Assembly (NCBI GenBank): GCA_965226155.1
Contig: OZ245331.1
Span: 466,681-530,680 of the forward strand
Length of the DNA: 64,000 nucleotides
Source: Gammaproteobacteria bacterium
GTDB lineage: Bacteria; Pseudomonadota; Gammaproteobacteria; Eutrophobiales; Eutrophobiaceae
Direction of reading: 5' to 3'
Positions 1 through 64,000 of the stretch are shown here, in pieces. Both the position numbers and the translations under genes were made by a program. Position 1 is the stretch's first letter, and each line of letters starts with the position of its first letter. The notes beneath the pieces were generated by a model that did no database searches, was not told the origin of the DNA, and was given only the letters and a program-made list of their open reading frames with translations.

Positions 1-534
1 TGGGAAGCAATAAATGTTACGCGACGGCAAGAAGAATATGACATCCTGCTTTGTGAACAGCCATTGATGGGAGCCAAACAATTGGCCTATGTAGCTGAAC
101 GTATTGATTGTCCGGTGATGGCAGATGAATCTGCTTGGACTGTGCATGACATCTTGGAACTACATGAGTTAAAAGCTGCTGCCTATTTTTCTTGCTATGT
201 AACTAAACCAGGAGGGTTATACCGAGCGAAACAACAAGCAGATATCGCTGAAGCCTTGGGACTCTATAGTGATATTGGCGGTTCTATTGAATCTGGTATT
301 GGTAATGCAGCGAATTTACATCTCGGTGCAGCAACAAAAATTGCTACGTTGCCCAGTGTATCGCCTGTGTCCAAACCAGAAGGTGCGAGAGGTCCTTCTG
401 TCGCTGGAATTTATTACCTTGATGATCTAATTACAGATTCATTTGTATTTGAAGATGGTTGTGTGCTGGTTCCAGAAGGACCTGGACTCGGAATTGAAGT
501 AGATATGGACAAGATTAACAAATACGCATTTTAA
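1..534 (+). CDS. Mandelate racemase/muconate lactonizing enzyme family protein (enolase superfamily), C-terminal part; 5' end lies outside the window
   Basis: The reading frame is open from base 1 (no stop before the first ATG at 64). The translation matches the C-terminal capping/barrel region of MR/MLE enzymes (…YFSCYVTKPGGL…DIGGSIESGIGNAANLHLGAA…). The stop overlaps the start of the next gene (TAATG at 532-536), indicating an operon. Confidence 0.65.
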   Translation, partial: WEAINVTRRQEEYDILLCEQPLMGAKQLAYVAERIDCPVMADESAWTVHDILELHELKAAAYFSCYVTKPGGLYRAKQQADIAEALGLYSDIGGSIESGIGNAANLHLGAATKIATLPSVSPVSKPEGARGPSVAGIYYLDDLITDSFVFEDGCVLVPEGPGLGIEVDMDKINKYAF

Positions 535-1616
535 TGAGGATTGCAATACTGGGAGCAGGCAATGGTGGTGCTTCCGCAGTGGTTGAACTCAGCCAGCGTA
601 CCTTCAAGACACGTTTATGGAATCGCTCAAAAACCACATTAATGCCTTTTCAGGAAGCAGGTGGTGTTAAACACACCGGTTTTTTTGGTGAAGGAATTGT
701 CAAACCTGAATTCATTACTGACAAATTGAGTGAGGCCATTGATGGTGCTGATGTTATTATGGTTTGTTTACCGACTCTGGCCCATGCAAATATTGCTGAA
801 ATGCTGGCAAAACTAGGTGCCAATAACATTCCTGTGGTGCTGAACCCAGGGCATACAGGCGGAGCACTGGAATTCGTTGAAACATTTAATCGTAATCATC
901 TTACGCCGCCACCTACAGCCGAATTATCAACACTGACATATGTCGCCAGAAAACCTGAACCGGATATAGTTCGGACGACTGGATCAGCAAAACATGTTTG
1001 GGTTGCTACCATGCCAGGTGGTGAGATAGCGATGGAAGCAGCAAAGGAACTTTATCCAAATGCAGAATCCGCAAAAGATGTGATCGCAACGGGTCTGGCG
1101 AATGTCAACATGGTGTTACACCCCCCGGGTGCAATATTAGGTGCCGCCTGGGTTGAGGCAACTGGTGGTGATTTTACATTTTATGTTGAAGGTTTGCCGA
1201 CAGGCGTTGGTCGTGTCATGGAAGCATTAGACGCTGAGCGTTTAGCCGTGGCTAAAGCATTTGATCATCGGTTGCCAGATTTGTTTAGAGAGATGCAGTC
1301 AATTGGCACCATAGAGATGGATGCCGATCCAATAGAAAGTTTGGCAGCGGCAGTACGTGGTGGTGAAGCGAACAGTAAAACAAAAGCACCGGATTCGTTA
1401 AACCATCGCTATTACCGGGAAGATTTCTGGTATGGCGTTAAACCGTTCCTGGCATTTGCCGAAATTGCACATGTAGCTGTACCTGTGGCGAAATCACTGA
1501 TGAATCTTGCTGAATTGTTAGTGGGTGATTTGGTGCAAAGTGAAGGTAGATCATCAGCGGCAATGGGCGTTACAGGAATGAGTAAAAATGAATTAATTAC
1601 ATATGTCAGAGGTTAA
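534..1616 (+). CDS. NAD(P)-dependent opine (octopine/nopaline) dehydrogenase family protein
   Basis: N-terminal Rossmann motif MRIAILGAGNGGASAVVEL, 360 aa, with the overall layout of the octopine-DH family. Translationally coupled to the upstream racemase. Confidence 0.6.
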   Translation: MRIAILGAGNGGASAVVELSQRTFKTRLWNRSKTTLMPFQEAGGVKHTGFFGEGIVKPEFITDKLSEAIDGADVIMVCLPTLAHANIAEMLAKLGANNIPVVLNPGHTGGALEFVETFNRNHLTPPPTAELSTLTYVARKPEPDIVRTTGSAKHVWVATMPGGEIAMEAAKELYPNAESAKDVIATGLANVNMVLHPPGAILGAAWVEATGGDFTFYVEGLPTGVGRVMEALDAERLAVAKAFDHRLPDLFREMQSIGTIEMDADPIESLAAAVRGGEANSKTKAPDSLNHRYYREDFWYGVKPFLAFAEIAHVAVPVAKSLMNLAELLVGDLVQSEGRSSAAMGVTGMSKNELITYVRG

Positions 1617-1624
1617 ATAGATCA

Positions 1625-2524
1625 ATGTCTATAGAAATAAAGTATTCGGATAAATGGAATCAACTTACCATTGCTATCTTGGGCGGCGATGATCGTGAAC
1701 AAGAGATTGCACGTCTGGCCGCAACAACCGGTGCGACAGTCTTTGCATTTGGTTTTCCCTGGCCGGAAGGAGGTATAGAAGGCGTCTCATTGGCAACCAC
1801 TGCTGAAGAATGCTTGCGGGATGCCAAAATTGTCCTGATGCCAATCCCCGGAATAGCTACCGATGGCAGTATCTTTGCCAATGTGAAAATTATTCCACGA
1901 AAGAAACTATTATCGGTGATGGCGAATAGCGCGCATATTATTTTAGGCAAAGCAGATGAAGATCTGGCAAATGCAGCGGCTGGACTTGGAATAAGCATAC
2001 ATGAATATGAACAAGATCAGGAGCTAATGCTTTTACGTGCCCCAGCAATCGTGGAAGCAGCAATTAAAATTGTTATTGAGAACACCGCAATCACTATTCA
2101 CAACGCAAATATCTGTGTGGTTGGTCAAGGTAATATTGGTTCGGTATTAACACGATCACTCATAGCCCTGGGTGCACAGGTTACCGTTGCCGCACGTAAC
2201 CCAGTGCAACTCGCTGCGGCATATACAATTGGGGCAAAAGGATTGCAATTGAAACAACTTAAGGATGCTGCGCAAGGTTTTGACATGATCTTGTCAACAG
2301 TTCCCGCTCCCATTGTGACAAAAGATGTCATCGACCAATTACCGGCATCGGCATTAATTATGGATTTATCTGCACCTCCGGGAGGTGTTGATTTAGATTA
2401 TGCAAAACATACCGGGCGCCCTGCTATTTTGGCACGTGCATTAGGACGGCGTGCACCTATTACTGTCGGCGGAAGTCAATGGTCAGGTATTGCAAAGATC
2501 ATTAATAAAATTCTTGAAGATTAA
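1625..2524 (+). CDS. Dipicolinate synthase subunit A (DpaA)-like NAD(P)-binding dehydrogenase
   Basis: 299 aa. The N-terminus IAILGGDDREQEIARL…FAFGF and the central VVGQGNIGSVLTRSLIALGAQVTVAAR…DLSAPPGGVDLDYA align by eye along the whole length with Bacillus DpaA. No DpaB-like flavoprotein is adjacent. Confidence 0.55.
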   Translation: MSIEIKYSDKWNQLTIAILGGDDREQEIARLAATTGATVFAFGFPWPEGGIEGVSLATTAEECLRDAKIVLMPIPGIATDGSIFANVKIIPRKKLLSVMANSAHIILGKADEDLANAAAGLGISIHEYEQDQELMLLRAPAIVEAAIKIVIENTAITIHNANICVVGQGNIGSVLTRSLIALGAQVTVAARNPVQLAAAYTIGAKGLQLKQLKDAAQGFDMILSTVPAPIVTKDVIDQLPASALIMDLSAPPGGVDLDYAKHTGRPAILARALGRRAPITVGGSQWSGIAKIINKILED

Positions 2525-2530
2525 TTATAT

Positions 2531-3877
2531 ATGAAAGCAGACCTCTCAATTCTGAATGCTCGAGTTGTCGATCATAACGGTGAATTTTTTGGTGGTATTG
2601 CGGTAAGCGATGGCAAGATACTGGCAACAGGCACCGATAATGCCCTGCCTGATGCTAAACGTGTAATCGATGCAGAGGGCCGATGTTTATTTCCGGGAGT
2701 GATTGATACTCATTGTCACCTTGGTGTCGCCTATCCTTATGATGAAGACATGCGTACGGAAACAGCACAGGCAGCACGTGGCGGTATCTCAACGATCTTT
2801 CTGTATATTCGAAACAAAAAAGAATCCTATCTTTCATTTTATGATGAACGCCGTAGCATCGGTGAAAAAAATGCGTGTATCGATTTTGGTTTTCATTTTG
2901 GTATTCAACGTGAAGAACATATCCATGAAATCCCGAAGATCGTTGAACACACCGGTGTGCAATCCTTCAAACTGTATTTCGGTTACGAACCAGATAACCC
3001 TATCGGTATAGTGCCAGCCAATGATGGTTGGGTGTATGCCACCATGCTACAAGCAGTCAAGCTGCCAAAGGGTGTGGTCTCGGTACATTGCGAAAATACG
3101 GCTATTGCCTCCTGGATAAAGAATGACATGATGGAATCTGGCCGGCAGGATCTTGGAGCTTATACCGAATCCCGCCCTACTTTTTGCGAAGTCGAAACCA
3201 TTAAGCGCATGATCTTTCTCGCAGAACGTACAGGTTGCCCTCTGCAATTGGTGCATACTTCTGTCGGTGCTGGACCGGACATGGCCATTGAAGCACAAGC
3301 GCGAGGTGTTGATGTAACTGTTGAAACCTGTCCGCATTATTTAACGAGAACTTGTTATGATGAAGATCTAGATATGAAGGCAAAGATATCTCCTCCATTA
3401 CGAGATGAGGAACAAAAAGAATGGTTATGGCGGGGTATGTTAGCCAATAAGATCAATTCCATCGGTAGCGATCACGTGCCATTCTTACCGAAGAAAGGGG
3501 AGGACTTGTGGACGGAGTTACCCGGTATCGTCAGCTTTCCATGGGAGTTGCCGCTGTTAATTACTCATGGTGTAATTAATCATGGGATGTCGTTACAGCA
3601 GTTAGTCAGAGTCAATTCCTACGGACCCGCAAAACGTTTCGGTTTTTACCCACGCAAGGGATCACTCGAACCAGGAATGGATGCAGATCTGGTTCTAGTT
3701 GATTTGGATGAAGAACGTGAAGTTAAACATAGCGGTCACGGCACCTGTATATACGAGGGAATGAATTTAAAAGGCTGGCCAGTCATGACGGTCTCTAATG
3801 GTCGTATTGTTTATGAAAACGGCGAAATAGATGAAGATCAATATGGCCGTGGTGTATGTATCACTCGTCCTGACTGA
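2531..3877 (+). CDS. Cyclic amidohydrolase (dihydropyrimidinase/hydantoinase/dihydroorotase-like)
   Basis: 448 aa. The PGVIDTHCHLG metal-binding HxH motif near the N-terminus, the size, and the later GSDH motif fit the DHOase/hydantoinase branch of the amidohydrolase superfamily. Confidence 0.7.
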   Translation: MKADLSILNARVVDHNGEFFGGIAVSDGKILATGTDNALPDAKRVIDAEGRCLFPGVIDTHCHLGVAYPYDEDMRTETAQAARGGISTIFLYIRNKKESYLSFYDERRSIGEKNACIDFGFHFGIQREEHIHEIPKIVEHTGVQSFKLYFGYEPDNPIGIVPANDGWVYATMLQAVKLPKGVVSVHCENTAIASWIKNDMMESGRQDLGAYTESRPTFCEVETIKRMIFLAERTGCPLQLVHTSVGAGPDMAIEAQARGVDVTVETCPHYLTRTCYDEDLDMKAKISPPLRDEEQKEWLWRGMLANKINSIGSDHVPFLPKKGEDLWTELPGIVSFPWELPLLITHGVINHGMSLQQLVRVNSYGPAKRFGFYPRKGSLEPGMDADLVLVDLDEEREVKHSGHGTCIYEGMNLKGWPVMTVSNGRIVYENGEIDEDQYGRGVCITRPD

Positions 3878-4096
3878 TGTATATACCTTAAGTTAATATT
3901 TCTATTTTATTTTCCAACGCAGATAAAATAACAATTCGATACATCACATTTGCTACATCAGCATTGCCACATTTTCGGACCTTAAAAAGAAAAAAGTTTT
4001 GACGAAATTCTTTCAAAACGCCCTTCAACAAAATTAGAATATTTTCCACTCCAACTTCATAGCATGTTACAGGATCCTGCATACTAGTTATTTTCA

Positions 4097-4984
4097 TTAA
4101 CTTAATTTGGATAACAAAAACTCGACAAATACTCTGGTTTTTGGAGACTGGTATTCCCGGCTGGGATAATAAGCATAGTAAGCATCGGTTCTACCGGTAT
4201 AGTCATTCAACACCCTTTTGAGTTTATACTGTTTCAGCATGGGCGTAGCAAAATAATCATCCAGTCTTACTAGCCCGAGTCCTAGTACGCCAGCTTCACA
4301 CGTTGCTTCCTGAGTATTGACAATCATGGGACCGTTAACTTTAATGCTGTATTTGATACCGTCTTTGTAGAATTCCCAGGGTACTATTTTCCCTGTTGTA
4401 GGATGGCGAAAACCAATACATTTATGCATTTTGAGGTCATCGGGATGTTTTGGTCTAGAATGCTTGGCAAAATAACTCGGTGCCCCGTATATATTGAATT
4501 TCATAGGTGCTAGCTTTCTGGCTATAAAGTTACTATCTGAGAGGCTACCACTGCGTATACCCACATCAAATTTCCCTAGAATAAGATCACCACCCTGATT
4601 TTCGAAATCGAGATCCAGTACAATGGATGGGTAACGGTCCGCAAACTCTGGTAGCAGAGGTAAAATAACCTGTATTCCGAATCCCCTGATTAACGTAACG
4701 CGCAAATGACCAGATGGGGTTTCCTGGAATTCAGCCAATAGTGAAGAGGCCAGTTCCAGTTCTTCCAGTGCATTACAGTATTTTTCATACAAAAATTCGC
4801 CTTCTTCAGTAAGACTCATACGTCGGGTAGTACGATTGAACAAGCGTACATCCAGTGTTGCTTCCAGACGTTGAATATTCTTACTCACAGCCGCTGACGT
4901 GACACCTAGGATAGATGCAGCCTTCACAAAATTCCCTGTTTCCGCGGATTTAACAAATGCCAATATACCTTTGAGGGTTTCCAT
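4097..4984 (-). CDS. LysR-family transcriptional regulator
   Basis: N-terminal HTH (LKGILAFVKSAETGNFVKAASILGVTSAAVSKNIQRLE) followed by a LysR substrate-binding domain, 295 aa. Divergent from the TonB-dependent receptor gene. Confidence 0.85.
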   Translation of the reverse strand: METLKGILAFVKSAETGNFVKAASILGVTSAAVSKNIQRLEATLDVRLFNRTTRRMSLTEEGEFLYEKYCNALEELELASSLLAEFQETPSGHLRVTLIRGFGIQVILPLLPEFADRYPSIVLDLDFENQGGDLILGKFDVGIRSGSLSDSNFIARKLAPMKFNIYGAPSYFAKHSRPKHPDDLKMHKCIGFRHPTTGKIVPWEFYKDGIKYSIKVNGPMIVNTQEATCEAGVLGLGLVRLDDYFATPMLKQYKLKRVLNDYTGRTDAYYAYYPSREYQSPKTRVFVEFLLSKLS

Positions 4985-5033
4985 GAATTATTAACATTAT
5001 GTTGAAAATGAATTAATCATATACTACTATAAA

Positions 5034-5063
5034 TTAACAATAAACCAGAATATAGTGTTAATA
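5034..5063. promoter_or_regulatory. Candidate LysR-type operator (TTAACA-N16-TGTTAA palindrome) in the divergent lysR/TBDR intergenic region
   Basis: An inverted hexamer pair is present in the AT-rich 214-bp divergent intergenic region 4985-5198. Confidence 0.3.
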
Positions 5064-5198
5064 GAATTAATTTAACGGGTTTGGTAATATCAGGGGACAG
5101 GAACCATTCACTGCCGTAGAAGTTTCATTAAACAGAGACCTAATGTCAGTCAAGATACACTCTGTCTTGATATATTATTTGCTAACGGGAGGACAATA

Positions 5199-7505
5199 AT
5201 GAACAAGCAATCCCTTATTCTTCGTAACTACGTCTTACAAGTTGTTCAAATACTAATTGTATTCTTTCTTCCCATAGCGAGTTATGCACAAGGCGGTTCG
5301 ACTCTGGTACTTGAAGAAATAATTGTTACGGCGCAAAAGCGTGAGTTGAATCTGCAGGAGTCAGCGATAGCCGTAACGGCGATAACAGCTGAGGCTCTAG
5401 ACAGAGCAAATATCAATGGTGTGGTTGATCTTACGGGAAAGATCCCTGGTCTTACCATCAACAAAAACGAAGGACCGAAAATGGTCGTGACTTTACGCGG
5501 AATTGGTCACGAAGCGAATCAAAATGGTCAATCCGTACCTGGAATCGCCCTGCATTACGATGGAGTATTTATGCCGCAGGTACGATCCCTTGGCAGTGGT
5601 TTTCTTGATATTGAAAGGGTTGAAGTTTTACGTGGTCCGCAAGGCACGGTGTTCGGACAAAATTCGACCGGTGGATCGATAAATATCATTTCCAAACGAC
5701 CGGTAATTGGTGAGTTTTCTGGAAAGGCCGATATAACAGGGGGAAATTTTGGCTTAGTTCAACCGCGTGGAGCAATAAATGTTCCTATTTCCGATACCCT
5801 TGCAGCACGTGCTGCGTTCAGCTATTTAAATCATGATGGGTTTGCTGAAGTTATTGAAACAAACCCGGCGGCTCCAACAGGCCTTGCCGGATTTGAGCTG
5901 GATGACGCGAACGAGTACGCAGCGAGAATTCAAATTCTATGGCAACCGAGCGATATGTTTTCGGCCCTCGCACGCGCACAAATCCATGACAGTGATACTC
6001 ACGACAATGCTGAACGAAACATTCTAGACACAAGCCTAGATAAGAGAACGGTGGGTTACGATCAGGGAGGGCTAGATACTTTTCAACAAACTGTCTATAG
6101 CCTTGAATTGAAATACGAAACGCCATTTGCTACCTTTAAATCGCTGACTGCCTACCAGGACGTCGAAAGCACTGAACGTGGACGTGACAGCGACAGGGGT
6201 GTAGCAGCATTTCAACCAGCCCAGCAGATTGTTAGATTTAATGATATAAATACAGAGATCTGGACACAGGAATTTAACATTATCTCAAAAACCGAAGGCC
6301 CTCTGGACTGGCTGATTGGTGGGTTCTACATGAATTTTGACAACCACCGATTTTTTGATGATTATCGAGATGTAGATTTTGATGGTGATATTGACTTTTT
6401 TGAGGACACCAATGGCGATGGTCGTCCGAATGACGCCAGCTTCCGTTCGATTACACCTGCTGTCAGGGATTCCTTTTCAGTCTATGCCGAGGGAACATAT
6501 CATTTCACGGATGATTTGCGTATCACTGCTGGTTTACGCTATACCGATGATGAAATCGATGCACTCCCAACCACCCAGTTTGCAACACCCGATCCTACAA
6601 TGAATTTTCTGAGTTCAGTCAACAAAGTCACATGGAAGGCAAGCTTTCAGTGGGATCCGATGGAAGACGTGTTGACTTACTTTACTGTCTCCACCGGAAT
6701 AAAACCTGGTGGTGTTAATACATTGGCCAGCCTAGGGACCGCCTCATCTCTGGTCGACCCGGTTTTTGCGGAGGAAGAGGTCCTGGCTTTTGAAATTGGA
6801 TTGAAAAGTCAATCTAGTGACGGCCGCTATCAGTTTAATGCCGCCGGTTTCATTTACGATTATGAAAATTTTCAGTTTCATGGGGAAAATTTTGCTCCCT
6901 TTAATGGCGGCGTCAGTAATGTACCCCAGTTGAATATACATGGTGCAGAGTTTGAATTTTCAGGCCTGCTTACAGATACCTTAAGGCTGGACGCAAATCT
7001 GACCTGGCTGGATGGCGAAGTGGATGGTAGTCACATGGTGTTGTCTCCGCTTGATGCAGGGAACGCTAATTCTGCTACGTTTGCTGGCGGGTCGGGTCTG
7101 TTCTCTCCACTGAATTTTGCCTTACGTACTGCTGCGGTAGCTGATATTAACGGAAATACTCCGCCAAAATTACCCCCAATCTCGCTCAATTTAAATCTTA
7201 CCCATGAGACGAATATTGCAGATTGGGGCATACTCACTTCAACGATCTCCTATACATATAAAGATGAGTATGACTATCAAATATACAATGCCCCGGGTCT
7301 TGAAGTACCGAGTGAAGATTTGATAGACCTGTCTTTTCATTACAAACCACATGATGGTAATTGGTCAGCTGCTTTGTTAATTATGAATCTGGAGGATGAT
7401 GATGCCGTTAACTCACGCTGGACTAATGTATTTGGTGTCAATCAAACATCAGAGCAGTACTTTGCGCCGCGACAAGTGTTAGTCCGGCTAGGTTACGAAT
7501 TTTAA
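5199..7505 (+). CDS. TonB-dependent outer-membrane receptor
   Basis: Signal peptide, TonB box LEEIIVTAQKRE, plug-domain motifs, 768 aa, and a C-terminal …RLGYEF ending in an aromatic residue. Confidence 0.85.
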   Translation: MNKQSLILRNYVLQVVQILIVFFLPIASYAQGGSTLVLEEIIVTAQKRELNLQESAIAVTAITAEALDRANINGVVDLTGKIPGLTINKNEGPKMVVTLRGIGHEANQNGQSVPGIALHYDGVFMPQVRSLGSGFLDIERVEVLRGPQGTVFGQNSTGGSINIISKRPVIGEFSGKADITGGNFGLVQPRGAINVPISDTLAARAAFSYLNHDGFAEVIETNPAAPTGLAGFELDDANEYAARIQILWQPSDMFSALARAQIHDSDTHDNAERNILDTSLDKRTVGYDQGGLDTFQQTVYSLELKYETPFATFKSLTAYQDVESTERGRDSDRGVAAFQPAQQIVRFNDINTEIWTQEFNIISKTEGPLDWLIGGFYMNFDNHRFFDDYRDVDFDGDIDFFEDTNGDGRPNDASFRSITPAVRDSFSVYAEGTYHFTDDLRITAGLRYTDDEIDALPTTQFATPDPTMNFLSSVNKVTWKASFQWDPMEDVLTYFTVSTGIKPGGVNTLASLGTASSLVDPVFAEEEVLAFEIGLKSQSSDGRYQFNAAGFIYDYENFQFHGENFAPFNGGVSNVPQLNIHGAEFEFSGLLTDTLRLDANLTWLDGEVDGSHMVLSPLDAGNANSATFAGGSGLFSPLNFALRTAAVADINGNTPPKLPPISLNLNLTHETNIADWGILTSTISYTYKDEYDYQIYNAPGLEVPSEDLIDLSFHYKPHDGNWSAALLIMNLEDDDAVNSRWTNVFGVNQTSEQYFAPRQVLVRLGYEF

Positions 7506-7512
7506 TTATCCA

Positions 7513-7543
7513 GCCGCCCAATACTGAATAAGTATTGGGCGGC
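7513..7543. terminator. Bidirectional stem-loop between convergent genes
   Basis: Perfect 13-bp inverted repeat GCCGCCCAATACT…AGTATTGGGCGGC with a 5-nt loop, located between the TBDR (+) and the amidohydrolase (-). Confidence 0.5.
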
Positions 7544-7589
7544 CTACCTATCTAATTGACGAGACTTTTAAAGGACTGTAAGACTTAAT

Positions 7590-9002
7590 TCAATAGTTCT
7601 TTTGAATGTATGGTCTGATCTTGTTAGCCACACGTTGTGCGGCCCGTTTGATATCTTCAATATCGCTTACCAATAGACGACCATTCTTTTTAGCTAGTTG
7701 GCCGTTTATAAATACGAAATCTACGTTTTCTGGCTGGCCATAAAAAACGATCTGCTTGACCAAATCTAGCTGCGGCATGAGATTTACAGTACCTGCATTT
7801 ATTATGACCATGTCCGCTCTCTTACCTGGAGTCAGTGATCCGATCTGATTGGCCATTCCCAAAGCTTTAGCACCGGAAATAGTCGCCATTATAAGGACTT
7901 GTGAGGCGTTTGGTGTCGCGTCAGCTTTACCTGAAACAGCCCGCTGTAGGCCAATCGCAGCACGCATAACATCGAACATATTACCGCCACTGCTGACAGC
8001 ACCACCATCCACGCCAAGACCAACAACGATGCCGGCATCAAGCAAATCAGCCAAACGCATGACTCCTGATCCGGTACGCATATTACTCACTGGGCAATGT
8101 ACGAGTCGTACATCATGACTTGCAAGTAGCTCAATTTCTTCAGCAGTTAAATGGACAGCATGAGCAGCTAGGAGTTTTAGTCCAAGGGCGCCGGTCCTTT
8201 TTAGTGCCTCGAATTGACCTTGTTGCCGATCATTTATGCCCTCATGCAAATGGATATGTAGCTGCAAATCCAGATTTTTAGCTAATGTGACCATGGATTT
8301 AACCGCAGTAAACAAAGGTTCTTCTGTGGAGGGTACGGGTGATAACTGCAAGGATGCCAGCGGATTTTTATCAACCAGATTTTTAATGGTTTCAATGTCG
8401 TCTAACACGGCAGGTGTTGTCCTGGTAACCTTGTAACCCAATGCGAATCGTAGCCCTGAATCTTCGAGCCCTCGCAGGTTTCCCTGTACAAAGTCTGGTG
8501 AAAACGCGGATGACCAGTCAGCTACGGTCGTAATACCGGAGTTTAAGAGTTCAAGGGCACCAAAACGTACACCATCATAAGCATCCTCTTCACTGATTAG
8601 ATTGCCATATAGCGGATATATACAATTGTCGAGCCATCCATCAATATTCTCTTCGTCACCGCAGCCACGCATCACTGCCTGAAAAAGATGGTCATGTGCA
8701 CTGACAAAACCCGGCATGATGATTTTACCACTAACGTCAATGACCGTTGATGCTTCTGTTTCTAACTGTTCCCCAATGGTGACAATGCTATCCCCAGAAA
8801 TTAGTATGTCGTGATTTCTTAATATGCCAAGTTGTCCTTCACCCATGTCAGGATCCATAGTCAGAATCAATGAGGCATTACGTAGCAAAATGTCAGAGTC
8901 ATTGTTTGCACCAAATACACTTGTGGCGCTGGCGAACAAGAAAACAACAATGAATTTCACCGAAGGATGAATAGCAGAATTAATGACGTGAAATAGTAAC
9001 AT
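7590..9002 (-). CDS. Amidohydrolase-family protein (TRZ/ATZ chlorohydrolase/deaminase-like), probably exported
   Basis: A hydrophobic N-terminal leader is followed by the PGFVSAHDHLFQ metal-binding motif, in a 470-aa protein. Confidence 0.7.
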   Translation of the reverse strand: MLLFHVINSAIHPSVKFIVVFLFASATSVFGANNDSDILLRNASLILTMDPDMGEGQLGILRNHDILISGDSIVTIGEQLETEASTVIDVSGKIIMPGFVSAHDHLFQAVMRGCGDEENIDGWLDNCIYPLYGNLISEEDAYDGVRFGALELLNSGITTVADWSSAFSPDFVQGNLRGLEDSGLRFALGYKVTRTTPAVLDDIETIKNLVDKNPLASLQLSPVPSTEEPLFTAVKSMVTLAKNLDLQLHIHLHEGINDRQQGQFEALKRTGALGLKLLAAHAVHLTAEEIELLASHDVRLVHCPVSNMRTGSGVMRLADLLDAGIVVGLGVDGGAVSSGGNMFDVMRAAIGLQRAVSGKADATPNASQVLIMATISGAKALGMANQIGSLTPGKRADMVIINAGTVNLMPQLDLVKQIVFYGQPENVDFVFINGQLAKKNGRLLVSDIEDIKRAAQRVANKIRPYIQKNY

Positions 9003-9005
9003 AAT

Positions 9006-10364
9006 TTAGTTTTCACCAGTTGTCTGCTCCGATTCTGCAAGGCAAATTAAATAAGGCTTTTGACCAATATAGAAAAGACAGGTACTGATAGCTAATGCCG
9101 AGCCCCCCGATATCATCAGAGAATATCGCAACATGGATAAGTCCTGGAATACATACTCTGTTAGGAAGGCAACGAAGGTCGGGCCCAGACCAAGCCCTAA
9201 AATAGATTGGGCAAAGAAATAGACTGCGGTGATTTGACCTCGCATACGTGCAGGTGACATGATCTGTAATGCGGCGGCGGCTACTCCGAACGGTGCCCCG
9301 GTAAGTAAGTGCAGTGGAAAAATTAACATCAGAGCAAACGTGGAACTTGGCATTAGCGGATAGAGAAGCCGTAGCCAGAATGACGCAAATGCAATCAGCA
9401 CCAATACTTTCATTTTGGCGTCTACACTAGAAGTTCTAGATAATCGGTCAGTAATTATGCCGGCAATTAATGCGCCGGTAAACTGGCCAACGGTCGCAGT
9501 AATCCCATAGTAAATACCACTCTGCTCCGGCGGCCACCCAAAACTTCGATGGAAAAACGTAATATCCCAAAACGCTGCTCCGTAACTGCCGATATTAAGA
9601 AAACCCATTCCAACATAAATTGAAGTAAGAGCTAGCCAATGTCGTCGCATATATGCCACGACTTTTGCTATTGAGGGCACGGTTTTACTATGACCCTGGC
9701 GTTTTGGTTCATTAACTGTAAACAGGATCATAGAAAACGCCAATCCGGGAAGGCCTACAGACAGAAATACAATTCGCCAAGGCGTGAGATCGCCAAGAAA
9801 CGGTACATTTATAAATCCCAGATCACCAACCAGCCCATTAGCCCAACCTAATACAACGGCACCCCCAAGGAAGGCAAATCCAAAGCCAAAGGCACCACCC
9901 ATAGTGCAGATACTAATGGCCAGGGTTAGTCGGTGCCGCGGAAAAATATCTGCAAGCATGGAATATGCGCAAGGTGCAAGCGCAGCCTCACCGATACCAA
10001 CACCCATACGCAGAAACAAAAGTTGCCAATAATTGTTGGCAAAACCACATGCAGCAGTTGCAACTGTCCATGTGACAACTCCAAAAATAATTAGCCATTT
10101 CCTGTTATAACTATCGGCCAAACGGCCCATAGGGATACCGAAAACAGTATAGAATATGACAAAACTTAAGCCACCAATATAACTTAGCTGGATATCAGTC
10201 AGGCCTAGGTCGGCTTTCATATCTGGTACAAGAATGCCGATAATCTGGCGATCAACAAACGAAAATACAAAGAAAATTGCAAAGATAATGGCAACGAACC
10301 AGGCATAGGCAGAGGGAGAATCACCTACACTTTCATATCGGGAGTTTGCAGTGGCGGTACTCAT
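9006..10364 (-). CDS. MFS transporter
   Basis: 12 predicted hydrophobic segments, a G-x-L-A-D-R/K-like loop (GRLADSYNRK), 452 aa. Confidence 0.8.
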   Translation of the reverse strand: MSTATANSRYESVGDSPSAYAWFVAIIFAIFFVFSFVDRQIIGILVPDMKADLGLTDIQLSYIGGLSFVIFYTVFGIPMGRLADSYNRKWLIIFGVVTWTVATAACGFANNYWQLLFLRMGVGIGEAALAPCAYSMLADIFPRHRLTLAISICTMGGAFGFGFAFLGGAVVLGWANGLVGDLGFINVPFLGDLTPWRIVFLSVGLPGLAFSMILFTVNEPKRQGHSKTVPSIAKVVAYMRRHWLALTSIYVGMGFLNIGSYGAAFWDITFFHRSFGWPPEQSGIYYGITATVGQFTGALIAGIITDRLSRTSSVDAKMKVLVLIAFASFWLRLLYPLMPSSTFALMLIFPLHLLTGAPFGVAAAALQIMSPARMRGQITAVYFFAQSILGLGLGPTFVAFLTEYVFQDLSMLRYSLMISGGSALAISTCLFYIGQKPYLICLAESEQTTGEN

Positions 10365-10688
10365 TGCTGATTTATCAGAGTTTAATTGCCGTTACAATCG
10401 TAATAACAGCATGGTTCATCTGTGCAATCCTGCAATGGAATTCTTTCTATGTACAGCTAACAGATGATCATTTTTTGAGTCTTCTGTAATCACGAATTAA
10501 AGTAACATACTATGATAGTATTTGGAAATCTCGATAACAAATTACCCCAGAAGAACTGAAATCGCGAGTTACAATATTCGGATAAGGATGAAATTGTATT
10601 CAACATTCCTTTTTTTAATATTACATTTCGCCATTTGACGTCGCATTAACAACAAACATGTTATAGATATTAAAAGGAGTATTTCGCG

Positions 10689-11297
10689 ATGAACATCACA
10701 CCTACCAAAACTGCTTTATTGATTATTGACCCTCAAAACGATTTTTGCCATCCAGAAGGCGTATTGGCTCAAAGTGGTGTAAATGTCACTCAACTCGTAA
10801 CTCTGGGGCCTAAGATCAAAGAACTAACAAAACTATGTCAGCGTGCTGGTATCCAGGATATCTGGACGCAACAAATCAATCATCCCGTTGATCATGGCCG
10901 TGCACACAAACAAATCAAGTCACATACTGATAAACGTAAAAAGTACGCAGCTCAACCAGGTAGTTGGGGAGCTGAATTCGTAAATGAATTAAAGCCGCTA
11001 ATTAATGAAAAATCGGAAGTGTTGGTAAAATACCGTTTTAATTGCTTCATGCACACACGTCTTGAACAATTATTGAAAGTCTTGGGCATTAATACCCTGG
11101 TTGTCTGTGGCGGGACAACCAATGCTTGTGTCGATACGACTGTGCGGGATGCTTACATGCTCGATTATGACGTTGTAATGATCGAAGATTGCATAGCCGG
11201 TGTGCGTGAAGACTGGCACAAAATGGCGCTAGAAGTCTGGAAGCATTATATAGGCGAAGTAATGAGTTTAGCAGAGTTTAAAAAGACACTTGAATAA
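10689..11297 (+). CDS. Isochorismatase-family cysteine hydrolase (candidate N-carbamoylsarcosine amidase-like)
   Basis: LLIIDPQNDFCHPEG and VVCGGTTNACVDTTVRDA (catalytic Cys), 202 aa. An AGGAG ribosome-binding site lies upstream. Confidence 0.8.
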   Translation: MNITPTKTALLIIDPQNDFCHPEGVLAQSGVNVTQLVTLGPKIKELTKLCQRAGIQDIWTQQINHPVDHGRAHKQIKSHTDKRKKYAAQPGSWGAEFVNELKPLINEKSEVLVKYRFNCFMHTRLEQLLKVLGINTLVVCGGTTNACVDTTVRDAYMLDYDVVMIEDCIAGVREDWHKMALEVWKHYIGEVMSLAEFKKTLE

Positions 11298-11669
11298 AAA
11301 ATGTGGTGTTGCTATGTGATGTAGACACTAAGCTTTAGCATTATTCGACCCTGTTTAATTTCCTAGTGAAAAGAGCAATGTCAGACAGTAAAATTCCTAA
11401 CAATATTCTTGAAATATGGTTTTCACTACTACTTGAGATAAGCTATCGTACTATGCTTCATCGCATAAATTATTATAAACAATAAGTTGATAATAATTCG
11501 AATTAATAGCTACTATACATTAAGTATTGATCTCCTTAAAATTGAAGTTTGGGAGGAATTTGCATTTGACAAACCCTAGATTGCTCAGTGGTTAACCATC
11601 CATTTTACTGAATAATTTGGTCGATAGTGCAAAGCCTCAAATTCCGTAGCACACAGACGAGGCCATGTA

Positions 11670-12281
11670 GTGTTAAAAATCATACCCGAAGAAACTGTAC
11701 TACTGGTTATTGATCCACAGAATGATTATTGCCACCCGGACGGAAACCTTGGTCAGAGTGGTGTTGATTTATCCGTTTGGAAAGAGGTAACGCCCAGAAT
11801 AAAGAAGTTAATTGAATTGTGTCGTAATGCTGGCATTAAGGATATCTGGTCACGACACTACAACCTCCCTGGTGATGTAGGCAAAGCTGCTAAACGCATT
11901 CAGGCCCACACAGCAAAACGTAAAAATCTGTCTGCTCAACCAGGTACCTGGGGTAGTGAGTTTGTTGATGAGTTAAAAACATTAGTTTCGGATGACACTA
12001 CAGTAATCGAAAAGTATCGATTCAGTGTTTTTTACGGCACAACACTGGAACCATTGCTTAATATCCTGGGATGCAAATTGATCGTAATTTGTGGTGGCAC
12101 AACCAACGCTTGTATAGATACAACAATCCGAGATGCCTACGTTAGAGATTATGATGTAGTCATGGTAGAAGATTGTATTGGCGGTGTACGCGATGACTGG
12201 CACAAGATGGCTACGGAAGTTTGGCAACATTACCTGGGAGATGTGGTTGCACTGGAACATTTTGAGCAAATGTTGTCCTGA
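11670..12281 (+). CDS. Isochorismatase-family cysteine hydrolase, tandem paralog
   Basis: About 60% identical by eye to the upstream gene (LLVIDPQNDYCHPDG; VICGGTTNACIDTTIRDA). GTG start. Confidence 0.8.
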   Translation: MLKIIPEETVLLVIDPQNDYCHPDGNLGQSGVDLSVWKEVTPRIKKLIELCRNAGIKDIWSRHYNLPGDVGKAAKRIQAHTAKRKNLSAQPGTWGSEFVDELKTLVSDDTTVIEKYRFSVFYGTTLEPLLNILGCKLIVICGGTTNACIDTTIRDAYVRDYDVVMVEDCIGGVRDDWHKMATEVWQHYLGDVVALEHFEQMLS

Positions 12282-12312
12282 GGAAATTTGATTTCACAAG
12301 TGAGGTGTAGTT

Positions 12313-14520
12313 GTGGTCGTAACAGAAGCCGCAATTAAACAGAAGACCGCAATCAGCCTGGATACAGGTCTAGATCCAATCACATTTCAGATATTGAGAA
12401 GCCGACTTGTTGCTATTAATGAGGAAGCCGCTACCACATTGAAACTGGTATCCGGTTCTACCGTAGCGACCGAAGCCAACGATATGAATACAGCCATCAT
12501 GAATGCACAGGGAGACGTCGTAGCGGTAGCGCGTTATTCATTAGCTAAGGCTACGACTATGTCACTGGTTGTTAAAGACATCGTAAAGAATTATCAAAAA
12601 AACCCGGGAATTAATGAGGGAGATGCATTTCTCACCAACGATGTTTATCTCGGCGTTCAACATCAAAACGATGTGGCGGTAGTCATGCCATTTTTTGTTG
12701 ACGATGAATTAGTTGCCTGGACCGGCGCGGAAGTGCATGAATTGGATGTGGGTGGCCCAGTTGCCGGTAGTGTGCAGATTGGGGCGAAGGATATCTATGG
12801 TGAAGCGCCGTTGATACCCCCTATTAAAATAGTCGAAAACTATGAAATTCGAAAAGACATAGAACGTAATTATTTGCGTATGTCGCGAGTGCCTGATTCA
12901 GTTGCACTCGACCTAAGAGCAAAATTTTCAGCCTCTAGTGTGGCATGTGACCGTTTAACCAAATTGGTCGAACGCTATGGACTCGCGGATGTAAAGCTGG
13001 CGATGGAAGGATCGTTGGATTATGCAGAACAAAAATTTCGGGCTTTATTGTCAACCCTGCCTAACGGAACCTGGCGCCATGTGACCTATCTGGATTATGA
13101 CGGAGATATCTATCCCATCCGTATTGCGATGACCAAGCAAGACGATGAACTGATATTTGATTTCACCGGCACTGCCAAACAGGCACCCGCCATTATTAAT
13201 TGTACCCGGCAATCGTTAATCGCTGTGTCTCTGGGTTATATTTGTATCAGCTTGGGTTGGGATATTCCCTGGAGTCCATCAGCACTGGGACGATTGGTAA
13301 CTTATGTCACGGAACCGGGAACGATTGTAGATTGCCAGTGGCCTGCCGGTTGCTGTAAATCCACTACCAGTATTTCCTGGTCAGTCGGCAAGGCATCAGG
13401 CTTGTTACTCGGCAGGATGCTGGCCTGCAGTGACGATACTCGTGCCAAGGCAATGGCTAGCTGGATAGGCTCCATGACCGTGGAAGAGTTATTCGGCACC
13501 GATAATGACGATAAGGTTTTTGGCGGCATCGTTATCGACACTATGTCCGGTGCGGCCGGTGCTCGAACTTTTAAGGATGGTATTGATACAGGAGGTTATC
13601 TGGGTTCCATGGGTATGGCGATTGCTAATGTTGAGTCTTATGAAGTCGAACATCCCATTTTATATTTATATCGACGTCAGGAAATCGATGGTGGTGGTGC
13701 AGGGACCTACCGCGGTGGTACCAGTCTCAGAAAAGCCTATACGCCCCATGGTGTCGATGAAATATCCTCATTCGTTGTGCATTGTATGGGAGTTGAGATG
13801 CCGTTATCGCCGGGAATGTACGGGGGCTTTCCAGCGGGAACCAACCAACTCACGATCATACGATCCACTAACGTTCATGATTTATTGAAAAATGGAACAG
13901 TGCCACAGTGTGCCGAAGAGCTGGAAGGAGAATCTGAAGTTCAGCAGGGTATTTCGATAAATCACCTGAAATACGGAGATGTATTTGTAGGAGGGACAAT
14001 GGGTGCAGGAGGGTATGGCGATCCGATCGACCGAGATCCACAACTTGTTCTGCATGATTTTGTCTCGGGTCTTACATCAGACAAGACGGCAAAGGAAATG
14101 TATGGAGTAGTAATAAAGGATGATGAGGTGGATAAGAAAGCGACCGCAAAACAACGTGATCAAATCCGTAGTCGTCGGCTTGCCGATGCAACAGACGCTA
14201 AAAATGCACCAGTCTCTAATGAAGGATTGCATCTCGGTTTGCACGTTGGTCAGCACCTCAGACTACTCAGCAAAGATGATGAAAAGTATATTGGGTGTTC
14301 GTGTGGGCGAATACTGTCACCAGCGCAAGAAAATTATAAAGAATGGGTTGCTGAAGCTAGACGCCCATTGAGCGCCGGGGGGCCACAATGTGATCCGTTT
14401 AAAAAGGGTCATGACCGCTTTGAATTGCGAGAGTACTATTGCCCAGAATGTGCTTCTTTGTTGGAAGTGGACATGGTTGAGAAATCAGAGCCGATAGTTT
14501 GGGATCTGCAACTGACTTAA
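12313..14520 (+). CDS. Hydantoinase B/oxoprolinase family protein (HyuB-like) with a C-terminal Cys-rich extension
   Basis: 735 aa with hydantoinase-B conserved blocks. The last ~140 aa carry CSCG…CDPF…CPEC cysteine pairs that typical ~580-aa HyuB proteins lack. Confidence 0.8.
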   Translation: MVVTEAAIKQKTAISLDTGLDPITFQILRSRLVAINEEAATTLKLVSGSTVATEANDMNTAIMNAQGDVVAVARYSLAKATTMSLVVKDIVKNYQKNPGINEGDAFLTNDVYLGVQHQNDVAVVMPFFVDDELVAWTGAEVHELDVGGPVAGSVQIGAKDIYGEAPLIPPIKIVENYEIRKDIERNYLRMSRVPDSVALDLRAKFSASSVACDRLTKLVERYGLADVKLAMEGSLDYAEQKFRALLSTLPNGTWRHVTYLDYDGDIYPIRIAMTKQDDELIFDFTGTAKQAPAIINCTRQSLIAVSLGYICISLGWDIPWSPSALGRLVTYVTEPGTIVDCQWPAGCCKSTTSISWSVGKASGLLLGRMLACSDDTRAKAMASWIGSMTVEELFGTDNDDKVFGGIVIDTMSGAAGARTFKDGIDTGGYLGSMGMAIANVESYEVEHPILYLYRRQEIDGGGAGTYRGGTSLRKAYTPHGVDEISSFVVHCMGVEMPLSPGMYGGFPAGTNQLTIIRSTNVHDLLKNGTVPQCAEELEGESEVQQGISINHLKYGDVFVGGTMGAGGYGDPIDRDPQLVLHDFVSGLTSDKTAKEMYGVVIKDDEVDKKATAKQRDQIRSRRLADATDAKNAPVSNEGLHLGLHVGQHLRLLSKDDEKYIGCSCGRILSPAQENYKEWVAEARRPLSAGGPQCDPFKKGHDRFELREYYCPECASLLEVDMVEKSEPIVWDLQLT

Positions 14521-14551
14521 AGCAACTTAAATTTTATTTGAGAGAGATTGA

Positions 14552-16648
14552 ATGGCTAGCAACTATGTTATCGGAGTGGATTCAGGTGGGACTTTTACTG
14601 ATTGTGTCGCGATCGCTGATGACGGTACCGTCACCCGGGCGAAATCTCCTTCTACACCTTCCGATTTTTCTATTGGGGTTTTGAATTCGATAAAACGCGT
14701 TGCTGAAGAATTGGATGAAGATTTCAATGACGTATTACTTAATAGTGCCCTTTTCGCACACGGCACAACTGTTGCGACTAATGCATTGTTAACCCGTACT
14801 GGAAGTAAAACCGGTTATCTGACAACCCAGGGACATGAGGACGCTATCATTATTGGTAGAACCTTCCAAAAGGTAGCCGGATTAACGGAATCTGAAGTTG
14901 CTGATATAGCTAACTTGGATAAAGCAATACCGATTGTCCCGCGTAGATTAATTTATGGTATTGAAGAGCGAATCGATAAAAAAGGTGAAATCATTACGCC
15001 TATTAATATGGATAGCGTCAGGAATGCGCTTACTGCTCTTGTGGCTGAAGGTGTTGAGTCTGTTGCGGTTTCCCTGTTGTGGTCATTTCTACGTCCTGAC
15101 CACGAAAACGCAATACGTGAGATGATCGAAACAGACTATCCGGACCTGCTGGTGTCTTATTCACACGAACTTGCCCCGGTTATTAAGGAATATGAACGTG
15201 GCGCAGCAACTATCATAAATGCCTATTTGACACGAAACGTATCCAGCTATTTAACCAAGTTGCAAGGTAAATTAGCTACTGGTGGAGTCAAATCGAATCC
15301 TGTAGTCATGCAATCTTCAGGCGGAGTAATGAGCATTGAAAAGGCCAAAAACCGACCGGTCAGATTACTGACATCGGGGCCAGCTGGTGGCGTGATCGGT
15401 GCCAAATTTCTTGGTGAAATTCTAAAACACCCCAATATTGTGACGACGGATGTGGGGGGTACCAGTTTCGATGTTGGATTAGTGGTAGAAGGCGAGGCAC
15501 AGTTCACTAATATTGCAACTTTCGATAAGTACGAGGTAGCGTTACCGGTAATAGATGTCGCAACTATTGGCGCCGGTGGCGGCAGCATTGGTTGGATTGA
15601 AGCGGATACAGGTGTTCTGCGTGTGGGCCCGCAAAGCGCAGGGGCAGAGCCAGGGCCAGCATGCTATAACATGGGTGGCACTCAACCGACAGTAACCGAT
15701 GCCAATGTAGTACTTGGGCGTATTAATCCAGATTATTTTCTGGGTGGTCGGCAAAAGTTGGATAGCGACGCATCTTATAAGGCCTTTGAATCGCTTGCTG
15801 AAGCGCTTGGAATGACCGTTCCGGAAGTTGCTTCAGGCATTATTGATATCGCTGACGAAAACATGGCCGATTTGGTTAGACGGGTAACCATAGAGCGTGG
15901 CTATGATCCACGTGAATTTGTATTGTATGCTTTCGGAGGAGCAGGACCAATGCATGCGGGTGCTTATGCTCGATCTGCCGGATGTAAATCTATACTTATC
16001 CCTAAGGAAGCATCTGAGTTTTCAGCTTTCGGGATAGCCGGCTCCGATGTAATGGTAGTGGAAGAACTTTCAAACCCCAGAACTGCGCCATTTAACCCGA
16101 GCGAATTTAATGCATTTTTCCAACAACTTGAACAATCAGCCGTGGAAAGCTTACGGGAGAATGGTATTGCAGATGACCGTATGCTGTTACAACGTTATGT
16201 ACGACTGCGCTACAAAGGACAAGTGCACGAAGTAGAAACACCAATCCCTGCAGGTAAAATTGGTGAAGAACAGGTAAATGAAATGCTCGATAACTTTGAC
16301 CGAATATACGAAACTAAATACGGTCACGGAACAACAACTTCTGATGTAACCATGTACGCCATTACATACCGTATACATGGTTTTGGCAGGATGAATATGC
16401 CGGAGCTAGTAAAACATAAACCAGGAGATGCGGTTGCTTCCTCTGCAGTAAAGGCCAACAGACAAGTCTACTATAGCGAAGCAGGCGGTTTTGTTGATAC
16501 GCCTATTTATGATGGAGCTTTGTTACGTTCAGGTCACTGTTTTTCAGGGCCAGCCATTGTGGAGTCAGTAGATACTACAACTATTTTACATCCAGATCAG
16601 GAAGTTGAGATAGATGCATACTTAAATATTCTGATCAAGATTTTATAA
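14552..16648 (+). CDS. Hydantoinase A/N-methylhydantoinase A family protein (HyuA-like)
   Basis: VIGVDSGGTFTDCVAI ASKHA/ROK-type N-terminus, 698 aa, immediately downstream of hyuB. Confidence 0.85.
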   Translation: MASNYVIGVDSGGTFTDCVAIADDGTVTRAKSPSTPSDFSIGVLNSIKRVAEELDEDFNDVLLNSALFAHGTTVATNALLTRTGSKTGYLTTQGHEDAIIIGRTFQKVAGLTESEVADIANLDKAIPIVPRRLIYGIEERIDKKGEIITPINMDSVRNALTALVAEGVESVAVSLLWSFLRPDHENAIREMIETDYPDLLVSYSHELAPVIKEYERGAATIINAYLTRNVSSYLTKLQGKLATGGVKSNPVVMQSSGGVMSIEKAKNRPVRLLTSGPAGGVIGAKFLGEILKHPNIVTTDVGGTSFDVGLVVEGEAQFTNIATFDKYEVALPVIDVATIGAGGGSIGWIEADTGVLRVGPQSAGAEPGPACYNMGGTQPTVTDANVVLGRINPDYFLGGRQKLDSDASYKAFESLAEALGMTVPEVASGIIDIADENMADLVRRVTIERGYDPREFVLYAFGGAGPMHAGAYARSAGCKSILIPKEASEFSAFGIAGSDVMVVEELSNPRTAPFNPSEFNAFFQQLEQSAVESLRENGIADDRMLLQRYVRLRYKGQVHEVETPIPAGKIGEEQVNEMLDNFDRIYETKYGHGTTTSDVTMYAITYRIHGFGRMNMPELVKHKPGDAVASSAVKANRQVYYSEAGGFVDTPIYDGALLRSGHCFSGPAIVESVDTTTILHPDQEVEIDAYLNILIKIL

Positions 16649-16655
16649 TTGTTCA

Positions 16656-17153
16656 TTGAATATGAGTGAGTCCCCCACAAAAGATGGAGACCTGGATAAT
16701 TTACGTCGAGCTATAGCACTAGCGATGCTATCGAGAAAGAATGGAAATAATCCTTTCGGTACCGTGCTAGCAGATCAGGAGAGAACTATTTTACTTGAAG
16801 CTGAGAATTCTACTAAAACAGATCGAGACTGCACCGCACATTCAGACATTAATTTAATACGCAATGCTTGGCAGAAGTTTGATGCTGAATACCTGGCAGA
16901 ATGCACCCTTTATACGAGCGCTGAACCATGCGCGATGTGTGCCGGAGCAATTGTGTGGGCGAATATTCGTCGTGTGGTATACAGCCTTGGTAACACTGCA
17001 TTGTATGATCAAATGAATCCACGTGCTGATGGGTTAGGACTTTACACTCCGTGTCGTGAAATTTTTAATGGCGCACCCTGGAAAATTAAAACCATTGGAC
17101 CGTTACTTGAGGAAGAAGCAAGCAAAGTACATCAAGATTTTTGGCAAAAATAA
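16656..17153 (+). CDS. CDA-fold nucleoside/nucleobase deaminase (cytidine/deoxycytidylate deaminase family)
   Basis: The zinc-ligand motifs HSDI and SAEPCAMCAGAI (H-x-E…PC-x-x-C) are present; the likely ATG start is at 16662. Confidence 0.75.
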   Translation: MNMSESPTKDGDLDNLRRAIALAMLSRKNGNNPFGTVLADQERTILLEAENSTKTDRDCTAHSDINLIRNAWQKFDAEYLAECTLYTSAEPCAMCAGAIVWANIRRVVYSLGNTALYDQMNPRADGLGLYTPCREIFNGAPWKIKTIGPLLEEEASKVHQDFWQK

Positions 17154-17162
17154 AATATAGTA

Positions 17163-18278
17163 ATGAGGAATTTTATTCTTAAACGATTGCAGAAAGCCAT
17201 GGACGAAAATGGGTTCGATGCTGTTATCTGTTTGTCTCCAGAAAACTTTTCTTATGTATCTGGCTTTATCGTGCCTTCACAACAATTGATGCGTTGGCGG
17301 CATGCGGCTGTCGTTGTAACTGCTGATGGCAGGTGTGCATATTTAGTTGTTGATATGGAAGAAACAACAATTAAAAGCAAGTCTAAAAATATTGAAGTGC
17401 GTGTTTGGGGGGAATTTACAGACAAACCAATGCAAGTGTTAGCTGGTTTATTATCGGATATGGATTTGACGAATGCAAAAATTGGCATAGAAATGGATTA
17501 TCTTTTTGCAGGTGACTTTGCAGAACTTAAAAATCAAATGCAGGGCGCAGAGTTACACCCGGCTGAAAATATTCTAGCGCGATTACGCCAGATTAAAACG
17601 GCAGAAGAAATTGATTTAATGCGACGCTTGTCACGTATTGCAGATGAGTCAATTCATAATACGTTAATGGATACTTTTGCTGGTAGTTCAGAAATGGATA
17701 TTGCTGGAGGATTAACAAAAAACATCTACAATCTTGGTGCTGATAATTTCAAACTCATGATTGTTGCAACAGGTGAGCGTAGTGTATTTCCTAATGTTGG
17801 CCCTTCTTTGCGTAAACTGAAAAAAAGTGATGTTTGCCGAGTTGAAATATTTTCTGTTATCAATGGATATCATGCTGGCGTTTGTCGTACAGCTTGTGTA
17901 CAAACACCACCACCAAATGCAGAAGATATTTGGAAAAATTTAATTGAATGTAAATATTTAGTATTAGACATGATCAAGCCAGGTGCCAGCTCAAAAGAAA
18001 TCTACGAAGCTTTTATAAAGCACTTGAACAAACTTAATCTACCACCAATTAAATTTATAGGGCATGGCATTGGCTTGCATTTGCATGAAGAACCTTATTT
18101 GGGAATGTATTCTGATGTACCACTGAATGCAGGAATGGTGTTAGGGATAGAGCCCTTAGTGTATGACACTGGATACGGATTTGGTATGCAAAACAAAGAT
18201 ATTATCTTAGTGACCGAAACCGGATCAGAAATCCTGTCTGATTTTACAAACACAGACACATTATTAACAATTAACTAA
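17163..18278 (+). CDS. M24-family protein with creatinase/prolidase N-terminal domain
   Basis: The creatinase-like N-domain is followed by a pita-bread M24 domain (HGIGLHLHEEP, GMVLGIEP). The first two canonical Asp metal ligands appear substituted (…VEIFSVINGYHAGVCRT). Confidence 0.7.
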   Translation: MRNFILKRLQKAMDENGFDAVICLSPENFSYVSGFIVPSQQLMRWRHAAVVVTADGRCAYLVVDMEETTIKSKSKNIEVRVWGEFTDKPMQVLAGLLSDMDLTNAKIGIEMDYLFAGDFAELKNQMQGAELHPAENILARLRQIKTAEEIDLMRRLSRIADESIHNTLMDTFAGSSEMDIAGGLTKNIYNLGADNFKLMIVATGERSVFPNVGPSLRKLKKSDVCRVEIFSVINGYHAGVCRTACVQTPPPNAEDIWKNLIECKYLVLDMIKPGASSKEIYEAFIKHLNKLNLPPIKFIGHGIGLHLHEEPYLGMYSDVPLNAGMVLGIEPLVYDTGYGFGMQNKDIILVTETGSEILSDFTNTDTLLTIN

Positions 18279-18314
18279 AGTCAACTAGATATAAATTTAT
18301 TAAATAAAATTTGT

Positions 18315-19754
18315 ATGAAAACCCTGATTGAAAATCTTGATTTTATATTCACAGTTGATAAACACGATTCCATTATTCGCAATGCAGCTGTTATTATTGA
18401 AGATGATAAAATCGTTGACATTGGGCCTATGGGTGATGTGTTGGTCAGGCACGATCGTGATGGTTTTAAAAATATTAAAGACGGCACACTTAAAGGTATA
18501 TGCCCAGGTTTTATCGATTCCCATGTGCATTTATCTGAAACACTTTCAAGGGCAGTGTTTCCAGATAATCTAAATACGCGTGCGTGGGTTTTTCACTGGG
18601 GCAAACCTTTTTATGCACACATAACAGCAGACGATGAATATTGGGGGGCACTTCTTGGCATTACAGAGATGCTTCGCGCAGGGACAACCTGTTTTCTCGA
18701 TATGGGATCTCAATATGACCCGGGTATTACAATCAGAGCAATGGAACAAACAGGTATACGAGGTATAACAGGACGTCATGCTGCAGATAATCCACCAGAG
18801 ATGATGCCTCGCGGTTGGGCAGAAGAAATGGTTAAACATCATTTTTTCTCTAACGCTGAAGAGGCTCTTAAAGAACTAGAGTCATGTGTAGACAAATATC
18901 ACGGCATATTGGATGGCAAAGCACGTTGTTGGGTTAATATTGAAGGGAAAGAACCCTGTACTCTGGAACTGCATGTTGGTGCCCGTAACTTGGCGGAAAA
19001 ACTAAATGTTGGTACAACATACCATTTAGCAACAAGTATTGAAGAAGCCAATGTTTGCGAGGGTAAATATGGTGTATGGCCCATAACCCGGATAGAACGG
19101 GCTGGCGGTCTGGGTCACAATCTGGTGGTCGCACATGGTGCGGCAGTAAGAGATGAAGAAATCGGTATGCTTGCTACTTATGATACCAAAATAGCGTTTT
19201 GTCCTTCTTCTTCTTTTAAATTAGGTAAAGGTGCTACTGCGATTGGTAAATACCCTGAAATGATTGCAGCCGGGGTGACCGTTGGTCTTGGAACGGATGG
19301 TGTATCAGCAGCTGGAAATATGAATCTCATGCGGCAAATGTTTATGATAGCAGGTATGTTCAAGGATGCTCGTATGCAACCGGATATTTTTACAGTACGC
19401 CAGGCACTACGAGCAGCTACTATAGATGGAGCAAAGGCCTTGATGTGGGATGATGAGATCGGTTCTTTAGAAATAGGAAAGAAAGCAGATTTCGTTATCT
19501 TTGACCTAGACCATATTGAATGGACTCCTTTTCATGATCCATTACAAGCATTGGTTTTTTCAGCTTCAACTGCTTCGATTGAAGAAACTTGGGTCAATGG
19601 TGTGCCATTATATGAAGGTGGTTACATTGCTACAGTCGACGAACAGGAAATAAAACGAAAGGCACGTATTCTTGCTGCAGCCGCTGTTAAACGTGCCGGT
19701 CTTGATCAAGAAGATGTACCAACTATAACTACACTTTATGATAAAGGTAATTAA
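18315..19754 (+). CDS. Amidohydrolase-family deaminase (cytosine/creatinine/guanine-deaminase-like, TRZ/ATZ type)
   Basis: GFIDSHVHL HxH motif, 479 aa, later HGAAV and GTDG blocks. Confidence 0.75.
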   Translation: MKTLIENLDFIFTVDKHDSIIRNAAVIIEDDKIVDIGPMGDVLVRHDRDGFKNIKDGTLKGICPGFIDSHVHLSETLSRAVFPDNLNTRAWVFHWGKPFYAHITADDEYWGALLGITEMLRAGTTCFLDMGSQYDPGITIRAMEQTGIRGITGRHAADNPPEMMPRGWAEEMVKHHFFSNAEEALKELESCVDKYHGILDGKARCWVNIEGKEPCTLELHVGARNLAEKLNVGTTYHLATSIEEANVCEGKYGVWPITRIERAGGLGHNLVVAHGAAVRDEEIGMLATYDTKIAFCPSSSFKLGKGATAIGKYPEMIAAGVTVGLGTDGVSAAGNMNLMRQMFMIAGMFKDARMQPDIFTVRQALRAATIDGAKALMWDDEIGSLEIGKKADFVIFDLDHIEWTPFHDPLQALVFSASTASIEETWVNGVPLYEGGYIATVDEQEIKRKARILAAAAVKRAGLDQEDVPTITTLYDKGN

Positions 19755-19786
19755 CAACAATTCACTAATTTAAATGAGGTAAGCAA

Positions 19787-19981
19787 ATGCCTGTAGTAAC
19801 CGTACAATTATGGAAAGGTCGAACTGTTGATCAAAAACGTAAGTTAACAAAAGCAATCACAGACGCCATGGTCGAACATGCCGATGCAAACCTAGATGCT
19901 CTTCATGTCATTATCCAAGAGTATGAATTGGAAGACTGGGCCCGTGCTGGGGTTCTAGGCGTAGATAGAGAGGATGTCTAG
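19787..19981 (+). CDS. 4-oxalocrotonate tautomerase-family protein
   Basis: 64 aa beginning MPVVTVQ (catalytic Pro1 after Met removal); size typical of 4-OT. Confidence 0.6.
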   Translation: MPVVTVQLWKGRTVDQKRKLTKAITDAMVEHADANLDALHVIIQEYELEDWARAGVLGVDREDV

Positions 19982-19983
19982 CC

Positions 19984-20364
19984 ATGTCACTAGACCGAAA
20001 AATTCAACCTCGCCCAGTTTATATACATCACTTATTGCTGATGGTTAGTGATTTAGAAAAATCAAAAAGTTTTTATCTAAATACTCTCGGTTTTACACAA
20101 CGACTTGATGCCAAACCATTGCCCGATGGACGTCCATTTATTTCAACAATGGAAGGACTCGGCTTAACAGCAGGTGGGCCGGGTAATATGAAGCAATTGG
20201 ACCATCTGGCATTTGAAGTAAAGAATGTAGATGCGATGTATGAAAAGCTTAAAAAACTGGGGGCAGAATTTCCGAGAGGTGAAATTGGGCCAGGTCCGTA
20301 TGGTAAAGCTATATATGTACTAGATCCGGATGGTAACGAATTAGAATTATTCGAAGTTGATTAA
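19984..20364 (+). CDS. VOC/glyoxalase-family protein
   Basis: 126 aa with a beta-alpha-beta-beta-beta module pattern (HHLLLMVSDLEKS…LDHLAFEV…ELELFE). Confidence 0.6.
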   Translation: MSLDRKIQPRPVYIHHLLLMVSDLEKSKSFYLNTLGFTQRLDAKPLPDGRPFISTMEGLGLTAGGPGNMKQLDHLAFEVKNVDAMYEKLKKLGAEFPRGEIGPGPYGKAIYVLDPDGNELELFEVD

Positions 20365-20430
20365 AATCATTGACAACTTGTTGCCCATAGACCTAATAAT
20401 TAGTTAACTAGTAGATGCAAAATAGAAACA

Positions 20431-20700
20431 ATGATTTTATATGTTGCTTATTTCAAAGTAATCGATAAGGAGAAAGAAAAGGCGATCCTTCAGAATCACC
20501 TCGATTATGTGAACAGGCTTTTGCAAGAAAAAATTATTATTGCAAAGGGGCCTTTTTTAGATAAAAGTGGAGGTTTAATCATATATCATACATCCTCTCT
20601 GGAAGAAGCAACTGATTATGTAATGAATGATCCAGTAATTCTCGATGGAGCGAGAACAGTTGAAATCAAAGAATGGAAATCCTCGATAAATAATTTATAA
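20431..20700 (+). CDS. YciI-like small protein
   Basis: 89 aa with the YciI-family pattern (…LQNHLDYVNRL…IIAKGPF). Confidence 0.45.
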   Translation: MILYVAYFKVIDKEKEKAILQNHLDYVNRLLQEKIIIAKGPFLDKSGGLIIYHTSSLEEATDYVMNDPVILDGARTVEIKEWKSSINNL

Positions 20701-20766
20701 ATTTATTTTAAGAATTCATTTGCAAATATATACAGTTGATCATAGATAGCATCAATTAGATACACG

Positions 20767-22152
20767 ATGATAATTAGTATTTTAGATTTGTTTAAAGTGG
20801 GTATCGGACCATCGAGCTCTCATACAGTTGGTCCAATGGTCGCAGCAAGACGTTTTCTGTTATCCCTAGTCAAGAATAATAAGCTGAATCGTATTGATAG
20901 AATTTCGACAGAGATTTATGGGTCACTCGCCTTAACCGGAATTGGCCACGGTACCGATAAAGCCATCTTGTTGGGTTTATCCGGAGAGCAGCCACACCTG
21001 ATCGATCCGGATGAAGCTGACAACATAGTTGCCCAAATCAAAGACAAGGGTGAGTTGAAATTGTTAAGTGATAAGCAAATACATTTTCACCCGGATAAAG
21101 ATTTGATATTTAATCGTCGTAATCGCCTGCCGTATCATTCCAATGGCATGAAATTCACTGCCCTGGATCAAGTTCAGAATATTCTAGCTGAAGGTATCTT
21201 TTACTCCATCGGTGGCGGTTTTGTTCTTGAGCAATCTGAGATTGATACCAATGCACAACAGTCCAACAGTGAATCTACTCCTGAACCTCATGCATTCAGC
21301 TCAGCAAGGGAGCTATTAGAGATCGGCTACAGTACAGGTATGAATATTGCTGAGATTGTGCTTGCAAATGAAAATGCGATTCATCCTACTAGAGACATCT
21401 ATGAAGACATAAATCTATTATGGCAAACGATGCAAGACTGTATAGACAGAGGATGCCATGAAGACGGTGTATTGCCGGGCCGTCTAAAAGTGGAACGACG
21501 TGCCGGTAAATTATTTAAACAACTATCCGACCGCGGTGAGCGCGACCTAGATGAACCCTTAGCAGTAATGGACTGGGTGAATTTATGGGCCATTGCTGTG
21601 AATGAGGAAAATGCAGCCGGTGGAAGAGTAGTGACAGCACCCACGAACGGTGCTGCCGGGATAATACCCGCAGTGCTTCGCTACTATGATCGCTATTGCA
21701 AAGGTGCAAATCAGCAAGGCATTAATAATTTTTTTCTTACTGCTACTGCTATTGGCTCATTATACAAACAAAATGCCTCCATATCGGGTGCTGAAGTGGG
21801 TTGCCAGGGTGAAGTCGGTGTCGCCTGTTCCATGGCAGCAGGCGGTTTGACAGCAGCTTTGGGTGGCAGCAACGAACAGATCGAAAACGCTGCTGAGATC
21901 GGAATGGAGCATAACCTCGGTTTGACCTGTGACCCGATCGGCGGTCTGGTACAAATACCCTGTATTGAACGAAATGCTATGGGCGCAATCAAAGCCATTG
22001 ATGCATCACGTTTGGCAATGCTCGGTGATGGTACACATAAAGTATCGTTGGACAAAGTTATTGCAACGATGAAACAGACCGGAAACGACATGCAATCTAT
22101 ATATAAGGAAACCTCCAAGGGCGGTCTGGCGGTAAATGTAATCGAATGTTAA
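20767..22152 (+). CDS. sdaA: L-serine ammonia-lyase (iron-sulfur dependent, single chain)
   Basis: The N-terminal DLFKVGIGPSSSHTVGPM motif and 461 aa match SdaA along the full length. Confidence 0.9.
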   Translation: MIISILDLFKVGIGPSSSHTVGPMVAARRFLLSLVKNNKLNRIDRISTEIYGSLALTGIGHGTDKAILLGLSGEQPHLIDPDEADNIVAQIKDKGELKLLSDKQIHFHPDKDLIFNRRNRLPYHSNGMKFTALDQVQNILAEGIFYSIGGGFVLEQSEIDTNAQQSNSESTPEPHAFSSARELLEIGYSTGMNIAEIVLANENAIHPTRDIYEDINLLWQTMQDCIDRGCHEDGVLPGRLKVERRAGKLFKQLSDRGERDLDEPLAVMDWVNLWAIAVNEENAAGGRVVTAPTNGAAGIIPAVLRYYDRYCKGANQQGINNFFLTATAIGSLYKQNASISGAEVGCQGEVGVACSMAAGGLTAALGGSNEQIENAAEIGMEHNLGLTCDPIGGLVQIPCIERNAMGAIKAIDASRLAMLGDGTHKVSLDKVIATMKQTGNDMQSIYKETSKGGLAVNVIEC

Positions 22153-22295
22153 TCAGTTTATTCGTGCATGTACAAACCATTGATAAGTGTAAATAATAGT
22201 TTTTTAAAAAATGACGGAAATTAAATAGAGCAATGGGGGGTTGAAATTAATACTCTAATTTACTGCCACTGCAGTAGGTGAAATTATTTTATATT

Positions 22296-22459
22296 GCGCA
22301 ATCAGGCTGCCAGCACTTCTGTTGCTGGTTGATACTCATAACCCAGATCTTCAGCGACAGCCTGGGATGTAATACGGCCCTTGTACACATTCAGGCCGTT
22401 TCTTAAATCCAGATTTCCCAGCAATGCTTTTTTATAACCATTGTTCGCCAGTGCCGTGC
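22296..22459 (-). pseudogene. Short gene remnant (C-terminal fragment of an unidentified protein)
   Basis: The minus strand translates to …TALANNGYKKALLGNLDLRNGLNVYKGRITSQAVAEDLGYEYQPATEVLAA* with no upstream start, inside the 525-bp gap after sdaA. Confidence 0.2.
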
Positions 22460-22677
22460 AAGTGCGTCAACCGATATATACATCTTCTGTTGGGAAGTGG
22501 CACCATTATGAAGAACAATTGCAAATACTGACCCACTTTTTCACCGAGCAGGAGGTAAGCTTTTAAAGCACGTTGCTACCCGTCAGAAAATAAATACTCA
22601 AGTAACGATCGAACAGGAAACATACAATCATCAAGAATTCGTTGCTGTTGGTAGTTATTTAAGAAATAAAGGGCGAC

Positions 22678-23336
22678 TCACTTCGTAAGAGCATTAACTA
22701 CATCACCTTTTTTCGCTAACCAGCCATAACTATTTTGTTCGAATTCTATCCAATTAATTACGTTATTATGCAAATCTTGTGTTAATCCAGCACAGCAATC
22801 ATCAACCAGGAGACAAAAATAACCAAGATCAACGGCAACGCGCAGAGTTGAACTTATGCAGCATTCAGTTATGATGCCGGTGATAATCAGATGTGTAATC
22901 CCGAGTTTGCTTAGTTGCTTATCACAGGATGTCCTGACGAATGCACTATATCCGTTTTTATCGATAACAATCTCGCGATCTAGTGGCTTTAGTTCGTCAA
23001 TGAATTCGTGCCCGGGTTCGCCACGAATAAGCATTCACCCCAATTTCCCTTCTTGACCGACACAGGGTCTACTGTGCGGCGCAATTCATGGCAATCACTT
23101 AAATCCGGCGCCCATCCTTCACATGTGTGCACTATTGTTAGTTCAGCCTGCCTTGATGCTTCAAGTAAATTACGAATTCGGGGAATTGTCGATTGGCAGT
23201 GACTGATATCGTAGCCCAGACTGGCAAGGCCTCCTTGTGGCAGCAGAAAATCACCTTGCATATCAATAACCAGCAAGGCGGTATGCTTCGGGTCAAATTG
23301 GCATGTTGATTTACCTCTGCAGTTAATCTCAATCAT
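22678..23336 (-). pseudogene. Isochorismatase-family hydrolase gene disrupted by a frameshift
   Basis: Two overlapping ORFs, 22989-23336 (N-terminal half, LLVIDMQGDF) and 22678-23034 (C-terminal half, GYSAF…ITGIITECCISSTLR), together form one isochorismatase. The frames switch near 23035-23050. Confidence 0.7.
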
Positions 23337-23361
23337 TAATCTATCCTCGTATTAAAATCTT

Positions 23362-24366
23362 TTATAGTTTCTTTAATTCCGGCATGACCTCACGGGCAAA
23401 GAAGCGTAGGCCTTCCATGGTGTTTTCATAGCTGTTTTCGCCGATAGTATCAGGACACATTACTAGTTCATCAATACCCATATCCACGGTTCTCTTTCGC
23501 AGGGCTTCAACACAACCACTTGGTGGGCCTACGTAGGACAATACAATTTCTCTATGCTCTGAAATAATATCTTCAGGATTTATATCGAGTTGAATAGCAC
23601 GTTCCTCCAACACTTTGTCCAACTCATTTGGGCCAACTTCCTCTTCAGTAAATATGATGGAACAAAGTCGGCCTTTCCTGATTTGGGCATAGTCTCTATC
23701 TATATCCTTGCAATGTTCTTTTAGTGTATCGAGCGCCTCCATTGCAGTTTTGTCGTCCGCACCAATCAAATTCACCCGATCGGCAAACTCAGCTGACAAA
23801 CGGGTTAGGAATTTTTTGCTCTTAAACGCGATCTGGATGTTCGTCCTAGGCTTGCTAACAGGTTTTGGGTAGTTCACCATTTTATTTACAGCGTAATATT
23901 CGCCCGTAAAACTAGTGCGCTCGTTTGTCCATAAAGAAATCAGGATTCGAATCTCTTCCTCCAGCTTTGTTGCGCGCTCTACCCCCTTTAGATTGGGCTC
24001 GTCCAATGCAGCACGTTGGTCCGGTGAATTACCCGCACCCATACCAACGGTCAGACGCCCGTTACTAATAATGTCTACTATGCTTGTTATCTTAGCGAAC
24101 AAAGCCGGGTGCCGTCGTCCATCTGGTGAAACCAGTGATCCAATACGCATGCGCTCTGTCGCCTCAGCCATTAAAGGCAGTACAGTCCAGGGATCATAAA
24201 CTTCAACCTGACCCTGAGCATTGGGGGGATCATCATCAAAATAGTGGGGAAATAAATCGTCTCCCATATAACAGGCATCGAAATCCAGTGCTTCAATCTC
24301 CTGCCAACCTGCCTTGAGTTGATCATAAGTCCAACCCCAACCCACCATGAGCGTAGATATTTCCAT
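23362..24366 (-). CDS. LLM-class (luciferase-like) flavin-dependent oxidoreductase
   Basis: 334 aa with LLM family conserved blocks (GMGAGNSP…, C-terminal …VMPELKKL). Confidence 0.8.
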   Translation of the reverse strand: MEISTLMVGWGWTYDQLKAGWQEIEALDFDACYMGDDLFPHYFDDDPPNAQGQVEVYDPWTVLPLMAEATERMRIGSLVSPDGRRHPALFAKITSIVDIISNGRLTVGMGAGNSPDQRAALDEPNLKGVERATKLEEEIRILISLWTNERTSFTGEYYAVNKMVNYPKPVSKPRTNIQIAFKSKKFLTRLSAEFADRVNLIGADDKTAMEALDTLKEHCKDIDRDYAQIRKGRLCSIIFTEEEVGPNELDKVLEERAIQLDINPEDIISEHREIVLSYVGPPSGCVEALRKRTVDMGIDELVMCPDTIGENSYENTMEGLRFFAREVMPELKKL

Positions 24367-24367
24367 T

Positions 24368-25402
24368 TCACGCTAGCTTTGGCATCACTTCTTCCGCAAA
24401 TTTTCTCATATCATCAATAGAATTCAGTCCATGAACGATTACCTCCTCAAATGTATCGCCTGCAATTTCTCTTATCTCGGCAGCAATCTCGGCAGGCGTC
24501 CCGATAACGTGACGCTCTGTCAATCGTGAGTAAACAGAATGTGCATTACCCTCGTCAGATGCTTTCACCCGCGCATGCTGCTCATCCAGTGTGGCCGATT
24601 GCTCAATAGCCAGTTCTTCCGGCGTACCTATAACATGCGGGAATGAACCATCAACCTTACCTTGATAGTTTTCGACATTGAACGTGCCATCGATCATGAT
24701 GACATTTATACTGCGTGATTTGGGAATGGACTGATAGTCTCTTCCAATCTCGGTGCAGGTTTCTTCTACTAGGCTTAACAGTTCACGGGTGGCTGTGTCG
24801 CTGGCGTTATAAACGTTGATGGCATCAGCTTGTCTGGCAGCTAGCTTCGGCATGGCTTTCCTGCCCATTACCAGCCCTACCTAAACAGGAGGGTGTGGGT
24901 TCTGGAAAGGCTTGGGATCAGCACTTGCCTTTGTCAGCGTGTAATACTCTCCCTCAAAATCAACGGCATCTTCTGTCCACATTCTTTTGAGGATTTCAAT
25001 TTCCTCACTTAAATATTTGACCCTCACCGGGCCTTTGGGAAAATCCTGCCCCCAGGGAACAAAGTACATCGGATCATCACCCGTACCGATTGCGACATCC
25101 AATCGGCCATGGCTGATCTGATCAATATATGCGGCCATTTTGGAAAGTAGACAGGGGTTCCTGCGCCGACATGGTGTGACCATCGGTCCAATTCTGATAT
25201 TGTCGGTTATTTCTGCCAGGATGGATAAAACAGTCCAGGTTTCCCATACAGGCAGCATCCTGCCGCTATCCAGATCGGTATAGACGACATTATCCATCAT
25301 CCATCCGGAATGAAAACCCAGACGGTCTGCCTCTAACCAGTAGTCTCTTACTTTCTCCCAGTTCCAGTTTATGCCATGCTGGTAAAGCCCTAGCTTTATC
25401 AT
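24368..25402 (-). pseudogene. LLM-class flavin-dependent oxidoreductase interrupted by a single in-frame TAG
   Basis: ORFs 24881-25453 and 24368-24868 are in the same frame, separated only by TAG at 24881-24883 (…NPHPPV*VGLVMGRKAMPKLAARQADAINVYN…). The likely true start is ATG 25400-25402 (MIKLGLYQHG). The ORF track's TTG at 25453 lies inside the IS30 terminus. Confidence 0.7.
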
Positions 25403-25424
25403 ATCTTGCCCATATAAGTTGTTT

Positions 25425-26492
25425 CGTGAATTCAATTTGTAAGTGCAACTCAATTAGGTGGCACGAACGGCAAGCTGCGGTAGCATCCTTACCTTTCGTT
25501 CCAGCAAGAAAGAGAGGCACAGATGAGACACTACACACAGCTTACCGAGCATCAACGTTACCAGATTTACGCCCTGATGAAAGCAGGACATACACAAACG
25601 GAGATAGCCGCCTTGATAGGCGTGCATAAATCTACTATTAGCCGTGAACTCAGACGCAACCGTGGCTTGAGAGGCTATCGACCCCGCCAAGCTCAGTTGC
25701 TCCGGCAAGCGCGTCGAGAAGCCAGTCAACAACAGCGACTCCCCACGACCTTGTGGGAGCGAGTAGAGGTCTGGCTGCGGGACGAATGGAGTCCTGAGCA
25801 AATCAGTGACTGGTTGCATAAACGAGAAGGTATCGCTCTGAGTCATGAATGGATATATCACTACATATACCAGGACAAGGCAGACGGCGGTGAGCTGTAC
25901 CGGTACTTGCGTTGCCAGAAGAAACGAAAGAAGCGTTATGGTAGTTATCAACGTCGTGGGGTTCTGGTGAATCAGGGCAGCATTGATAAGCGTCCCGCCA
26001 TTGTGAACAGGAAGACACGCATCGGTGACTGGGAAGTGGACACCGTCATCGGCAAAGGCCATCGACAGGCGCTGGTCACCTTGAGCGAGCGCAAGTCGAT
26101 GTACACCTTGATTGCACAGGTGAAACGACGAACTGCCTCTGCCGTCAGGCAAGCTATCGTGCGATTGTTATCTAATATGAAGGCGTCGGTTCACACGATC
26201 ACCTCGGATAATGGAAAAGAATTTGCTGAGCATGAGGTTATTGCTCAACAATTGAACGCGGGGTTCTATTTTGCACATCCTTATGCCTCCTGGGAACGGG
26301 GTTTAAATGAAAATATCAATGGTCTCATTCGACAGTACTTCCCAAAGAAAATGGACTTCAGCACGATTACACAAAAGCAGTTAAACTTGGTCATGAAAAA
26401 ACTCAATCACCGTCCCAGAAAAACACTTAATTCAAAAACACTACATGAAGTCTTTTTTAACATCAACGTTGCACTTCAAAGTTGAATCCGCG
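25425..26492 (+). mobile_element. IS30-family insertion sequence, copy 1 (about 1068 bp)
   Basis: Imperfect ~25-bp terminal inverted repeats (CGTGAATTCAATTTGTAAGTGCAAC / GTTGCACTTCAAAGTTGAATCCGCG) flank a single transposase ORF. The same element recurs at 31516 and 33849. Confidence 0.85.
25523..26485 (+). CDS. IS30-family transposase
   Basis: 320 aa with an N-terminal HTH (YALMKAGHTQTEIAALIGVHKSTISRELRRN) and a DDE integrase core. Confidence 0.85.
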   Translation: MRHYTQLTEHQRYQIYALMKAGHTQTEIAALIGVHKSTISRELRRNRGLRGYRPRQAQLLRQARREASQQQRLPTTLWERVEVWLRDEWSPEQISDWLHKREGIALSHEWIYHYIYQDKADGGELYRYLRCQKKRKKRYGSYQRRGVLVNQGSIDKRPAIVNRKTRIGDWEVDTVIGKGHRQALVTLSERKSMYTLIAQVKRRTASAVRQAIVRLLSNMKASVHTITSDNGKEFAEHEVIAQQLNAGFYFAHPYASWERGLNENINGLIRQYFPKKMDFSTITQKQLNLVMKKLNHRPRKTLNSKTLHEVFFNINVALQS

Positions 26493-26604
26493 CTGCAATA
26501 TATACCTAGTAGGTTCCTTAATAGCCGATTAGTATTTATATTAAACATTCTTAAAAATCGATGTTTAGATACAAAAAATAATAAATAATGATTTTGGAAG
26601 GAGT

Positions 26605-27414
26605 ATGTATTTTATGAAAACTACACAATTATTGACTAACTCGCTGATTATTTGTCTTAATTCATGTGGAAACGTTTACGCGGATGATTTGTTTAGTGGT
26701 CAGTGGATTGATCTTACACATGAGTTTTCAGAAGAATCAATTTATTGGCCTACCGCTGAGGCATTTAAAAAAACAACGGTTTCTGAAGGCGTTACTGATA
26801 AAGGTTACTATTATAGCGCCTATAATATCAATACAGCCGAACATGGAGGTACACATATTGATGCACCAATTCATTTTTTTGAAGATCGTAGGACAGTTGA
26901 TCAAATTCCGATAGAACAACTTATAGGGTCAGCTATTGTTATAGATATTTCAGAAAAAGTGAACCGAGACCGTAGCTATCAATTATCGATAGAAGATATA
27001 TTGATGTGGAAAAATACTCATGGTTCATTACCAAAAGGGAGTATTTTATTAGTTAATACTGGTTCAAGCATTTATTGGCCAAATAAAAAGAAATACATGG
27101 GTACAGATAAACTTGGTCAAAAAGCACTTTCTGAACTAGAATTTCCTGGAATTCATCCCAATACAGCAACATTTCTGACAACAGAAAGAAAAATAAAAGC
27201 TGTTGGATTAGATACTCCAAGCTTAAATTATGGGAAATCTAGGGAATTCAAATCACATCAAAAATTATTTAAAAACAATATCCCTGGTTTTGAAAATGTT
27301 GCAAACATTGATAAGTTACCGGTAATAGGAGCAACTGTTATAGCTTTGCCAATGAAAATTAAAGGCGTGAGTGATGGCCCTTTACGAATTGTTGCATTTA
27401 TCCCTGACAATTAA
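26605..27414 (+). CDS. Cyclase-family protein (kynurenine formamidase-like), probable lipoprotein
   Basis: The EHGGTHIDAPIHF motif, a lipobox-like LNSC in the leader, and low local GC. Confidence 0.7.
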   Translation: MYFMKTTQLLTNSLIICLNSCGNVYADDLFSGQWIDLTHEFSEESIYWPTAEAFKKTTVSEGVTDKGYYYSAYNINTAEHGGTHIDAPIHFFEDRRTVDQIPIEQLIGSAIVIDISEKVNRDRSYQLSIEDILMWKNTHGSLPKGSILLVNTGSSIYWPNKKKYMGTDKLGQKALSELEFPGIHPNTATFLTTERKIKAVGLDTPSLNYGKSREFKSHQKLFKNNIPGFENVANIDKLPVIGATVIALPMKIKGVSDGPLRIVAFIPDN

Positions 27415-27498
27415 TTATATAATCGAGTTCTGAAATTTAACACATAGGATATTTGTTGAAATTTTTTGACTTTATCGACCAATCAACAAGGTTAAATT

Positions 27499-28038
27499 AT
27501 GTTAACTATAGATAATAGTTGTCTATTGATTATTGATGTGCAAGGCAAACTTGCCAGCCTAATACAGGATAAAGAAATATTGTTTGAAAATTTGCAACGA
27601 ATTGTAAAAGCAAGCAAGATATTTAAATTACCTATATTGTGGGTTGAACAAAATCCTACAAGGTTGGGCCCGACAATACCGGAAATCGCAAATGAAATAG
27701 AGGATACAAAACCAATTCATAAAATGACATTTAGCTGCTGTCGTAATGGTGAATTTATGATGAGGTTGCAAGAAACTGACTCTAACCAAATACTAGTCGT
27801 AGGGATAGAGACTCATGTCTGTGTGTATCAATCTGTCATTGAGCTCATTGATAATAAATATGAAGTCCACGTGATAGTTGATGCAGTGTCTTCCAGGACG
27901 AAAGAAAACAAACAAATAGGTCTGGAAAAAATGAAATCGGCAGGAACGAATATAACAAGCACTGAAACGGCTATATTAGAGTTATTGGGATCTGCAGAAG
28001 ATAAACGATTTAGAAAAATCCTGGATATAATAAAATAG
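27499..28038 (+). CDS. Isochorismatase-family hydrolase
   Basis: CLLIIDVQGK…VVGIETHVCVYQS, 179 aa, low GC. Confidence 0.75.
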   Translation: MLTIDNSCLLIIDVQGKLASLIQDKEILFENLQRIVKASKIFKLPILWVEQNPTRLGPTIPEIANEIEDTKPIHKMTFSCCRNGEFMMRLQETDSNQILVVGIETHVCVYQSVIELIDNKYEVHVIVDAVSSRTKENKQIGLEKMKSAGTNITSTETAILELLGSAEDKRFRKILDIIK

Positions 28039-28052
28039 TACCTAATATTTTT

Positions 28053-29247
28053 ATGTAGAAGTCTCGACTTGATCTGACACTTCACTTACAAAAGTGAGGG
28101 TTCCCGGTTTTGATAGAAGTGCAAAACTTTTAATCATAACCATAAGAGGTAACCCTCATGTTAAATACTAATGAAAAAATCATTAAGCACAAGGTCGGAT
28201 TGTTAAATCTGGCCGAAGAACTCGGCAATATCTCCAAAGCCTGTAAAATAATGGGGCTGTCCCGGGATACGTTCTATCTCTATCAAAATGCCGTTGAGGA
28301 AGGTGGCATAGAAGCGCTGTTTGAGCGGACTCGACGGAAACCAAATACGAAGAACCGTGTGGATGAGCAGACAGAAGCGGCTGTGGTGGCCCATGCCCTG
28401 GAGCAGCCGGCCCATGGTCAGGCGCGGACCAGCAATGAGCTCAGAAAACAGGGTGTGTTTGTCTCCGGTAGTGGTGTACGCAGTATCTGGCTCAGGCACC
28501 AGTTGGAGAACTTCAAACTGCGATTGAAAGCTCTGGAAGCCAAGGTGGCCGAGGAAGGTATTATCCTGACAGAAGCCCAGGTCGTCGCCCTGGAGAAAAA
28601 GAAACACGATGATGAAGCCTGTGGCGAGATAGAAACAGCGCATCTCGGTTATCTGGGTTCCCAGGATACGTTTTATGTGGGCACCTTAAAAGGGGTTGGC
28701 CGTGTCTATCAGCAAACCTTTGTGGACACCTACTGCAAAGTCGCCTTTGCCAAACTCTACAAGACCAAGACGCCGATCGCCGCCGCAGACCTGCTCAATG
28801 ACCAGGTGTTACCCCTGTTCGAGGAACAGGCTCTGCCCATGCTGAGGATACTGACAGACCGGGGCACGGAATACTGTGGCAAGGTCGAGCAGCATGATTA
28901 TCAGCTGTACCTGGCCATGAATGATATTGAACATACCAAAACGAAAGCCCGCTCTCCGCAGACCAATGGGACCTGTGAGCGGTTTCATAAAACCATTCTG
29001 CAGGAGTTTAATCAGGTCACTTTCCGTAAGAAAGTCTATGCTGATATCGATGCGCTGCAAAAGGATCTGGACGAATGGCTCCATTACTACAATAATGAGC
29101 GCACCCATCAGGGAAAAATGTGCGGCGGGCGGACACCCATGGCGACATTAGAAGATGGAAAACAAATCTGGCAGGAGAAGTTTGTAAACTAAACTTTAAC
29201 TGACAGTCACTGGCATCAAAATCGGTAACTGTCAGATCAAGTCTGAG
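28053..29247 (+). mobile_element. IS481-family insertion sequence (about 1.2 kb)
   Basis: Terminal inverted repeats TCTCGACTTGATCTGACA / TGTCAGATCAAGTCTGAG bracket a DDE transposase. GC is clearly higher than in the flanking DNA. Confidence 0.7.
28158..29192 (+). CDS. IS481-family transposase (integrase core, DDE)
   Basis: 344 aa with an N-terminal HTH and an rve core (…DTFYVGT…TDRGTEY…NNERTHQ). Confidence 0.8.
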   Translation: MLNTNEKIIKHKVGLLNLAEELGNISKACKIMGLSRDTFYLYQNAVEEGGIEALFERTRRKPNTKNRVDEQTEAAVVAHALEQPAHGQARTSNELRKQGVFVSGSGVRSIWLRHQLENFKLRLKALEAKVAEEGIILTEAQVVALEKKKHDDEACGEIETAHLGYLGSQDTFYVGTLKGVGRVYQQTFVDTYCKVAFAKLYKTKTPIAAADLLNDQVLPLFEEQALPMLRILTDRGTEYCGKVEQHDYQLYLAMNDIEHTKTKARSPQTNGTCERFHKTILQEFNQVTFRKKVYADIDALQKDLDEWLHYYNNERTHQGKMCGGRTPMATLEDGKQIWQEKFVN

Positions 29248-29303
29248 TCACTACATTTAATATCATGAATATTATTTATTAGTTATATAAATAATCGATA
29301 TTA

Positions 29304-30685
29304 TTAGCACTCAGTTACGTTTACCGCTAAACCACCCTGTGATGTTTTCTTATAGATAGTTTGCATATCTTTTCCAGTTTGCCGCATGGTAGCGATGACT
29401 TTGTCTAGCGACACTTTATGTGTTCCATCACCTAGCATCGCCATCCTCGAGGCATCTATTGCCTTGATAGCACCCATTGCATTTCGCTCGATGCATGGAA
29501 TTTGTACCAAACCGCCGATAGGATCGCATGTCAACCCCAAATTATGCTCCATACTTATTTCAGCAGCATTTTCAATCTGTTCATTACTCCCTCCTAGTGC
29601 AGATGTAAGACCAGCAGCTACCATCGAACTGGCCACACCCACCTCACCTTGACAACCTACTTCGGCACCAGAAATAGAAGCGTTATTTTTGTACAATGCA
29701 CCCACAGTAGCTACTGTTAGATAGAAATTATAAATTCCTTCTTTATCATATTCAGTACAATAATCTACAAAATAACGAACTACCGCTGGAATAATACCAG
29801 CCGCTCCATTGGTTGGAGCCGTCACAACTCGACCACCAGCTGCGTTCTCCTCATTCACTGCTATCGCCCATAAATTCACCATATCCATGACGGCGAGTGG
29901 ATCATTATTTGATTTATCGCTTCTTGCTTGTAAGCGTTCATATAATTGTGGAGCACGTCTTTTAACTTTAAGACGACCAGGTAACAACCCAGATTGCCTG
30001 CAACCACGTTCTATACAAGAATTCATCGTCTCCCAAATCTTTTCTATACCGGACAGTATTTCCACTTTGTTACGTTTTTTAAGCTCATTTTTATCACTAG
30101 GTCGGCAATCATCATGCCCTGCGCCTGTGCCTTGTCTAATAATTCACGGGCAGATTCAAAATCATAAGGAACTTGCTGATTCTCTGTTGCATTTGGCTGA
30201 GATTGAACGATTTCAGATTCATCGAGGACAAAACCACCACCTATGGAGTAAAAAATCTTCTCCTGTTTACTTTGCTCATTTTTAAGCTCGGCGCTAAACC
30301 GCATGCCATTTGAATGGTGGGGCAAAGTTTCTCGTCGGTAAAAAACAATGTCAGTAGCTGGATCAAATGAAATTTGGTTCTGTTGTAATAAATATATGTG
30401 TTTGTCGGCATGTATTGCAGAGATGATATCTACTGCCTCATCCGGGTCTACATAAGCAGGGATCTGGCCTGACAGACCTAGCATTATCGCTTTGTCCGTC
30501 CCATGACCGATACCAGTTAAGGCAAGTGACCCATATATTTCAACATGGATACGATTGATATTTTTAATTGAAAAATTACATAATAGCTCATCTAAATAAC
30601 GCTTTGCAGCAATCATTGGCCCTATAGTATGAGAGCTTGACGGCCCTATACCGACTTTAAATAAGTCAAATAGATTTACAAACAT
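29304..30685 (-). pseudogene. sdaA: Second L-serine dehydratase gene, frameshifted
   Basis: The N-terminal ORF 30044-30685 (MFVNLFDLFKVGIGPSSSHTIGPM…) and C-terminal ORF 29304-30065 overlap by 22 nt in different frames. The break lies next to a T6 run at about 30072-30077. Confidence 0.75.
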
Positions 30686-30731
30686 GTTATTTCTTTATAT
30701 TGATTAAACATAAATAAATTTTCATGAGATT

Positions 30732-31412
30732 TTAATAACAATCGATCATTACGGTTTCAATGGTGTGAACGAGTTCGTCGAAGTGATTGATCAACGCATT
30801 TGCTCCAAGGTCTTCCGGTTCGCACTGAGCATAACCAAATGTCACCCCAATAGAAGGGATTCCCGCATCTTTTGCTGCTGCGAAATCGTTTACATTATCA
30901 CCGATCATAATAGCCGGTGTTGTGGCGTCGCCATCTGCCATATGTATAGTTTTACGGATATGATCACCATGGGGCTTCTTCTTTGCTAGATGATCACCGC
31001 AAACGATGACATTAAAGTATTTATCTAATTTTAGTAGTTCCAAAACTGGCGCGACCATCTTACTAGGCTTATTTGTACATAGTGCCAAACACGCTCCTCG
31101 ACTTTTCAATTCATCAAGCGCTGTAAAGGCTCCAGGGAAAACAACTGTGTTAACTACAGGATGCTTTTCGTATTCATCAAGAAACTGGCAACTTATATTT
31201 GCAACGGTTTCTTCATCAGGAACAGAACCAGTAACTTCTAGGGCTTTTTTCACGAAAAGATGTGATCCTCGTCCGAGATAACTAGCAACTTTTTCAACAC
31301 TAAGCTCAAGTCGCCCCAATTTTGCAAGCGTCCGATTGAGTGCTCCACAAATATCTGGCGCACTATCTATAAGCGTACCATCCAAATCGAACATGATTAT
31401 GTAATCTTGCAT
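30732..31412 (-). CDS. HAD-family hydrolase (phosphoglycolate phosphatase-like)
   Basis: MFDLDGTLIDS motif I and a later GDNVNDFAAAKDAG motif, 226 aa. Confidence 0.8.
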   Translation of the reverse strand: MQDYIIMFDLDGTLIDSAPDICGALNRTLAKLGRLELSVEKVASYLGRGSHLFVKKALEVTGSVPDEETVANISCQFLDEYEKHPVVNTVVFPGAFTALDELKSRGACLALCTNKPSKMVAPVLELLKLDKYFNVIVCGDHLAKKKPHGDHIRKTIHMADGDATTPAIMIGDNVNDFAAAKDAGIPSIGVTFGYAQCEPEDLGANALINHFDELVHTIETVMIDCY

Positions 31413-31515
31413 ACATCAATACTTCATTGACTTCAATTGAATATGAAATTCAATGACAAAATATTAAATGATTACTCTGAAACTTTTATTATGCATATTT
31501 TCTGATATTAAATAT

Positions 31516-32582
31516 TCGTGAATTCAATTTGTAAGTGCAACTAAATTAGGTGGCACGAACGGCAAGCTGCGGTAGCATCCTTACCTTTCGTTCCAGCAAG
31601 AAAGAGAGGCACAGATGAGACACTACACACAGCTTACCGAGCATCAACGTTACCAGATTTACGCCCTGATGAAAGCAGGACATACACAAACGGAGATAGC
31701 CACCTTGATAGGCGTGCATAAATCTACTATTAGCCGTGAACTCAGACGCAACCGTGGCTTGAGAGGCTATCGACCCCGCCAAGCTCAGTTGCTCCGGCAA
31801 GCGCGTCGAGAAGCCAGCCAACAACAGCGACTCCCCACGACCTTGTGGGAGCGAGTAGAGGTCTGGCTGCGGGACGAATGGAGTCCTGAGCAAATCAGTG
31901 ACTGGTTGCATAAACGAGAAGGTATCGCTCTGAGTCATGAATGGATATATCACTACATATACCAGGACAAGGCAGACGGCGGTGAGCTGTACCGGTACTT
32001 GCGTTGCCAGAAGAAACGAAAGAAGCGTTATGGTAGTTATCAACGTCGTGGGGTTCTGGTGAATCAGATCAGCATTGATAAGCGTCCCGCCATTGTGAAC
32101 AGGAAGACACGCATCGGTGACTGGGAAGTGGACACCGTCATCGGCAAAGGCCATCGACAGGCGCTGGTCGCCTTGAGCGAGCGCAAGTCGATGTACACCT
32201 TGATTGCACAGGTGAAACGACGAACTGCCTCTGCCGTCAGGCAAGCTATCGTGCGATTGTTGTCTAATATGAAGGCGTCGGTTCACACGATCACCTCGGA
32301 TAATGGAAAAGAATTTGCTGAGCATGAGGTTATTGCTCAACAATTGAACGCGGGGTTCTATTTTGCACATCCTTATGCCTCCTGGGAACGGGGTTTAAAT
32401 GAAAATATCAATGGTCTCATTCGACAGTACTTCCCAAAGAAAATGGACTCCAGCACGATTACACAAAAGCAGTTAAACTTGGTCATGAATAAACTCAATC
32501 ACCGTCCCAGAAAAACACTTAATTCAAAAACACCACATGAAGTCTTTTTTAACATCAACGTTGCACTTCAAAGTTGAATCCG
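31516..32582 (+). mobile_element. IS30-family insertion sequence, copy 2
   Basis: Near-identical to copy 1 over the full length including both termini. Confidence 0.85.
31615..32577 (+). CDS. IS30-family transposase (intact)
   Basis: 320 aa, a few substitutions relative to copy 1. Confidence 0.85.
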   Translation: MRHYTQLTEHQRYQIYALMKAGHTQTEIATLIGVHKSTISRELRRNRGLRGYRPRQAQLLRQARREASQQQRLPTTLWERVEVWLRDEWSPEQISDWLHKREGIALSHEWIYHYIYQDKADGGELYRYLRCQKKRKKRYGSYQRRGVLVNQISIDKRPAIVNRKTRIGDWEVDTVIGKGHRQALVALSERKSMYTLIAQVKRRTASAVRQAIVRLLSNMKASVHTITSDNGKEFAEHEVIAQQLNAGFYFAHPYASWERGLNENINGLIRQYFPKKMDSSTITQKQLNLVMNKLNHRPRKTLNSKTPHEVFFNINVALQS

Positions 32583-32595
32583 CGATTTCATTTAA

Positions 32596-33801
32596 TCAGG
32601 TATCCATTAATATTTTTTCGGCAACATCCGCGATTACGCGGGCACAGTTCTCGAGTTGTTTAATTTCTACACGCTCATTTGGGCAATGACATTCTTCAAC
32701 ATTGCCAGGTCCAAAGTTTACAGCGTCAATACCAGCATCATTAACTAGGTTACGTACATCACTTGAAAAAGGCGCACCATATACGTCGCCAGGAGTACCT
32801 GTAACAGTTTCAACGCTATTAACCAAATGGTGAATCAATGGTGAGTCGGGACTTATTTCAGCGGGCTCGAAGCGGTTGTACGCAACGCTGACTTCAACTT
32901 CAACTTTTGAATCTGCTGGACGTGCTGCGAGAATACGCTGCGTTACATCCTGTAATTCGCCATCTACGGTTTCACCCGGGATGAGCCTACGATCCACATA
33001 TAGATCTATCGTATCTGGAACTGCATTAGGCACAACTCCACCTTGAATAACAGTCGGTGTACAGGAACCATGACTTAGAAGTGGATGGTTACGTTTCTCC
33101 AGATCAGTTTTATATTGTTCGAGTGCTTGCATAACCCATAGAAGCCCCCAAGCAGGATTAATTCCTAAGTGACCTCGACTTGCATGTATTGATCGGCCTT
33201 TTAGTTGTATACGTAAGGGGGCAAGACCACGTGTTGCAGCCGCAGTCCGTAGACCAGTAGGCTCGGTCACTATACCAAAATCACCCGTATATCCAGCATC
33301 CAATAAGGAAAGAGTTCCTGGCTCTGCCTTCTCTTCACCCGCCGCAAAATGTAATACAAGTGAACCTTGTAGACGACCAAGGTGTTTAGCAAGGTGATGT
33401 GCAACAGCAATTTGCGCAGACAATCCTCCTTTCATATCACAAGCGCCACGACCATAAAGATATCCGTCTTTTACTTCACCACCGAAAGGATCGAAATTCC
33501 AAAGACTCATGTCATCAGTCGGTACCGTATCAAGGTGTCCATTAAGAATGAGTCGAGGTCCATCACCTTTGCCACGTAGAATCGCACCAACCGAAGGACG
33601 TCCTTCCATTGCTTTAGATTCAACCAATTCCGCTTCTACTGGAGTACCTTCAAACCAGCTTACAACACGTACAGCTACATCTTTTTCATAAGCACCTGGG
33701 TTGGTGCTAGGTATACGCACAAGATCGGTAAGGATGTTTGCAACGTAGTCTCCTGACAACGGATCAGTGTTTTCTAAATTTTTTATAGGTGTAGACATCA
33801 T
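32596..33801 (-). CDS. M20-family metallopeptidase/deacylase (ArgE/DapE/carboxypeptidase G2-like)
   Basis: 401 aa with GHLDTVP and GRGACDMKGG motifs. Lies exactly between two inverted IS30 copies. Confidence 0.8.
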   Translation of the reverse strand: MMSTPIKNLENTDPLSGDYVANILTDLVRIPSTNPGAYEKDVAVRVVSWFEGTPVEAELVESKAMEGRPSVGAILRGKGDGPRLILNGHLDTVPTDDMSLWNFDPFGGEVKDGYLYGRGACDMKGGLSAQIAVAHHLAKHLGRLQGSLVLHFAAGEEKAEPGTLSLLDAGYTGDFGIVTEPTGLRTAAATRGLAPLRIQLKGRSIHASRGHLGINPAWGLLWVMQALEQYKTDLEKRNHPLLSHGSCTPTVIQGGVVPNAVPDTIDLYVDRRLIPGETVDGELQDVTQRILAARPADSKVEVEVSVAYNRFEPAEISPDSPLIHHLVNSVETVTGTPGDVYGAPFSSDVRNLVNDAGIDAVNFGPGNVEECHCPNERVEIKQLENCARVIADVAEKILMDT

Positions 33802-33848
33802 TATTGGCTTACCTGTAGTTACATTTTCGAATTTGTATTGGATTACGA

Positions 33849-34916
33849 CGCGGATTCAACTTTGAAGTGCAACGTTGATGTTAAAAAAGACTTCATGTGG
33901 TGTTTTTGAATTAAGTGTTTTTCTGGGACGGTGATTGAGTTTTTCCATGACCAAGTTTAACTGCTTTTGTGTAATCGTGCTGAAGTCCATTTTCTTTGGG
34001 AAGTACTGTCGAATGAGACCATTGATATTTTCATTTAAACCCCGTTCCCAGGAGGCATAAGGATGTGCAAAATAGAACCCCGCGTTCAATTGTTGAGCAA
34101 TAACCTCATGCTCAGCAAATTCTTTTCCATTATCCGAGGTGATCGTGTGAACCGACGCCTTCATATTAGACAACAATCGCACGATAGCTTGCCTGACGGC
34201 AGAGGCAGTTCGTCGTTTCACCTGTGCAATCAAGGTGTACATCGACTTGCGCTCGCTCAAGGTGACCAGCGCCTGTCGATGGCCTTTGCCGATGACGGTG
34301 TCCACTTCCCAGTCACCGATGCGTGTCTTCCTGTTCACAATGGCTGGACGCTTATCAATGCTGACCTGATTCACCAGAACCCCACGACGTTGATAACTAC
34401 CATAACGCTTCTTTCGTTTCTTCTGGCAACGCAAGTACCGGTACAGCTCACCGCCGTCTGCCTTGTCCTGGTATATGTAGTGATATATCCATTCATGACT
34501 CAGAGCGATACCTTCTCGTTTATGCAACCAGTCACTGATTTGCTCAGGACTCCATTCGTCCCGCAGCCAGACCTCTACTCGCTCCCACAAGGTCGTGGGG
34601 AGTCGCTGTTGTTGGCTGGCTTCTCGACGCGCTTGCCGGAGCAACTGAGCTTGGCGGGGTCGATAGCCTCTCAAGCCACGGTTGCGTCTGAGTTCACGGC
34701 TAATAGTAGATTTATGCACGCCTATCAAGGCGGCTATCTCCGTTTGTGTATGTCCTGCTTTCATCAGGGCGTAAATCTAGTAACGTTGATGCTCGGTAAG
34801 CTGTGTGTAGTGTCTCATCTGTGCCTCTCTTTCTTGCTGGAACGAAAGGTAAGGATGCTACCGCACCTTGCCGTTCGTGCCACCTAATTGAGTTGCACTT
34901 ACAAATTGAATTCACG
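33849..34916 (-). mobile_element. IS30-family insertion sequence, copy 3 (inverted relative to copies 1 and 2)
   Basis: Reverse complement of the same element; termini found at 33849 and 34916. Confidence 0.85.
33856..34818 (-). pseudogene. IS30 transposase with a premature TAG at codon 14
   Basis: CAG is changed to TAG at 34777-34779 (RYQIYAL becomes RY*IYAL) relative to copies 1 and 2. The ORF track therefore starts at a downstream Met (34764). Confidence 0.75.
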
Positions 34917-35429
34917 CGATATAAAACCAAGGAAAATGGGAACATATCGTAAACGCGTTGAAAATTAGCTCGCCGCAACTTAGACACCAGATACCTAATT
35001 ATGTATTTCTTAGACATAATTGATATCCAGTGTCGCCGTACTTTACTTTCTAGTAATTTAGGTTCAATTACACTATAAGTCAAAGGCATGATATTTATGT
35101 GCTCCATAATAATTTTCTAATAGCAAGAAGTGTATTCGTCACTACACAATTAATTTTCCAATTGTCTTAGTTTTATATGAGATTAGCTGGGAGCAGCTAT
35201 CTAACACTACTGATAATATCCTACAGGCAAATGATAATCCCAATATCCATGATGTGACTGTATAGCCTCTTCTACTGAAATCGGCCCAATTACCATTGTC
35301 GGATGAGCTGTATCAAAGGAAAACATTCTACGAAAGTAAAGATCAAGAAGACGTGATTCGGTGTACCGGCTTCGGATCCTACCGATCCAGGTGAATGATG
35401 ATTTTACGGATGAGTTAGTTTTTACAGAA

Positions 35430-35948
35430 TTAGTAATATGTATTCCAATCATAACTTCTGAACACATCTGTGACAGTTTTTTCTAGTTCTGGGTCAGCAA
35501 TTGGCCCGTGAATAACTACGTCTTTCTTATCATACTCAAAAGGAACACGACATGAGATATTCGTGAACGCATCACTAAAATAAGCGCCAATTTCTATTAG
35601 TCTGACTTCATCTAATGCAAAAACGATTCTACCGATATTTGCCCAATATATGCTACCTGCACACATTAAGCAGGGCTCGACATTGGTGTATATTGTACAA
35701 TCCCAAAGAAAATCAGCATCATATTTAGGTGTTACATTTCTAACGAGCGACACTTCTGCATGTGCCGATTTATCACGTGTAGTTACTTGAAGGTTTTCTT
35801 GTTCAATTAATACTTTGCCCTCAATATCGACTAATATGGCGCCAAAGGGGCAATTGCCTTTTTCAACCGAAATTCTTGCCATGTCATTTGCTCTTAAAAG
35901 GAACGGTTTTTCTCGCTTCATGTCAAATGATTTGTAATTTGATGTCAT
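35430..35948 (-). CDS. CDA-fold deaminase (cytidine/deoxycytidylate deaminase family), paralog of 16656-17153
   Basis: HAEV…EPCLMCAGSI zinc motifs, 172 aa. Confidence 0.7.
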   Translation of the reverse strand: MTSNYKSFDMKREKPFLLRANDMARISVEKGNCPFGAILVDIEGKVLIEQENLQVTTRDKSAHAEVSLVRNVTPKYDADFLWDCTIYTNVEPCLMCAGSIYWANIGRIVFALDEVRLIEIGAYFSDAFTNISCRVPFEYDKKDVVIHGPIADPELEKTVTDVFRSYDWNTYY

Positions 35949-36022
35949 GCTTTATCCTTATATCGTAAATCTACTACCTGACAACATTTCGATACATTCT
36001 CCAACTATTACTTTCTTGTAAA

Positions 36023-37381
36023 TTACGGATTGATATAGCTCCATAGCCCGCGGATTAACAGACCCTTCACCAGTTTTTTTCGGTATCCTGCAGATCCCCG
36101 AATATCGTCGATGGGTGAACATTCCTCAACCAGCCTATCCGCAGCTGCCAATACCAATTCTTCCGTTAATGGTTTAGACATCAGATATGCTTCAGTCTTA
36201 GGTGCCCGAACAATCGTGGGCGCTACAGCACCCAGGGCAATCTTTACATCAGATAAACGGTCGTTTCCCAGATAGCCGCGAAATGAAACTGAGGCAATAG
36301 CGATGGTTTGCGTCCGGCGCGGACCCATTTTTTCAAAGAAACTCACCTCAGCAGCGTTTTTACTAAGCCGTTTCGGAATTATGATTTCGGTAATGATTTC
36401 ACCATGCTCCAAGATAGACTTCCCCGGGCCAGTGGCAATTTCTTCAGTCAATACGGTTCGCACCCCTGTTGAAGAGCGAATGACTGCCGTTGCACCTAAC
36501 ACAATCAAGACAGGCACGCCGTCTGCCGACGGCGAAGCATTGGCCAGATTACCTCCCAGTGTGCCAAGGTTTTGGATTTGCACCGCACCAACTTCGCGTG
36601 ATGCATGAACAAGTATTTTTGCCCATTGCCGAATAGCAGCGGAGTCAATAATGTCACTGTAGGGCGTTGCTGCACCAATAGCGATGATGTCATTCTCTTC
36701 GCGAATAAAATTCAAAGCTGTAATAGCACTAAGATCAATATAACGATATTCCTTCAGATGGTGTTCATATTGAACGCTAATATCCGTGCTACCACAGACG
36801 ACTTTATAGTCATCGTCCTGTTCGAGCAGATCAAGCACTTCATCCAGTGAATCAGGGCGTACAAAACTGTCATTAGCACAACGGGTATTTTCGTTAGCGT
36901 AGTCTTTCGCAGGAGCCTGCTCGGACACAGCTTGACTAGCAGCAACGCAAGCATCAACGATTTTGGTATAACCCGTGCAACGACATAAGTTACCTGCCAA
37001 TGCATCCCTAATCTCATCCCGGCTTGGTGAAGTATTTCGGTTCAGCAAAAAATGCGTAGCAATGATGAAACCCGGCGAACAAAACCCACATTGTACTGCA
37101 CCACTATCTGCAAATGCCTTTACCACATGTTTGCCAATCGGGTCATCGAGCATCGCTTCGACGGTAACAACGTCCTGTCCATTGACCTGGCCTGCCAAGG
37201 TCATGCATGAGGTGATCGGACGGCCGTTCAACAATATCGAACAAGCGCCGCACTCACCCTCGCCGCAACCATATTTGCTGCCGCGCAAACCCAATTTTTC
37301 TCGCAATACAAATAGCAAAGTCTCGCGCGGATCGATATCAACAGTTTGTTGTTGGCCATTAAGCGTAAATTCAACTTCCAA
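36023..37381 (-). CDS. Xanthine-dehydrogenase-family FeS/FAD subunit (fused CoxS-like 2x[2Fe-2S] and CoxM-like FAD domains; XdhA-like)
   Basis: N-terminal CGEGECGACS…C and CGFCSPGF cluster motifs are followed by a FAD-binding domain, 452 aa. The start overlaps the upstream large-subunit gene by 11 nt. Confidence 0.85.
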   Translation of the reverse strand: MEVEFTLNGQQQTVDIDPRETLLFVLREKLGLRGSKYGCGEGECGACSILLNGRPITSCMTLAGQVNGQDVVTVEAMLDDPIGKHVVKAFADSGAVQCGFCSPGFIIATHFLLNRNTSPSRDEIRDALAGNLCRCTGYTKIVDACVAASQAVSEQAPAKDYANENTRCANDSFVRPDSLDEVLDLLEQDDDYKVVCGSTDISVQYEHHLKEYRYIDLSAITALNFIREENDIIAIGAATPYSDIIDSAAIRQWAKILVHASREVGAVQIQNLGTLGGNLANASPSADGVPVLIVLGATAVIRSSTGVRTVLTEEIATGPGKSILEHGEIITEIIIPKRLSKNAAEVSFFEKMGPRRTQTIAIASVSFRGYLGNDRLSDVKIALGAVAPTIVRAPKTEAYLMSKPLTEELVLAAADRLVEECSPIDDIRGSAGYRKKLVKGLLIRGLWSYINP

Positions 37382-39629
37382 GCGATAATCTCCCTAATAC
37401 TCTTTCTGAAGTTAAAGGGATCTGGGTAAATCGCTCACCGATCGCATCATAGACTGCATTCAAAATAGCCGATGGTGTTGGCACCATTACAACTTCCGCA
37501 ATACCTTTTGCGCCGAATGCCGTTTGCGGATCGGGATCTTCCACAGCCGTGGTAACAATCTCATCAGGGACATCGATGATATAAGGTACAATATAAGTAG
37601 ATAAGGCAGTGTTCAACACCTGTCCATTTTTCATCAGACAATCTTCCATCAGGGTATAGCCAATGCTCTGCGCAATCCCCCCCTCGGATTGTCCTTCAAA
37701 TCCCTGTTGGTTTATCACTTTACCGGCATCAATCGCGCTTTGGATTTTCAGGATGCTGACCTTGCCAGTTAACAAATCGACTTCAACTAACACCGCCTGG
37801 GCACAATAGGTAAATACCCCGACGTTAATATCATCCGTGTTGTCTTCGGGGTTTCCCTGATATATGCGTACTTGTCCACTACCCGATAATCTTCCGAGTT
37901 TCAGTAAGGATATGGTCCGACCAGTATCAATATTTTTACCACAATTACCTACCACTACCACTTTGTCGGTTTCGCAATTCAACTGGTCTGCAATTTTTTC
38001 AATAATTTTATGATGTAAATCTCGAGACGCTTTTACTAATGCTTTACACATAATGAACGTAGTACGCACAGCATCACATGCCCCGCTATCCGGCCCGGCT
38101 GAATCGCCGATGTGAACCTCAACCTGTTCAATCGGACAATTCATTTCTTTAGCTGTTATTTGCGCAAAAACCGTAGCGTTTCCCTGTCCCATATCGACAC
38201 CTCCGATTAATACTCGATACTTTCCTACTTCCGTGATATCAATCTGTACTTCGGCAGAGTCTGGTATGCCGTGTCCATAGCCATTAACCTTCCACGCTGC
38301 TGCAACGCCTACCCCGCGTTTTTTCCAGTACATTTGGGGTGAAGACAAAGCTTTAAGTTCATTCTGTTGAGTGTAGATAGTTCCTTTTTCAATCTCGTTG
38401 AGTACTTGATTCAGGCTGCTACTGTTCGAATCAAAGTCGAAGCCCCCCGGAGCTTGTTGTCCTGGAATCAAACCATTTAGACGTCGAAATTCAATGGGAT
38501 CGAAACCCAATTCCCGCGCCATCGTATCCATCTGCAACTCGATACCGAACGTGCCCTGTAATCCGCCAAAACCCCGAAACGCACCGGAAATGCAATTGTT
38601 GGTATAAACACAATACGCATCGAGTTTCACATGGGGAATATAGTAAGGACCAAGACAGCATTTCGTCGCTACGTACAGCACCTCTTCACCCCAAGAGGCA
38701 TGAGCACCAGTATCAGCAATCATACGAAGTTCTGCAGCTAATAACTTACCATCTGCATTGCAGGCAATTTTGTACCGTGAATAAAAAGGATGCCGTTTTG
38801 GTGTTGCAATGATGCTTTCACTGCGATCAAGCATTATGTAACAGGGCCGTCCAGTTAGATACGTCACCAATGCTAGATGGCACTGCACATTGAAGTCGTC
38901 CTTACCACCAAATGACCCGCCTACCATGGGTGTTAGCACTCGAACGTCATTTTGTGGAATCGCTAAAAAATCGGCAATCTGAGTTTGATCACGATGTGGG
39001 TATTGTCCACCGTGTCGAATCGTCAGACAGTGCTGTTCGTCGTAAAACGCGACACCGGCTTCTGTTTCCATTGGTACATGTTCTTGACGCCCGGTGACAT
39101 ACTCATTTTCGAAAATATAATCTGCCTGCGCGAATGCGGCCTCGACATCACCATGCCCAGTATGTATTTCACTTAAAATGTTGCCGCCCGGATGGATTTT
39201 GGATGCATCCTTCTTCATCGCTTCACGTGCATCGGTCACAACGGGCAACGAATCATACTCTACCTCCACTATGTCGCGTGCTAGCATTGCGGCTTCTTCT
39301 GTTTCTGCGGCGATGATGGCCACTGCATCCCCAACACAACGCACGCGATCCTCACATAATACTGGTGCGTCTTGACGAACCACCCCTACACCATTTTTAC
39401 CTGGGATATCCTTTGCCGTAAATATTCTGACGACGCCAGGCACCTGTTCTGCATTGTGGTAGTTAATTGAAAGTATGCGGGCATGTGGGTCGGCGGCACG
39501 TAGGATACGAAGTCTTAGCATACCCTCCACCACATAATCTGACGGATAAACCTGGTTGCCAGTCGCTTTGGCTACACCATCAATACGTTTTGCCGGATCC
39601 CCAATCTGGGGTACAGTATCTTCAATCAT
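37371..39629 (-). CDS. Xanthine-dehydrogenase/aldehyde-oxidase-family molybdopterin-binding large subunit
   Basis: 752 aa with Ald_Xan_dh conserved blocks (…GGSFGGK…, …AGHASWGEE…). Confidence 0.85.
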   Translation of the reverse strand: MIEDTVPQIGDPAKRIDGVAKATGNQVYPSDYVVEGMLRLRILRAADPHARILSINYHNAEQVPGVVRIFTAKDIPGKNGVGVVRQDAPVLCEDRVRCVGDAVAIIAAETEEAAMLARDIVEVEYDSLPVVTDAREAMKKDASKIHPGGNILSEIHTGHGDVEAAFAQADYIFENEYVTGRQEHVPMETEAGVAFYDEQHCLTIRHGGQYPHRDQTQIADFLAIPQNDVRVLTPMVGGSFGGKDDFNVQCHLALVTYLTGRPCYIMLDRSESIIATPKRHPFYSRYKIACNADGKLLAAELRMIADTGAHASWGEEVLYVATKCCLGPYYIPHVKLDAYCVYTNNCISGAFRGFGGLQGTFGIELQMDTMARELGFDPIEFRRLNGLIPGQQAPGGFDFDSNSSSLNQVLNEIEKGTIYTQQNELKALSSPQMYWKKRGVGVAAAWKVNGYGHGIPDSAEVQIDITEVGKYRVLIGGVDMGQGNATVFAQITAKEMNCPIEQVEVHIGDSAGPDSGACDAVRTTFIMCKALVKASRDLHHKIIEKIADQLNCETDKVVVVGNCGKNIDTGRTISLLKLGRLSGSGQVRIYQGNPEDNTDDINVGVFTYCAQAVLVEVDLLTGKVSILKIQSAIDAGKVINQQGFEGQSEGGIAQSIGYTLMEDCLMKNGQVLNTALSTYIVPYIIDVPDEIVTTAVEDPDPQTAFGAKGIAEVVMVPTPSAILNAVYDAIGERFTQIPLTSERVLGRLSLGS

Positions 39630-39796
39630 AGATGATATCTAACCTAAATTTAGTCTAGGCTCATACACTATTCAATTATATTATATTGTCAAATACATAA
39701 TATTTATGTTGATTATATATATTCTCTAATATCATATATTACCAGATAGACTAAGCTGAATTTTAATAAGCTTGTTCAACCAGTTACAGGGCGAAA

Positions 39797-41047
39797 ATGT
39801 CTAAATCAAATGAAATTGTAGGTTTGCACGTGAAAAATACAGAATTTACCGGCACGCCGTTCAGCGACAGAACGTCACAGTTAAATTATATCAATCAACG
39901 CTATGTTGCCTGGGATATCTATCATATTGTTGATGTTTTTTCGTCTGTTCGTGAGGAACTTAAAGCCATAAGAGAAGCAGTTGGAGTCATTGAAATGTCT
40001 CCACTCTCCAAATACGACATAACGGGTTCCGATGCGGAACGTTACGTTAATTATCTAATTATCCGTGATGCTACTAAGATTGAAGTAGGTCAAATTTATT
40101 GGGCTGCCTGGTGTGCTCATGACGGTAAAATTATTAGCGATGGAATGATTTTCCGCTTAGCGAATAATCATTTCCGTATTACCGGGGATCCTAGTTATAA
40201 CTGGTTTTTAGAGAATAAGAAAGAGTTTGATATTGAGATAAAAGATATTACTCACGAACGAGGTATCCTTTCATTACAGGGACCAAAATCTCGTGAAGTA
40301 CTTGAAGCTGCGATTGGTGAAGATTGGGCAGAGTTTAAATTCTCCCGGGTTCGAATGGCAAGGATAGGAGGTGTAGAAGTTGAAATAGCACGTCAGGGAT
40401 TTACCGGTGAGCATGGATACGAATTATGCGTCGCTAAGAAAGATGGTATTCCGATGTGGGATGCCGTAATGGAAGCCGGTCGAACCTACGGTATTAAGCC
40501 CTGTGGATTAGAAGCAGAAGGTATTGCCCGTATGGAAGCAGGATTGATTATTCCTGGGCCAGATTATACAAAGGGCGGAACGGTCGATGATCGTGGTGCT
40601 GCTGTAAAAGTGGAAAAAGAAAATACTGTAACGCCTTTCGAATGCAGAATGGGAAAATTTGTTGATTTTGATAAAGGAGACTTTATTGGCAGATCAGCAT
40701 TATTGAAGGAAAAAGAAGAGGGGATTAAAAATGATATGATTGGTTTGTTAATAGACTGGAATGGAATTGCCGACTTATACACTCAACAGAATCTCCCTCC
40801 CCAGGTACTAGCAACGTCAATATGGGTGCCGCTGCCTGTGATGAAGGACGGAAAGAAGATTGGTCGAGCGACCAGTACTGCCTTCAGTCCGGCTGCAAAT
40901 AGTGTTGTAGCTTTCGGATTTCTCAAGAAAGAGTATTGCGTACCTGGAACGAAAGTGTCAGTTGAGTTTAAGGTTGACAATTTAGTCGGTCTAATTGATG
41001 CCAAAGTGGTGAATTTGCCTTTCCTTGAACTCAAACGTGGCGCCTAA
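39797..41047 (+). CDS. Glycine-cleavage-T/aminomethyltransferase-family (folate-binding) protein, candidate THF-dependent demethylase
   Basis: GCV_T-like fold blocks, 416 aa. Divergent from the molybdoenzyme operon. Confidence 0.7.
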   Translation: MSKSNEIVGLHVKNTEFTGTPFSDRTSQLNYINQRYVAWDIYHIVDVFSSVREELKAIREAVGVIEMSPLSKYDITGSDAERYVNYLIIRDATKIEVGQIYWAAWCAHDGKIISDGMIFRLANNHFRITGDPSYNWFLENKKEFDIEIKDITHERGILSLQGPKSREVLEAAIGEDWAEFKFSRVRMARIGGVEVEIARQGFTGEHGYELCVAKKDGIPMWDAVMEAGRTYGIKPCGLEAEGIARMEAGLIIPGPDYTKGGTVDDRGAAVKVEKENTVTPFECRMGKFVDFDKGDFIGRSALLKEKEEGIKNDMIGLLIDWNGIADLYTQQNLPPQVLATSIWVPLPVMKDGKKIGRATSTAFSPAANSVVAFGFLKKEYCVPGTKVSVEFKVDNLVGLIDAKVVNLPFLELKRGA

Positions 41048-41085
41048 TTATCTCGGTTAAATGACAGCTGCAGGTTAGAATCGTC

Positions 41086-42111
41086 ATGACAATGCCATTT
41101 AATCAAGAATTGGTTCGATCTTTCCCCAAGGTCGAGCTTCATATCCATGTAGAGGCCTGTATCAGCGCAGAACGAATAGAGTTACTGTCCAGGGATGCCG
41201 GCGTATCCATGTTACGACCACGGGAGCAGCTATTTGAGTTCGAATCGCTGGCGGAATTCCTGGAGGTATTCGAGTGGTGGTGTGACCTGTTACGAACACC
41301 GGAAATCGCCGAACATATCGCCTACGACACCGCCAAACTGTTACACGACGATGGTATTGTCTACGCGGAAGTCCTGACCGGCCCCAGGTACTGGACACGG
41401 CTGGACTACAGGGAACTAATACCCGCTCTGGGGAGGGGCTACGAACGCGCCTTCCATGACGGCTATACGGATTGCTGTATCACCCCGTCTATCAGCCGGG
41501 AACAATCGGTAGACTGGTCCAACGAATTACTGGACTGGATCGAAAAAGAGAATCCTGCTCGCGTAGTAGGACTCGGGCTTGATGGTAATGAAGAGATGCT
41601 GGGGCGCACCTGCCCGAAATTCGAACAGGTTTTTAAACGTGCACACTCGTTGGGACTTGGCCGGACCGCTCATAGCGGGGAATCATCCGGTCCCGAAGGT
41701 GTCTGGGATGCCATTAACTACCTGAAGCTAGACCGTATCGATCATGGCGTACGGGCGGGCGGTGACCCTGAACTGGTACAACGCCTGGCGGAAGATCAGA
41801 TAACTTTGAATATCTGTCCAACATCCAACGTCCTGGTAGGTCTGTACGATTCCATTTCAGACATGCCCATCAGTGATTTTATCGAAGCAGGTGTGCCGGT
41901 AACGATCAATTCCGATGATCCGGAAACAATGAATACGCGGCTCAGCCGCGAGTTCCAGCTTGTAGGTGAAGACCTGAACTGGTCGATCAATGATGTAGCT
42001 GATCTTACACGCAATGCGATCAATGCCGCATTTTGTGATGAGCACAAGGCTTCCGAATTGCACGGGCAGCTGGACGAGTTTATGGTCAACCTGGACGAAA
42101 CCGGATTATAA
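41086..42111 (+). CDS. Adenosine/adenine deaminase-family protein
   Basis: The PKVELHIHVEA metal motif and later HSGES and SDDP blocks, 341 aa. Confidence 0.75.
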   Translation: MTMPFNQELVRSFPKVELHIHVEACISAERIELLSRDAGVSMLRPREQLFEFESLAEFLEVFEWWCDLLRTPEIAEHIAYDTAKLLHDDGIVYAEVLTGPRYWTRLDYRELIPALGRGYERAFHDGYTDCCITPSISREQSVDWSNELLDWIEKENPARVVGLGLDGNEEMLGRTCPKFEQVFKRAHSLGLGRTAHSGESSGPEGVWDAINYLKLDRIDHGVRAGGDPELVQRLAEDQITLNICPTSNVLVGLYDSISDMPISDFIEAGVPVTINSDDPETMNTRLSREFQLVGEDLNWSINDVADLTRNAINAAFCDEHKASELHGQLDEFMVNLDETGL

Positions 42112-42212
42112 GCTGATATCCCAATGTGTCACAGGTTACGCCACGGTCTTTTAGGCAATTGATGATTCATAGTTGCGTTGATGAAACTCAGCATTCATTT
42201 CTATCCTCTAGA

Positions 42213-43622
42213 TCAAACGTCTGCATAGTCCGCATGATTGCGAACGATCATCCGTTTCCCCTCTCTCAGCTCCGTCTCGTAGAAATCCTTGAACTCATTT
42301 AGCCCTCGGGTGACGCGTTCCCATAGATCGTCTTCATCCAATTCAGTGAACTTCCCGTTATGTCTGAGCAATTTTCCATCGACCATTACATCGTGAGTTT
42401 CCCCACCAGGGCCCTGCATGACTAGCCCTGCAATAATAGATGATTCCATATGTGGGAAGAGATTGCTGTCACGGCTGATATCGTAGGTGATCATGTCCGC
42501 CCGTTTACCAACATCAAGTGTGCCGATTTTATCTTCAAGGTGTAGCGCACTTGCACCTCTCGTCGTAGCCAGTTCCAGTGGTGTCCAGGGATGTTCCAAA
42601 TGGTGTTCTCGATCAGTTGTATCCTGAAGTTGCCAAGCTGCCTGCATAGCACGAAAAATGTTATGTGAGGCGTGGTCGGTACCAACACCTACCCGCATCC
42701 CTTTATGTAACATGTAAGCGACGCGTGTGTTTTCTCTATAATCCGGGCAACGAAGTGGGTTAAAAGCAACCGATACATCAAGATCGGCAAGCATGTCAAT
42801 CTGTTCATTGTTAAATGCAATTCCATGCCAGAGTATTGTTCGTGGAGTCAATACTCCCAGTTTCTGCAAGTGTTTCATGTAGCCACCGTCACTGGCCCAG
42901 AGTTTGTCACACTGTTCCATTTCGGGAACCCCCTCCCCGATATGAATGCCGAACGGTAAATCAAGCTGTTCAGCCAACTCTATCCCTTTGACAAGAATAT
43001 CTGTTTCGATATTCCAGGGAGCATCAGGACCTATGCCCACTTGCACGCGACCGTCCGGATCATGATACTTGGCTACCGCCTTTTCAATATTGGCAAGCTG
43101 AGCCGCTCCATCCTTTGCATCCTTTCGCTGGAAAGTAGTGAGCACATTGACATGGTTAATAGCGCGTGCGCCAGAGTCTAATATTGCCCGCGTTGTTGTA
43201 TCAGCCCATAGAAAATTATTGCTGGACGTGGTTGTGCCGTTTTTAAGCATATGTGCTTGACCAAACAGGGTAAGATCATAGGCGACTTCTTCAGAGTACC
43301 ATGCGACCGCTGGCCAAAAATAAGTATCCAGAATCTCTTCAACTGAAGGAATTACAGTATAATCCGCGTAGTTATAACAGACCATAGATCCCCATTCGCC
43401 AATATGTGCATGCGCATCAACAAGACCGGGCATTAGCAGTTTACCCTTGCCATCGACGACCGTTACCTCATTTATTTCTTCAATCTGGTCCAAGACTTCT
43501 GTAGTTTTTCCTACAGCTTTAATCGTGTTTCCTTCAACATAAACACTGCCACCCTTTATGACGTCTTTCGGTCTTGGTCGAACAATTACAAATTCAAAAT
43601 CTTTGAATAAATATTTTTGCAT
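42213..43622 (-). CDS. Amidohydrolase-family protein (TRZ/ATZ deaminase/chlorohydrolase-like)
   Basis: PGLVDAHAHIGE HxH motif, 469 aa. Confidence 0.75.
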   Translation of the reverse strand: MQKYLFKDFEFVIVRPRPKDVIKGGSVYVEGNTIKAVGKTTEVLDQIEEINEVTVVDGKGKLLMPGLVDAHAHIGEWGSMVCYNYADYTVIPSVEEILDTYFWPAVAWYSEEVAYDLTLFGQAHMLKNGTTTSSNNFLWADTTTRAILDSGARAINHVNVLTTFQRKDAKDGAAQLANIEKAVAKYHDPDGRVQVGIGPDAPWNIETDILVKGIELAEQLDLPFGIHIGEGVPEMEQCDKLWASDGGYMKHLQKLGVLTPRTILWHGIAFNNEQIDMLADLDVSVAFNPLRCPDYRENTRVAYMLHKGMRVGVGTDHASHNIFRAMQAAWQLQDTTDREHHLEHPWTPLELATTRGASALHLEDKIGTLDVGKRADMITYDISRDSNLFPHMESSIIAGLVMQGPGGETHDVMVDGKLLRHNGKFTELDEDDLWERVTRGLNEFKDFYETELREGKRMIVRNHADYADV

Positions 43623-43784
43623 AGTCTGAAATATTTTAATTTAGATGGGTATCTTCTATATCAGCGAACAAGTTGTCTCATAGTAATAGTTTTTATGTTA
43701 TGGAGGGTATAATTGCGTGAAATTATGGTAAATTGTAATATCGATGGAATAAAGCACCAATTTGGTTGCGGTATTGACCTAAGT

Positions 43785-44948
43785 TCATTTAACATTTTCA
43801 GATTTTGGCATTCCCAGTTGACGTGCAACGTATATTAATAATATCCAGGCAGACATTGCAGTAATTGCCACACTCACTCCGAATCCCTCGTAGCCATAAT
43901 ACTCGATCATCGTCCCCGCAAAAGCTGGCCCCCCTGCAAAACCCAGGAGATACGCGCTACCTGCCGCTGCAGCCCATCGCCCATGTTCATCCAAGGCCGC
44001 TGCCAGGCCAAACAGGTAGGGCACCGAAAAATAGAAAAGTACTGATATCAACATCAGGGTAATGACATACACAACATGGTGAGTATTTATACAGAGGATA
44101 ATGTCCAATATTGAAATAGCGACGCAGAAAATAGTGATTGGTATTAAACGTCCTATACGTACGTTTAACCAAGCAGCCAGACCTGCACCAGCAACACCAA
44201 CTATCGATCCGGCCGTAAGAGCGTAACCGATCTGTATCGTGTTTAGACCAGAGCGTTCTCCCAATGGGGCAGTAAAAGTATAAATTGCAGCTGACGGTAC
44301 GAGATAAAGAAAAATACCTGCTAATGTCAAAATGCCCATTATTGGTCGAGTTTCATGTACATCCGTGTCTGCTATTATTTGCTTAGCTTTGTTTTCTTTC
44401 GGAAGCCAATAAAGAAAAACAACAAGCAACATCGAGATAATCACAATCATGCCGTAAATACCTTGATGTCCATACATTTCGATTAGGTTTCCCCCTAACG
44501 CGAACAAGAAAATGCTTGATATTGCCCAGGTCACCTGGACGTAACTATATAACTTGTCAGGATTGCTTGAATGTGACGCCACTGCAGCCAGTGATGCACC
44601 ATATACTAGGCCTTCTCCTATTCCGGCAATACATCTTGTAGTCACAAATGCACTTAGAGTAGGTAAAAAAAGAGAAACAAATTGGGCCGTGATGGCAAGC
44701 CCCGCTGCAGAGAGGCACAAAGAACGGTAGGAAAATCGCGATAAAAAGGGTGCAATAGCGATTGCCGTCACTGATAACACCATAAATTCAGCAAACACGA
44801 CATAGCCTGCCTGTTGATGTGTCAGGTCCAGCCCAATCTTTACACCTCCGACCACCAGGGGAGACATTTGTGTAACAAGGGCACCAATTATTTGTGCAGC
44901 AATCACCGCTATGACAAACATCTTAGGGTCTTTATTTTGACTTTGCAT
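43785..44948 (-). CDS. MFS transporter
   Basis: 387 aa with about 12 hydrophobic helices. Confidence 0.7.
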   Translation of the reverse strand: MQSQNKDPKMFVIAVIAAQIIGALVTQMSPLVVGGVKIGLDLTHQQAGYVVFAEFMVLSVTAIAIAPFLSRFSYRSLCLSAAGLAITAQFVSLFLPTLSAFVTTRCIAGIGEGLVYGASLAAVASHSSNPDKLYSYVQVTWAISSIFLFALGGNLIEMYGHQGIYGMIVIISMLLVVFLYWLPKENKAKQIIADTDVHETRPIMGILTLAGIFLYLVPSAAIYTFTAPLGERSGLNTIQIGYALTAGSIVGVAGAGLAAWLNVRIGRLIPITIFCVAISILDIILCINTHHVVYVITLMLISVLFYFSVPYLFGLAAALDEHGRWAAAAGSAYLLGFAGGPAFAGTMIEYYGYEGFGVSVAITAMSAWILLIYVARQLGMPKSENVK

Positions 44949-45083
44949 TTTTATTATTGAAATAATAGTAATGTTTTGTTATCCGGCAATGAAATATTCT
45001 CAGATACAAAAAACGGGGTTGTCCTGAATAGGACAACCCCGTTATGAGAAAGAAACAGATATTTTGTTAGTTATATTTCTGCA

Positions 45084-47321
45084 TTACCAGCTATAGACAA
45101 TCTCACCACCAAAAGTCCTTGGAGGATTAGGTACGGACGTCATGAAGCCGTTAGTTGCGAGGTCAAAAGATTCAACACGATATTTTGTATCAGATAGATT
45201 CCTAGCCCAAAGGGCCACTTCGATATTTTCGTCCTGTGTAAGCCAGGCAAGCCTGCCACCGATTAGCCAGAAAGGTTTATTAGCGGCTTCTTTTCTATTG
45301 TCAATCGTATGAAACGTTTTATCTGTCCAACTCCAGCTAAAGGACGCTGCCATTTTGCCATCCATAAGCGCCGGGGTTGCCCAGTCATAGCTGGCCAGGC
45401 CAGTAAACTTCCACTGCGGTGTATATACGTTGGTATTGCCTTCCAGGTCTGTATCCGGATTACCAAAGAAACCTTGCAGAACAAACGCTTTGAACTCCGT
45501 TTCCAGATAACTTAATCCAAACAGTAGATTAAGTCCGTCTAGCGGGTTAACGGTGAACTCGGCTTCACCTCCGTAGTAGGTGGCCTCGGGGACATTGGCG
45601 AGTCTGTTTACCTGGAAACCAAAGGCTCTTCCCGTATCAAATATCTGCACGTCTTCATAGTCATAGTAGAAACCGGAGACATTCAGTCGGGCACGGCCCT
45701 CCCAGAGGGTCGATTTAAAGCCCCCCTCCCATGCCAGTATTGTTTCTTTATTATAGGGGCTAAATTCTGCAGCATCACCAAAACCAGTACCCACACCGCC
45801 ACTCTTATAACCAGTACCTACACTGGCATAAACCAGCCAGTCTTCGTTTGGAGTATAATCAAGGCCGACCTTCCAGGACGTATTTACAAAAGTATTAGCA
45901 GCGCTTGACATATCAAGGGGAAATGTGAAAGGGAGGGGACCGCCAGGGGTCGCCGGGACGCCACCGATAGACTCGTGATCGAGCATGACATCATCCATCG
46001 TATAACGTAATCCGGCGCTTATCTTCCACAGGTCGTTTATCTGATAACCAGCATTCCCAAATAAGGCGAAGGCTTCTTGTTCCTGATGCAAGGTTTGAAT
46101 AGTAGTGAAGTTGCCAAATGTATTAAAAAGATAAGTATTATCTGAATCCAGCTCGTCTGCCGAGAAGTAAATACCTAGCAACCAATCCCAGGGCCCGTCT
46201 GTGGTGGAGGTTAGGCGCAGTTCCTGCGACCAGCCATCTACTTCATGATTATAAAAATTATGAGACAAATTAAAAGGAGAGGCATCATCATCGCCTCCGT
46301 AGTCTCGTGAATATTTTGTCCATGAGGAAATCGATGTCAACTCCATGTTCTCTAGTCCCCACTCAACGCGTAATGATGTCCCTAAGCCTTCATTATCGAC
46401 TGTATCTATAAGATCAAACTCGCCTTCTGTGGGATCACCCCGCTCCTCAAACCCATCTGGATCCTGGTAGCCGGTGAAGTCGATACAGTCATCCCTGACC
46501 GCGCCGTTACAGCGACCAAAGAGAATATTCGGATCTGCCGCACCTATATGTTGATAGCTAAAGCTATCCGACTTGTCCTGGGAACCACTTACCGTCCACA
46601 AGAACGACAGATTTTCCTGTGGCGTCCACTCCAGCTTAGCGCGCCAGGAATAAAAGTCCGTTGCATTCACGTCCTCACCAGTAAGCCGATTTAACATCCA
46701 GCCGTTGTCGTTACTGGATTGAAAGGCCACGCGTCCGGCCAAGGTGTCGGTTAAGCCGCCGGATACCGCGCCTTCTAGATGTAGCGCATCGTAATTGCCA
46801 TAGCTTACCTTGCCGTATCCTGAAAACTCCTTGGTCGGGTTGGCCGTGATGAAGTTGATCGCACCAGCTGTGGCATTACGACCGTACAATGTCCCCTGGG
46901 GTCCCCGCAGCACCTCAATTCGTTCCATATCGAAGGTCTGCATGGTTTGCATGAAAGTGTTAAAAAGATAGACTTCATCAACATATACGCCGACTGTGGT
47001 TTGTGTATTCGCATGAAAGTCGACCGAACCGGACCCACGTATCCAGATTTTGGCCTGCTGGTTGCCGAACACTGCCCGCATTTCAACACCAGGGATAAAC
47101 TGGCCCAAATCGTTTGAATTGGCTAAACCAATATCATCGAGAACATCTGATGAAAATGCCGTAATCGCTATGCTGACATCCTGGATACTTTCCTCTCTCT
47201 TCTTTGCCGTGACGATTATCTCTTCAAGTAAATCGGAATAAGAAGGCAAAGGTGTCAATAGACAGATTACAATAAAGAATATTGAAAAGTGCTTCATTTT
47301 AAAGCTACTAATAGGCTGCAT
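45084..47321 (-). CDS. TonB-dependent outer-membrane receptor
   Basis: Signal peptide, TonB box LEEIIVTAKKRE (near-identical to the box of the 5199 receptor), C-terminal …EIVYSW. Confidence 0.85.
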   Translation of the reverse strand: MQPISSFKMKHFSIFFIVICLLTPLPSYSDLLEEIIVTAKKREESIQDVSIAITAFSSDVLDDIGLANSNDLGQFIPGVEMRAVFGNQQAKIWIRGSGSVDFHANTQTTVGVYVDEVYLFNTFMQTMQTFDMERIEVLRGPQGTLYGRNATAGAINFITANPTKEFSGYGKVSYGNYDALHLEGAVSGGLTDTLAGRVAFQSSNDNGWMLNRLTGEDVNATDFYSWRAKLEWTPQENLSFLWTVSGSQDKSDSFSYQHIGAADPNILFGRCNGAVRDDCIDFTGYQDPDGFEERGDPTEGEFDLIDTVDNEGLGTSLRVEWGLENMELTSISSWTKYSRDYGGDDDASPFNLSHNFYNHEVDGWSQELRLTSTTDGPWDWLLGIYFSADELDSDNTYLFNTFGNFTTIQTLHQEQEAFALFGNAGYQINDLWKISAGLRYTMDDVMLDHESIGGVPATPGGPLPFTFPLDMSSAANTFVNTSWKVGLDYTPNEDWLVYASVGTGYKSGGVGTGFGDAAEFSPYNKETILAWEGGFKSTLWEGRARLNVSGFYYDYEDVQIFDTGRAFGFQVNRLANVPEATYYGGEAEFTVNPLDGLNLLFGLSYLETEFKAFVLQGFFGNPDTDLEGNTNVYTPQWKFTGLASYDWATPALMDGKMAASFSWSWTDKTFHTIDNRKEAANKPFWLIGGRLAWLTQDENIEVALWARNLSDTKYRVESFDLATNGFMTSVPNPPRTFGGEIVYSW

Positions 47322-47894
47322 GGTTATTCCCCCGAGCTAGTTATTGTTTCCCAACATGCATCTTAAACAAACAGTATATATAGAGTATAAATTAATACTT
47401 ACCAGTTCATTCGTCAAAGACGTAATATATATGGTAATTATAATGAAATACTAATATCAGAATTCATTCGAAAAAGCTAGCTGTACTAGGTCAAAGTCAG
47501 GCTAGTAGGTGGGCGGGCTTCTTGATTATCACAGGATAAAACCTGGAAGTTGCTATGTGGGGGAAGAACTTTTCTGATACAACCTTTCGCGTAGAAACCT
47601 TTGATACTTCTGGTGCTGGTCGGATCAAAACAGTTCCAAACAGGCCGGGATCATTTGGTGGGGAAAATTGCTTTTAGCTGGTAATATTCTAAGCTACACA
47701 ACCAAGGCCACGAGGACGATATTTTATATTGCGCGGTAACCTACAATTTACTATATGTTTGAAAAATTAAAGTGGATTAATTTGATACTTGAATGTATAT
47801 AGATGTTCAATTACACCACGTAATCTTTACTCGCTGTAATTAATAGTTACAGGATTATTAACTCAACAAGCATAGTGATCGAAAATAATTACAT

Positions 47895-49073
47895 ATGCTA
47901 TCAAATAATTTACGTCTTTCATTTATCTGTCTCATAATAAATTTTATTGATGCAGGGCTTCTCGCTCAAATGGGGTTGCTAACAGATCCAATTGCAACTG
48001 CGTTTAACGTGAGTATTACCTCAGCTGCGGCAAAGTTTTCTATGTTAACTGGGGGTATATTAGCTGGGAGTATAATTGCCTATTTTCTTATGGATCATTT
48101 GGGTGAAAGATTAGTACTTCTTGGTTCGACTATAATAATTATTTTTTCTGCCATAGCCCTGTACTTTGTAAATAGTATTGTTTTTCTCTCTATTCTTTTT
48201 GGTTTGATCGGCGTAGTACAAGGCATAAGTGTCGTTATTGCCGGCCTCATCATTAGCAAAGTTTGGACTGGGAAGAAAAGAGAAGCATTCTTTATTGGAC
48301 AAGATGCGTCGTTTAACCTTGGGGGGTTGTTTTTTCCCTTTATAACAACGTACATTCTTTCGCGTCATATGCCGTGGGAACTATGTTATATCTTCGTCCT
48401 TGCGTTCTCGTTGTTTATTATTTATCTATTAGTCACATCAAACTTTAGCTTCTCGGGTAGTATTCAAAATGATTCAGATAAAGTACAGAATGTCGAATGG
48501 AATAGTGGAATAATTCTTGCTGGAGTTGCCTTATTTCTTATTATATTGGGTAAATATATTATTATTCTATGGTTACCTCAGTATGCAGAAACTGAATTAT
48601 CACTTGATGTAGATAAATCAAGTTTAATTATATCAACGATATTTAGTACAGCACTTATTGGTACAATACTAGGCGTGTATATCATAACTAAAATTAAGCT
48701 TGTGTATTTTATGTGTATTGCTATTTTGATAGGTTTTTTAAGCAGTTTACTATTTATACATACAAGCAATTACACTCTCATGCTAGTTGTGGCAGCAATA
48801 TTTGGATTAGCAGTTTCTGTATTATTTAATGTTTTCATCGTATATGGGCTATCTTTTGCAATAAAACCCTCCCATAAACATATTTCATATATCTTATTTT
48901 GTGGTGGTGTCGGAGCTACAATTGCACCTTATATAAGCAGTGTAATTGTTGAAAGGTTTGATTTAGCTTCTGCGTTACAAACAAGCAGTGCATTATATGG
49001 TATTACACTTTTACTCCTGGTTGTTTACGAATTATTCGGCACCAAAGCTAAGAATGTATACGCCGATGTTTAA
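47895..49073 (+). CDS. Polytopic membrane transporter (MFS-like), very low GC
   Basis: 392 aa, about 12 hydrophobic segments, with codon usage and GC strongly AT-skewed relative to neighbours. Confidence 0.5.
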   Translation: MLSNNLRLSFICLIINFIDAGLLAQMGLLTDPIATAFNVSITSAAAKFSMLTGGILAGSIIAYFLMDHLGERLVLLGSTIIIIFSAIALYFVNSIVFLSILFGLIGVVQGISVVIAGLIISKVWTGKKREAFFIGQDASFNLGGLFFPFITTYILSRHMPWELCYIFVLAFSLFIIYLLVTSNFSFSGSIQNDSDKVQNVEWNSGIILAGVALFLIILGKYIIILWLPQYAETELSLDVDKSSLIISTIFSTALIGTILGVYIITKIKLVYFMCIAILIGFLSSLLFIHTSNYTLMLVVAAIFGLAVSVLFNVFIVYGLSFAIKPSHKHISYILFCGGVGATIAPYISSVIVERFDLASALQTSSALYGITLLLLVVYELFGTKAKNVYADV

Positions 49074-49614
49074 GTGATACGCGGTGAAGAAACTCCAAGG
49101 AGTTTGTATGAATTTTCTTACCGTTGTGGTTTCTCTGCTTATGATATCGCCAATATCATGCTGGCAATCAAACAATCGTGCCCAATAGCTACGTTAGATA
49201 AAACGATTATTAAATTGTCAGACAATGTGAAATACATATTGTTTGAAGTTTTACCGCAAAATCTGTTACTGCAAAATATCCAACGATGATCAACTAGCTA
49301 ATATTAACCACACATTGTACATACCCGCTCCAGAGTGACGCACACAAACCATCAGGTGGGATGTCATCGAACCACACGATCTTCTACCGTAATGGAAAGT
49401 GTATAGATTTCTATATTAACTTTTTCTGTTCCACACATGACGACAATGGTCAAAAATGTACTTGAAAGCTCCATTAGTCAAAGACATAATATCTGTCTTC
49501 ACCATAAGTCATCTATAATAACGCGGAAGTGGGTATTCATAATTAATTGTTTTTATTATAAATGTGTTTTAATGATTTAAGCCGACCATTTTTGCTGACA
49601 CCAAAGTCGTAATA

Positions 49615-50547
49615 TTGGAGGACAGAATGATGGAAGAATTGAACCTGCGGCATCTCAGGGCTTGGTTAACAGTAGTCCAGGAGGGGTCAGTCACCGCAGG
49701 CGCGCAGAAGATAGGCGTTTCCCAACCGGGAATTTCTCAACAAATAAAATCTCTCGAAGACTACTTCGGCGGCCAGCTGCTAGAAAGACTACAACATGGG
49801 GTTCAACCCAGTACTCTTGGCCGATCACTAATGGGGGATGCGCAAGCCACCCTTTCAGCAGCAACCCGTCTTGCCCGAAAGGCCCAAAGCATTACCGGCC
49901 TAGAGACAGGGATACTCGAAATCGCTACCCTGCCCACGCTAGTGGATGCCATTATGATTGAACCCATCCGACGTTGGCTTGCGGCATATCCGGGTGTAGC
50001 TATTCACTTAAGGGAGTTTCCCCAGCAATCAGCAATGACTAAGTCGGTTGCTCTCGGCGTAGGTGACTTAGCCATTGGTGTACGACCACCACGGTGGTCA
50101 GGTGAAGTTATCACGCTCGGTTGGGAACAGTTTGTTGTCGTGCTACCGCCAAATGACCCTCTTGCAGGACAAACAGAACCTATCGTACTGGCTGATCTCG
50201 CCGATCGTAACTGGATACTCTACGAACCCTCAAATGGTCTTGCTGACTATGTCAACTATGCCTGCGCAATGGCAAGCTTTCTGCCCAACAAGACAGTGGA
50301 AACCTCCCAGGTGGAGGTGGCTGTTCACCTGGCACTTGCCGGACTGGGTGCAGTACTTGTACCCCAAGCAAATGTCCCGTCGGATCTTGCACACAAGGCT
50401 TTACCTCTTGATCCCCCTATTGTTTGGGAAATTGCCGTTTATTCTCGATCAGAGTTGTCCCCTTCCGCTGCAGCCTTTGTTGAGTTCTTGGGTGATAGGG
50501 AGTGGTTGTCCTTACCAGCCAATGCCGTTGTGCTACCCGGAAGCTAA
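49615..50547 (+). CDS. LysR-family transcriptional regulator
   Basis: HTH block LRHLRAWLTVVQEGSVTAGAQKIGVSQPGISQQIKSLE. The probable true start is ATG 49627, preceded by GGAGG. Confidence 0.85.
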   Translation: MEDRMMEELNLRHLRAWLTVVQEGSVTAGAQKIGVSQPGISQQIKSLEDYFGGQLLERLQHGVQPSTLGRSLMGDAQATLSAATRLARKAQSITGLETGILEIATLPTLVDAIMIEPIRRWLAAYPGVAIHLREFPQQSAMTKSVALGVGDLAIGVRPPRWSGEVITLGWEQFVVVLPPNDPLAGQTEPIVLADLADRNWILYEPSNGLADYVNYACAMASFLPNKTVETSQVEVAVHLALAGLGAVLVPQANVPSDLAHKALPLDPPIVWEIAVYSRSELSPSAAAFVEFLGDREWLSLPANAVVLPGS

Positions 50548-50776
50548 ATAATTATCCTTCATCAAGCTTCTTATAAGAAACAGATTATGTCTAGTATATT
50601 TGTTTAGTCTTTGACTGATAGTCTAGTACGTTTTAGTCTTTTTTGTCCTGTGGGGCATTCCAGGAGGAAATTAATTTAATCGGGAGACATGTTTTGCATA
50701 TAATGACTGAGAGTGTCATCACTACACCCGCCCATTCGCTACAATTTCTATTTCTACGCAGAGGGTTAACTTATAG

Positions 50777-51880
50777 GTGATCATCATGACCATGCCGACT
50801 AATTGGGCACCGTCCAAAAATCAACTTCTCGATCTGTCTCGTGAGTACACAACAGAAGGCGAGCAAAGAATCTACGAAATGTACAGGCACTTCTGGCATC
50901 CCGTTGCTTACACCCATGACCTACAGCCGGATATAATGAACCACCAACTTCTGCCGGAACCATTAAAAGTGACCCTGTGTGGTCAGGATCTTGTGCTGGT
51001 GAAATTGAACGGCGAGATTCAAGCTTTCAATGATGTCTGTCCACATAAAGGAACAAGATTGTCTCTTGGTAAAGTTGTCGAAGGACCTGATGGGAAAGAA
51101 GCACTGCGCTGTGGTTATCATGGCTGGCAGTACGATATTAATGGTCAATGTACCCATATCCCGCAACGCCCGGACCTAGTCGGAAAGGTACGGGCCTGTG
51201 TCAAACCCTATCAGACTAGGGTAGCTTATGGCATGGTATGGGTTTGCCTGGAAGATGAATCCCATTTTTCATTCCCTGAGTTTCCCGAATGGAACGATCC
51301 GGAGTGGACCTTTCTGCCGGTGCCAGCCAGCAACTGGAACGTGGCAGCAACACGACGAATAGAAAACTATTGTGACCTGCTTCACTTCGCCTTTGTCCAT
51401 GACAAGTTCCTTGGCGAGATCACTGAGCCAGAAATACCTGAGCATAAAGTCTGGCGAGAGGATCCCGGTGTCTTGCGGATGACTTTTGATAAAATAACGA
51501 CCTACCGTGAAGGTCCCCCTGGTGCTCGACCCTTAGCAAAACGCAATTATCACATCTACATGCCAACGACGATACATCTTCACGTAGAGTCGGATGGGGC
51601 AAAGTATTTACTTTTTTTCCACCCGTCCCCGGTGGGTCCGAAGGAGGTCCGGAATTTCACTATTGCCGGTAGCACTTATTCCTCTCACGAGACCCTTTAT
51701 GAAGATCTGATCACGGTTGCGGAATTGACTTACGCACAAGACAAGGCATTGGTTGAATCGCAACGCCCGGAAATGTTGCAGGAAGATATTTCCTTTGAAA
51801 TGTATTTGAAGGATGCTGACACATTTACCCTGAACTATCGAACATGGCTAGTTGAACTTGCAAAGGAACTGTCTGAATGA
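50777..51880 (+). CDS. Rieske non-heme iron oxygenase alpha subunit, VanA/NdmA-type (about 365 aa)
   Basis: Rieske motif CPHKG…CGYHGW together with the mononuclear iron site (…HFAFVHD…). The probable start is ATG 50786 after AGGTGA. Confidence 0.8.
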   Translation: MIIMTMPTNWAPSKNQLLDLSREYTTEGEQRIYEMYRHFWHPVAYTHDLQPDIMNHQLLPEPLKVTLCGQDLVLVKLNGEIQAFNDVCPHKGTRLSLGKVVEGPDGKEALRCGYHGWQYDINGQCTHIPQRPDLVGKVRACVKPYQTRVAYGMVWVCLEDESHFSFPEFPEWNDPEWTFLPVPASNWNVAATRRIENYCDLLHFAFVHDKFLGEITEPEIPEHKVWREDPGVLRMTFDKITTYREGPPGARPLAKRNYHIYMPTTIHLHVESDGAKYLLFFHPSPVGPKEVRNFTIAGSTYSSHETLYEDLITVAELTYAQDKALVESQRPEMLQEDISFEMYLKDADTFTLNYRTWLVELAKELSE

Positions 51881-52065
51881 AAGTAACACTTGATAAGAAA
51901 AAGTGCATGAACTCTGGCATGTGTACTCAAGCTGCTCCTAAAATTTTTGAGATGGATGATGAAGGCGAACTAGTTATTTTAATTGAAGATGTCACTGATG
52001 AGCACCTTGGGGACGTAAAAGATGCAGTTGCATGTTGCCCCACCAACGCATTGCAACTCAAGTAG
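51877..52065 (+). CDS. Small single-cluster ferredoxin ([3Fe-4S]/[4Fe-4S] type)
   Basis: 62 aa with C-x2-G-x-C…CP cysteines. Overlaps the upstream stop (ATGA). Confidence 0.7.
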   Translation: MKVTLDKKKCMNSGMCTQAAPKIFEMDDEGELVILIEDVTDEHLGDVKDAVACCPTNALQLK

Positions 52066-52973
52066 TTCCTAATTTTAATACCATCCAAGTTGATACTTTA
52101 TCGACATTTCAGATCGATACCACTGTGAATGCGAAAGATGACAAAATAGTCTGGAACACTTGGTATCCCATTGGTGTTCCATCTGAGTTAGCGTATCGTG
52201 GCGCTACACATACCCGCTTACTTGATCATGAGATTGAGCTTCAAATTAAACTGCCACATCTTTCGGCAAGATGTGGAGGCAAAACACTACCACTGATAGA
52301 ACAGCTCGGTTATGTTTGGACGACACTCGGAGATCCTGAAATTTCTCCACAAAGATTACCTGAGTATGATGAACCAGATCGGTTCGTTATGAATGTTTTT
52401 TCGAGCCCGATAAAAAGCTGCGGGTTGCGGATGGTCGATAACGTCCTCGACAATGCACATTTTCCATTTGTACATCCTGGGATTCACGGTGATGAAGATC
52501 ACTTGGAGTTGAGCACTCATGAAACCTCTGTTGATGAAAACGGGGTCCTATGGTCTCACTCTCGCGAACGCTGGTATCCGTTAACGCAATCCATGGCAGT
52601 GTATTCGTATCGTGTCTCCAACCCATATTCCGTCATACTGTTAATTCATCGACCAATAATTAAGGGACAAGAACAACGCTATGATTTCGTAGGAGTTTTT
52701 ACGCAACCTACTAGTGAGGAAAACTTTATTCTTCATAAGATGTATGCCGGTGTTAAAGAAAATTGGACGGAACAGACTCAAATGCGCGCTGATGAACAAT
52801 GGGTCGCAGTTCAGGACAAGTATGTAATCGAAAAACACAACCCCAAAAAACTCGTAATCGATGAAAATTATGAATCTTCCATTTCTTCTGTCGATACTGC
52901 CTCTCTTGCATATCGAAACTGGCTTCGAGAAAACCATGTGCAGTATGGTGTTATTTATGAGAAAAGCTTCTGA
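52032..52973 (+). CDS. VanA-like oxygenase catalytic subunit lacking Rieske cluster ligands (NdmC-like)
   Basis: Retains the WYPIG…SEL N-terminal signature and the D-x2-H-x4-H iron site (DNAHFPFVH). The Rieske CxH/CxxH positions read …LPHLSARCGGKT…. The start may be internal (GTG 52122 gives about 283 aa). Confidence 0.65.
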   Translation: MLPHQRIATQVVPNFNTIQVDTLSTFQIDTTVNAKDDKIVWNTWYPIGVPSELAYRGATHTRLLDHEIELQIKLPHLSARCGGKTLPLIEQLGYVWTTLGDPEISPQRLPEYDEPDRFVMNVFSSPIKSCGLRMVDNVLDNAHFPFVHPGIHGDEDHLELSTHETSVDENGVLWSHSRERWYPLTQSMAVYSYRVSNPYSVILLIHRPIIKGQEQRYDFVGVFTQPTSEENFILHKMYAGVKENWTEQTQMRADEQWVAVQDKYVIEKHNPKKLVIDENYESSISSVDTASLAYRNWLRENHVQYGVIYEKSF

Positions 52974-52975
52974 CG

Positions 52976-53575
52976 ATGACTACATCTAATTCTGCTCCGA
53001 TAGCACTGGAGCGAGAAGTTTTTCCCAGAAACTTAATACGTGTAGGATTCAATGACAATGAATTCGTTCTTTGGAGGGATGACAATAATAAAATACAAGT
53101 TTGGGAGGATCGTTGCCCACATCGAAGCATACGATTGAGCGCTGGACGGAATCTCGGCGATGGTATTCAATGCATTTACCATGGTTGGAAATTTAATTGT
53201 AATGGCTTCGTCATTGACATTCCCGCGGGAAGAAATCAACCGTTGCCCAAAATTAACGTGATGGTGATAGCAAGCAAAACTATTGATGGATTTGTATGGG
53301 TATCATCAGACGATGAAGTGCTTATCCCCCCTGATTTTGCTCCAGACAACAACGATGTGCTATTGCGACCTATATCCGTGAATGCTTCGGCTAAAGTGAC
53401 GCAGAATTTGCTGGACCAGGAATACGACATCACTCTGATTGCCACACCCACAAGCAATGACTTCTGCACCATTTTTGGTTATGCCCCACCTTGTGATAAT
53501 AAATCACCATTAGAAACGGCCCGCTATTGGAATAGTATGTTGACTACAACAAGACGCTTGCTAGAAACTGGTTAA
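52976..53575 (+). CDS. Stand-alone Rieske [2Fe-2S] domain protein
   Basis: CPHRS…CIYHGW motif in 199 aa with no catalytic iron motif. Starts 3 nt after the Rieske-less subunit. Confidence 0.75.
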   Translation: MTTSNSAPIALEREVFPRNLIRVGFNDNEFVLWRDDNNKIQVWEDRCPHRSIRLSAGRNLGDGIQCIYHGWKFNCNGFVIDIPAGRNQPLPKINVMVIASKTIDGFVWVSSDDEVLIPPDFAPDNNDVLLRPISVNASAKVTQNLLDQEYDITLIATPTSNDFCTIFGYAPPCDNKSPLETARYWNSMLTTTRRLLETG

Positions 53576-53580
53576 ATCTA

Positions 53581-54225
53581 ATGATCGAACTTTACGACTA
53601 TGCCCTTTCAGGTAACTGTTATAAAATACATCTGTTACTTAAGTGGCTAAAATTAGATTATAAAAAAATACCAATCGATTTCTATCCGGGTGTTGAGCAC
53701 AAGTCCGATGCCTTTCTTGAAATTAACCCACTAGGGCAACTTCCTGTATTGCGGGATGAGACATCGGTTATCCGCGATGCGCAGGCAATATTGGTACATC
53801 TGGCAACGACCTATGATAATTCGGGTAAGTGGTATCCACTAAATCACTCTGAATTGCTTGGGCAAATTCAAAGTTGGCTTGCGTTTGCTGACTCTATTAC
53901 CGCTACTTGTTCGGCTGCTCGATTACACGATGCAATGTTTTACACAATAAATATACACAAAGCCCGGCATGATGGAGAGCATTTACTAAGGATTTTGGAC
54001 GAGCATCTTTGGTTTCGTGAACAAGAAAATGCTGACTGGATCTGTACAGATAGACACCCATGCATTGCTGACATAGCATGTTTTCCCTATGTCGCACTCT
54101 GTGAAGAAGGTGGAATTTCACAACTACCATTTCCAGCAATTCAACGTTGGCTGCAAAGATTTATGCGAATTAATGATTTTGAACCAATGGCAGGGATGAT
54201 GCCACTAAAAATGGCCAGTCTTTAG
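53581..54225 (+). CDS. Glutathione S-transferase-family protein (NdmE-like position)
   Basis: A thioredoxin-like N-domain (MIELYDYALSGNCYKIHLLL…) followed by a helical C-domain, 214 aa. Confidence 0.75.
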   Translation: MIELYDYALSGNCYKIHLLLKWLKLDYKKIPIDFYPGVEHKSDAFLEINPLGQLPVLRDETSVIRDAQAILVHLATTYDNSGKWYPLNHSELLGQIQSWLAFADSITATCSAARLHDAMFYTINIHKARHDGEHLLRILDEHLWFREQENADWICTDRHPCIADIACFPYVALCEEGGISQLPFPAIQRWLQRFMRINDFEPMAGMMPLKMASL

Positions 54226-54387
54226 TTCATAATGTAATTAATTTTATACTCTGATTTGCAGTTCAGGTATAAGATAAATGTTATGATCAACATAAATCCT
54301 ATATCTTTGACTATTAATATATCCAAGCATACCATTTCTAAAAAAACCGGCAATTTGAAGAAAAAAATTATCTGAGAACTTTTTTAA

Positions 54388-55365
54388 ATGTGTGGATTAA
54401 CCGAAGAAGAAGTAAAACAGATTAAAAGCGAACTCCAACCCGAACCGTTGCTTGACAAGGGTGGGCATAAGGTTTCAAAGAGTCCTTGGGGGCCTGCAGA
54501 TGAAATCGGACGACTTAATTGGATAAAACCTGAATCTGTTCAAACGATTATATCAAAAATGGATGGTCGTCATGTCTTTGACCTCAGCGTGGATTATCGT
54601 TCGGACATGCCATCTTGGACTGAAGCAGGTGATCCTCCATTCAGTATTTGGATGACGCATACACCAAAAGGTGAGATCGCGTTTGGTCGCTCTGGTTATA
54701 GTGGTGAAATTCATAAAGAATATAGCTACTCAGGCGATGCGATTTCGATGTACACCCACTGCGGAACCCATATAGATACTCTTAACCATATGGGCTATTG
54801 GGGTAAATTTTGGAATGGCTGGACTCAGGATGAGCATTTGGGAAGTATGGTATGGACTAAAGGTGGCACTGATCGTTATCCCCCCATTATTGCAAGAGGA
54901 GTTATGCTAGATGTAGCAACTATGCATGGTGTCGATATCCTTGAAAATCATTATGAAATTACACCAAAAGATATTCAGGATACTGCAAAAAAACAAGGTG
55001 TCAAATTCCAGAAAGGAGATATTGTTCTAATCCGTACCGGGCGCATGCGCATGTGGCCAGACTTAGACTATCTTGCTGCATCGCCTGGTATAAATGTTGA
55101 TACAGCGCGATGGCTTTGTGAAGAAGCAGGCGCCATGTGCATCGCAGGTGACAACATAGGACTTGAGCCACAACCATACCATGGCCAATATGCCCCAGTA
55201 CATTGTTATATGTTCTCTACTGCCGGTAGTCAGATTATTGAAGTCGTAAACATGGAAGAGATAGCAGCAGAAAAAATATACGAATTCGCATTTATGGGTT
55301 TTCCAATGAAGATATACGGTTGCACCGGTGCACCCATGCCGTCAGTCGCCATTCCCTTGAGGTAA
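54388..55365 (+). CDS. Cyclase-family protein (kynurenine formamidase-like fold)
   Basis: HCGTHIDTLNH motif, 325 aa. Confidence 0.65.
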   Translation: MCGLTEEEVKQIKSELQPEPLLDKGGHKVSKSPWGPADEIGRLNWIKPESVQTIISKMDGRHVFDLSVDYRSDMPSWTEAGDPPFSIWMTHTPKGEIAFGRSGYSGEIHKEYSYSGDAISMYTHCGTHIDTLNHMGYWGKFWNGWTQDEHLGSMVWTKGGTDRYPPIIARGVMLDVATMHGVDILENHYEITPKDIQDTAKKQGVKFQKGDIVLIRTGRMRMWPDLDYLAASPGINVDTARWLCEEAGAMCIAGDNIGLEPQPYHGQYAPVHCYMFSTAGSQIIEVVNMEEIAAEKIYEFAFMGFPMKIYGCTGAPMPSVAIPLR

Positions 55366-55369
55366 TTAC

Positions 55370-55849
55370 ATGCTAAAACTTAAGCGTCTCGACAATATAG
55401 ATATTGTCGTTAATGACTTTCCCAAGATGGTGGACTTCTATAAGAATGTCCTTGGCCTCCACTTACACCCTCATGGCTATGAACCTGAAAAAGGCTGGGC
55501 TATGTTTATGTGTGGTGATGTAGACTTAGTATTGTTGTCTGTCCCACATGCAGATCGTGGCGAACGACAGAGGACAGGAAATTATGTGCAAGACCCTGCT
55601 GGTGTACATTCCTTTGCTATGCAGGTGGAAGATATTGACGAAGCTATTGCTGAACTGGACAAACATCAAATTCAATGGGCTGGTGAGACAAATGTCTATG
55701 GTGCTGGTGCGTTTCTTGATGGAATCCCTAGTGATGATTTTGAAGGAATTTGGTATCGCTTCCGTTCATTCTATGACCCGGAAGGAAATGTCACCCACAT
55801 TTGTGAAGTTCACCCTCCACCCGGATTTGATCGAAGTAAAGCATTCTAA
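55370..55849 (+). CDS. VOC-family protein (glyoxalase/extradiol dioxygenase-like)
   Basis: 159 aa with a VOC module pattern (…IDIVVNDFPKMVDFY…HSFAMQVEDID…). Confidence 0.6.
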   Translation: MLKLKRLDNIDIVVNDFPKMVDFYKNVLGLHLHPHGYEPEKGWAMFMCGDVDLVLLSVPHADRGERQRTGNYVQDPAGVHSFAMQVEDIDEAIAELDKHQIQWAGETNVYGAGAFLDGIPSDDFEGIWYRFRSFYDPEGNVTHICEVHPPPGFDRSKAF

Positions 55850-55864
55850 GAGATAATCTAAACT

Positions 55865-56785
55865 ATGGCGAAATTGCCCCGTTTAGCATTCTGCCTCACC
55901 ATTGGTATGGATGCGTTGTCGTTATGGGTCACCTCATTTAAAAGCACTAATGCAAGTATGATCTCTCGTGGAGAGATGGAGATAGATGGAACACGCCGCG
56001 TTCTTGCACTCTTGGATAAGTATAAAATTAATTCCACGTTTCTCGTGCCAGGTCATACAGCACTCGCCTATCCGAATCTTATTAAAGATATCATAGAACG
56101 TGGACATGAATTAGCTTATCACGGCTGGATGCATGAGGATGCTCGCGAATTTAGTATTGATGAGCAGCGCTTAATTATTGAGCGTGGGTTAGAGGCTTTA
56201 GATCACGTTACTGGTATACGGCCCCGTGGCCATGTATCACCTGCCTGGAACATGAGTGAACACACAATGGAATTAGTTGATGAATTTGGCTTTGACTTTG
56301 ACGGAAGTCGGATGTCTACAGATAATAGAGCGGTCTATGTACGTAAAAATGATCGCTGGACCCTAAATGGCGCATTTCATTTTGGTGAATTGACCGATGT
56401 AGTTGGAATTCCAGTAGCATGGGCATTGGATGATGTACCTATATTCGAATTTGCCTGGGGAGAAATCCCCGGACTTGCCCCTGCCTCTGTAGCTGAGGAA
56501 ACATGGATGGGTGAATTTGATTACGCATATGAAAATTCTCCAGGTGGCGTTTTTAACCTTACTGTCCATCCTCAATGCATTGGCCGTGGCGCGAGGATAA
56601 AAATGCTGGAACGTCTCATTGTGCATGCCACCGAGCAATCCGGGGTAGAATTTCTCCGCCAATCTGACTATGTAGATATGTGGCGAGAACTCAACCCTCG
56701 TGACGAGTGGCGATTAAAAAACCCTGAACTCGCTGGTGATGGTTCGATTTCAGCTTTACCCTCTATGGCGAAAAAAGGCGTATGA
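55865..56785 (+). CDS. Polysaccharide deacetylase (NodB-homology/PuuE-like) family protein
   Basis: 306 aa with a NodB-type …STFLVPGHTA… and His-rich blocks (HELAYHGWMHED). Confidence 0.6.
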   Translation: MAKLPRLAFCLTIGMDALSLWVTSFKSTNASMISRGEMEIDGTRRVLALLDKYKINSTFLVPGHTALAYPNLIKDIIERGHELAYHGWMHEDAREFSIDEQRLIIERGLEALDHVTGIRPRGHVSPAWNMSEHTMELVDEFGFDFDGSRMSTDNRAVYVRKNDRWTLNGAFHFGELTDVVGIPVAWALDDVPIFEFAWGEIPGLAPASVAEETWMGEFDYAYENSPGGVFNLTVHPQCIGRGARIKMLERLIVHATEQSGVEFLRQSDYVDMWRELNPRDEWRLKNPELAGDGSISALPSMAKKGV

Positions 56786-56788
56786 CTT

Positions 56789-57541
56789 TTGCAAGAGCCA
56801 CGACGAATACTGATCACAGGAGGCACTTCGCCAATAGGTCATGCGATCGTAAACCGCATGGTGGAAGAAGGTAATCGCGTTGTATTTACAGGAAGAAATC
56901 ATGAACGTGGCAATGCATTAGCAAAAACAACTAGAAGTACGTTTCTGCAGGGTGACATTTGTGATTCAAGCACAATCGACCATATCGTTCAAAGCACTGA
57001 ACAGACTCTTAGTGGCCTCGACGCATTAATTCTAAATGCCGGTGTGTTACACCGAAACACTATCTCAGCAACCAGCGATTCAGATTGGGATACAACGCTA
57101 GAAACTAACTTAATAGCCCCATTTCTTTTTGTTAAGGCGTGTTTACCCATGCTTAAAATCGGTGGTGGCACTATTGTAGCAATCACATCAGGTACTGCAT
57201 CATGGCCAGAGATGGAGCTTGGTGCATACTCAATCTCAAAACGCGCACTCCAATGTATGACTCAGATGCTCGCAGTTGAAGTCGCACCATATGGAATAAC
57301 TGTTAACGCAATTTGTCCTGGCGAAACTGATACTGGCATGTCCGCAATTACGTCAGTCAAGGAATCAAAAAACCACAAACCTCCTATTGTTCCGCCCCTA
57401 GGGCGACTTGCTACACCAGCAGATATCGCTGCGACTGTGGCTTTTTTTCTTAGTCCAGACTCTGCATTCTGTACTGGGACATCGCTTACTGTTGATGGGG
57501 GTATGCATGCATCTTTACGAGCCAGTGACGTGAACAAATGA
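56789..57541 (+). CDS. SDR-family oxidoreductase
   Basis: TGGTSPIG…NAG…Y-x3-K pattern, 250 aa. Confidence 0.85.
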   Translation: MQEPRRILITGGTSPIGHAIVNRMVEEGNRVVFTGRNHERGNALAKTTRSTFLQGDICDSSTIDHIVQSTEQTLSGLDALILNAGVLHRNTISATSDSDWDTTLETNLIAPFLFVKACLPMLKIGGGTIVAITSGTASWPEMELGAYSISKRALQCMTQMLAVEVAPYGITVNAICPGETDTGMSAITSVKESKNHKPPIVPPLGRLATPADIAATVAFFLSPDSAFCTGTSLTVDGGMHASLRASDVNK

Positions 57542-58308
57542 TTTCTGAATTATCAGGCCAAACTGCGCTTGTTACTGGAGGTACCTCAGGTATTGGACGC
57601 TCTATTGTTGAGCACTTGGCCAATGCAGGTATGAAAGTTGCCTTTACTGGACGTGACACTGATCGTGGCGCTCAAGTCTCAGCTACAGCACGGGCGACCT
57701 TTATTCGTGCTGATGCTTCTGATCGACTTCAGTGTGACCAAGCTATTGATCTTACTCTATCAAATTTACATGGCCAAATTGATCTCTTCGTCGCTTGTGC
57801 CTCGATGGTATTTGCTTCGCCATTAGAATCCACACCTGAATTAATATTTCGTGAACTTGTAGAAGTCAACCTCACTTCCACATTTCGATACTCTCGCGCA
57901 TGCTTCGATATCATGAGATCCCAGGGAAACGGCTCAATCATACACATCGTTTCAGATGCAGCACTTCGCGGAATACACCATATTCCTGTGTACTCCATTA
58001 CTAAAGCAGGAGTGCTTACGCTCTCTGAAGTAATGGCAGCCGAAGCCGCATCCTACAACATTCGTGTCAATGCCATTTGTCCGGGTGCGGTAGTCCCGGG
58101 CGTTCAAACAACACCTAAAGGGTATGAAGACCATGCTGAAGACGCTTCAACATGGGGGGCAGCACCATCAGGGCGCCATGGCACCGGAGCAGACATCAGT
58201 CAAGCTGTTCTCTGGCTCGCTTCAGATGCTGCTTCACACATAAGTGGGGCGACGATCAGAATAGATGGTGCTGCATCAGTTGCAATGCGAGATCGAGTAC
58301 GTGCCTAA
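57538..58308 (+). CDS. SDR-family oxidoreductase
   Basis: VTGGTSGIG and YSITKAG, 256 aa. Start overlaps the upstream stop. Confidence 0.85.
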   Translation: MISELSGQTALVTGGTSGIGRSIVEHLANAGMKVAFTGRDTDRGAQVSATARATFIRADASDRLQCDQAIDLTLSNLHGQIDLFVACASMVFASPLESTPELIFRELVEVNLTSTFRYSRACFDIMRSQGNGSIIHIVSDAALRGIHHIPVYSITKAGVLTLSEVMAAEAASYNIRVNAICPGAVVPGVQTTPKGYEDHAEDASTWGAAPSGRHGTGADISQAVLWLASDAASHISGATIRIDGAASVAMRDRVRA

Positions 58309-59647
58309 ATTAGTGACTGAGTTAGTTGAACAGACACTATCTCGTCTGCGTGCTACTGAACCCATAGTCCATGCATACGTGCATGTTGATGAACACCAAG
58401 TTCGCTCTACCGCTGAACAATTAGATACAATTGAGCCAAAAGGCCTTTTGCATGGAATACCTTTTGCGGTAAAAGAAGTCATAGAAGTCGCTGGGGTTCC
58501 AACATCCGGCGGTTGCACTGTACTAAAAGATCATATACCGGATAAGGATGCAACGGTTGTGCAACGCTTACGAGAGGCAGGTGCATTACTCATAGGAACA
58601 CAAATATCACATGAACTCACCTGTGGTCTTGATGAGCCACCTACACGGAACCCATGGGATATCAATTGCTATCCTGGCGGATCGAGTGCGGGTGCCGGCG
58701 TCTCTGTCGCGGTCGGATCAGCGAATTTTGCACTCGGAACTGACGCAGCTGGCTCCATAAGAATACCAGCGGCAATGACCGGTGTTGTTGGATTGAAACC
58801 AACTGCAGGTTTACTCAGTAAATATGGTGTATTACGGCAAGCGAGTGCACCTTCGATTGACAATATTGGTATTACATCACGAAACATCTCCGAAGTTAGG
58901 CAGATACTGAGCGTAATAGCTGGCCCAGATCCTGCTGATGCAATGACACTTAATTGTACTGCTAATACTGAACTCGATAATCAATCAACAAGTCTGGATA
59001 TTAAAGGAATACGGATCGCAGTTCTCGGAAAGAAAACACGGGAGTTACTTAATGAAATTTGGGTGATTGATTCGGAGATTGACGATGCATTTAATAATGC
59101 CTGTGAGCTACTACAGACAGCTGGTGTGGAATTAGTCAATATAGAATTACCAGAATTAGTAAATGCTGTACCGGCTATCGTTACTTTTTTTTCTACAGAA
59201 CTGGCTGCTGCACATCGAAAACTAATTAGTGAAAATGCCTCAAATTATCATCCAGAAGTATATACGATGCTGAAAAATTCGCTTGATACTCCCGCAAGTG
59301 CTGTAATGGATGCAGTCCAAATACGTATGCGTCTTTGTAAAGAAGTTACTGCAGCATTTATCTCTACTAATATAGATTTTTTACTTACTCCTACAACGCC
59401 ACGTGTCGCGATGCAGTTGTCTACCTTTGATCCTACAAAAGAATTGGGTAGTTTGATCCCTTACACCTGTGGATTTAACCTTACCGGTCAACCAGCGGTT
59501 AGCATACCTTGTGGATTCACATCTACCGGGCTGCCAATAGGACTTCAGATTGTCGGTTTACCCTACAATGACACAAACGTACTCCGTTTTGCCCAAGCCT
59601 ATGAACAACATACTTCGTGGCACAAACAAACACCTTCAATTATCTGA
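58265..59647 (+). CDS. Amidase (amidase-signature family)
   Basis: GGSSAGAGVSVAVGSANFALGTDAAGSIRIPAA signature. The true start is probably GTG 58301, because 58265 overlaps the SDR gene. Confidence 0.85.
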   Translation: MVLHQLQCEIEYVPKLVTELVEQTLSRLRATEPIVHAYVHVDEHQVRSTAEQLDTIEPKGLLHGIPFAVKEVIEVAGVPTSGGCTVLKDHIPDKDATVVQRLREAGALLIGTQISHELTCGLDEPPTRNPWDINCYPGGSSAGAGVSVAVGSANFALGTDAAGSIRIPAAMTGVVGLKPTAGLLSKYGVLRQASAPSIDNIGITSRNISEVRQILSVIAGPDPADAMTLNCTANTELDNQSTSLDIKGIRIAVLGKKTRELLNEIWVIDSEIDDAFNNACELLQTAGVELVNIELPELVNAVPAIVTFFSTELAAAHRKLISENASNYHPEVYTMLKNSLDTPASAVMDAVQIRMRLCKEVTAAFISTNIDFLLTPTTPRVAMQLSTFDPTKELGSLIPYTCGFNLTGQPAVSIPCGFTSTGLPIGLQIVGLPYNDTNVLRFAQAYEQHTSWHKQTPSII

Positions 59648-59668
59648 TCGCACTGGAAGCAAATCTAA

Positions 59669-60874
59669 ATGAATAACAATTTTCATATAACTTCATTAAA
59701 AGAGATTATTGCCCTGGGTGTTCTGGGTGTTGCAGGTAATATTGCAGTATTTATTTTACCAGTGATTGTTGGGGCTTTGGTCGATTATGTAAATTTATCA
59801 ATCCAACAAGCTAGCTACGTAGCCTCTGCAGATATGTTCGGGCTGGGTATCGGTACACTAGCATGGTCACGATTTATTTTAACAAGCAATTGGAGGATTT
59901 TTGCTTTTGCATCAGCAGTATTACTTTTCCTAGGCAACGTGTTTTGTGGGATTTCTGATACTTTTCTTGCTGTTGGTTTAAGTCGATTTGTTGCGGGTAT
60001 CGGTGCGGGACTAATGCTGACAATTTGTGTTTCCGGTTTAGCTCAGACAGCTAACCCAGATAGAGTGATGGGACTATTTGGCATGGTCGTAACAGCGGTT
60101 GCTGCATTATGTCTTTTCATTTTTCCTTTCTTATTGGTCGAGAGTGGTTACAAGGGAATGTTTTTTGCACTTGCAGGATTTGCTTGTTTGGGCAGCGTAT
60201 CTTGCTGGTTTATCCCAAAATTTTCCTTAGTCAAAGACAATTCAAAGGGAAATAAAGTACCTGAAGAAAAAATAAAATCATCAACACATACATCGCTTCT
60301 AAATCGTACAGTTACTTTATTTGGTGTATTCCTTGCCTTTTTTTGCATGTCATTATTCTTAGTATATTTAGAAAGAGTTGGCGTTTCGAATGGGTTTGTT
60401 GTAAGCCAAATTTCTGTTGGATTGGGTACCGCACAGTTCACAGGTGTATTCGGAGCCATGACTGCAGCTATCATCTCAACTCGATTTGGGAATCGCATGT
60501 TCCCTATGATGTTTGCCATTGCAATGCCATTATTTGGGGCAATGGTTATTGCAGCCACCTCGAGTTTCTCTTTATATCTGATATCTGCAAGTGCACTAAT
60601 TTTTTGTTGGAGCATGCTCTATCCCTATGTCATAGGATTATTAATTTCATTAGATGCAACAGCAAAACTTGTCACATATGCCCTAGTCGCAATGACTTTC
60701 AGTAAATCTTTGAGTCCAATTCTAGGGGCCTTCCTTGTCACTGAAACTGATTTTTCTACAGCTTATTGGTTTTGTGCCGGTGGCTTTGCATGTTCAGCTA
60801 TTTTATTTTTACCTGCAATTATTATTTCTGACAAAGATTTAAAAAAATTTACAAGAAGCAACGCGTTAATCTAA
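59669..60874 (+). CDS. MFS transporter
   Basis: 401 aa with 12 hydrophobic segments. Confidence 0.75.
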   Translation: MNNNFHITSLKEIIALGVLGVAGNIAVFILPVIVGALVDYVNLSIQQASYVASADMFGLGIGTLAWSRFILTSNWRIFAFASAVLLFLGNVFCGISDTFLAVGLSRFVAGIGAGLMLTICVSGLAQTANPDRVMGLFGMVVTAVAALCLFIFPFLLVESGYKGMFFALAGFACLGSVSCWFIPKFSLVKDNSKGNKVPEEKIKSSTHTSLLNRTVTLFGVFLAFFCMSLFLVYLERVGVSNGFVVSQISVGLGTAQFTGVFGAMTAAIISTRFGNRMFPMMFAIAMPLFGAMVIAATSSFSLYLISASALIFCWSMLYPYVIGLLISLDATAKLVTYALVAMTFSKSLSPILGAFLVTETDFSTAYWFCAGGFACSAILFLPAIIISDKDLKKFTRSNALI

Positions 60875-60950
60875 TTTATTTAAATAACCTTATGTAAATA
60901 TTAGTTAAAGCCACCGACACTTAACAGTACCCTATTAAACGTTTGATTTA

Positions 60951-61163
60951 TTATTGTTTTAACTTTTTAAGGGCTTCTTGAACGATGGGCTCCAAGTCTT
61001 CTCCATTTTCTTTCAGATGTTGAAGTATCTGATTTCGCATGCGCGGATCCCAGAATTTTTTTATGTGATTTGCAATTCCTGTTACAGCTTCGTTATGTAC
61101 TGGTTCACTACTAAAAAAGTTTCCAATATCATTTGCCATCTCTACCAATCTTCGTATTCTCAT
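60951..61163 (-). CDS. fdsD: Formate dehydrogenase delta subunit (FdsD-like)
   Basis: 70 aa (…IANHIKKFWDPRMRNQ…), positioned after fdhD as in fdsGBACD operons. Confidence 0.55.
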   Translation of the reverse strand: MRIRRLVEMANDIGNFFSSEPVHNEAVTGIANHIKKFWDPRMRNQILQHLKENGEDLEPIVQEALKKLKQ

Positions 61164-61174
61164 AATTCTATAAT

Positions 61175-62008
61175 CTATTTTTTTATCCGGTCACCACAAT
61201 TGTAAACAACATGAGAATGTTCTCTTGCAAAATCTACCAGAGTAAGTTCGCATTCTGTTGCAAGACGGATTGCTAACGCTGTAGGTGCAGAAATAGCTGC
61301 CATAAAACAAATACCAGCCAATGCTGCCTTTTGAACCATCTCAAAACTCGCGCGGCTAGTAATTATAAGAAAACCTCTATCAAGATTAATTGTGGTTTCA
61401 GCAGTTTTTATCGCGCCAATTAATTTATCCAGTGCATTGTGACGGCCCACATCTTCTCGCATTAATAATATATCTCCACTTAGATCCAGCCAGCATGCCG
61501 CATGTACAGCACCGGTTAGTATATTTAATGATTGCAATTGCATAATAGATTCAAGACCATGGTGTAATACATCTGCGTCGATACTAACACCTGGACCAAC
61601 TATGGAAGGATGGCGTATAGCACCATCCAAAGACGTTGCTCCACATATACCACAACCGGTACAACCAGCAATATTTCTAGTCCGTTCTTGTAAACCAATA
61701 GCATTCTCTTTAGGAATTGTTATATGTAGTTCGATTCCATTTTCATGCTGCTGGATATCAAGCTTGTGAATTTCATTAGGAGCTACAACTATTTCTTCAC
61801 TTAAGGTAAATCCGATAGCAAAATCTTTAATGTCAGTTGGTGTCGCGAGCATGACTGCATAAGGAATTCCGTTATACATAAATGCGATTGGGATTTCTTC
61901 TGCAATCTGATCACTAGCAGATTCATAAGATCCAGATTTCCAGCGCTCTACCTTGAAGGATGAGCTTCCTTTACTATTATCCAATAAATTTTCATCAGAC
62001 AACATCAT
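61175..62008 (-). CDS. fdhD: Formate dehydrogenase accessory sulfurtransferase FdhD/FdsC
   Basis: …TGCGICG… followed by C-terminal SRASFEMVQKAALAGI…AISAPTALAIRLA blocks. Confidence 0.8.
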   Translation of the reverse strand: MMLSDENLLDNSKGSSSFKVERWKSGSYESASDQIAEEIPIAFMYNGIPYAVMLATPTDIKDFAIGFTLSEEIVVAPNEIHKLDIQQHENGIELHITIPKENAIGLQERTRNIAGCTGCGICGATSLDGAIRHPSIVGPGVSIDADVLHHGLESIMQLQSLNILTGAVHAACWLDLSGDILLMREDVGRHNALDKLIGAIKTAETTINLDRGFLIITSRASFEMVQKAALAGICFMAAISAPTALAIRLATECELTLVDFAREHSHVVYNCGDRIKK

Positions 62009-62012
62009 TTTA

Positions 62013-64000
62013 TCAGGTAACTACATCCCGGTTTTTATATAAGAGTTTTTGCTGTTTTGAAAACTTGCGATAACGGATCTGCCAATTTGATGGGTTGTTA
62101 ACCTTTTGAGCCTGTACCGCAGTTACTTTGTATTCCGGACAGTTAGTTGCCCCATCAGAATGATCACTAGTTACAACATTAGCACCGGTCTCAGGGAAAT
62201 GAAATGTCGTATACACAACGCCCGGCTGAACACGCTCAGTCACAATGGCACGCAGGACAGTTTCCCCTGAACGGCTATTGATACCAACCCAGTCGTCTGT
62301 CTCTATACCACGATCCTGGGCATCATGGGGATGGATTTCCAAACGATCTTCATCATTCCAGATTACATTCTCGGTTCGACGTGTTTGAGCACCAACATTA
62401 TATTGCGACAGTATCCTGCCTGACGTTAAAATTAATGGATACTTTGAATTGTTTTTCTCATGAGAAGGCACATATTCAGTTAACATGAACTTACCTTTGC
62501 CACGCACAAATTCACCGACATGCAACACCGGTGTACCTTCAGGAGTTTTCTCATTACATGGCCACTGGATACTACCCAGTTGATCTATTTTAGAATAGCT
62601 GACACCGGTAAATGTAGGTGTTAGTTTTGCTATTTCATCCATGACCTCAGAAGGATGTTGATAGTTCATCGGGTAACCAAGTGCATTGGATAACATACAA
62701 GTAATTTCCCAGTCTTCCTTGCCGGCTAGAGGTGGCATTACTTTACGTACAGGTGAGATACGTCGTTCTGCGTTAGTGAAAGTTCCATTCTTCTCAAGAA
62801 ATGAGGAACCAGGCAGAAATACATGTGCATATTTAGCTGTCTCGTTAATAAACAAGTCTTGAACAACTACGCATTCCATCGCCTCGAGCGAAGCAATAAC
62901 GTGCTGTGTATCTGGGTCGGACTGGGCGAAGTCCTCGCCTTGAATATAAATTCCTTTGAAACTGCCATCCAAAGCTGCCTCAAACATATTGGGAATGCGT
63001 AGACCAGGTTCGGAAATTAAGGGCCTGCCCCATAATGTTTCGAAGTTATGACGCACAGTGTCGTCCGAGACATGCCGATAACCAGGAAATTCATGAGGGA
63101 AAGAACCCATATCGCATGCACCCTGGACATTGTTTTGGCCACGTAAAGGATTTACACCGACACCTTTACGACCCAAGTTTCCTGTTGCCATTGCGAGGTT
63201 AGCAATCCCAATAACGGCGGTAGAACCCTGGGCATGTTCTGTCACTCCCAAACCATAATAAATAGCACCATTACCGGCACTAGCATACAAACGTGCAGCG
63301 CCTCGTATTATTTCAGACGGAACACCGCAAACATCTTCCATGGCTTCCGGCGTATGGCGTTCTTCAGAAACAAAATTTTTCCATTTAAGGTATGCATCTG
63401 ATTCGCAACGCTCTTTTACATAGTCTTCTTTCACCAGTCCTTCAGTAACTATCACGTTTGCTAGCGCAGTTAGTACTGCGACATTAGTACCTGGTTTTAA
63501 CTTAAGGTGGTAATCCGCTTCAATATGTGGTGACCTTACCATAGCGATACTACGAGGATCGATAATGATCAATTTCGCGCCTTCCCTTAATCGACGTTTC
63601 ATTTGAGAGCTGAAAACGGGATGTCCTTCAGTAGGATTGGCACCGATAATAATCATGACATCGGTTTCCATCACAGAATCAAAATTTTGTGTACCTGCTG
63701 ATTCTCCTAATGTGTTTTTGAGGCCATAACCGGTTGGTGAATGACATACTCGAGCACAGGTATCAACGTTATTATTACCGAATCCTGCTCGTACCAGTTT
63801 CTGAACCAGATAGGTTTCTTCATTTGAACAACGGGATGATGTAATGCCTCCGATCGAATTCTTGCCATATTCCTTTTGAATACGCTTGAATTCATTGGCT
63901 GCATAATCAATGGCTTCTTCCCAAGAGACTTCCCTCCACTGATCTTTAATGGAATCTCGAATCAATGGTTTTTTAACCCGGTCAGGATGAGAAGCATATG
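62013..64000 (-). CDS. fdsA: NAD-dependent formate dehydrogenase alpha subunit (molybdopterin oxidoreductase), 3' part; N-terminus lies beyond the window end
   Basis: The frame is open to base 64000 (…YASHPDRVKKPLIRD…). The molybdopterin domain (GITSSRCSNEE…, CARVCHSPT) and C-terminal MopB-barrel are present. Confidence 0.85.
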   Translation of the reverse strand, partial: YASHPDRVKKPLIRDSIKDQWREVSWEEAIDYAANEFKRIQKEYGKNSIGGITSSRCSNEETYLVQKLVRAGFGNNNVDTCARVCHSPTGYGLKNTLGESAGTQNFDSVMETDVMIIIGANPTEGHPVFSSQMKRRLREGAKLIIIDPRSIAMVRSPHIEADYHLKLKPGTNVAVLTALANVIVTEGLVKEDYVKERCESDAYLKWKNFVSEERHTPEAMEDVCGVPSEIIRGAARLYASAGNGAIYYGLGVTEHAQGSTAVIGIANLAMATGNLGRKGVGVNPLRGQNNVQGACDMGSFPHEFPGYRHVSDDTVRHNFETLWGRPLISEPGLRIPNMFEAALDGSFKGIYIQGEDFAQSDPDTQHVIASLEAMECVVVQDLFINETAKYAHVFLPGSSFLEKNGTFTNAERRISPVRKVMPPLAGKEDWEITCMLSNALGYPMNYQHPSEVMDEIAKLTPTFTGVSYSKIDQLGSIQWPCNEKTPEGTPVLHVGEFVRGKGKFMLTEYVPSHEKNNSKYPLILTSGRILSQYNVGAQTRRTENVIWNDEDRLEIHPHDAQDRGIETDDWVGINSRSGETVLRAIVTERVQPGVVYTTFHFPETGANVVTSDHSDGATNCPEYKVTAVQAQKVNNPSNWQIRYRKFSKQQKLLYKNRDVVT

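Follow-up and report, generated by a model that had tools for sequence, protein, structure and literature searches.

The block at positions 50,777–54,225 of the window (the whole 64,000-nucleotide stretch of DNA analysed) probably encodes a three-polypeptide split Rieske monooxygenase of the NdmCDE type, formed by the products of ORF3, ORF4 and ORF5, fed by a small ferredoxin (ORF2) and likely to demethylate an N-methylated purine or a related N-heterocycle. NdmCDE of Pseudomonas putida CBB5, reportedly described by Summers et al. in 2013, catalyses N7-demethylation of 7-methylxanthine with release of formaldehyde. It forms a 360-kDa α3β3γ3 complex whose solubility and assembly depend on NdmE (PMC10380055, PMC4408171). 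An earlier note on this DNA had seen in the block the logic of NdmA/B combined with NdmC-D-E, and its core interpretation holds, since the components could be matched to NdmA (ORF1), NdmC (ORF3), the NdmD N-terminus (ORF4) and NdmE (ORF5) of a verified ndm cluster on a P. putida plasmid (locus L089, NZ_CP143525.1). This cluster served as reference; when compared with the crystallised proteins of CBB5, its NdmA scores 764 bits and its NdmB 785. The block has in common with NdmCDE a Rieske-less catalytic subunit of VanA_C type that retains its iron site, a Rieske module whose homology to NdmD extends along its entire length and covers the first ~240 residues of that protein, a GST-fold partner, and a co-located complete oxygenase of the NdmA/B class. 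In contrast to NdmD, however, the Rieske module is a polypeptide of its own (199 residues), unfused to an FNR/plant-ferredoxin reductase; the NdmD-type Rieske–reductase fusion is absent from the window, where ORF4 stands alone and no ORF carries a reductase domain. Further differences from NdmCDE are the gene order, which runs catalytic subunit, Rieske protein, GST, and the host, which is not a soil pseudomonad but a bacterium of low GC content that has TonB and MFS transporters.

All five ORFs were found on the + strand where they had first been placed, and the motifs quoted for them (CPHKG...CGYHGW, LPHLSARCGGKT, D140-x2-H143-x4-H148 and CPHRS...CIYHGW) are all present in the translations. 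ORF1 (50,777–51,880) overlaps the ferredoxin gene ORF2 (51,877–52,065) by 4 nt, and the ATG of ORF3 at 52,032 (52,032–52,973) creates a 34-nt overlap with ORF2. The gap between ORF3 and ORF4 (52,976–53,575), previously given as 3 nt, is 2 nt (52,974–52,975), and ORF5 (53,581–54,225) starts 5 nt past the end of ORF4. Two starts may need revision. That of ORF1 may be the ATG at 50,786, because its counterpart in the 92%-identical locus L001 is annotated as 364 residues long, and that of ORF3 is probably the GTG at 52,125 (GVG-type start), giving 282 residues, a choice favoured by the length of its homologues (273–290 residues) and by the disorder of residues 1–26 in its AlphaFold model (pLDDT 83.6). 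Directly upstream of the block lies a LysR-family gene (49,615–50,547, + strand; Pfam HTH_1 and LysR_substrate), a position kept in L001, and the triads of loci L002–L005 are likewise flanked by LysR genes; its product is a candidate regulator of the block.

ORF1 is a complete α3-type Rieske monooxygenase (Pfam Rieske, E=1.9e-19; VanA_C, 3.4e-10) in which alignment places the Rieske CxH...CxxH and the catalytic D-x2-H-x4-H...D site on a single polypeptide. Its nearest relatives of solved structure are NdmA (6ick, E=6.9e-42) and NdmB (2.3e-41), and it is 32% identical to the NdmA orthologue of the reference cluster. It is thus a regular member of a class (NdmA/NdmB, VanA, DMO, SxtT, GxtA) whose enzymes carry cluster and active site on one chain, and would act as a conventional NdmA/B-class oxygenase on another position or on a related substrate. 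ORF3 and ORF4, in contrast, are two complementary degenerate paralogues, both derived from the same α3 monooxygenase fold (Foldseek TM 0.65–0.8). ORF3 matches VanA_C (3.6e-11) and gives no Pfam Rieske match, and realignment against full-length relatives places in it and its family a deletion of ~55 residues exactly spanning the CxH...CxxH loops, bearing out its description as a VanA-like subunit that lacks both Rieske ligand pairs and retains the iron site. This mononuclear site (N137/D140/H143/H148/D262, including the bridging Asp) is intact, and is the same in 120 of 120 Rieske-less relatives. ORF3 aligns with NdmC over its full length (31% identity over 284 residues, E=1e-38), and its Foldseek TM score is 0.75 against SxtT/GxtA and 0.65 against NdmA/B. 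It is a vestigial, cluster-less Rieske fold attached to an intact mononuclear-iron domain. The earlier note had named as fatal to its reading a reappearance of these ligands upon realignment, together with a 199-residue protein and a GST from unrelated families that show no co-occurrence elsewhere; the ligands are absent, and the triad is found in dozens of genomes.

In the proposed division of labour, the 2-His-1-carboxylate site of ORF3 would activate O2 and hydroxylate the substrate, its own [2Fe-2S] cluster having been lost, whereas ORF4, an internally truncated paralogue of an oxygenase α subunit that kept its cluster and lost its active site, would supply the cluster in trans. ORF5, as an NdmE-type GST-fold protein, would hold the two together in a complex that, by analogy with NdmCDE, is probably 3:3:3 and about 235 kDa. 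The reaction is most likely an oxidative N-demethylation, in which hydroxylation of the N-methyl group would be followed by collapse of the carbinolamine and release of formaldehyde.

N-methylated purines or related N-heterocycles are the likely substrate class, but with identities of ~31% to NdmC and the NdmD N-terminus neither substrate nor regiochemistry can be transferred from the P. putida enzyme. Both the window and L001 encode an adenosine deaminase above the NCBIfam cutoff, an XDH-family molybdoenzyme, and a hydrolase resembling TRZ/ATZ enzymes or 8-oxoguanine deaminase; with the exception of that for adenosine deaminase, the deaminase and XDH-like genes fall short of equivalog cutoffs, and transporter genes separate them from the block. 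In L005, genes for XdhABC, urate oxidase, OHCU decarboxylase and HIU hydrolase adjoin a triad, and a Bmp-type binding protein is encoded within 10 kb of the module in 39 of 54 loci with a free Rieske gene and 16 of 27 with a fused one. The broader ‘demethylation island’ suggested earlier (cyclase, SDRs, amidase, formate dehydrogenase) is not borne out by co-occurrence: apart from the near-identical L001, no other locus combines these genes with the module, and even in L001 the fdh genes do not accompany it. The supposed NAD-formate dehydrogenase at 60,951–64,000 is in fact FdhD plus a molybdopterin oxidoreductase on the minus strand.

It is rather unlikely, yet deserves consideration, that the architecture is as described while the substrate is something else (another marine N-methyl heterocycle, a guanidinium/creatinine-type compound or a methoxy-aromatic) and the purine-type neighbours are coincidental. 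The nearest solved relatives of both ORF3 and ORF4 are SxtT/GxtA, which perform hydroxylation of saxitoxin-type alkaloids and rank ahead of NdmA/B, and ORF3 shares just the above 31% with NdmC. The window is moreover a mosaic, IS-rich catabolic island in which creatinine/N-methylhydantoin-type genes are also present, and the lineage-specific cyclase, VOC, deacetylase, SDR and amidase genes downstream hint at further ring processing. Set against this, unrelated genomes repeatedly carry, beside their triads, genes of the urate pathway and for Bmp-type nucleoside/nucleobase binding proteins, the top solved relatives of ORF1 are NdmA and NdmB, and the plasmid homologue closest to the block comes from a tea fermentation, a kombucha culture. 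The only characterised members of the family, too, demethylate methylxanthines (PMC4408171).

ORF5 (Pfam GST_N, 1.2e-12) is 55% identical to NdmE over its full length (212 residues, E=7e-93). Where a Rieske-less subunit gene has a Rieske gene beside it, a GST gene is almost always present no more than 3 kb from the former, and in 89 of 90 triads the GST is the best-conserved member, its median identity being 53–56% against 31–35% for the other two parts. This conservation is well above expectation for a mere scaffold. By analogy with NdmE, ORF5 is proposed to be the scaffold of the complex. An additional conserved chemical role, such as glutathione-based trapping of released formaldehyde or gating of electron transfer, seems doubtful. 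It would accord with the conservation ranking, with the theta-class-like N-terminal serine motif (LS..CYK) retained in the family, and with the glutathione-dependent formaldehyde dehydrogenase genes that neighbour 13 of 54 free-type loci and occur in true ndm clusters as well. However, the ES pair that usually binds the γ-glutamyl group is replaced by DA throughout the family, the need to maintain two binding interfaces could alone explain the strong conservation, and published reports describe NdmE as non-catalytic (PMC10380055, PMC4408171).

ORF4 matches the Pfam Rieske family only (2.7e-17) and retains all four cluster ligands (C47, H49, C66 and H69; ligand check CHCH), and its Rieske domain is followed by a stub of ~85 residues that comes from the catalytic domain and lacks the iron ligands, so that ORF3 and ORF4 each hold a vestige of the other's domain. 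BLASTP aligns it with NdmD residues 11–168 (31% identity, E=5e-23), and positions 5–201 of the free-standing Rieske profile cover NdmD residues 7–244 end-to-end, whereas the match of this profile to ordinary oxygenases is limited to positions 24–116. Its designation as a Rieske module is thereby upheld. Alignment by hhalign with full-length oxygenases gave a probability of 99.9 (residues 3–149 against 37–201), and with the confident AlphaFold model (pLDDT 94.7) as query the top 50 Foldseek matches were all oxygenase α subunits, full-length ones leading (TMq ~0.8), with no Rieske ferredoxins. As modelled, the fold is that of a whole α subunit minus most of its catalytic domain.

These data bear on the notion, which we regard as improbable, that ORF4 is instead a soluble Rieske-type ferredoxin of the BphF, CarAc or T4moC kind, a shuttle that collects electrons from a reductase and hands them on to ORF1 and ORF3. 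ORF4 is indeed small, forms a protein of its own and has the complete ligand set; CarAc (E=2.1e-3) and T4moC (2.2e-3) appear among its weak PDB matches, and NCBIfam returns a weak hit to MocE-family ferredoxins (3.9e-3). Yet oxygenase Rieske domains (7e-14) outscore the ferredoxins (about 2e-3) by about 10 orders of magnitude, and in place of the single domain of ~105–115 residues typical of Rieske ferredoxins ORF4 has 199 residues and a structured, conserved C-terminal stub that superposes on oxygenase α subunits. A Rieske-less subunit and a GST adjoin the ORF4-type gene in every case, the block already contains a separate ferredoxin (ORF2), and the NdmD module matched end-to-end by ORF4 sits in a tight complex (PMC10380055). 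As for ORF3 and ORF4 being functionless debris of a frameshifted or otherwise broken full-length oxygenase gene, as their mutual remnants could suggest, this is effectively refuted by their conservation as separate ORFs with intact ligands across many genera, and also faces two confident AlphaFold models and a gene order (catalytic, then Rieske) opposite to that of the domains in a full-length oxygenase.

The split monooxygenase would still need a source of electrons, and here the window departs from its relatives. No FNR/PDR-type reductase was detected in the window by Pfam (essentially all ORFs of at least 150 residues) or by a motif scan (all ORFs of at least 70 residues), confirming what had been noted before. 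Whereas NdmCDE and the closest alphaproteobacterial relatives employ a PDR/VanB-type reductase, the window instead carries the 62-residue ORF2 (Pfam Fer4_13, 1.4e-12; also Fer4_15), whose motif C10-MNSGM-C16...C54-P55 (C10-x2-S-x2-C16...C54-P) suggests a 3Fe-4S-type cluster. The nearest solved relatives of ORF2 are P. furiosus ferredoxin (E=7.6e-9) and the P450-partner ferredoxin of M. tuberculosis (4.4e-7), and it fits the single-cluster Fer4_13 ferredoxins (3Fe-4S/4Fe-4S; about 60–80 residues, motif CxxXxxC...CP), which are best known as partners of P450 enzymes. Such a gene is found only in the window and L001 among 87 related loci, occupying a site where relatives have none. Electron supply is thus a lineage-specific trait, with a PDR/VanB reductase following the GST in close relatives and the small ferredoxin here. 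ORF2 is proposed as the donor: electrons would most likely reach the oxygenase through this co-transcribed 3Fe-4S-type ferredoxin, with a ferredoxin reductase from another part of the genome reducing it in turn. A separate small ferredoxin gene in the operon, with the reductase presumably encoded elsewhere, recalls the three-component systems of Batie classes II and III, although their ferredoxins are of the Rieske or plant/putidaredoxin [2Fe-2S] type and not single-cluster Fer4_13 proteins.

The free-standing arrangement is by no means peculiar to the window. A free Rieske gene is present in 54–55 of 91 loci and an NdmD-type fusion in 27, with both together in none; the true fusions are 574–619 residues long, and the architecture of fusions and stand-alone reductases was checked by Pfam. 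A profile search returned 394 family representatives at E ≤ 1e-30, and the best 150 of these are nearly all stand-alone. Genes for the catalytic subunit, the Rieske protein and the GST neighbour one another in many genera, arranged in either of two orders. The earlier suggestion of an undescribed variant therefore stands in part: no description of the free-standing form was found in the literature searched, a partial check, but the form itself is common. The abstract of the 2013 NdmCDE paper is said to mention that split oxygenase/GST clusters occur more broadly, and the free-standing form, common in bacterial genomes, has apparently never been studied.

The closest relatives are clusters of Paracoccus, Hoeflea, Leisingera, Gluconobacter and Komagataeibacter (for example on plasmid pKNA08, NZ_CP118673.1), which share with the window the preceding complete oxygenase, the free-standing Rieske protein, the GST and their gene order, and whose catalytic subunits are 54–57% identical to that of the window. 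They differ in that a PDR/VanB reductase gene comes directly behind the GST gene and usually precedes a second triad in the order Rieske, catalytic subunit, GST; neither this reductase nor a second triad is seen in the window. In most of them the Rieske protein of the first triad has lost the third cluster ligand, which ORF4 has kept; within the window's own clade this ligand is missing in 16 of 70 free Rieske proteins, so that a redox-active Rieske partner is not maintained everywhere.

A wider interpretation can be offered tentatively: the free-standing triad, and not the NdmD fusion, may be the ancestral and predominant form of these enzymes, two degenerate paralogues clamped by an unusually conserved GST with more than a scaffolding role, served by exchangeable electron modules and devoted to demethylating methylated purines. 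If so, NdmCDE-type enzymes would make up a large family in which a PDR reductase, a fused reductase and a 3Fe-4S ferredoxin can be swapped for one another, and through which marine and soil bacteria would demethylate methylated purines derived from nucleic-acid turnover and alkaloids.

An earlier note, made from sequence alone, had described five consecutive genes between positions 50777 and 54225; all five open reading frames lie on the plus strand at the coordinates it claimed, and every motif it quoted was found in the translations. They encode a complete oxygenase with Pfam Rieske and VanA_C domains (ORF1, 50777–51880, 367 aa), a ferredoxin matching Fer4_13/Fer4_15 (ORF2, 51877–52065, 62 aa), a catalytic subunit matching VanA_C only (ORF3, 52032–52973, 313 aa), a protein matching Rieske only (ORF4, 52976–53575, 199 aa), and a GST-fold protein with a GST_N domain (ORF5, 53581–54225, 214 aa). 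ORF3 and ORF4 do adjoin, with a gap of 2 nt instead of the 3 nt first read. The ATG of ORF3 at 52032 overlaps the ferredoxin gene, and a 282-aa product starting from the GTG at 52125 is favored over the 313-aa version, since homologues measure 273–290 aa, the first 26 residues of the model are disordered, and a GTG codon is present at 52125. The DNA of this start region is 98% similar to that of L001, a metagenomic twin 92% identical to the window, so that the two sequences are too alike to discriminate between start codons. A scan of positions 50400–61200 revealed no terminator between the GST and cyclase genes, and fewer promoter-like sites than expected by chance.

ORF3 and ORF4 may together form an oxygenase in which one subunit type is divided between two polypeptides. 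When ORF3 was aligned with 11 Rieske-less relatives, four full-length ones, and ORF1, the Rieske-less sequences proved to share a deletion of ~55 residues that removes exactly the CxH...CxxH loops, while the flanking strands of the Rieske fold are retained. Residues N137, D140, H143, H148, and D262 are invariant in this alignment, and the N-D-H-H-D set is kept in 120 of 120 Rieske-less proteins across all related loci, upholding the claim that ORF3 has lost both Rieske ligand pairs and kept its iron site. The ORF3 model (pLDDT 83.6) superposes on SxtT/GxtA with a TM of 0.75 and on NdmA/B with 0.65. ORF4 in turn retains cluster ligands C47, H49, C66, and H69, and hhalign comparison of its family with full-length oxygenases (99.9% probability) matched ORF4 residues 3–149 to residues 37–201, a span covering the Rieske domain and the start of the catalytic domain and stopping just short of the His ligands. 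Its AlphaFold model (pLDDT 94.7) consists of a Rieske domain and a small α/β stub with a long terminal helix, and superposes as a whole on the full-length α subunits GxtA, SxtT, NdmA, and DMO (Foldseek, TMq ~0.8). No Rieske ferredoxin appeared among the best 50 Foldseek matches of this model, and in sequence searches ferredoxin components matched ORF4 some ten orders of magnitude more weakly than did oxygenase Rieske domains. Judged by these alignments, models, and superpositions, ORF3 and ORF4 look like complementary degenerate descendants of an α3-type oxygenase subunit. Equating the C-terminal helix of ORF4 with the oxygenase C-terminal helix by sequence is unsupported by hhalign, whose alignment ends at residue 149, and this helix is spanned by the structural superposition only.

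NdmCDE, the N7-demethylase of the Pseudomonas putida CBB5 caffeine pathway, was introduced as an unprecedented arrangement, in which a Rieske oxygenase is split in two and depends on a GST. A protein search with the fusion-type catalytic-subunit profile returned no named NdmC among the 120 matches listed of more than 5,000 relatives, and the stand-in for CBB5 NdmC/D/E came from plasmid tblastn, which located a genuine ndm cluster (L089) on the P. putida plasmid NZ_CP143525.1. Its complete oxygenases match the crystallised CBB5 NdmA and NdmB with 764 and 785 bits, respectively, and its gene order agrees with the published map (frmA...ndmA...ndmB...ndmC-ndmD-ndmE-fghA). The proposed likeness to NdmA/B and NdmC-D-E was borne out in every part, with identities of 32% for ORF1 against NdmA (NdmA and NdmB being its best solved relatives), 31% for ORF3 against NdmC across 284 residues (E=1e-38), 31% for ORF4 against NdmD residues 11–168 (E=5e-23), and 55% for the full length of ORF5 against NdmE (E=7e-93). 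A 202-position profile built from free-standing Rieske proteins matches, from one end to the other, the first ~240 residues of all NdmD-type fusions, covering residues 7–244 of true NdmD, whereas on ordinary oxygenases it aligns through the Rieske core only (positions 24–116). By these alignments ORF4 corresponds to the whole additional module of NdmD, beyond a generic Rieske domain. Sequence homology part by part thus supports a system that would work like NdmCDE, although the Rieske–reductase fusion, one of the defining architectural features of the latter, is absent here.

How electrons reach these clusters is a second point of departure. The closest relatives, with catalytic subunits 54–57% identical to ORF3, are arranged in the order complete oxygenase, catalytic subunit, Rieske protein, GST, PDR/VanB reductase, usually followed by a second triad ordered Rieske protein, catalytic subunit, GST. 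In contrast, the window and L001 lack both this reductase and the second triad, and carry the 62-aa ferredoxin gene between the complete oxygenase and the catalytic subunit. No FNR/PDR reductase was found across the 64-kb window, as the earlier note had observed. ORF2 has the motif C-x2-S-x2-C...CP, and its best solved matches are a P. furiosus ferredoxin and the P450-partner ferredoxin of M. tuberculosis. Electrons may accordingly pass from NAD(P)H through an unlinked ferredoxin reductase to ORF2, which would supply the Rieske clusters of ORF1 and ORF4, and these in turn the iron sites of ORF1 and ORF3. This apparent swap of reductase for ferredoxin in the window suggests that the electron-supply module is exchangeable.

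The family is large. A pattern scan covering 185,579 species-representative genomes placed relatives of ORF3 at 412 loci, with the best match in Hoeflea (55%), and a free-Rieske alignment profile run against 1.84 billion representatives gave 394 Rieske-partner matches at E ≤ 1e-30; among the best 150 of these, ~146 are stand-alone proteins of 140–310 aa and two are fusions. Home-built HMMs were used to sort 91 loci, made up of the window, the best 80 from the scan, and others retrieved separately; 54–55 carried a free-standing Rieske gene, 27 an NdmD-type fusion (Rieske, FAD/NAD-binding, and Fer2 domains by Pfam), and none both; neighboring proteins of ~315 aa are PDR/VanB-type reductases by Pfam. 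Nearly every Rieske-less subunit with an adjoining Rieske gene in this set has a GST within 3 kb, and free-type triads follow two orders, CAT–RIE–GST and RIE–CAT–GST (CAT, catalytic subunit; RIE, Rieske protein). Free-type genera include Paracoccus, Hoeflea, Leisingera, Devosia, Rhizobium, Mesorhizobium, Gluconobacter, and Komagataeibacter, and the fused type is found in Acidimicrobiia, Labrys, Methylopila, Sinorhizobium/Mesorhizobium plasmids, P. putida, and Paraburkholderia caffeinilytica, which degrades caffeine. In a rough neighbor-joining tree without support values the fusions are nested inside the free-standing forms, which suggests that the NdmD-type fusion may be the derived form. Public records label these genes in broad terms such as ‘hypothetical protein’, ‘Rieske 2Fe-2S domain-containing protein’, or ‘glutathione S-transferase’, the names of cluster members are equally unspecific, and no description of the free-standing variant was found in the literature searched, the founding 2013 NdmCDE paper lying outside its reach. 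Rather than unique to the window, the free-standing variant is widespread and apparently unstudied. Metagenomic data also contain in-frame fusions of a catalytic subunit followed by a Rieske protein (P0106/P0107, 482 aa), which would be a circularly permuted oxygenase, and a tandem fusion of two catalytic subunits (P0181, 580 aa); each is either real or an assembly/frameshift artefact.

In 89 of 90 triads no component is better conserved than the GST, whose median identity to its window counterpart is 53–56%, against 31–35% for the other two parts. Such conservation of the NdmE-like GST (53581–54225 in the window) is unexpected if the protein is a non-catalytic scaffold, as it has been described. 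The family keeps a theta-class-like Ser motif and has ‘DA’ in place of the usual GST ‘ES’. The third cluster ligand is missing from 16 of 70 free-standing Rieske proteins, every one of them in the CAT–RIE–GST clade to which the window belongs, with Gly, Ala, or Asp in place of Cys (pattern CHGH, CHAH, or CHDH). These 16 proteins belong to loci L010–L021, L024, and L002–L004 (e.g., L014:10621–11358 and L002:10846–11454), nearly all of which, L021 excepted, hold a second RIE–CAT–GST triad with an intact Rieske protein.

Gene context provides some insight into the substrate. Upstream of the block, positions 35430–43622 encode both the small and the large subunit of an XDH-family molybdoenzyme, which score below the equivalog cutoffs for xanthine dehydrogenase. 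The same stretch encodes a CDA-fold deaminase, a GcvT-type folate-binding protein, an adenosine deaminase scoring above its NCBIfam cutoff, and a TRZ/ATZ or 8-oxoguanine-deaminase-like amidohydrolase. Transport genes upstream comprise two for MFS proteins and one for a TonB receptor, and the deaminase, amidohydrolase, and transporter section is syntenic in L001. Elsewhere, the triad of locus L005 has xdhABC on one side and the genes for urate oxidase, OHCU decarboxylase, and HIU hydrolase on the other. Among 54 free-type loci, 39 have a Bmp-type binding protein no more than 10 kb away, as do 16 of 27 fused-type loci; glutathione-dependent formaldehyde dehydrogenase homologues accompany 13 of the 54 free-type loci, and the closest plasmid copy comes from kombucha. 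Together these purine-type neighbors, urate genes, Bmp-type proteins, formaldehyde dehydrogenase homologues, and the kombucha plasmid favor N-methylated purines or nucleobase-like heterocycles as putative substrates. The wider demethylation island envisaged at first is not supported, since L001 is the only other locus in which the module is joined by the cyclase, VOC, deacetylase, SDR, and amidase genes that follow it here, and even L001 does not conserve fdhD and the formate dehydrogenase genes.

Several further features of these loci deserve mention. The conjugative Komagataeibacter nataicola plasmid pKNA08, from a kombucha tea culture (L088, NZ_CP118673.1:116835–123386), carries a single reductase alongside one complete and two split oxygenases, with Tn3, IS3, and IS5 transposases on the flanks; that its three oxygenases match the three N-methyl groups of caffeine is a suggestion only. 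The window also holds a creatinine/N-methylhydantoin-type catabolic set at 10689–19754 (two isochorismatase-family hydrolases, hydantoinase B and A, a CDA-fold deaminase, a creatinase-like M24 peptidase, and an amidohydrolase), and two cyclase-family (PF04199) genes, one adjoining an isochorismatase gene (26605–27414) and the other directly downstream of the GST (54388–55365). Transposase genes at 25523–26485, 28158–29192, 31615–32577, and 33856–34764 comprise IS30-like copies (HTH_38 and rve) and one HTH_29 and rve_3 protein, two of them ~320 aa long with near-identical domain matches, and a serine dehydratase at 29304–30685 is split into separate alpha and beta ORFs; these transposases and the split dehydratase suggest a mosaic island shaped by IS elements.

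The structure of NdmCDE is still unsolved according to a 2026 paper (PMC13237722), and three small separate proteins without a bulky reductase fusion would make a complex whose structure and mechanism are easier to study. The free-standing triad could show how a Rieske cluster is delivered in trans, and it bears upon the origin of the split, both halves looking like degenerate α-subunit paralogues. Finally, the repeated association with nucleobase/nucleoside genes points to a route, possibly a widespread one, by which N-methylated purines would be recycled.
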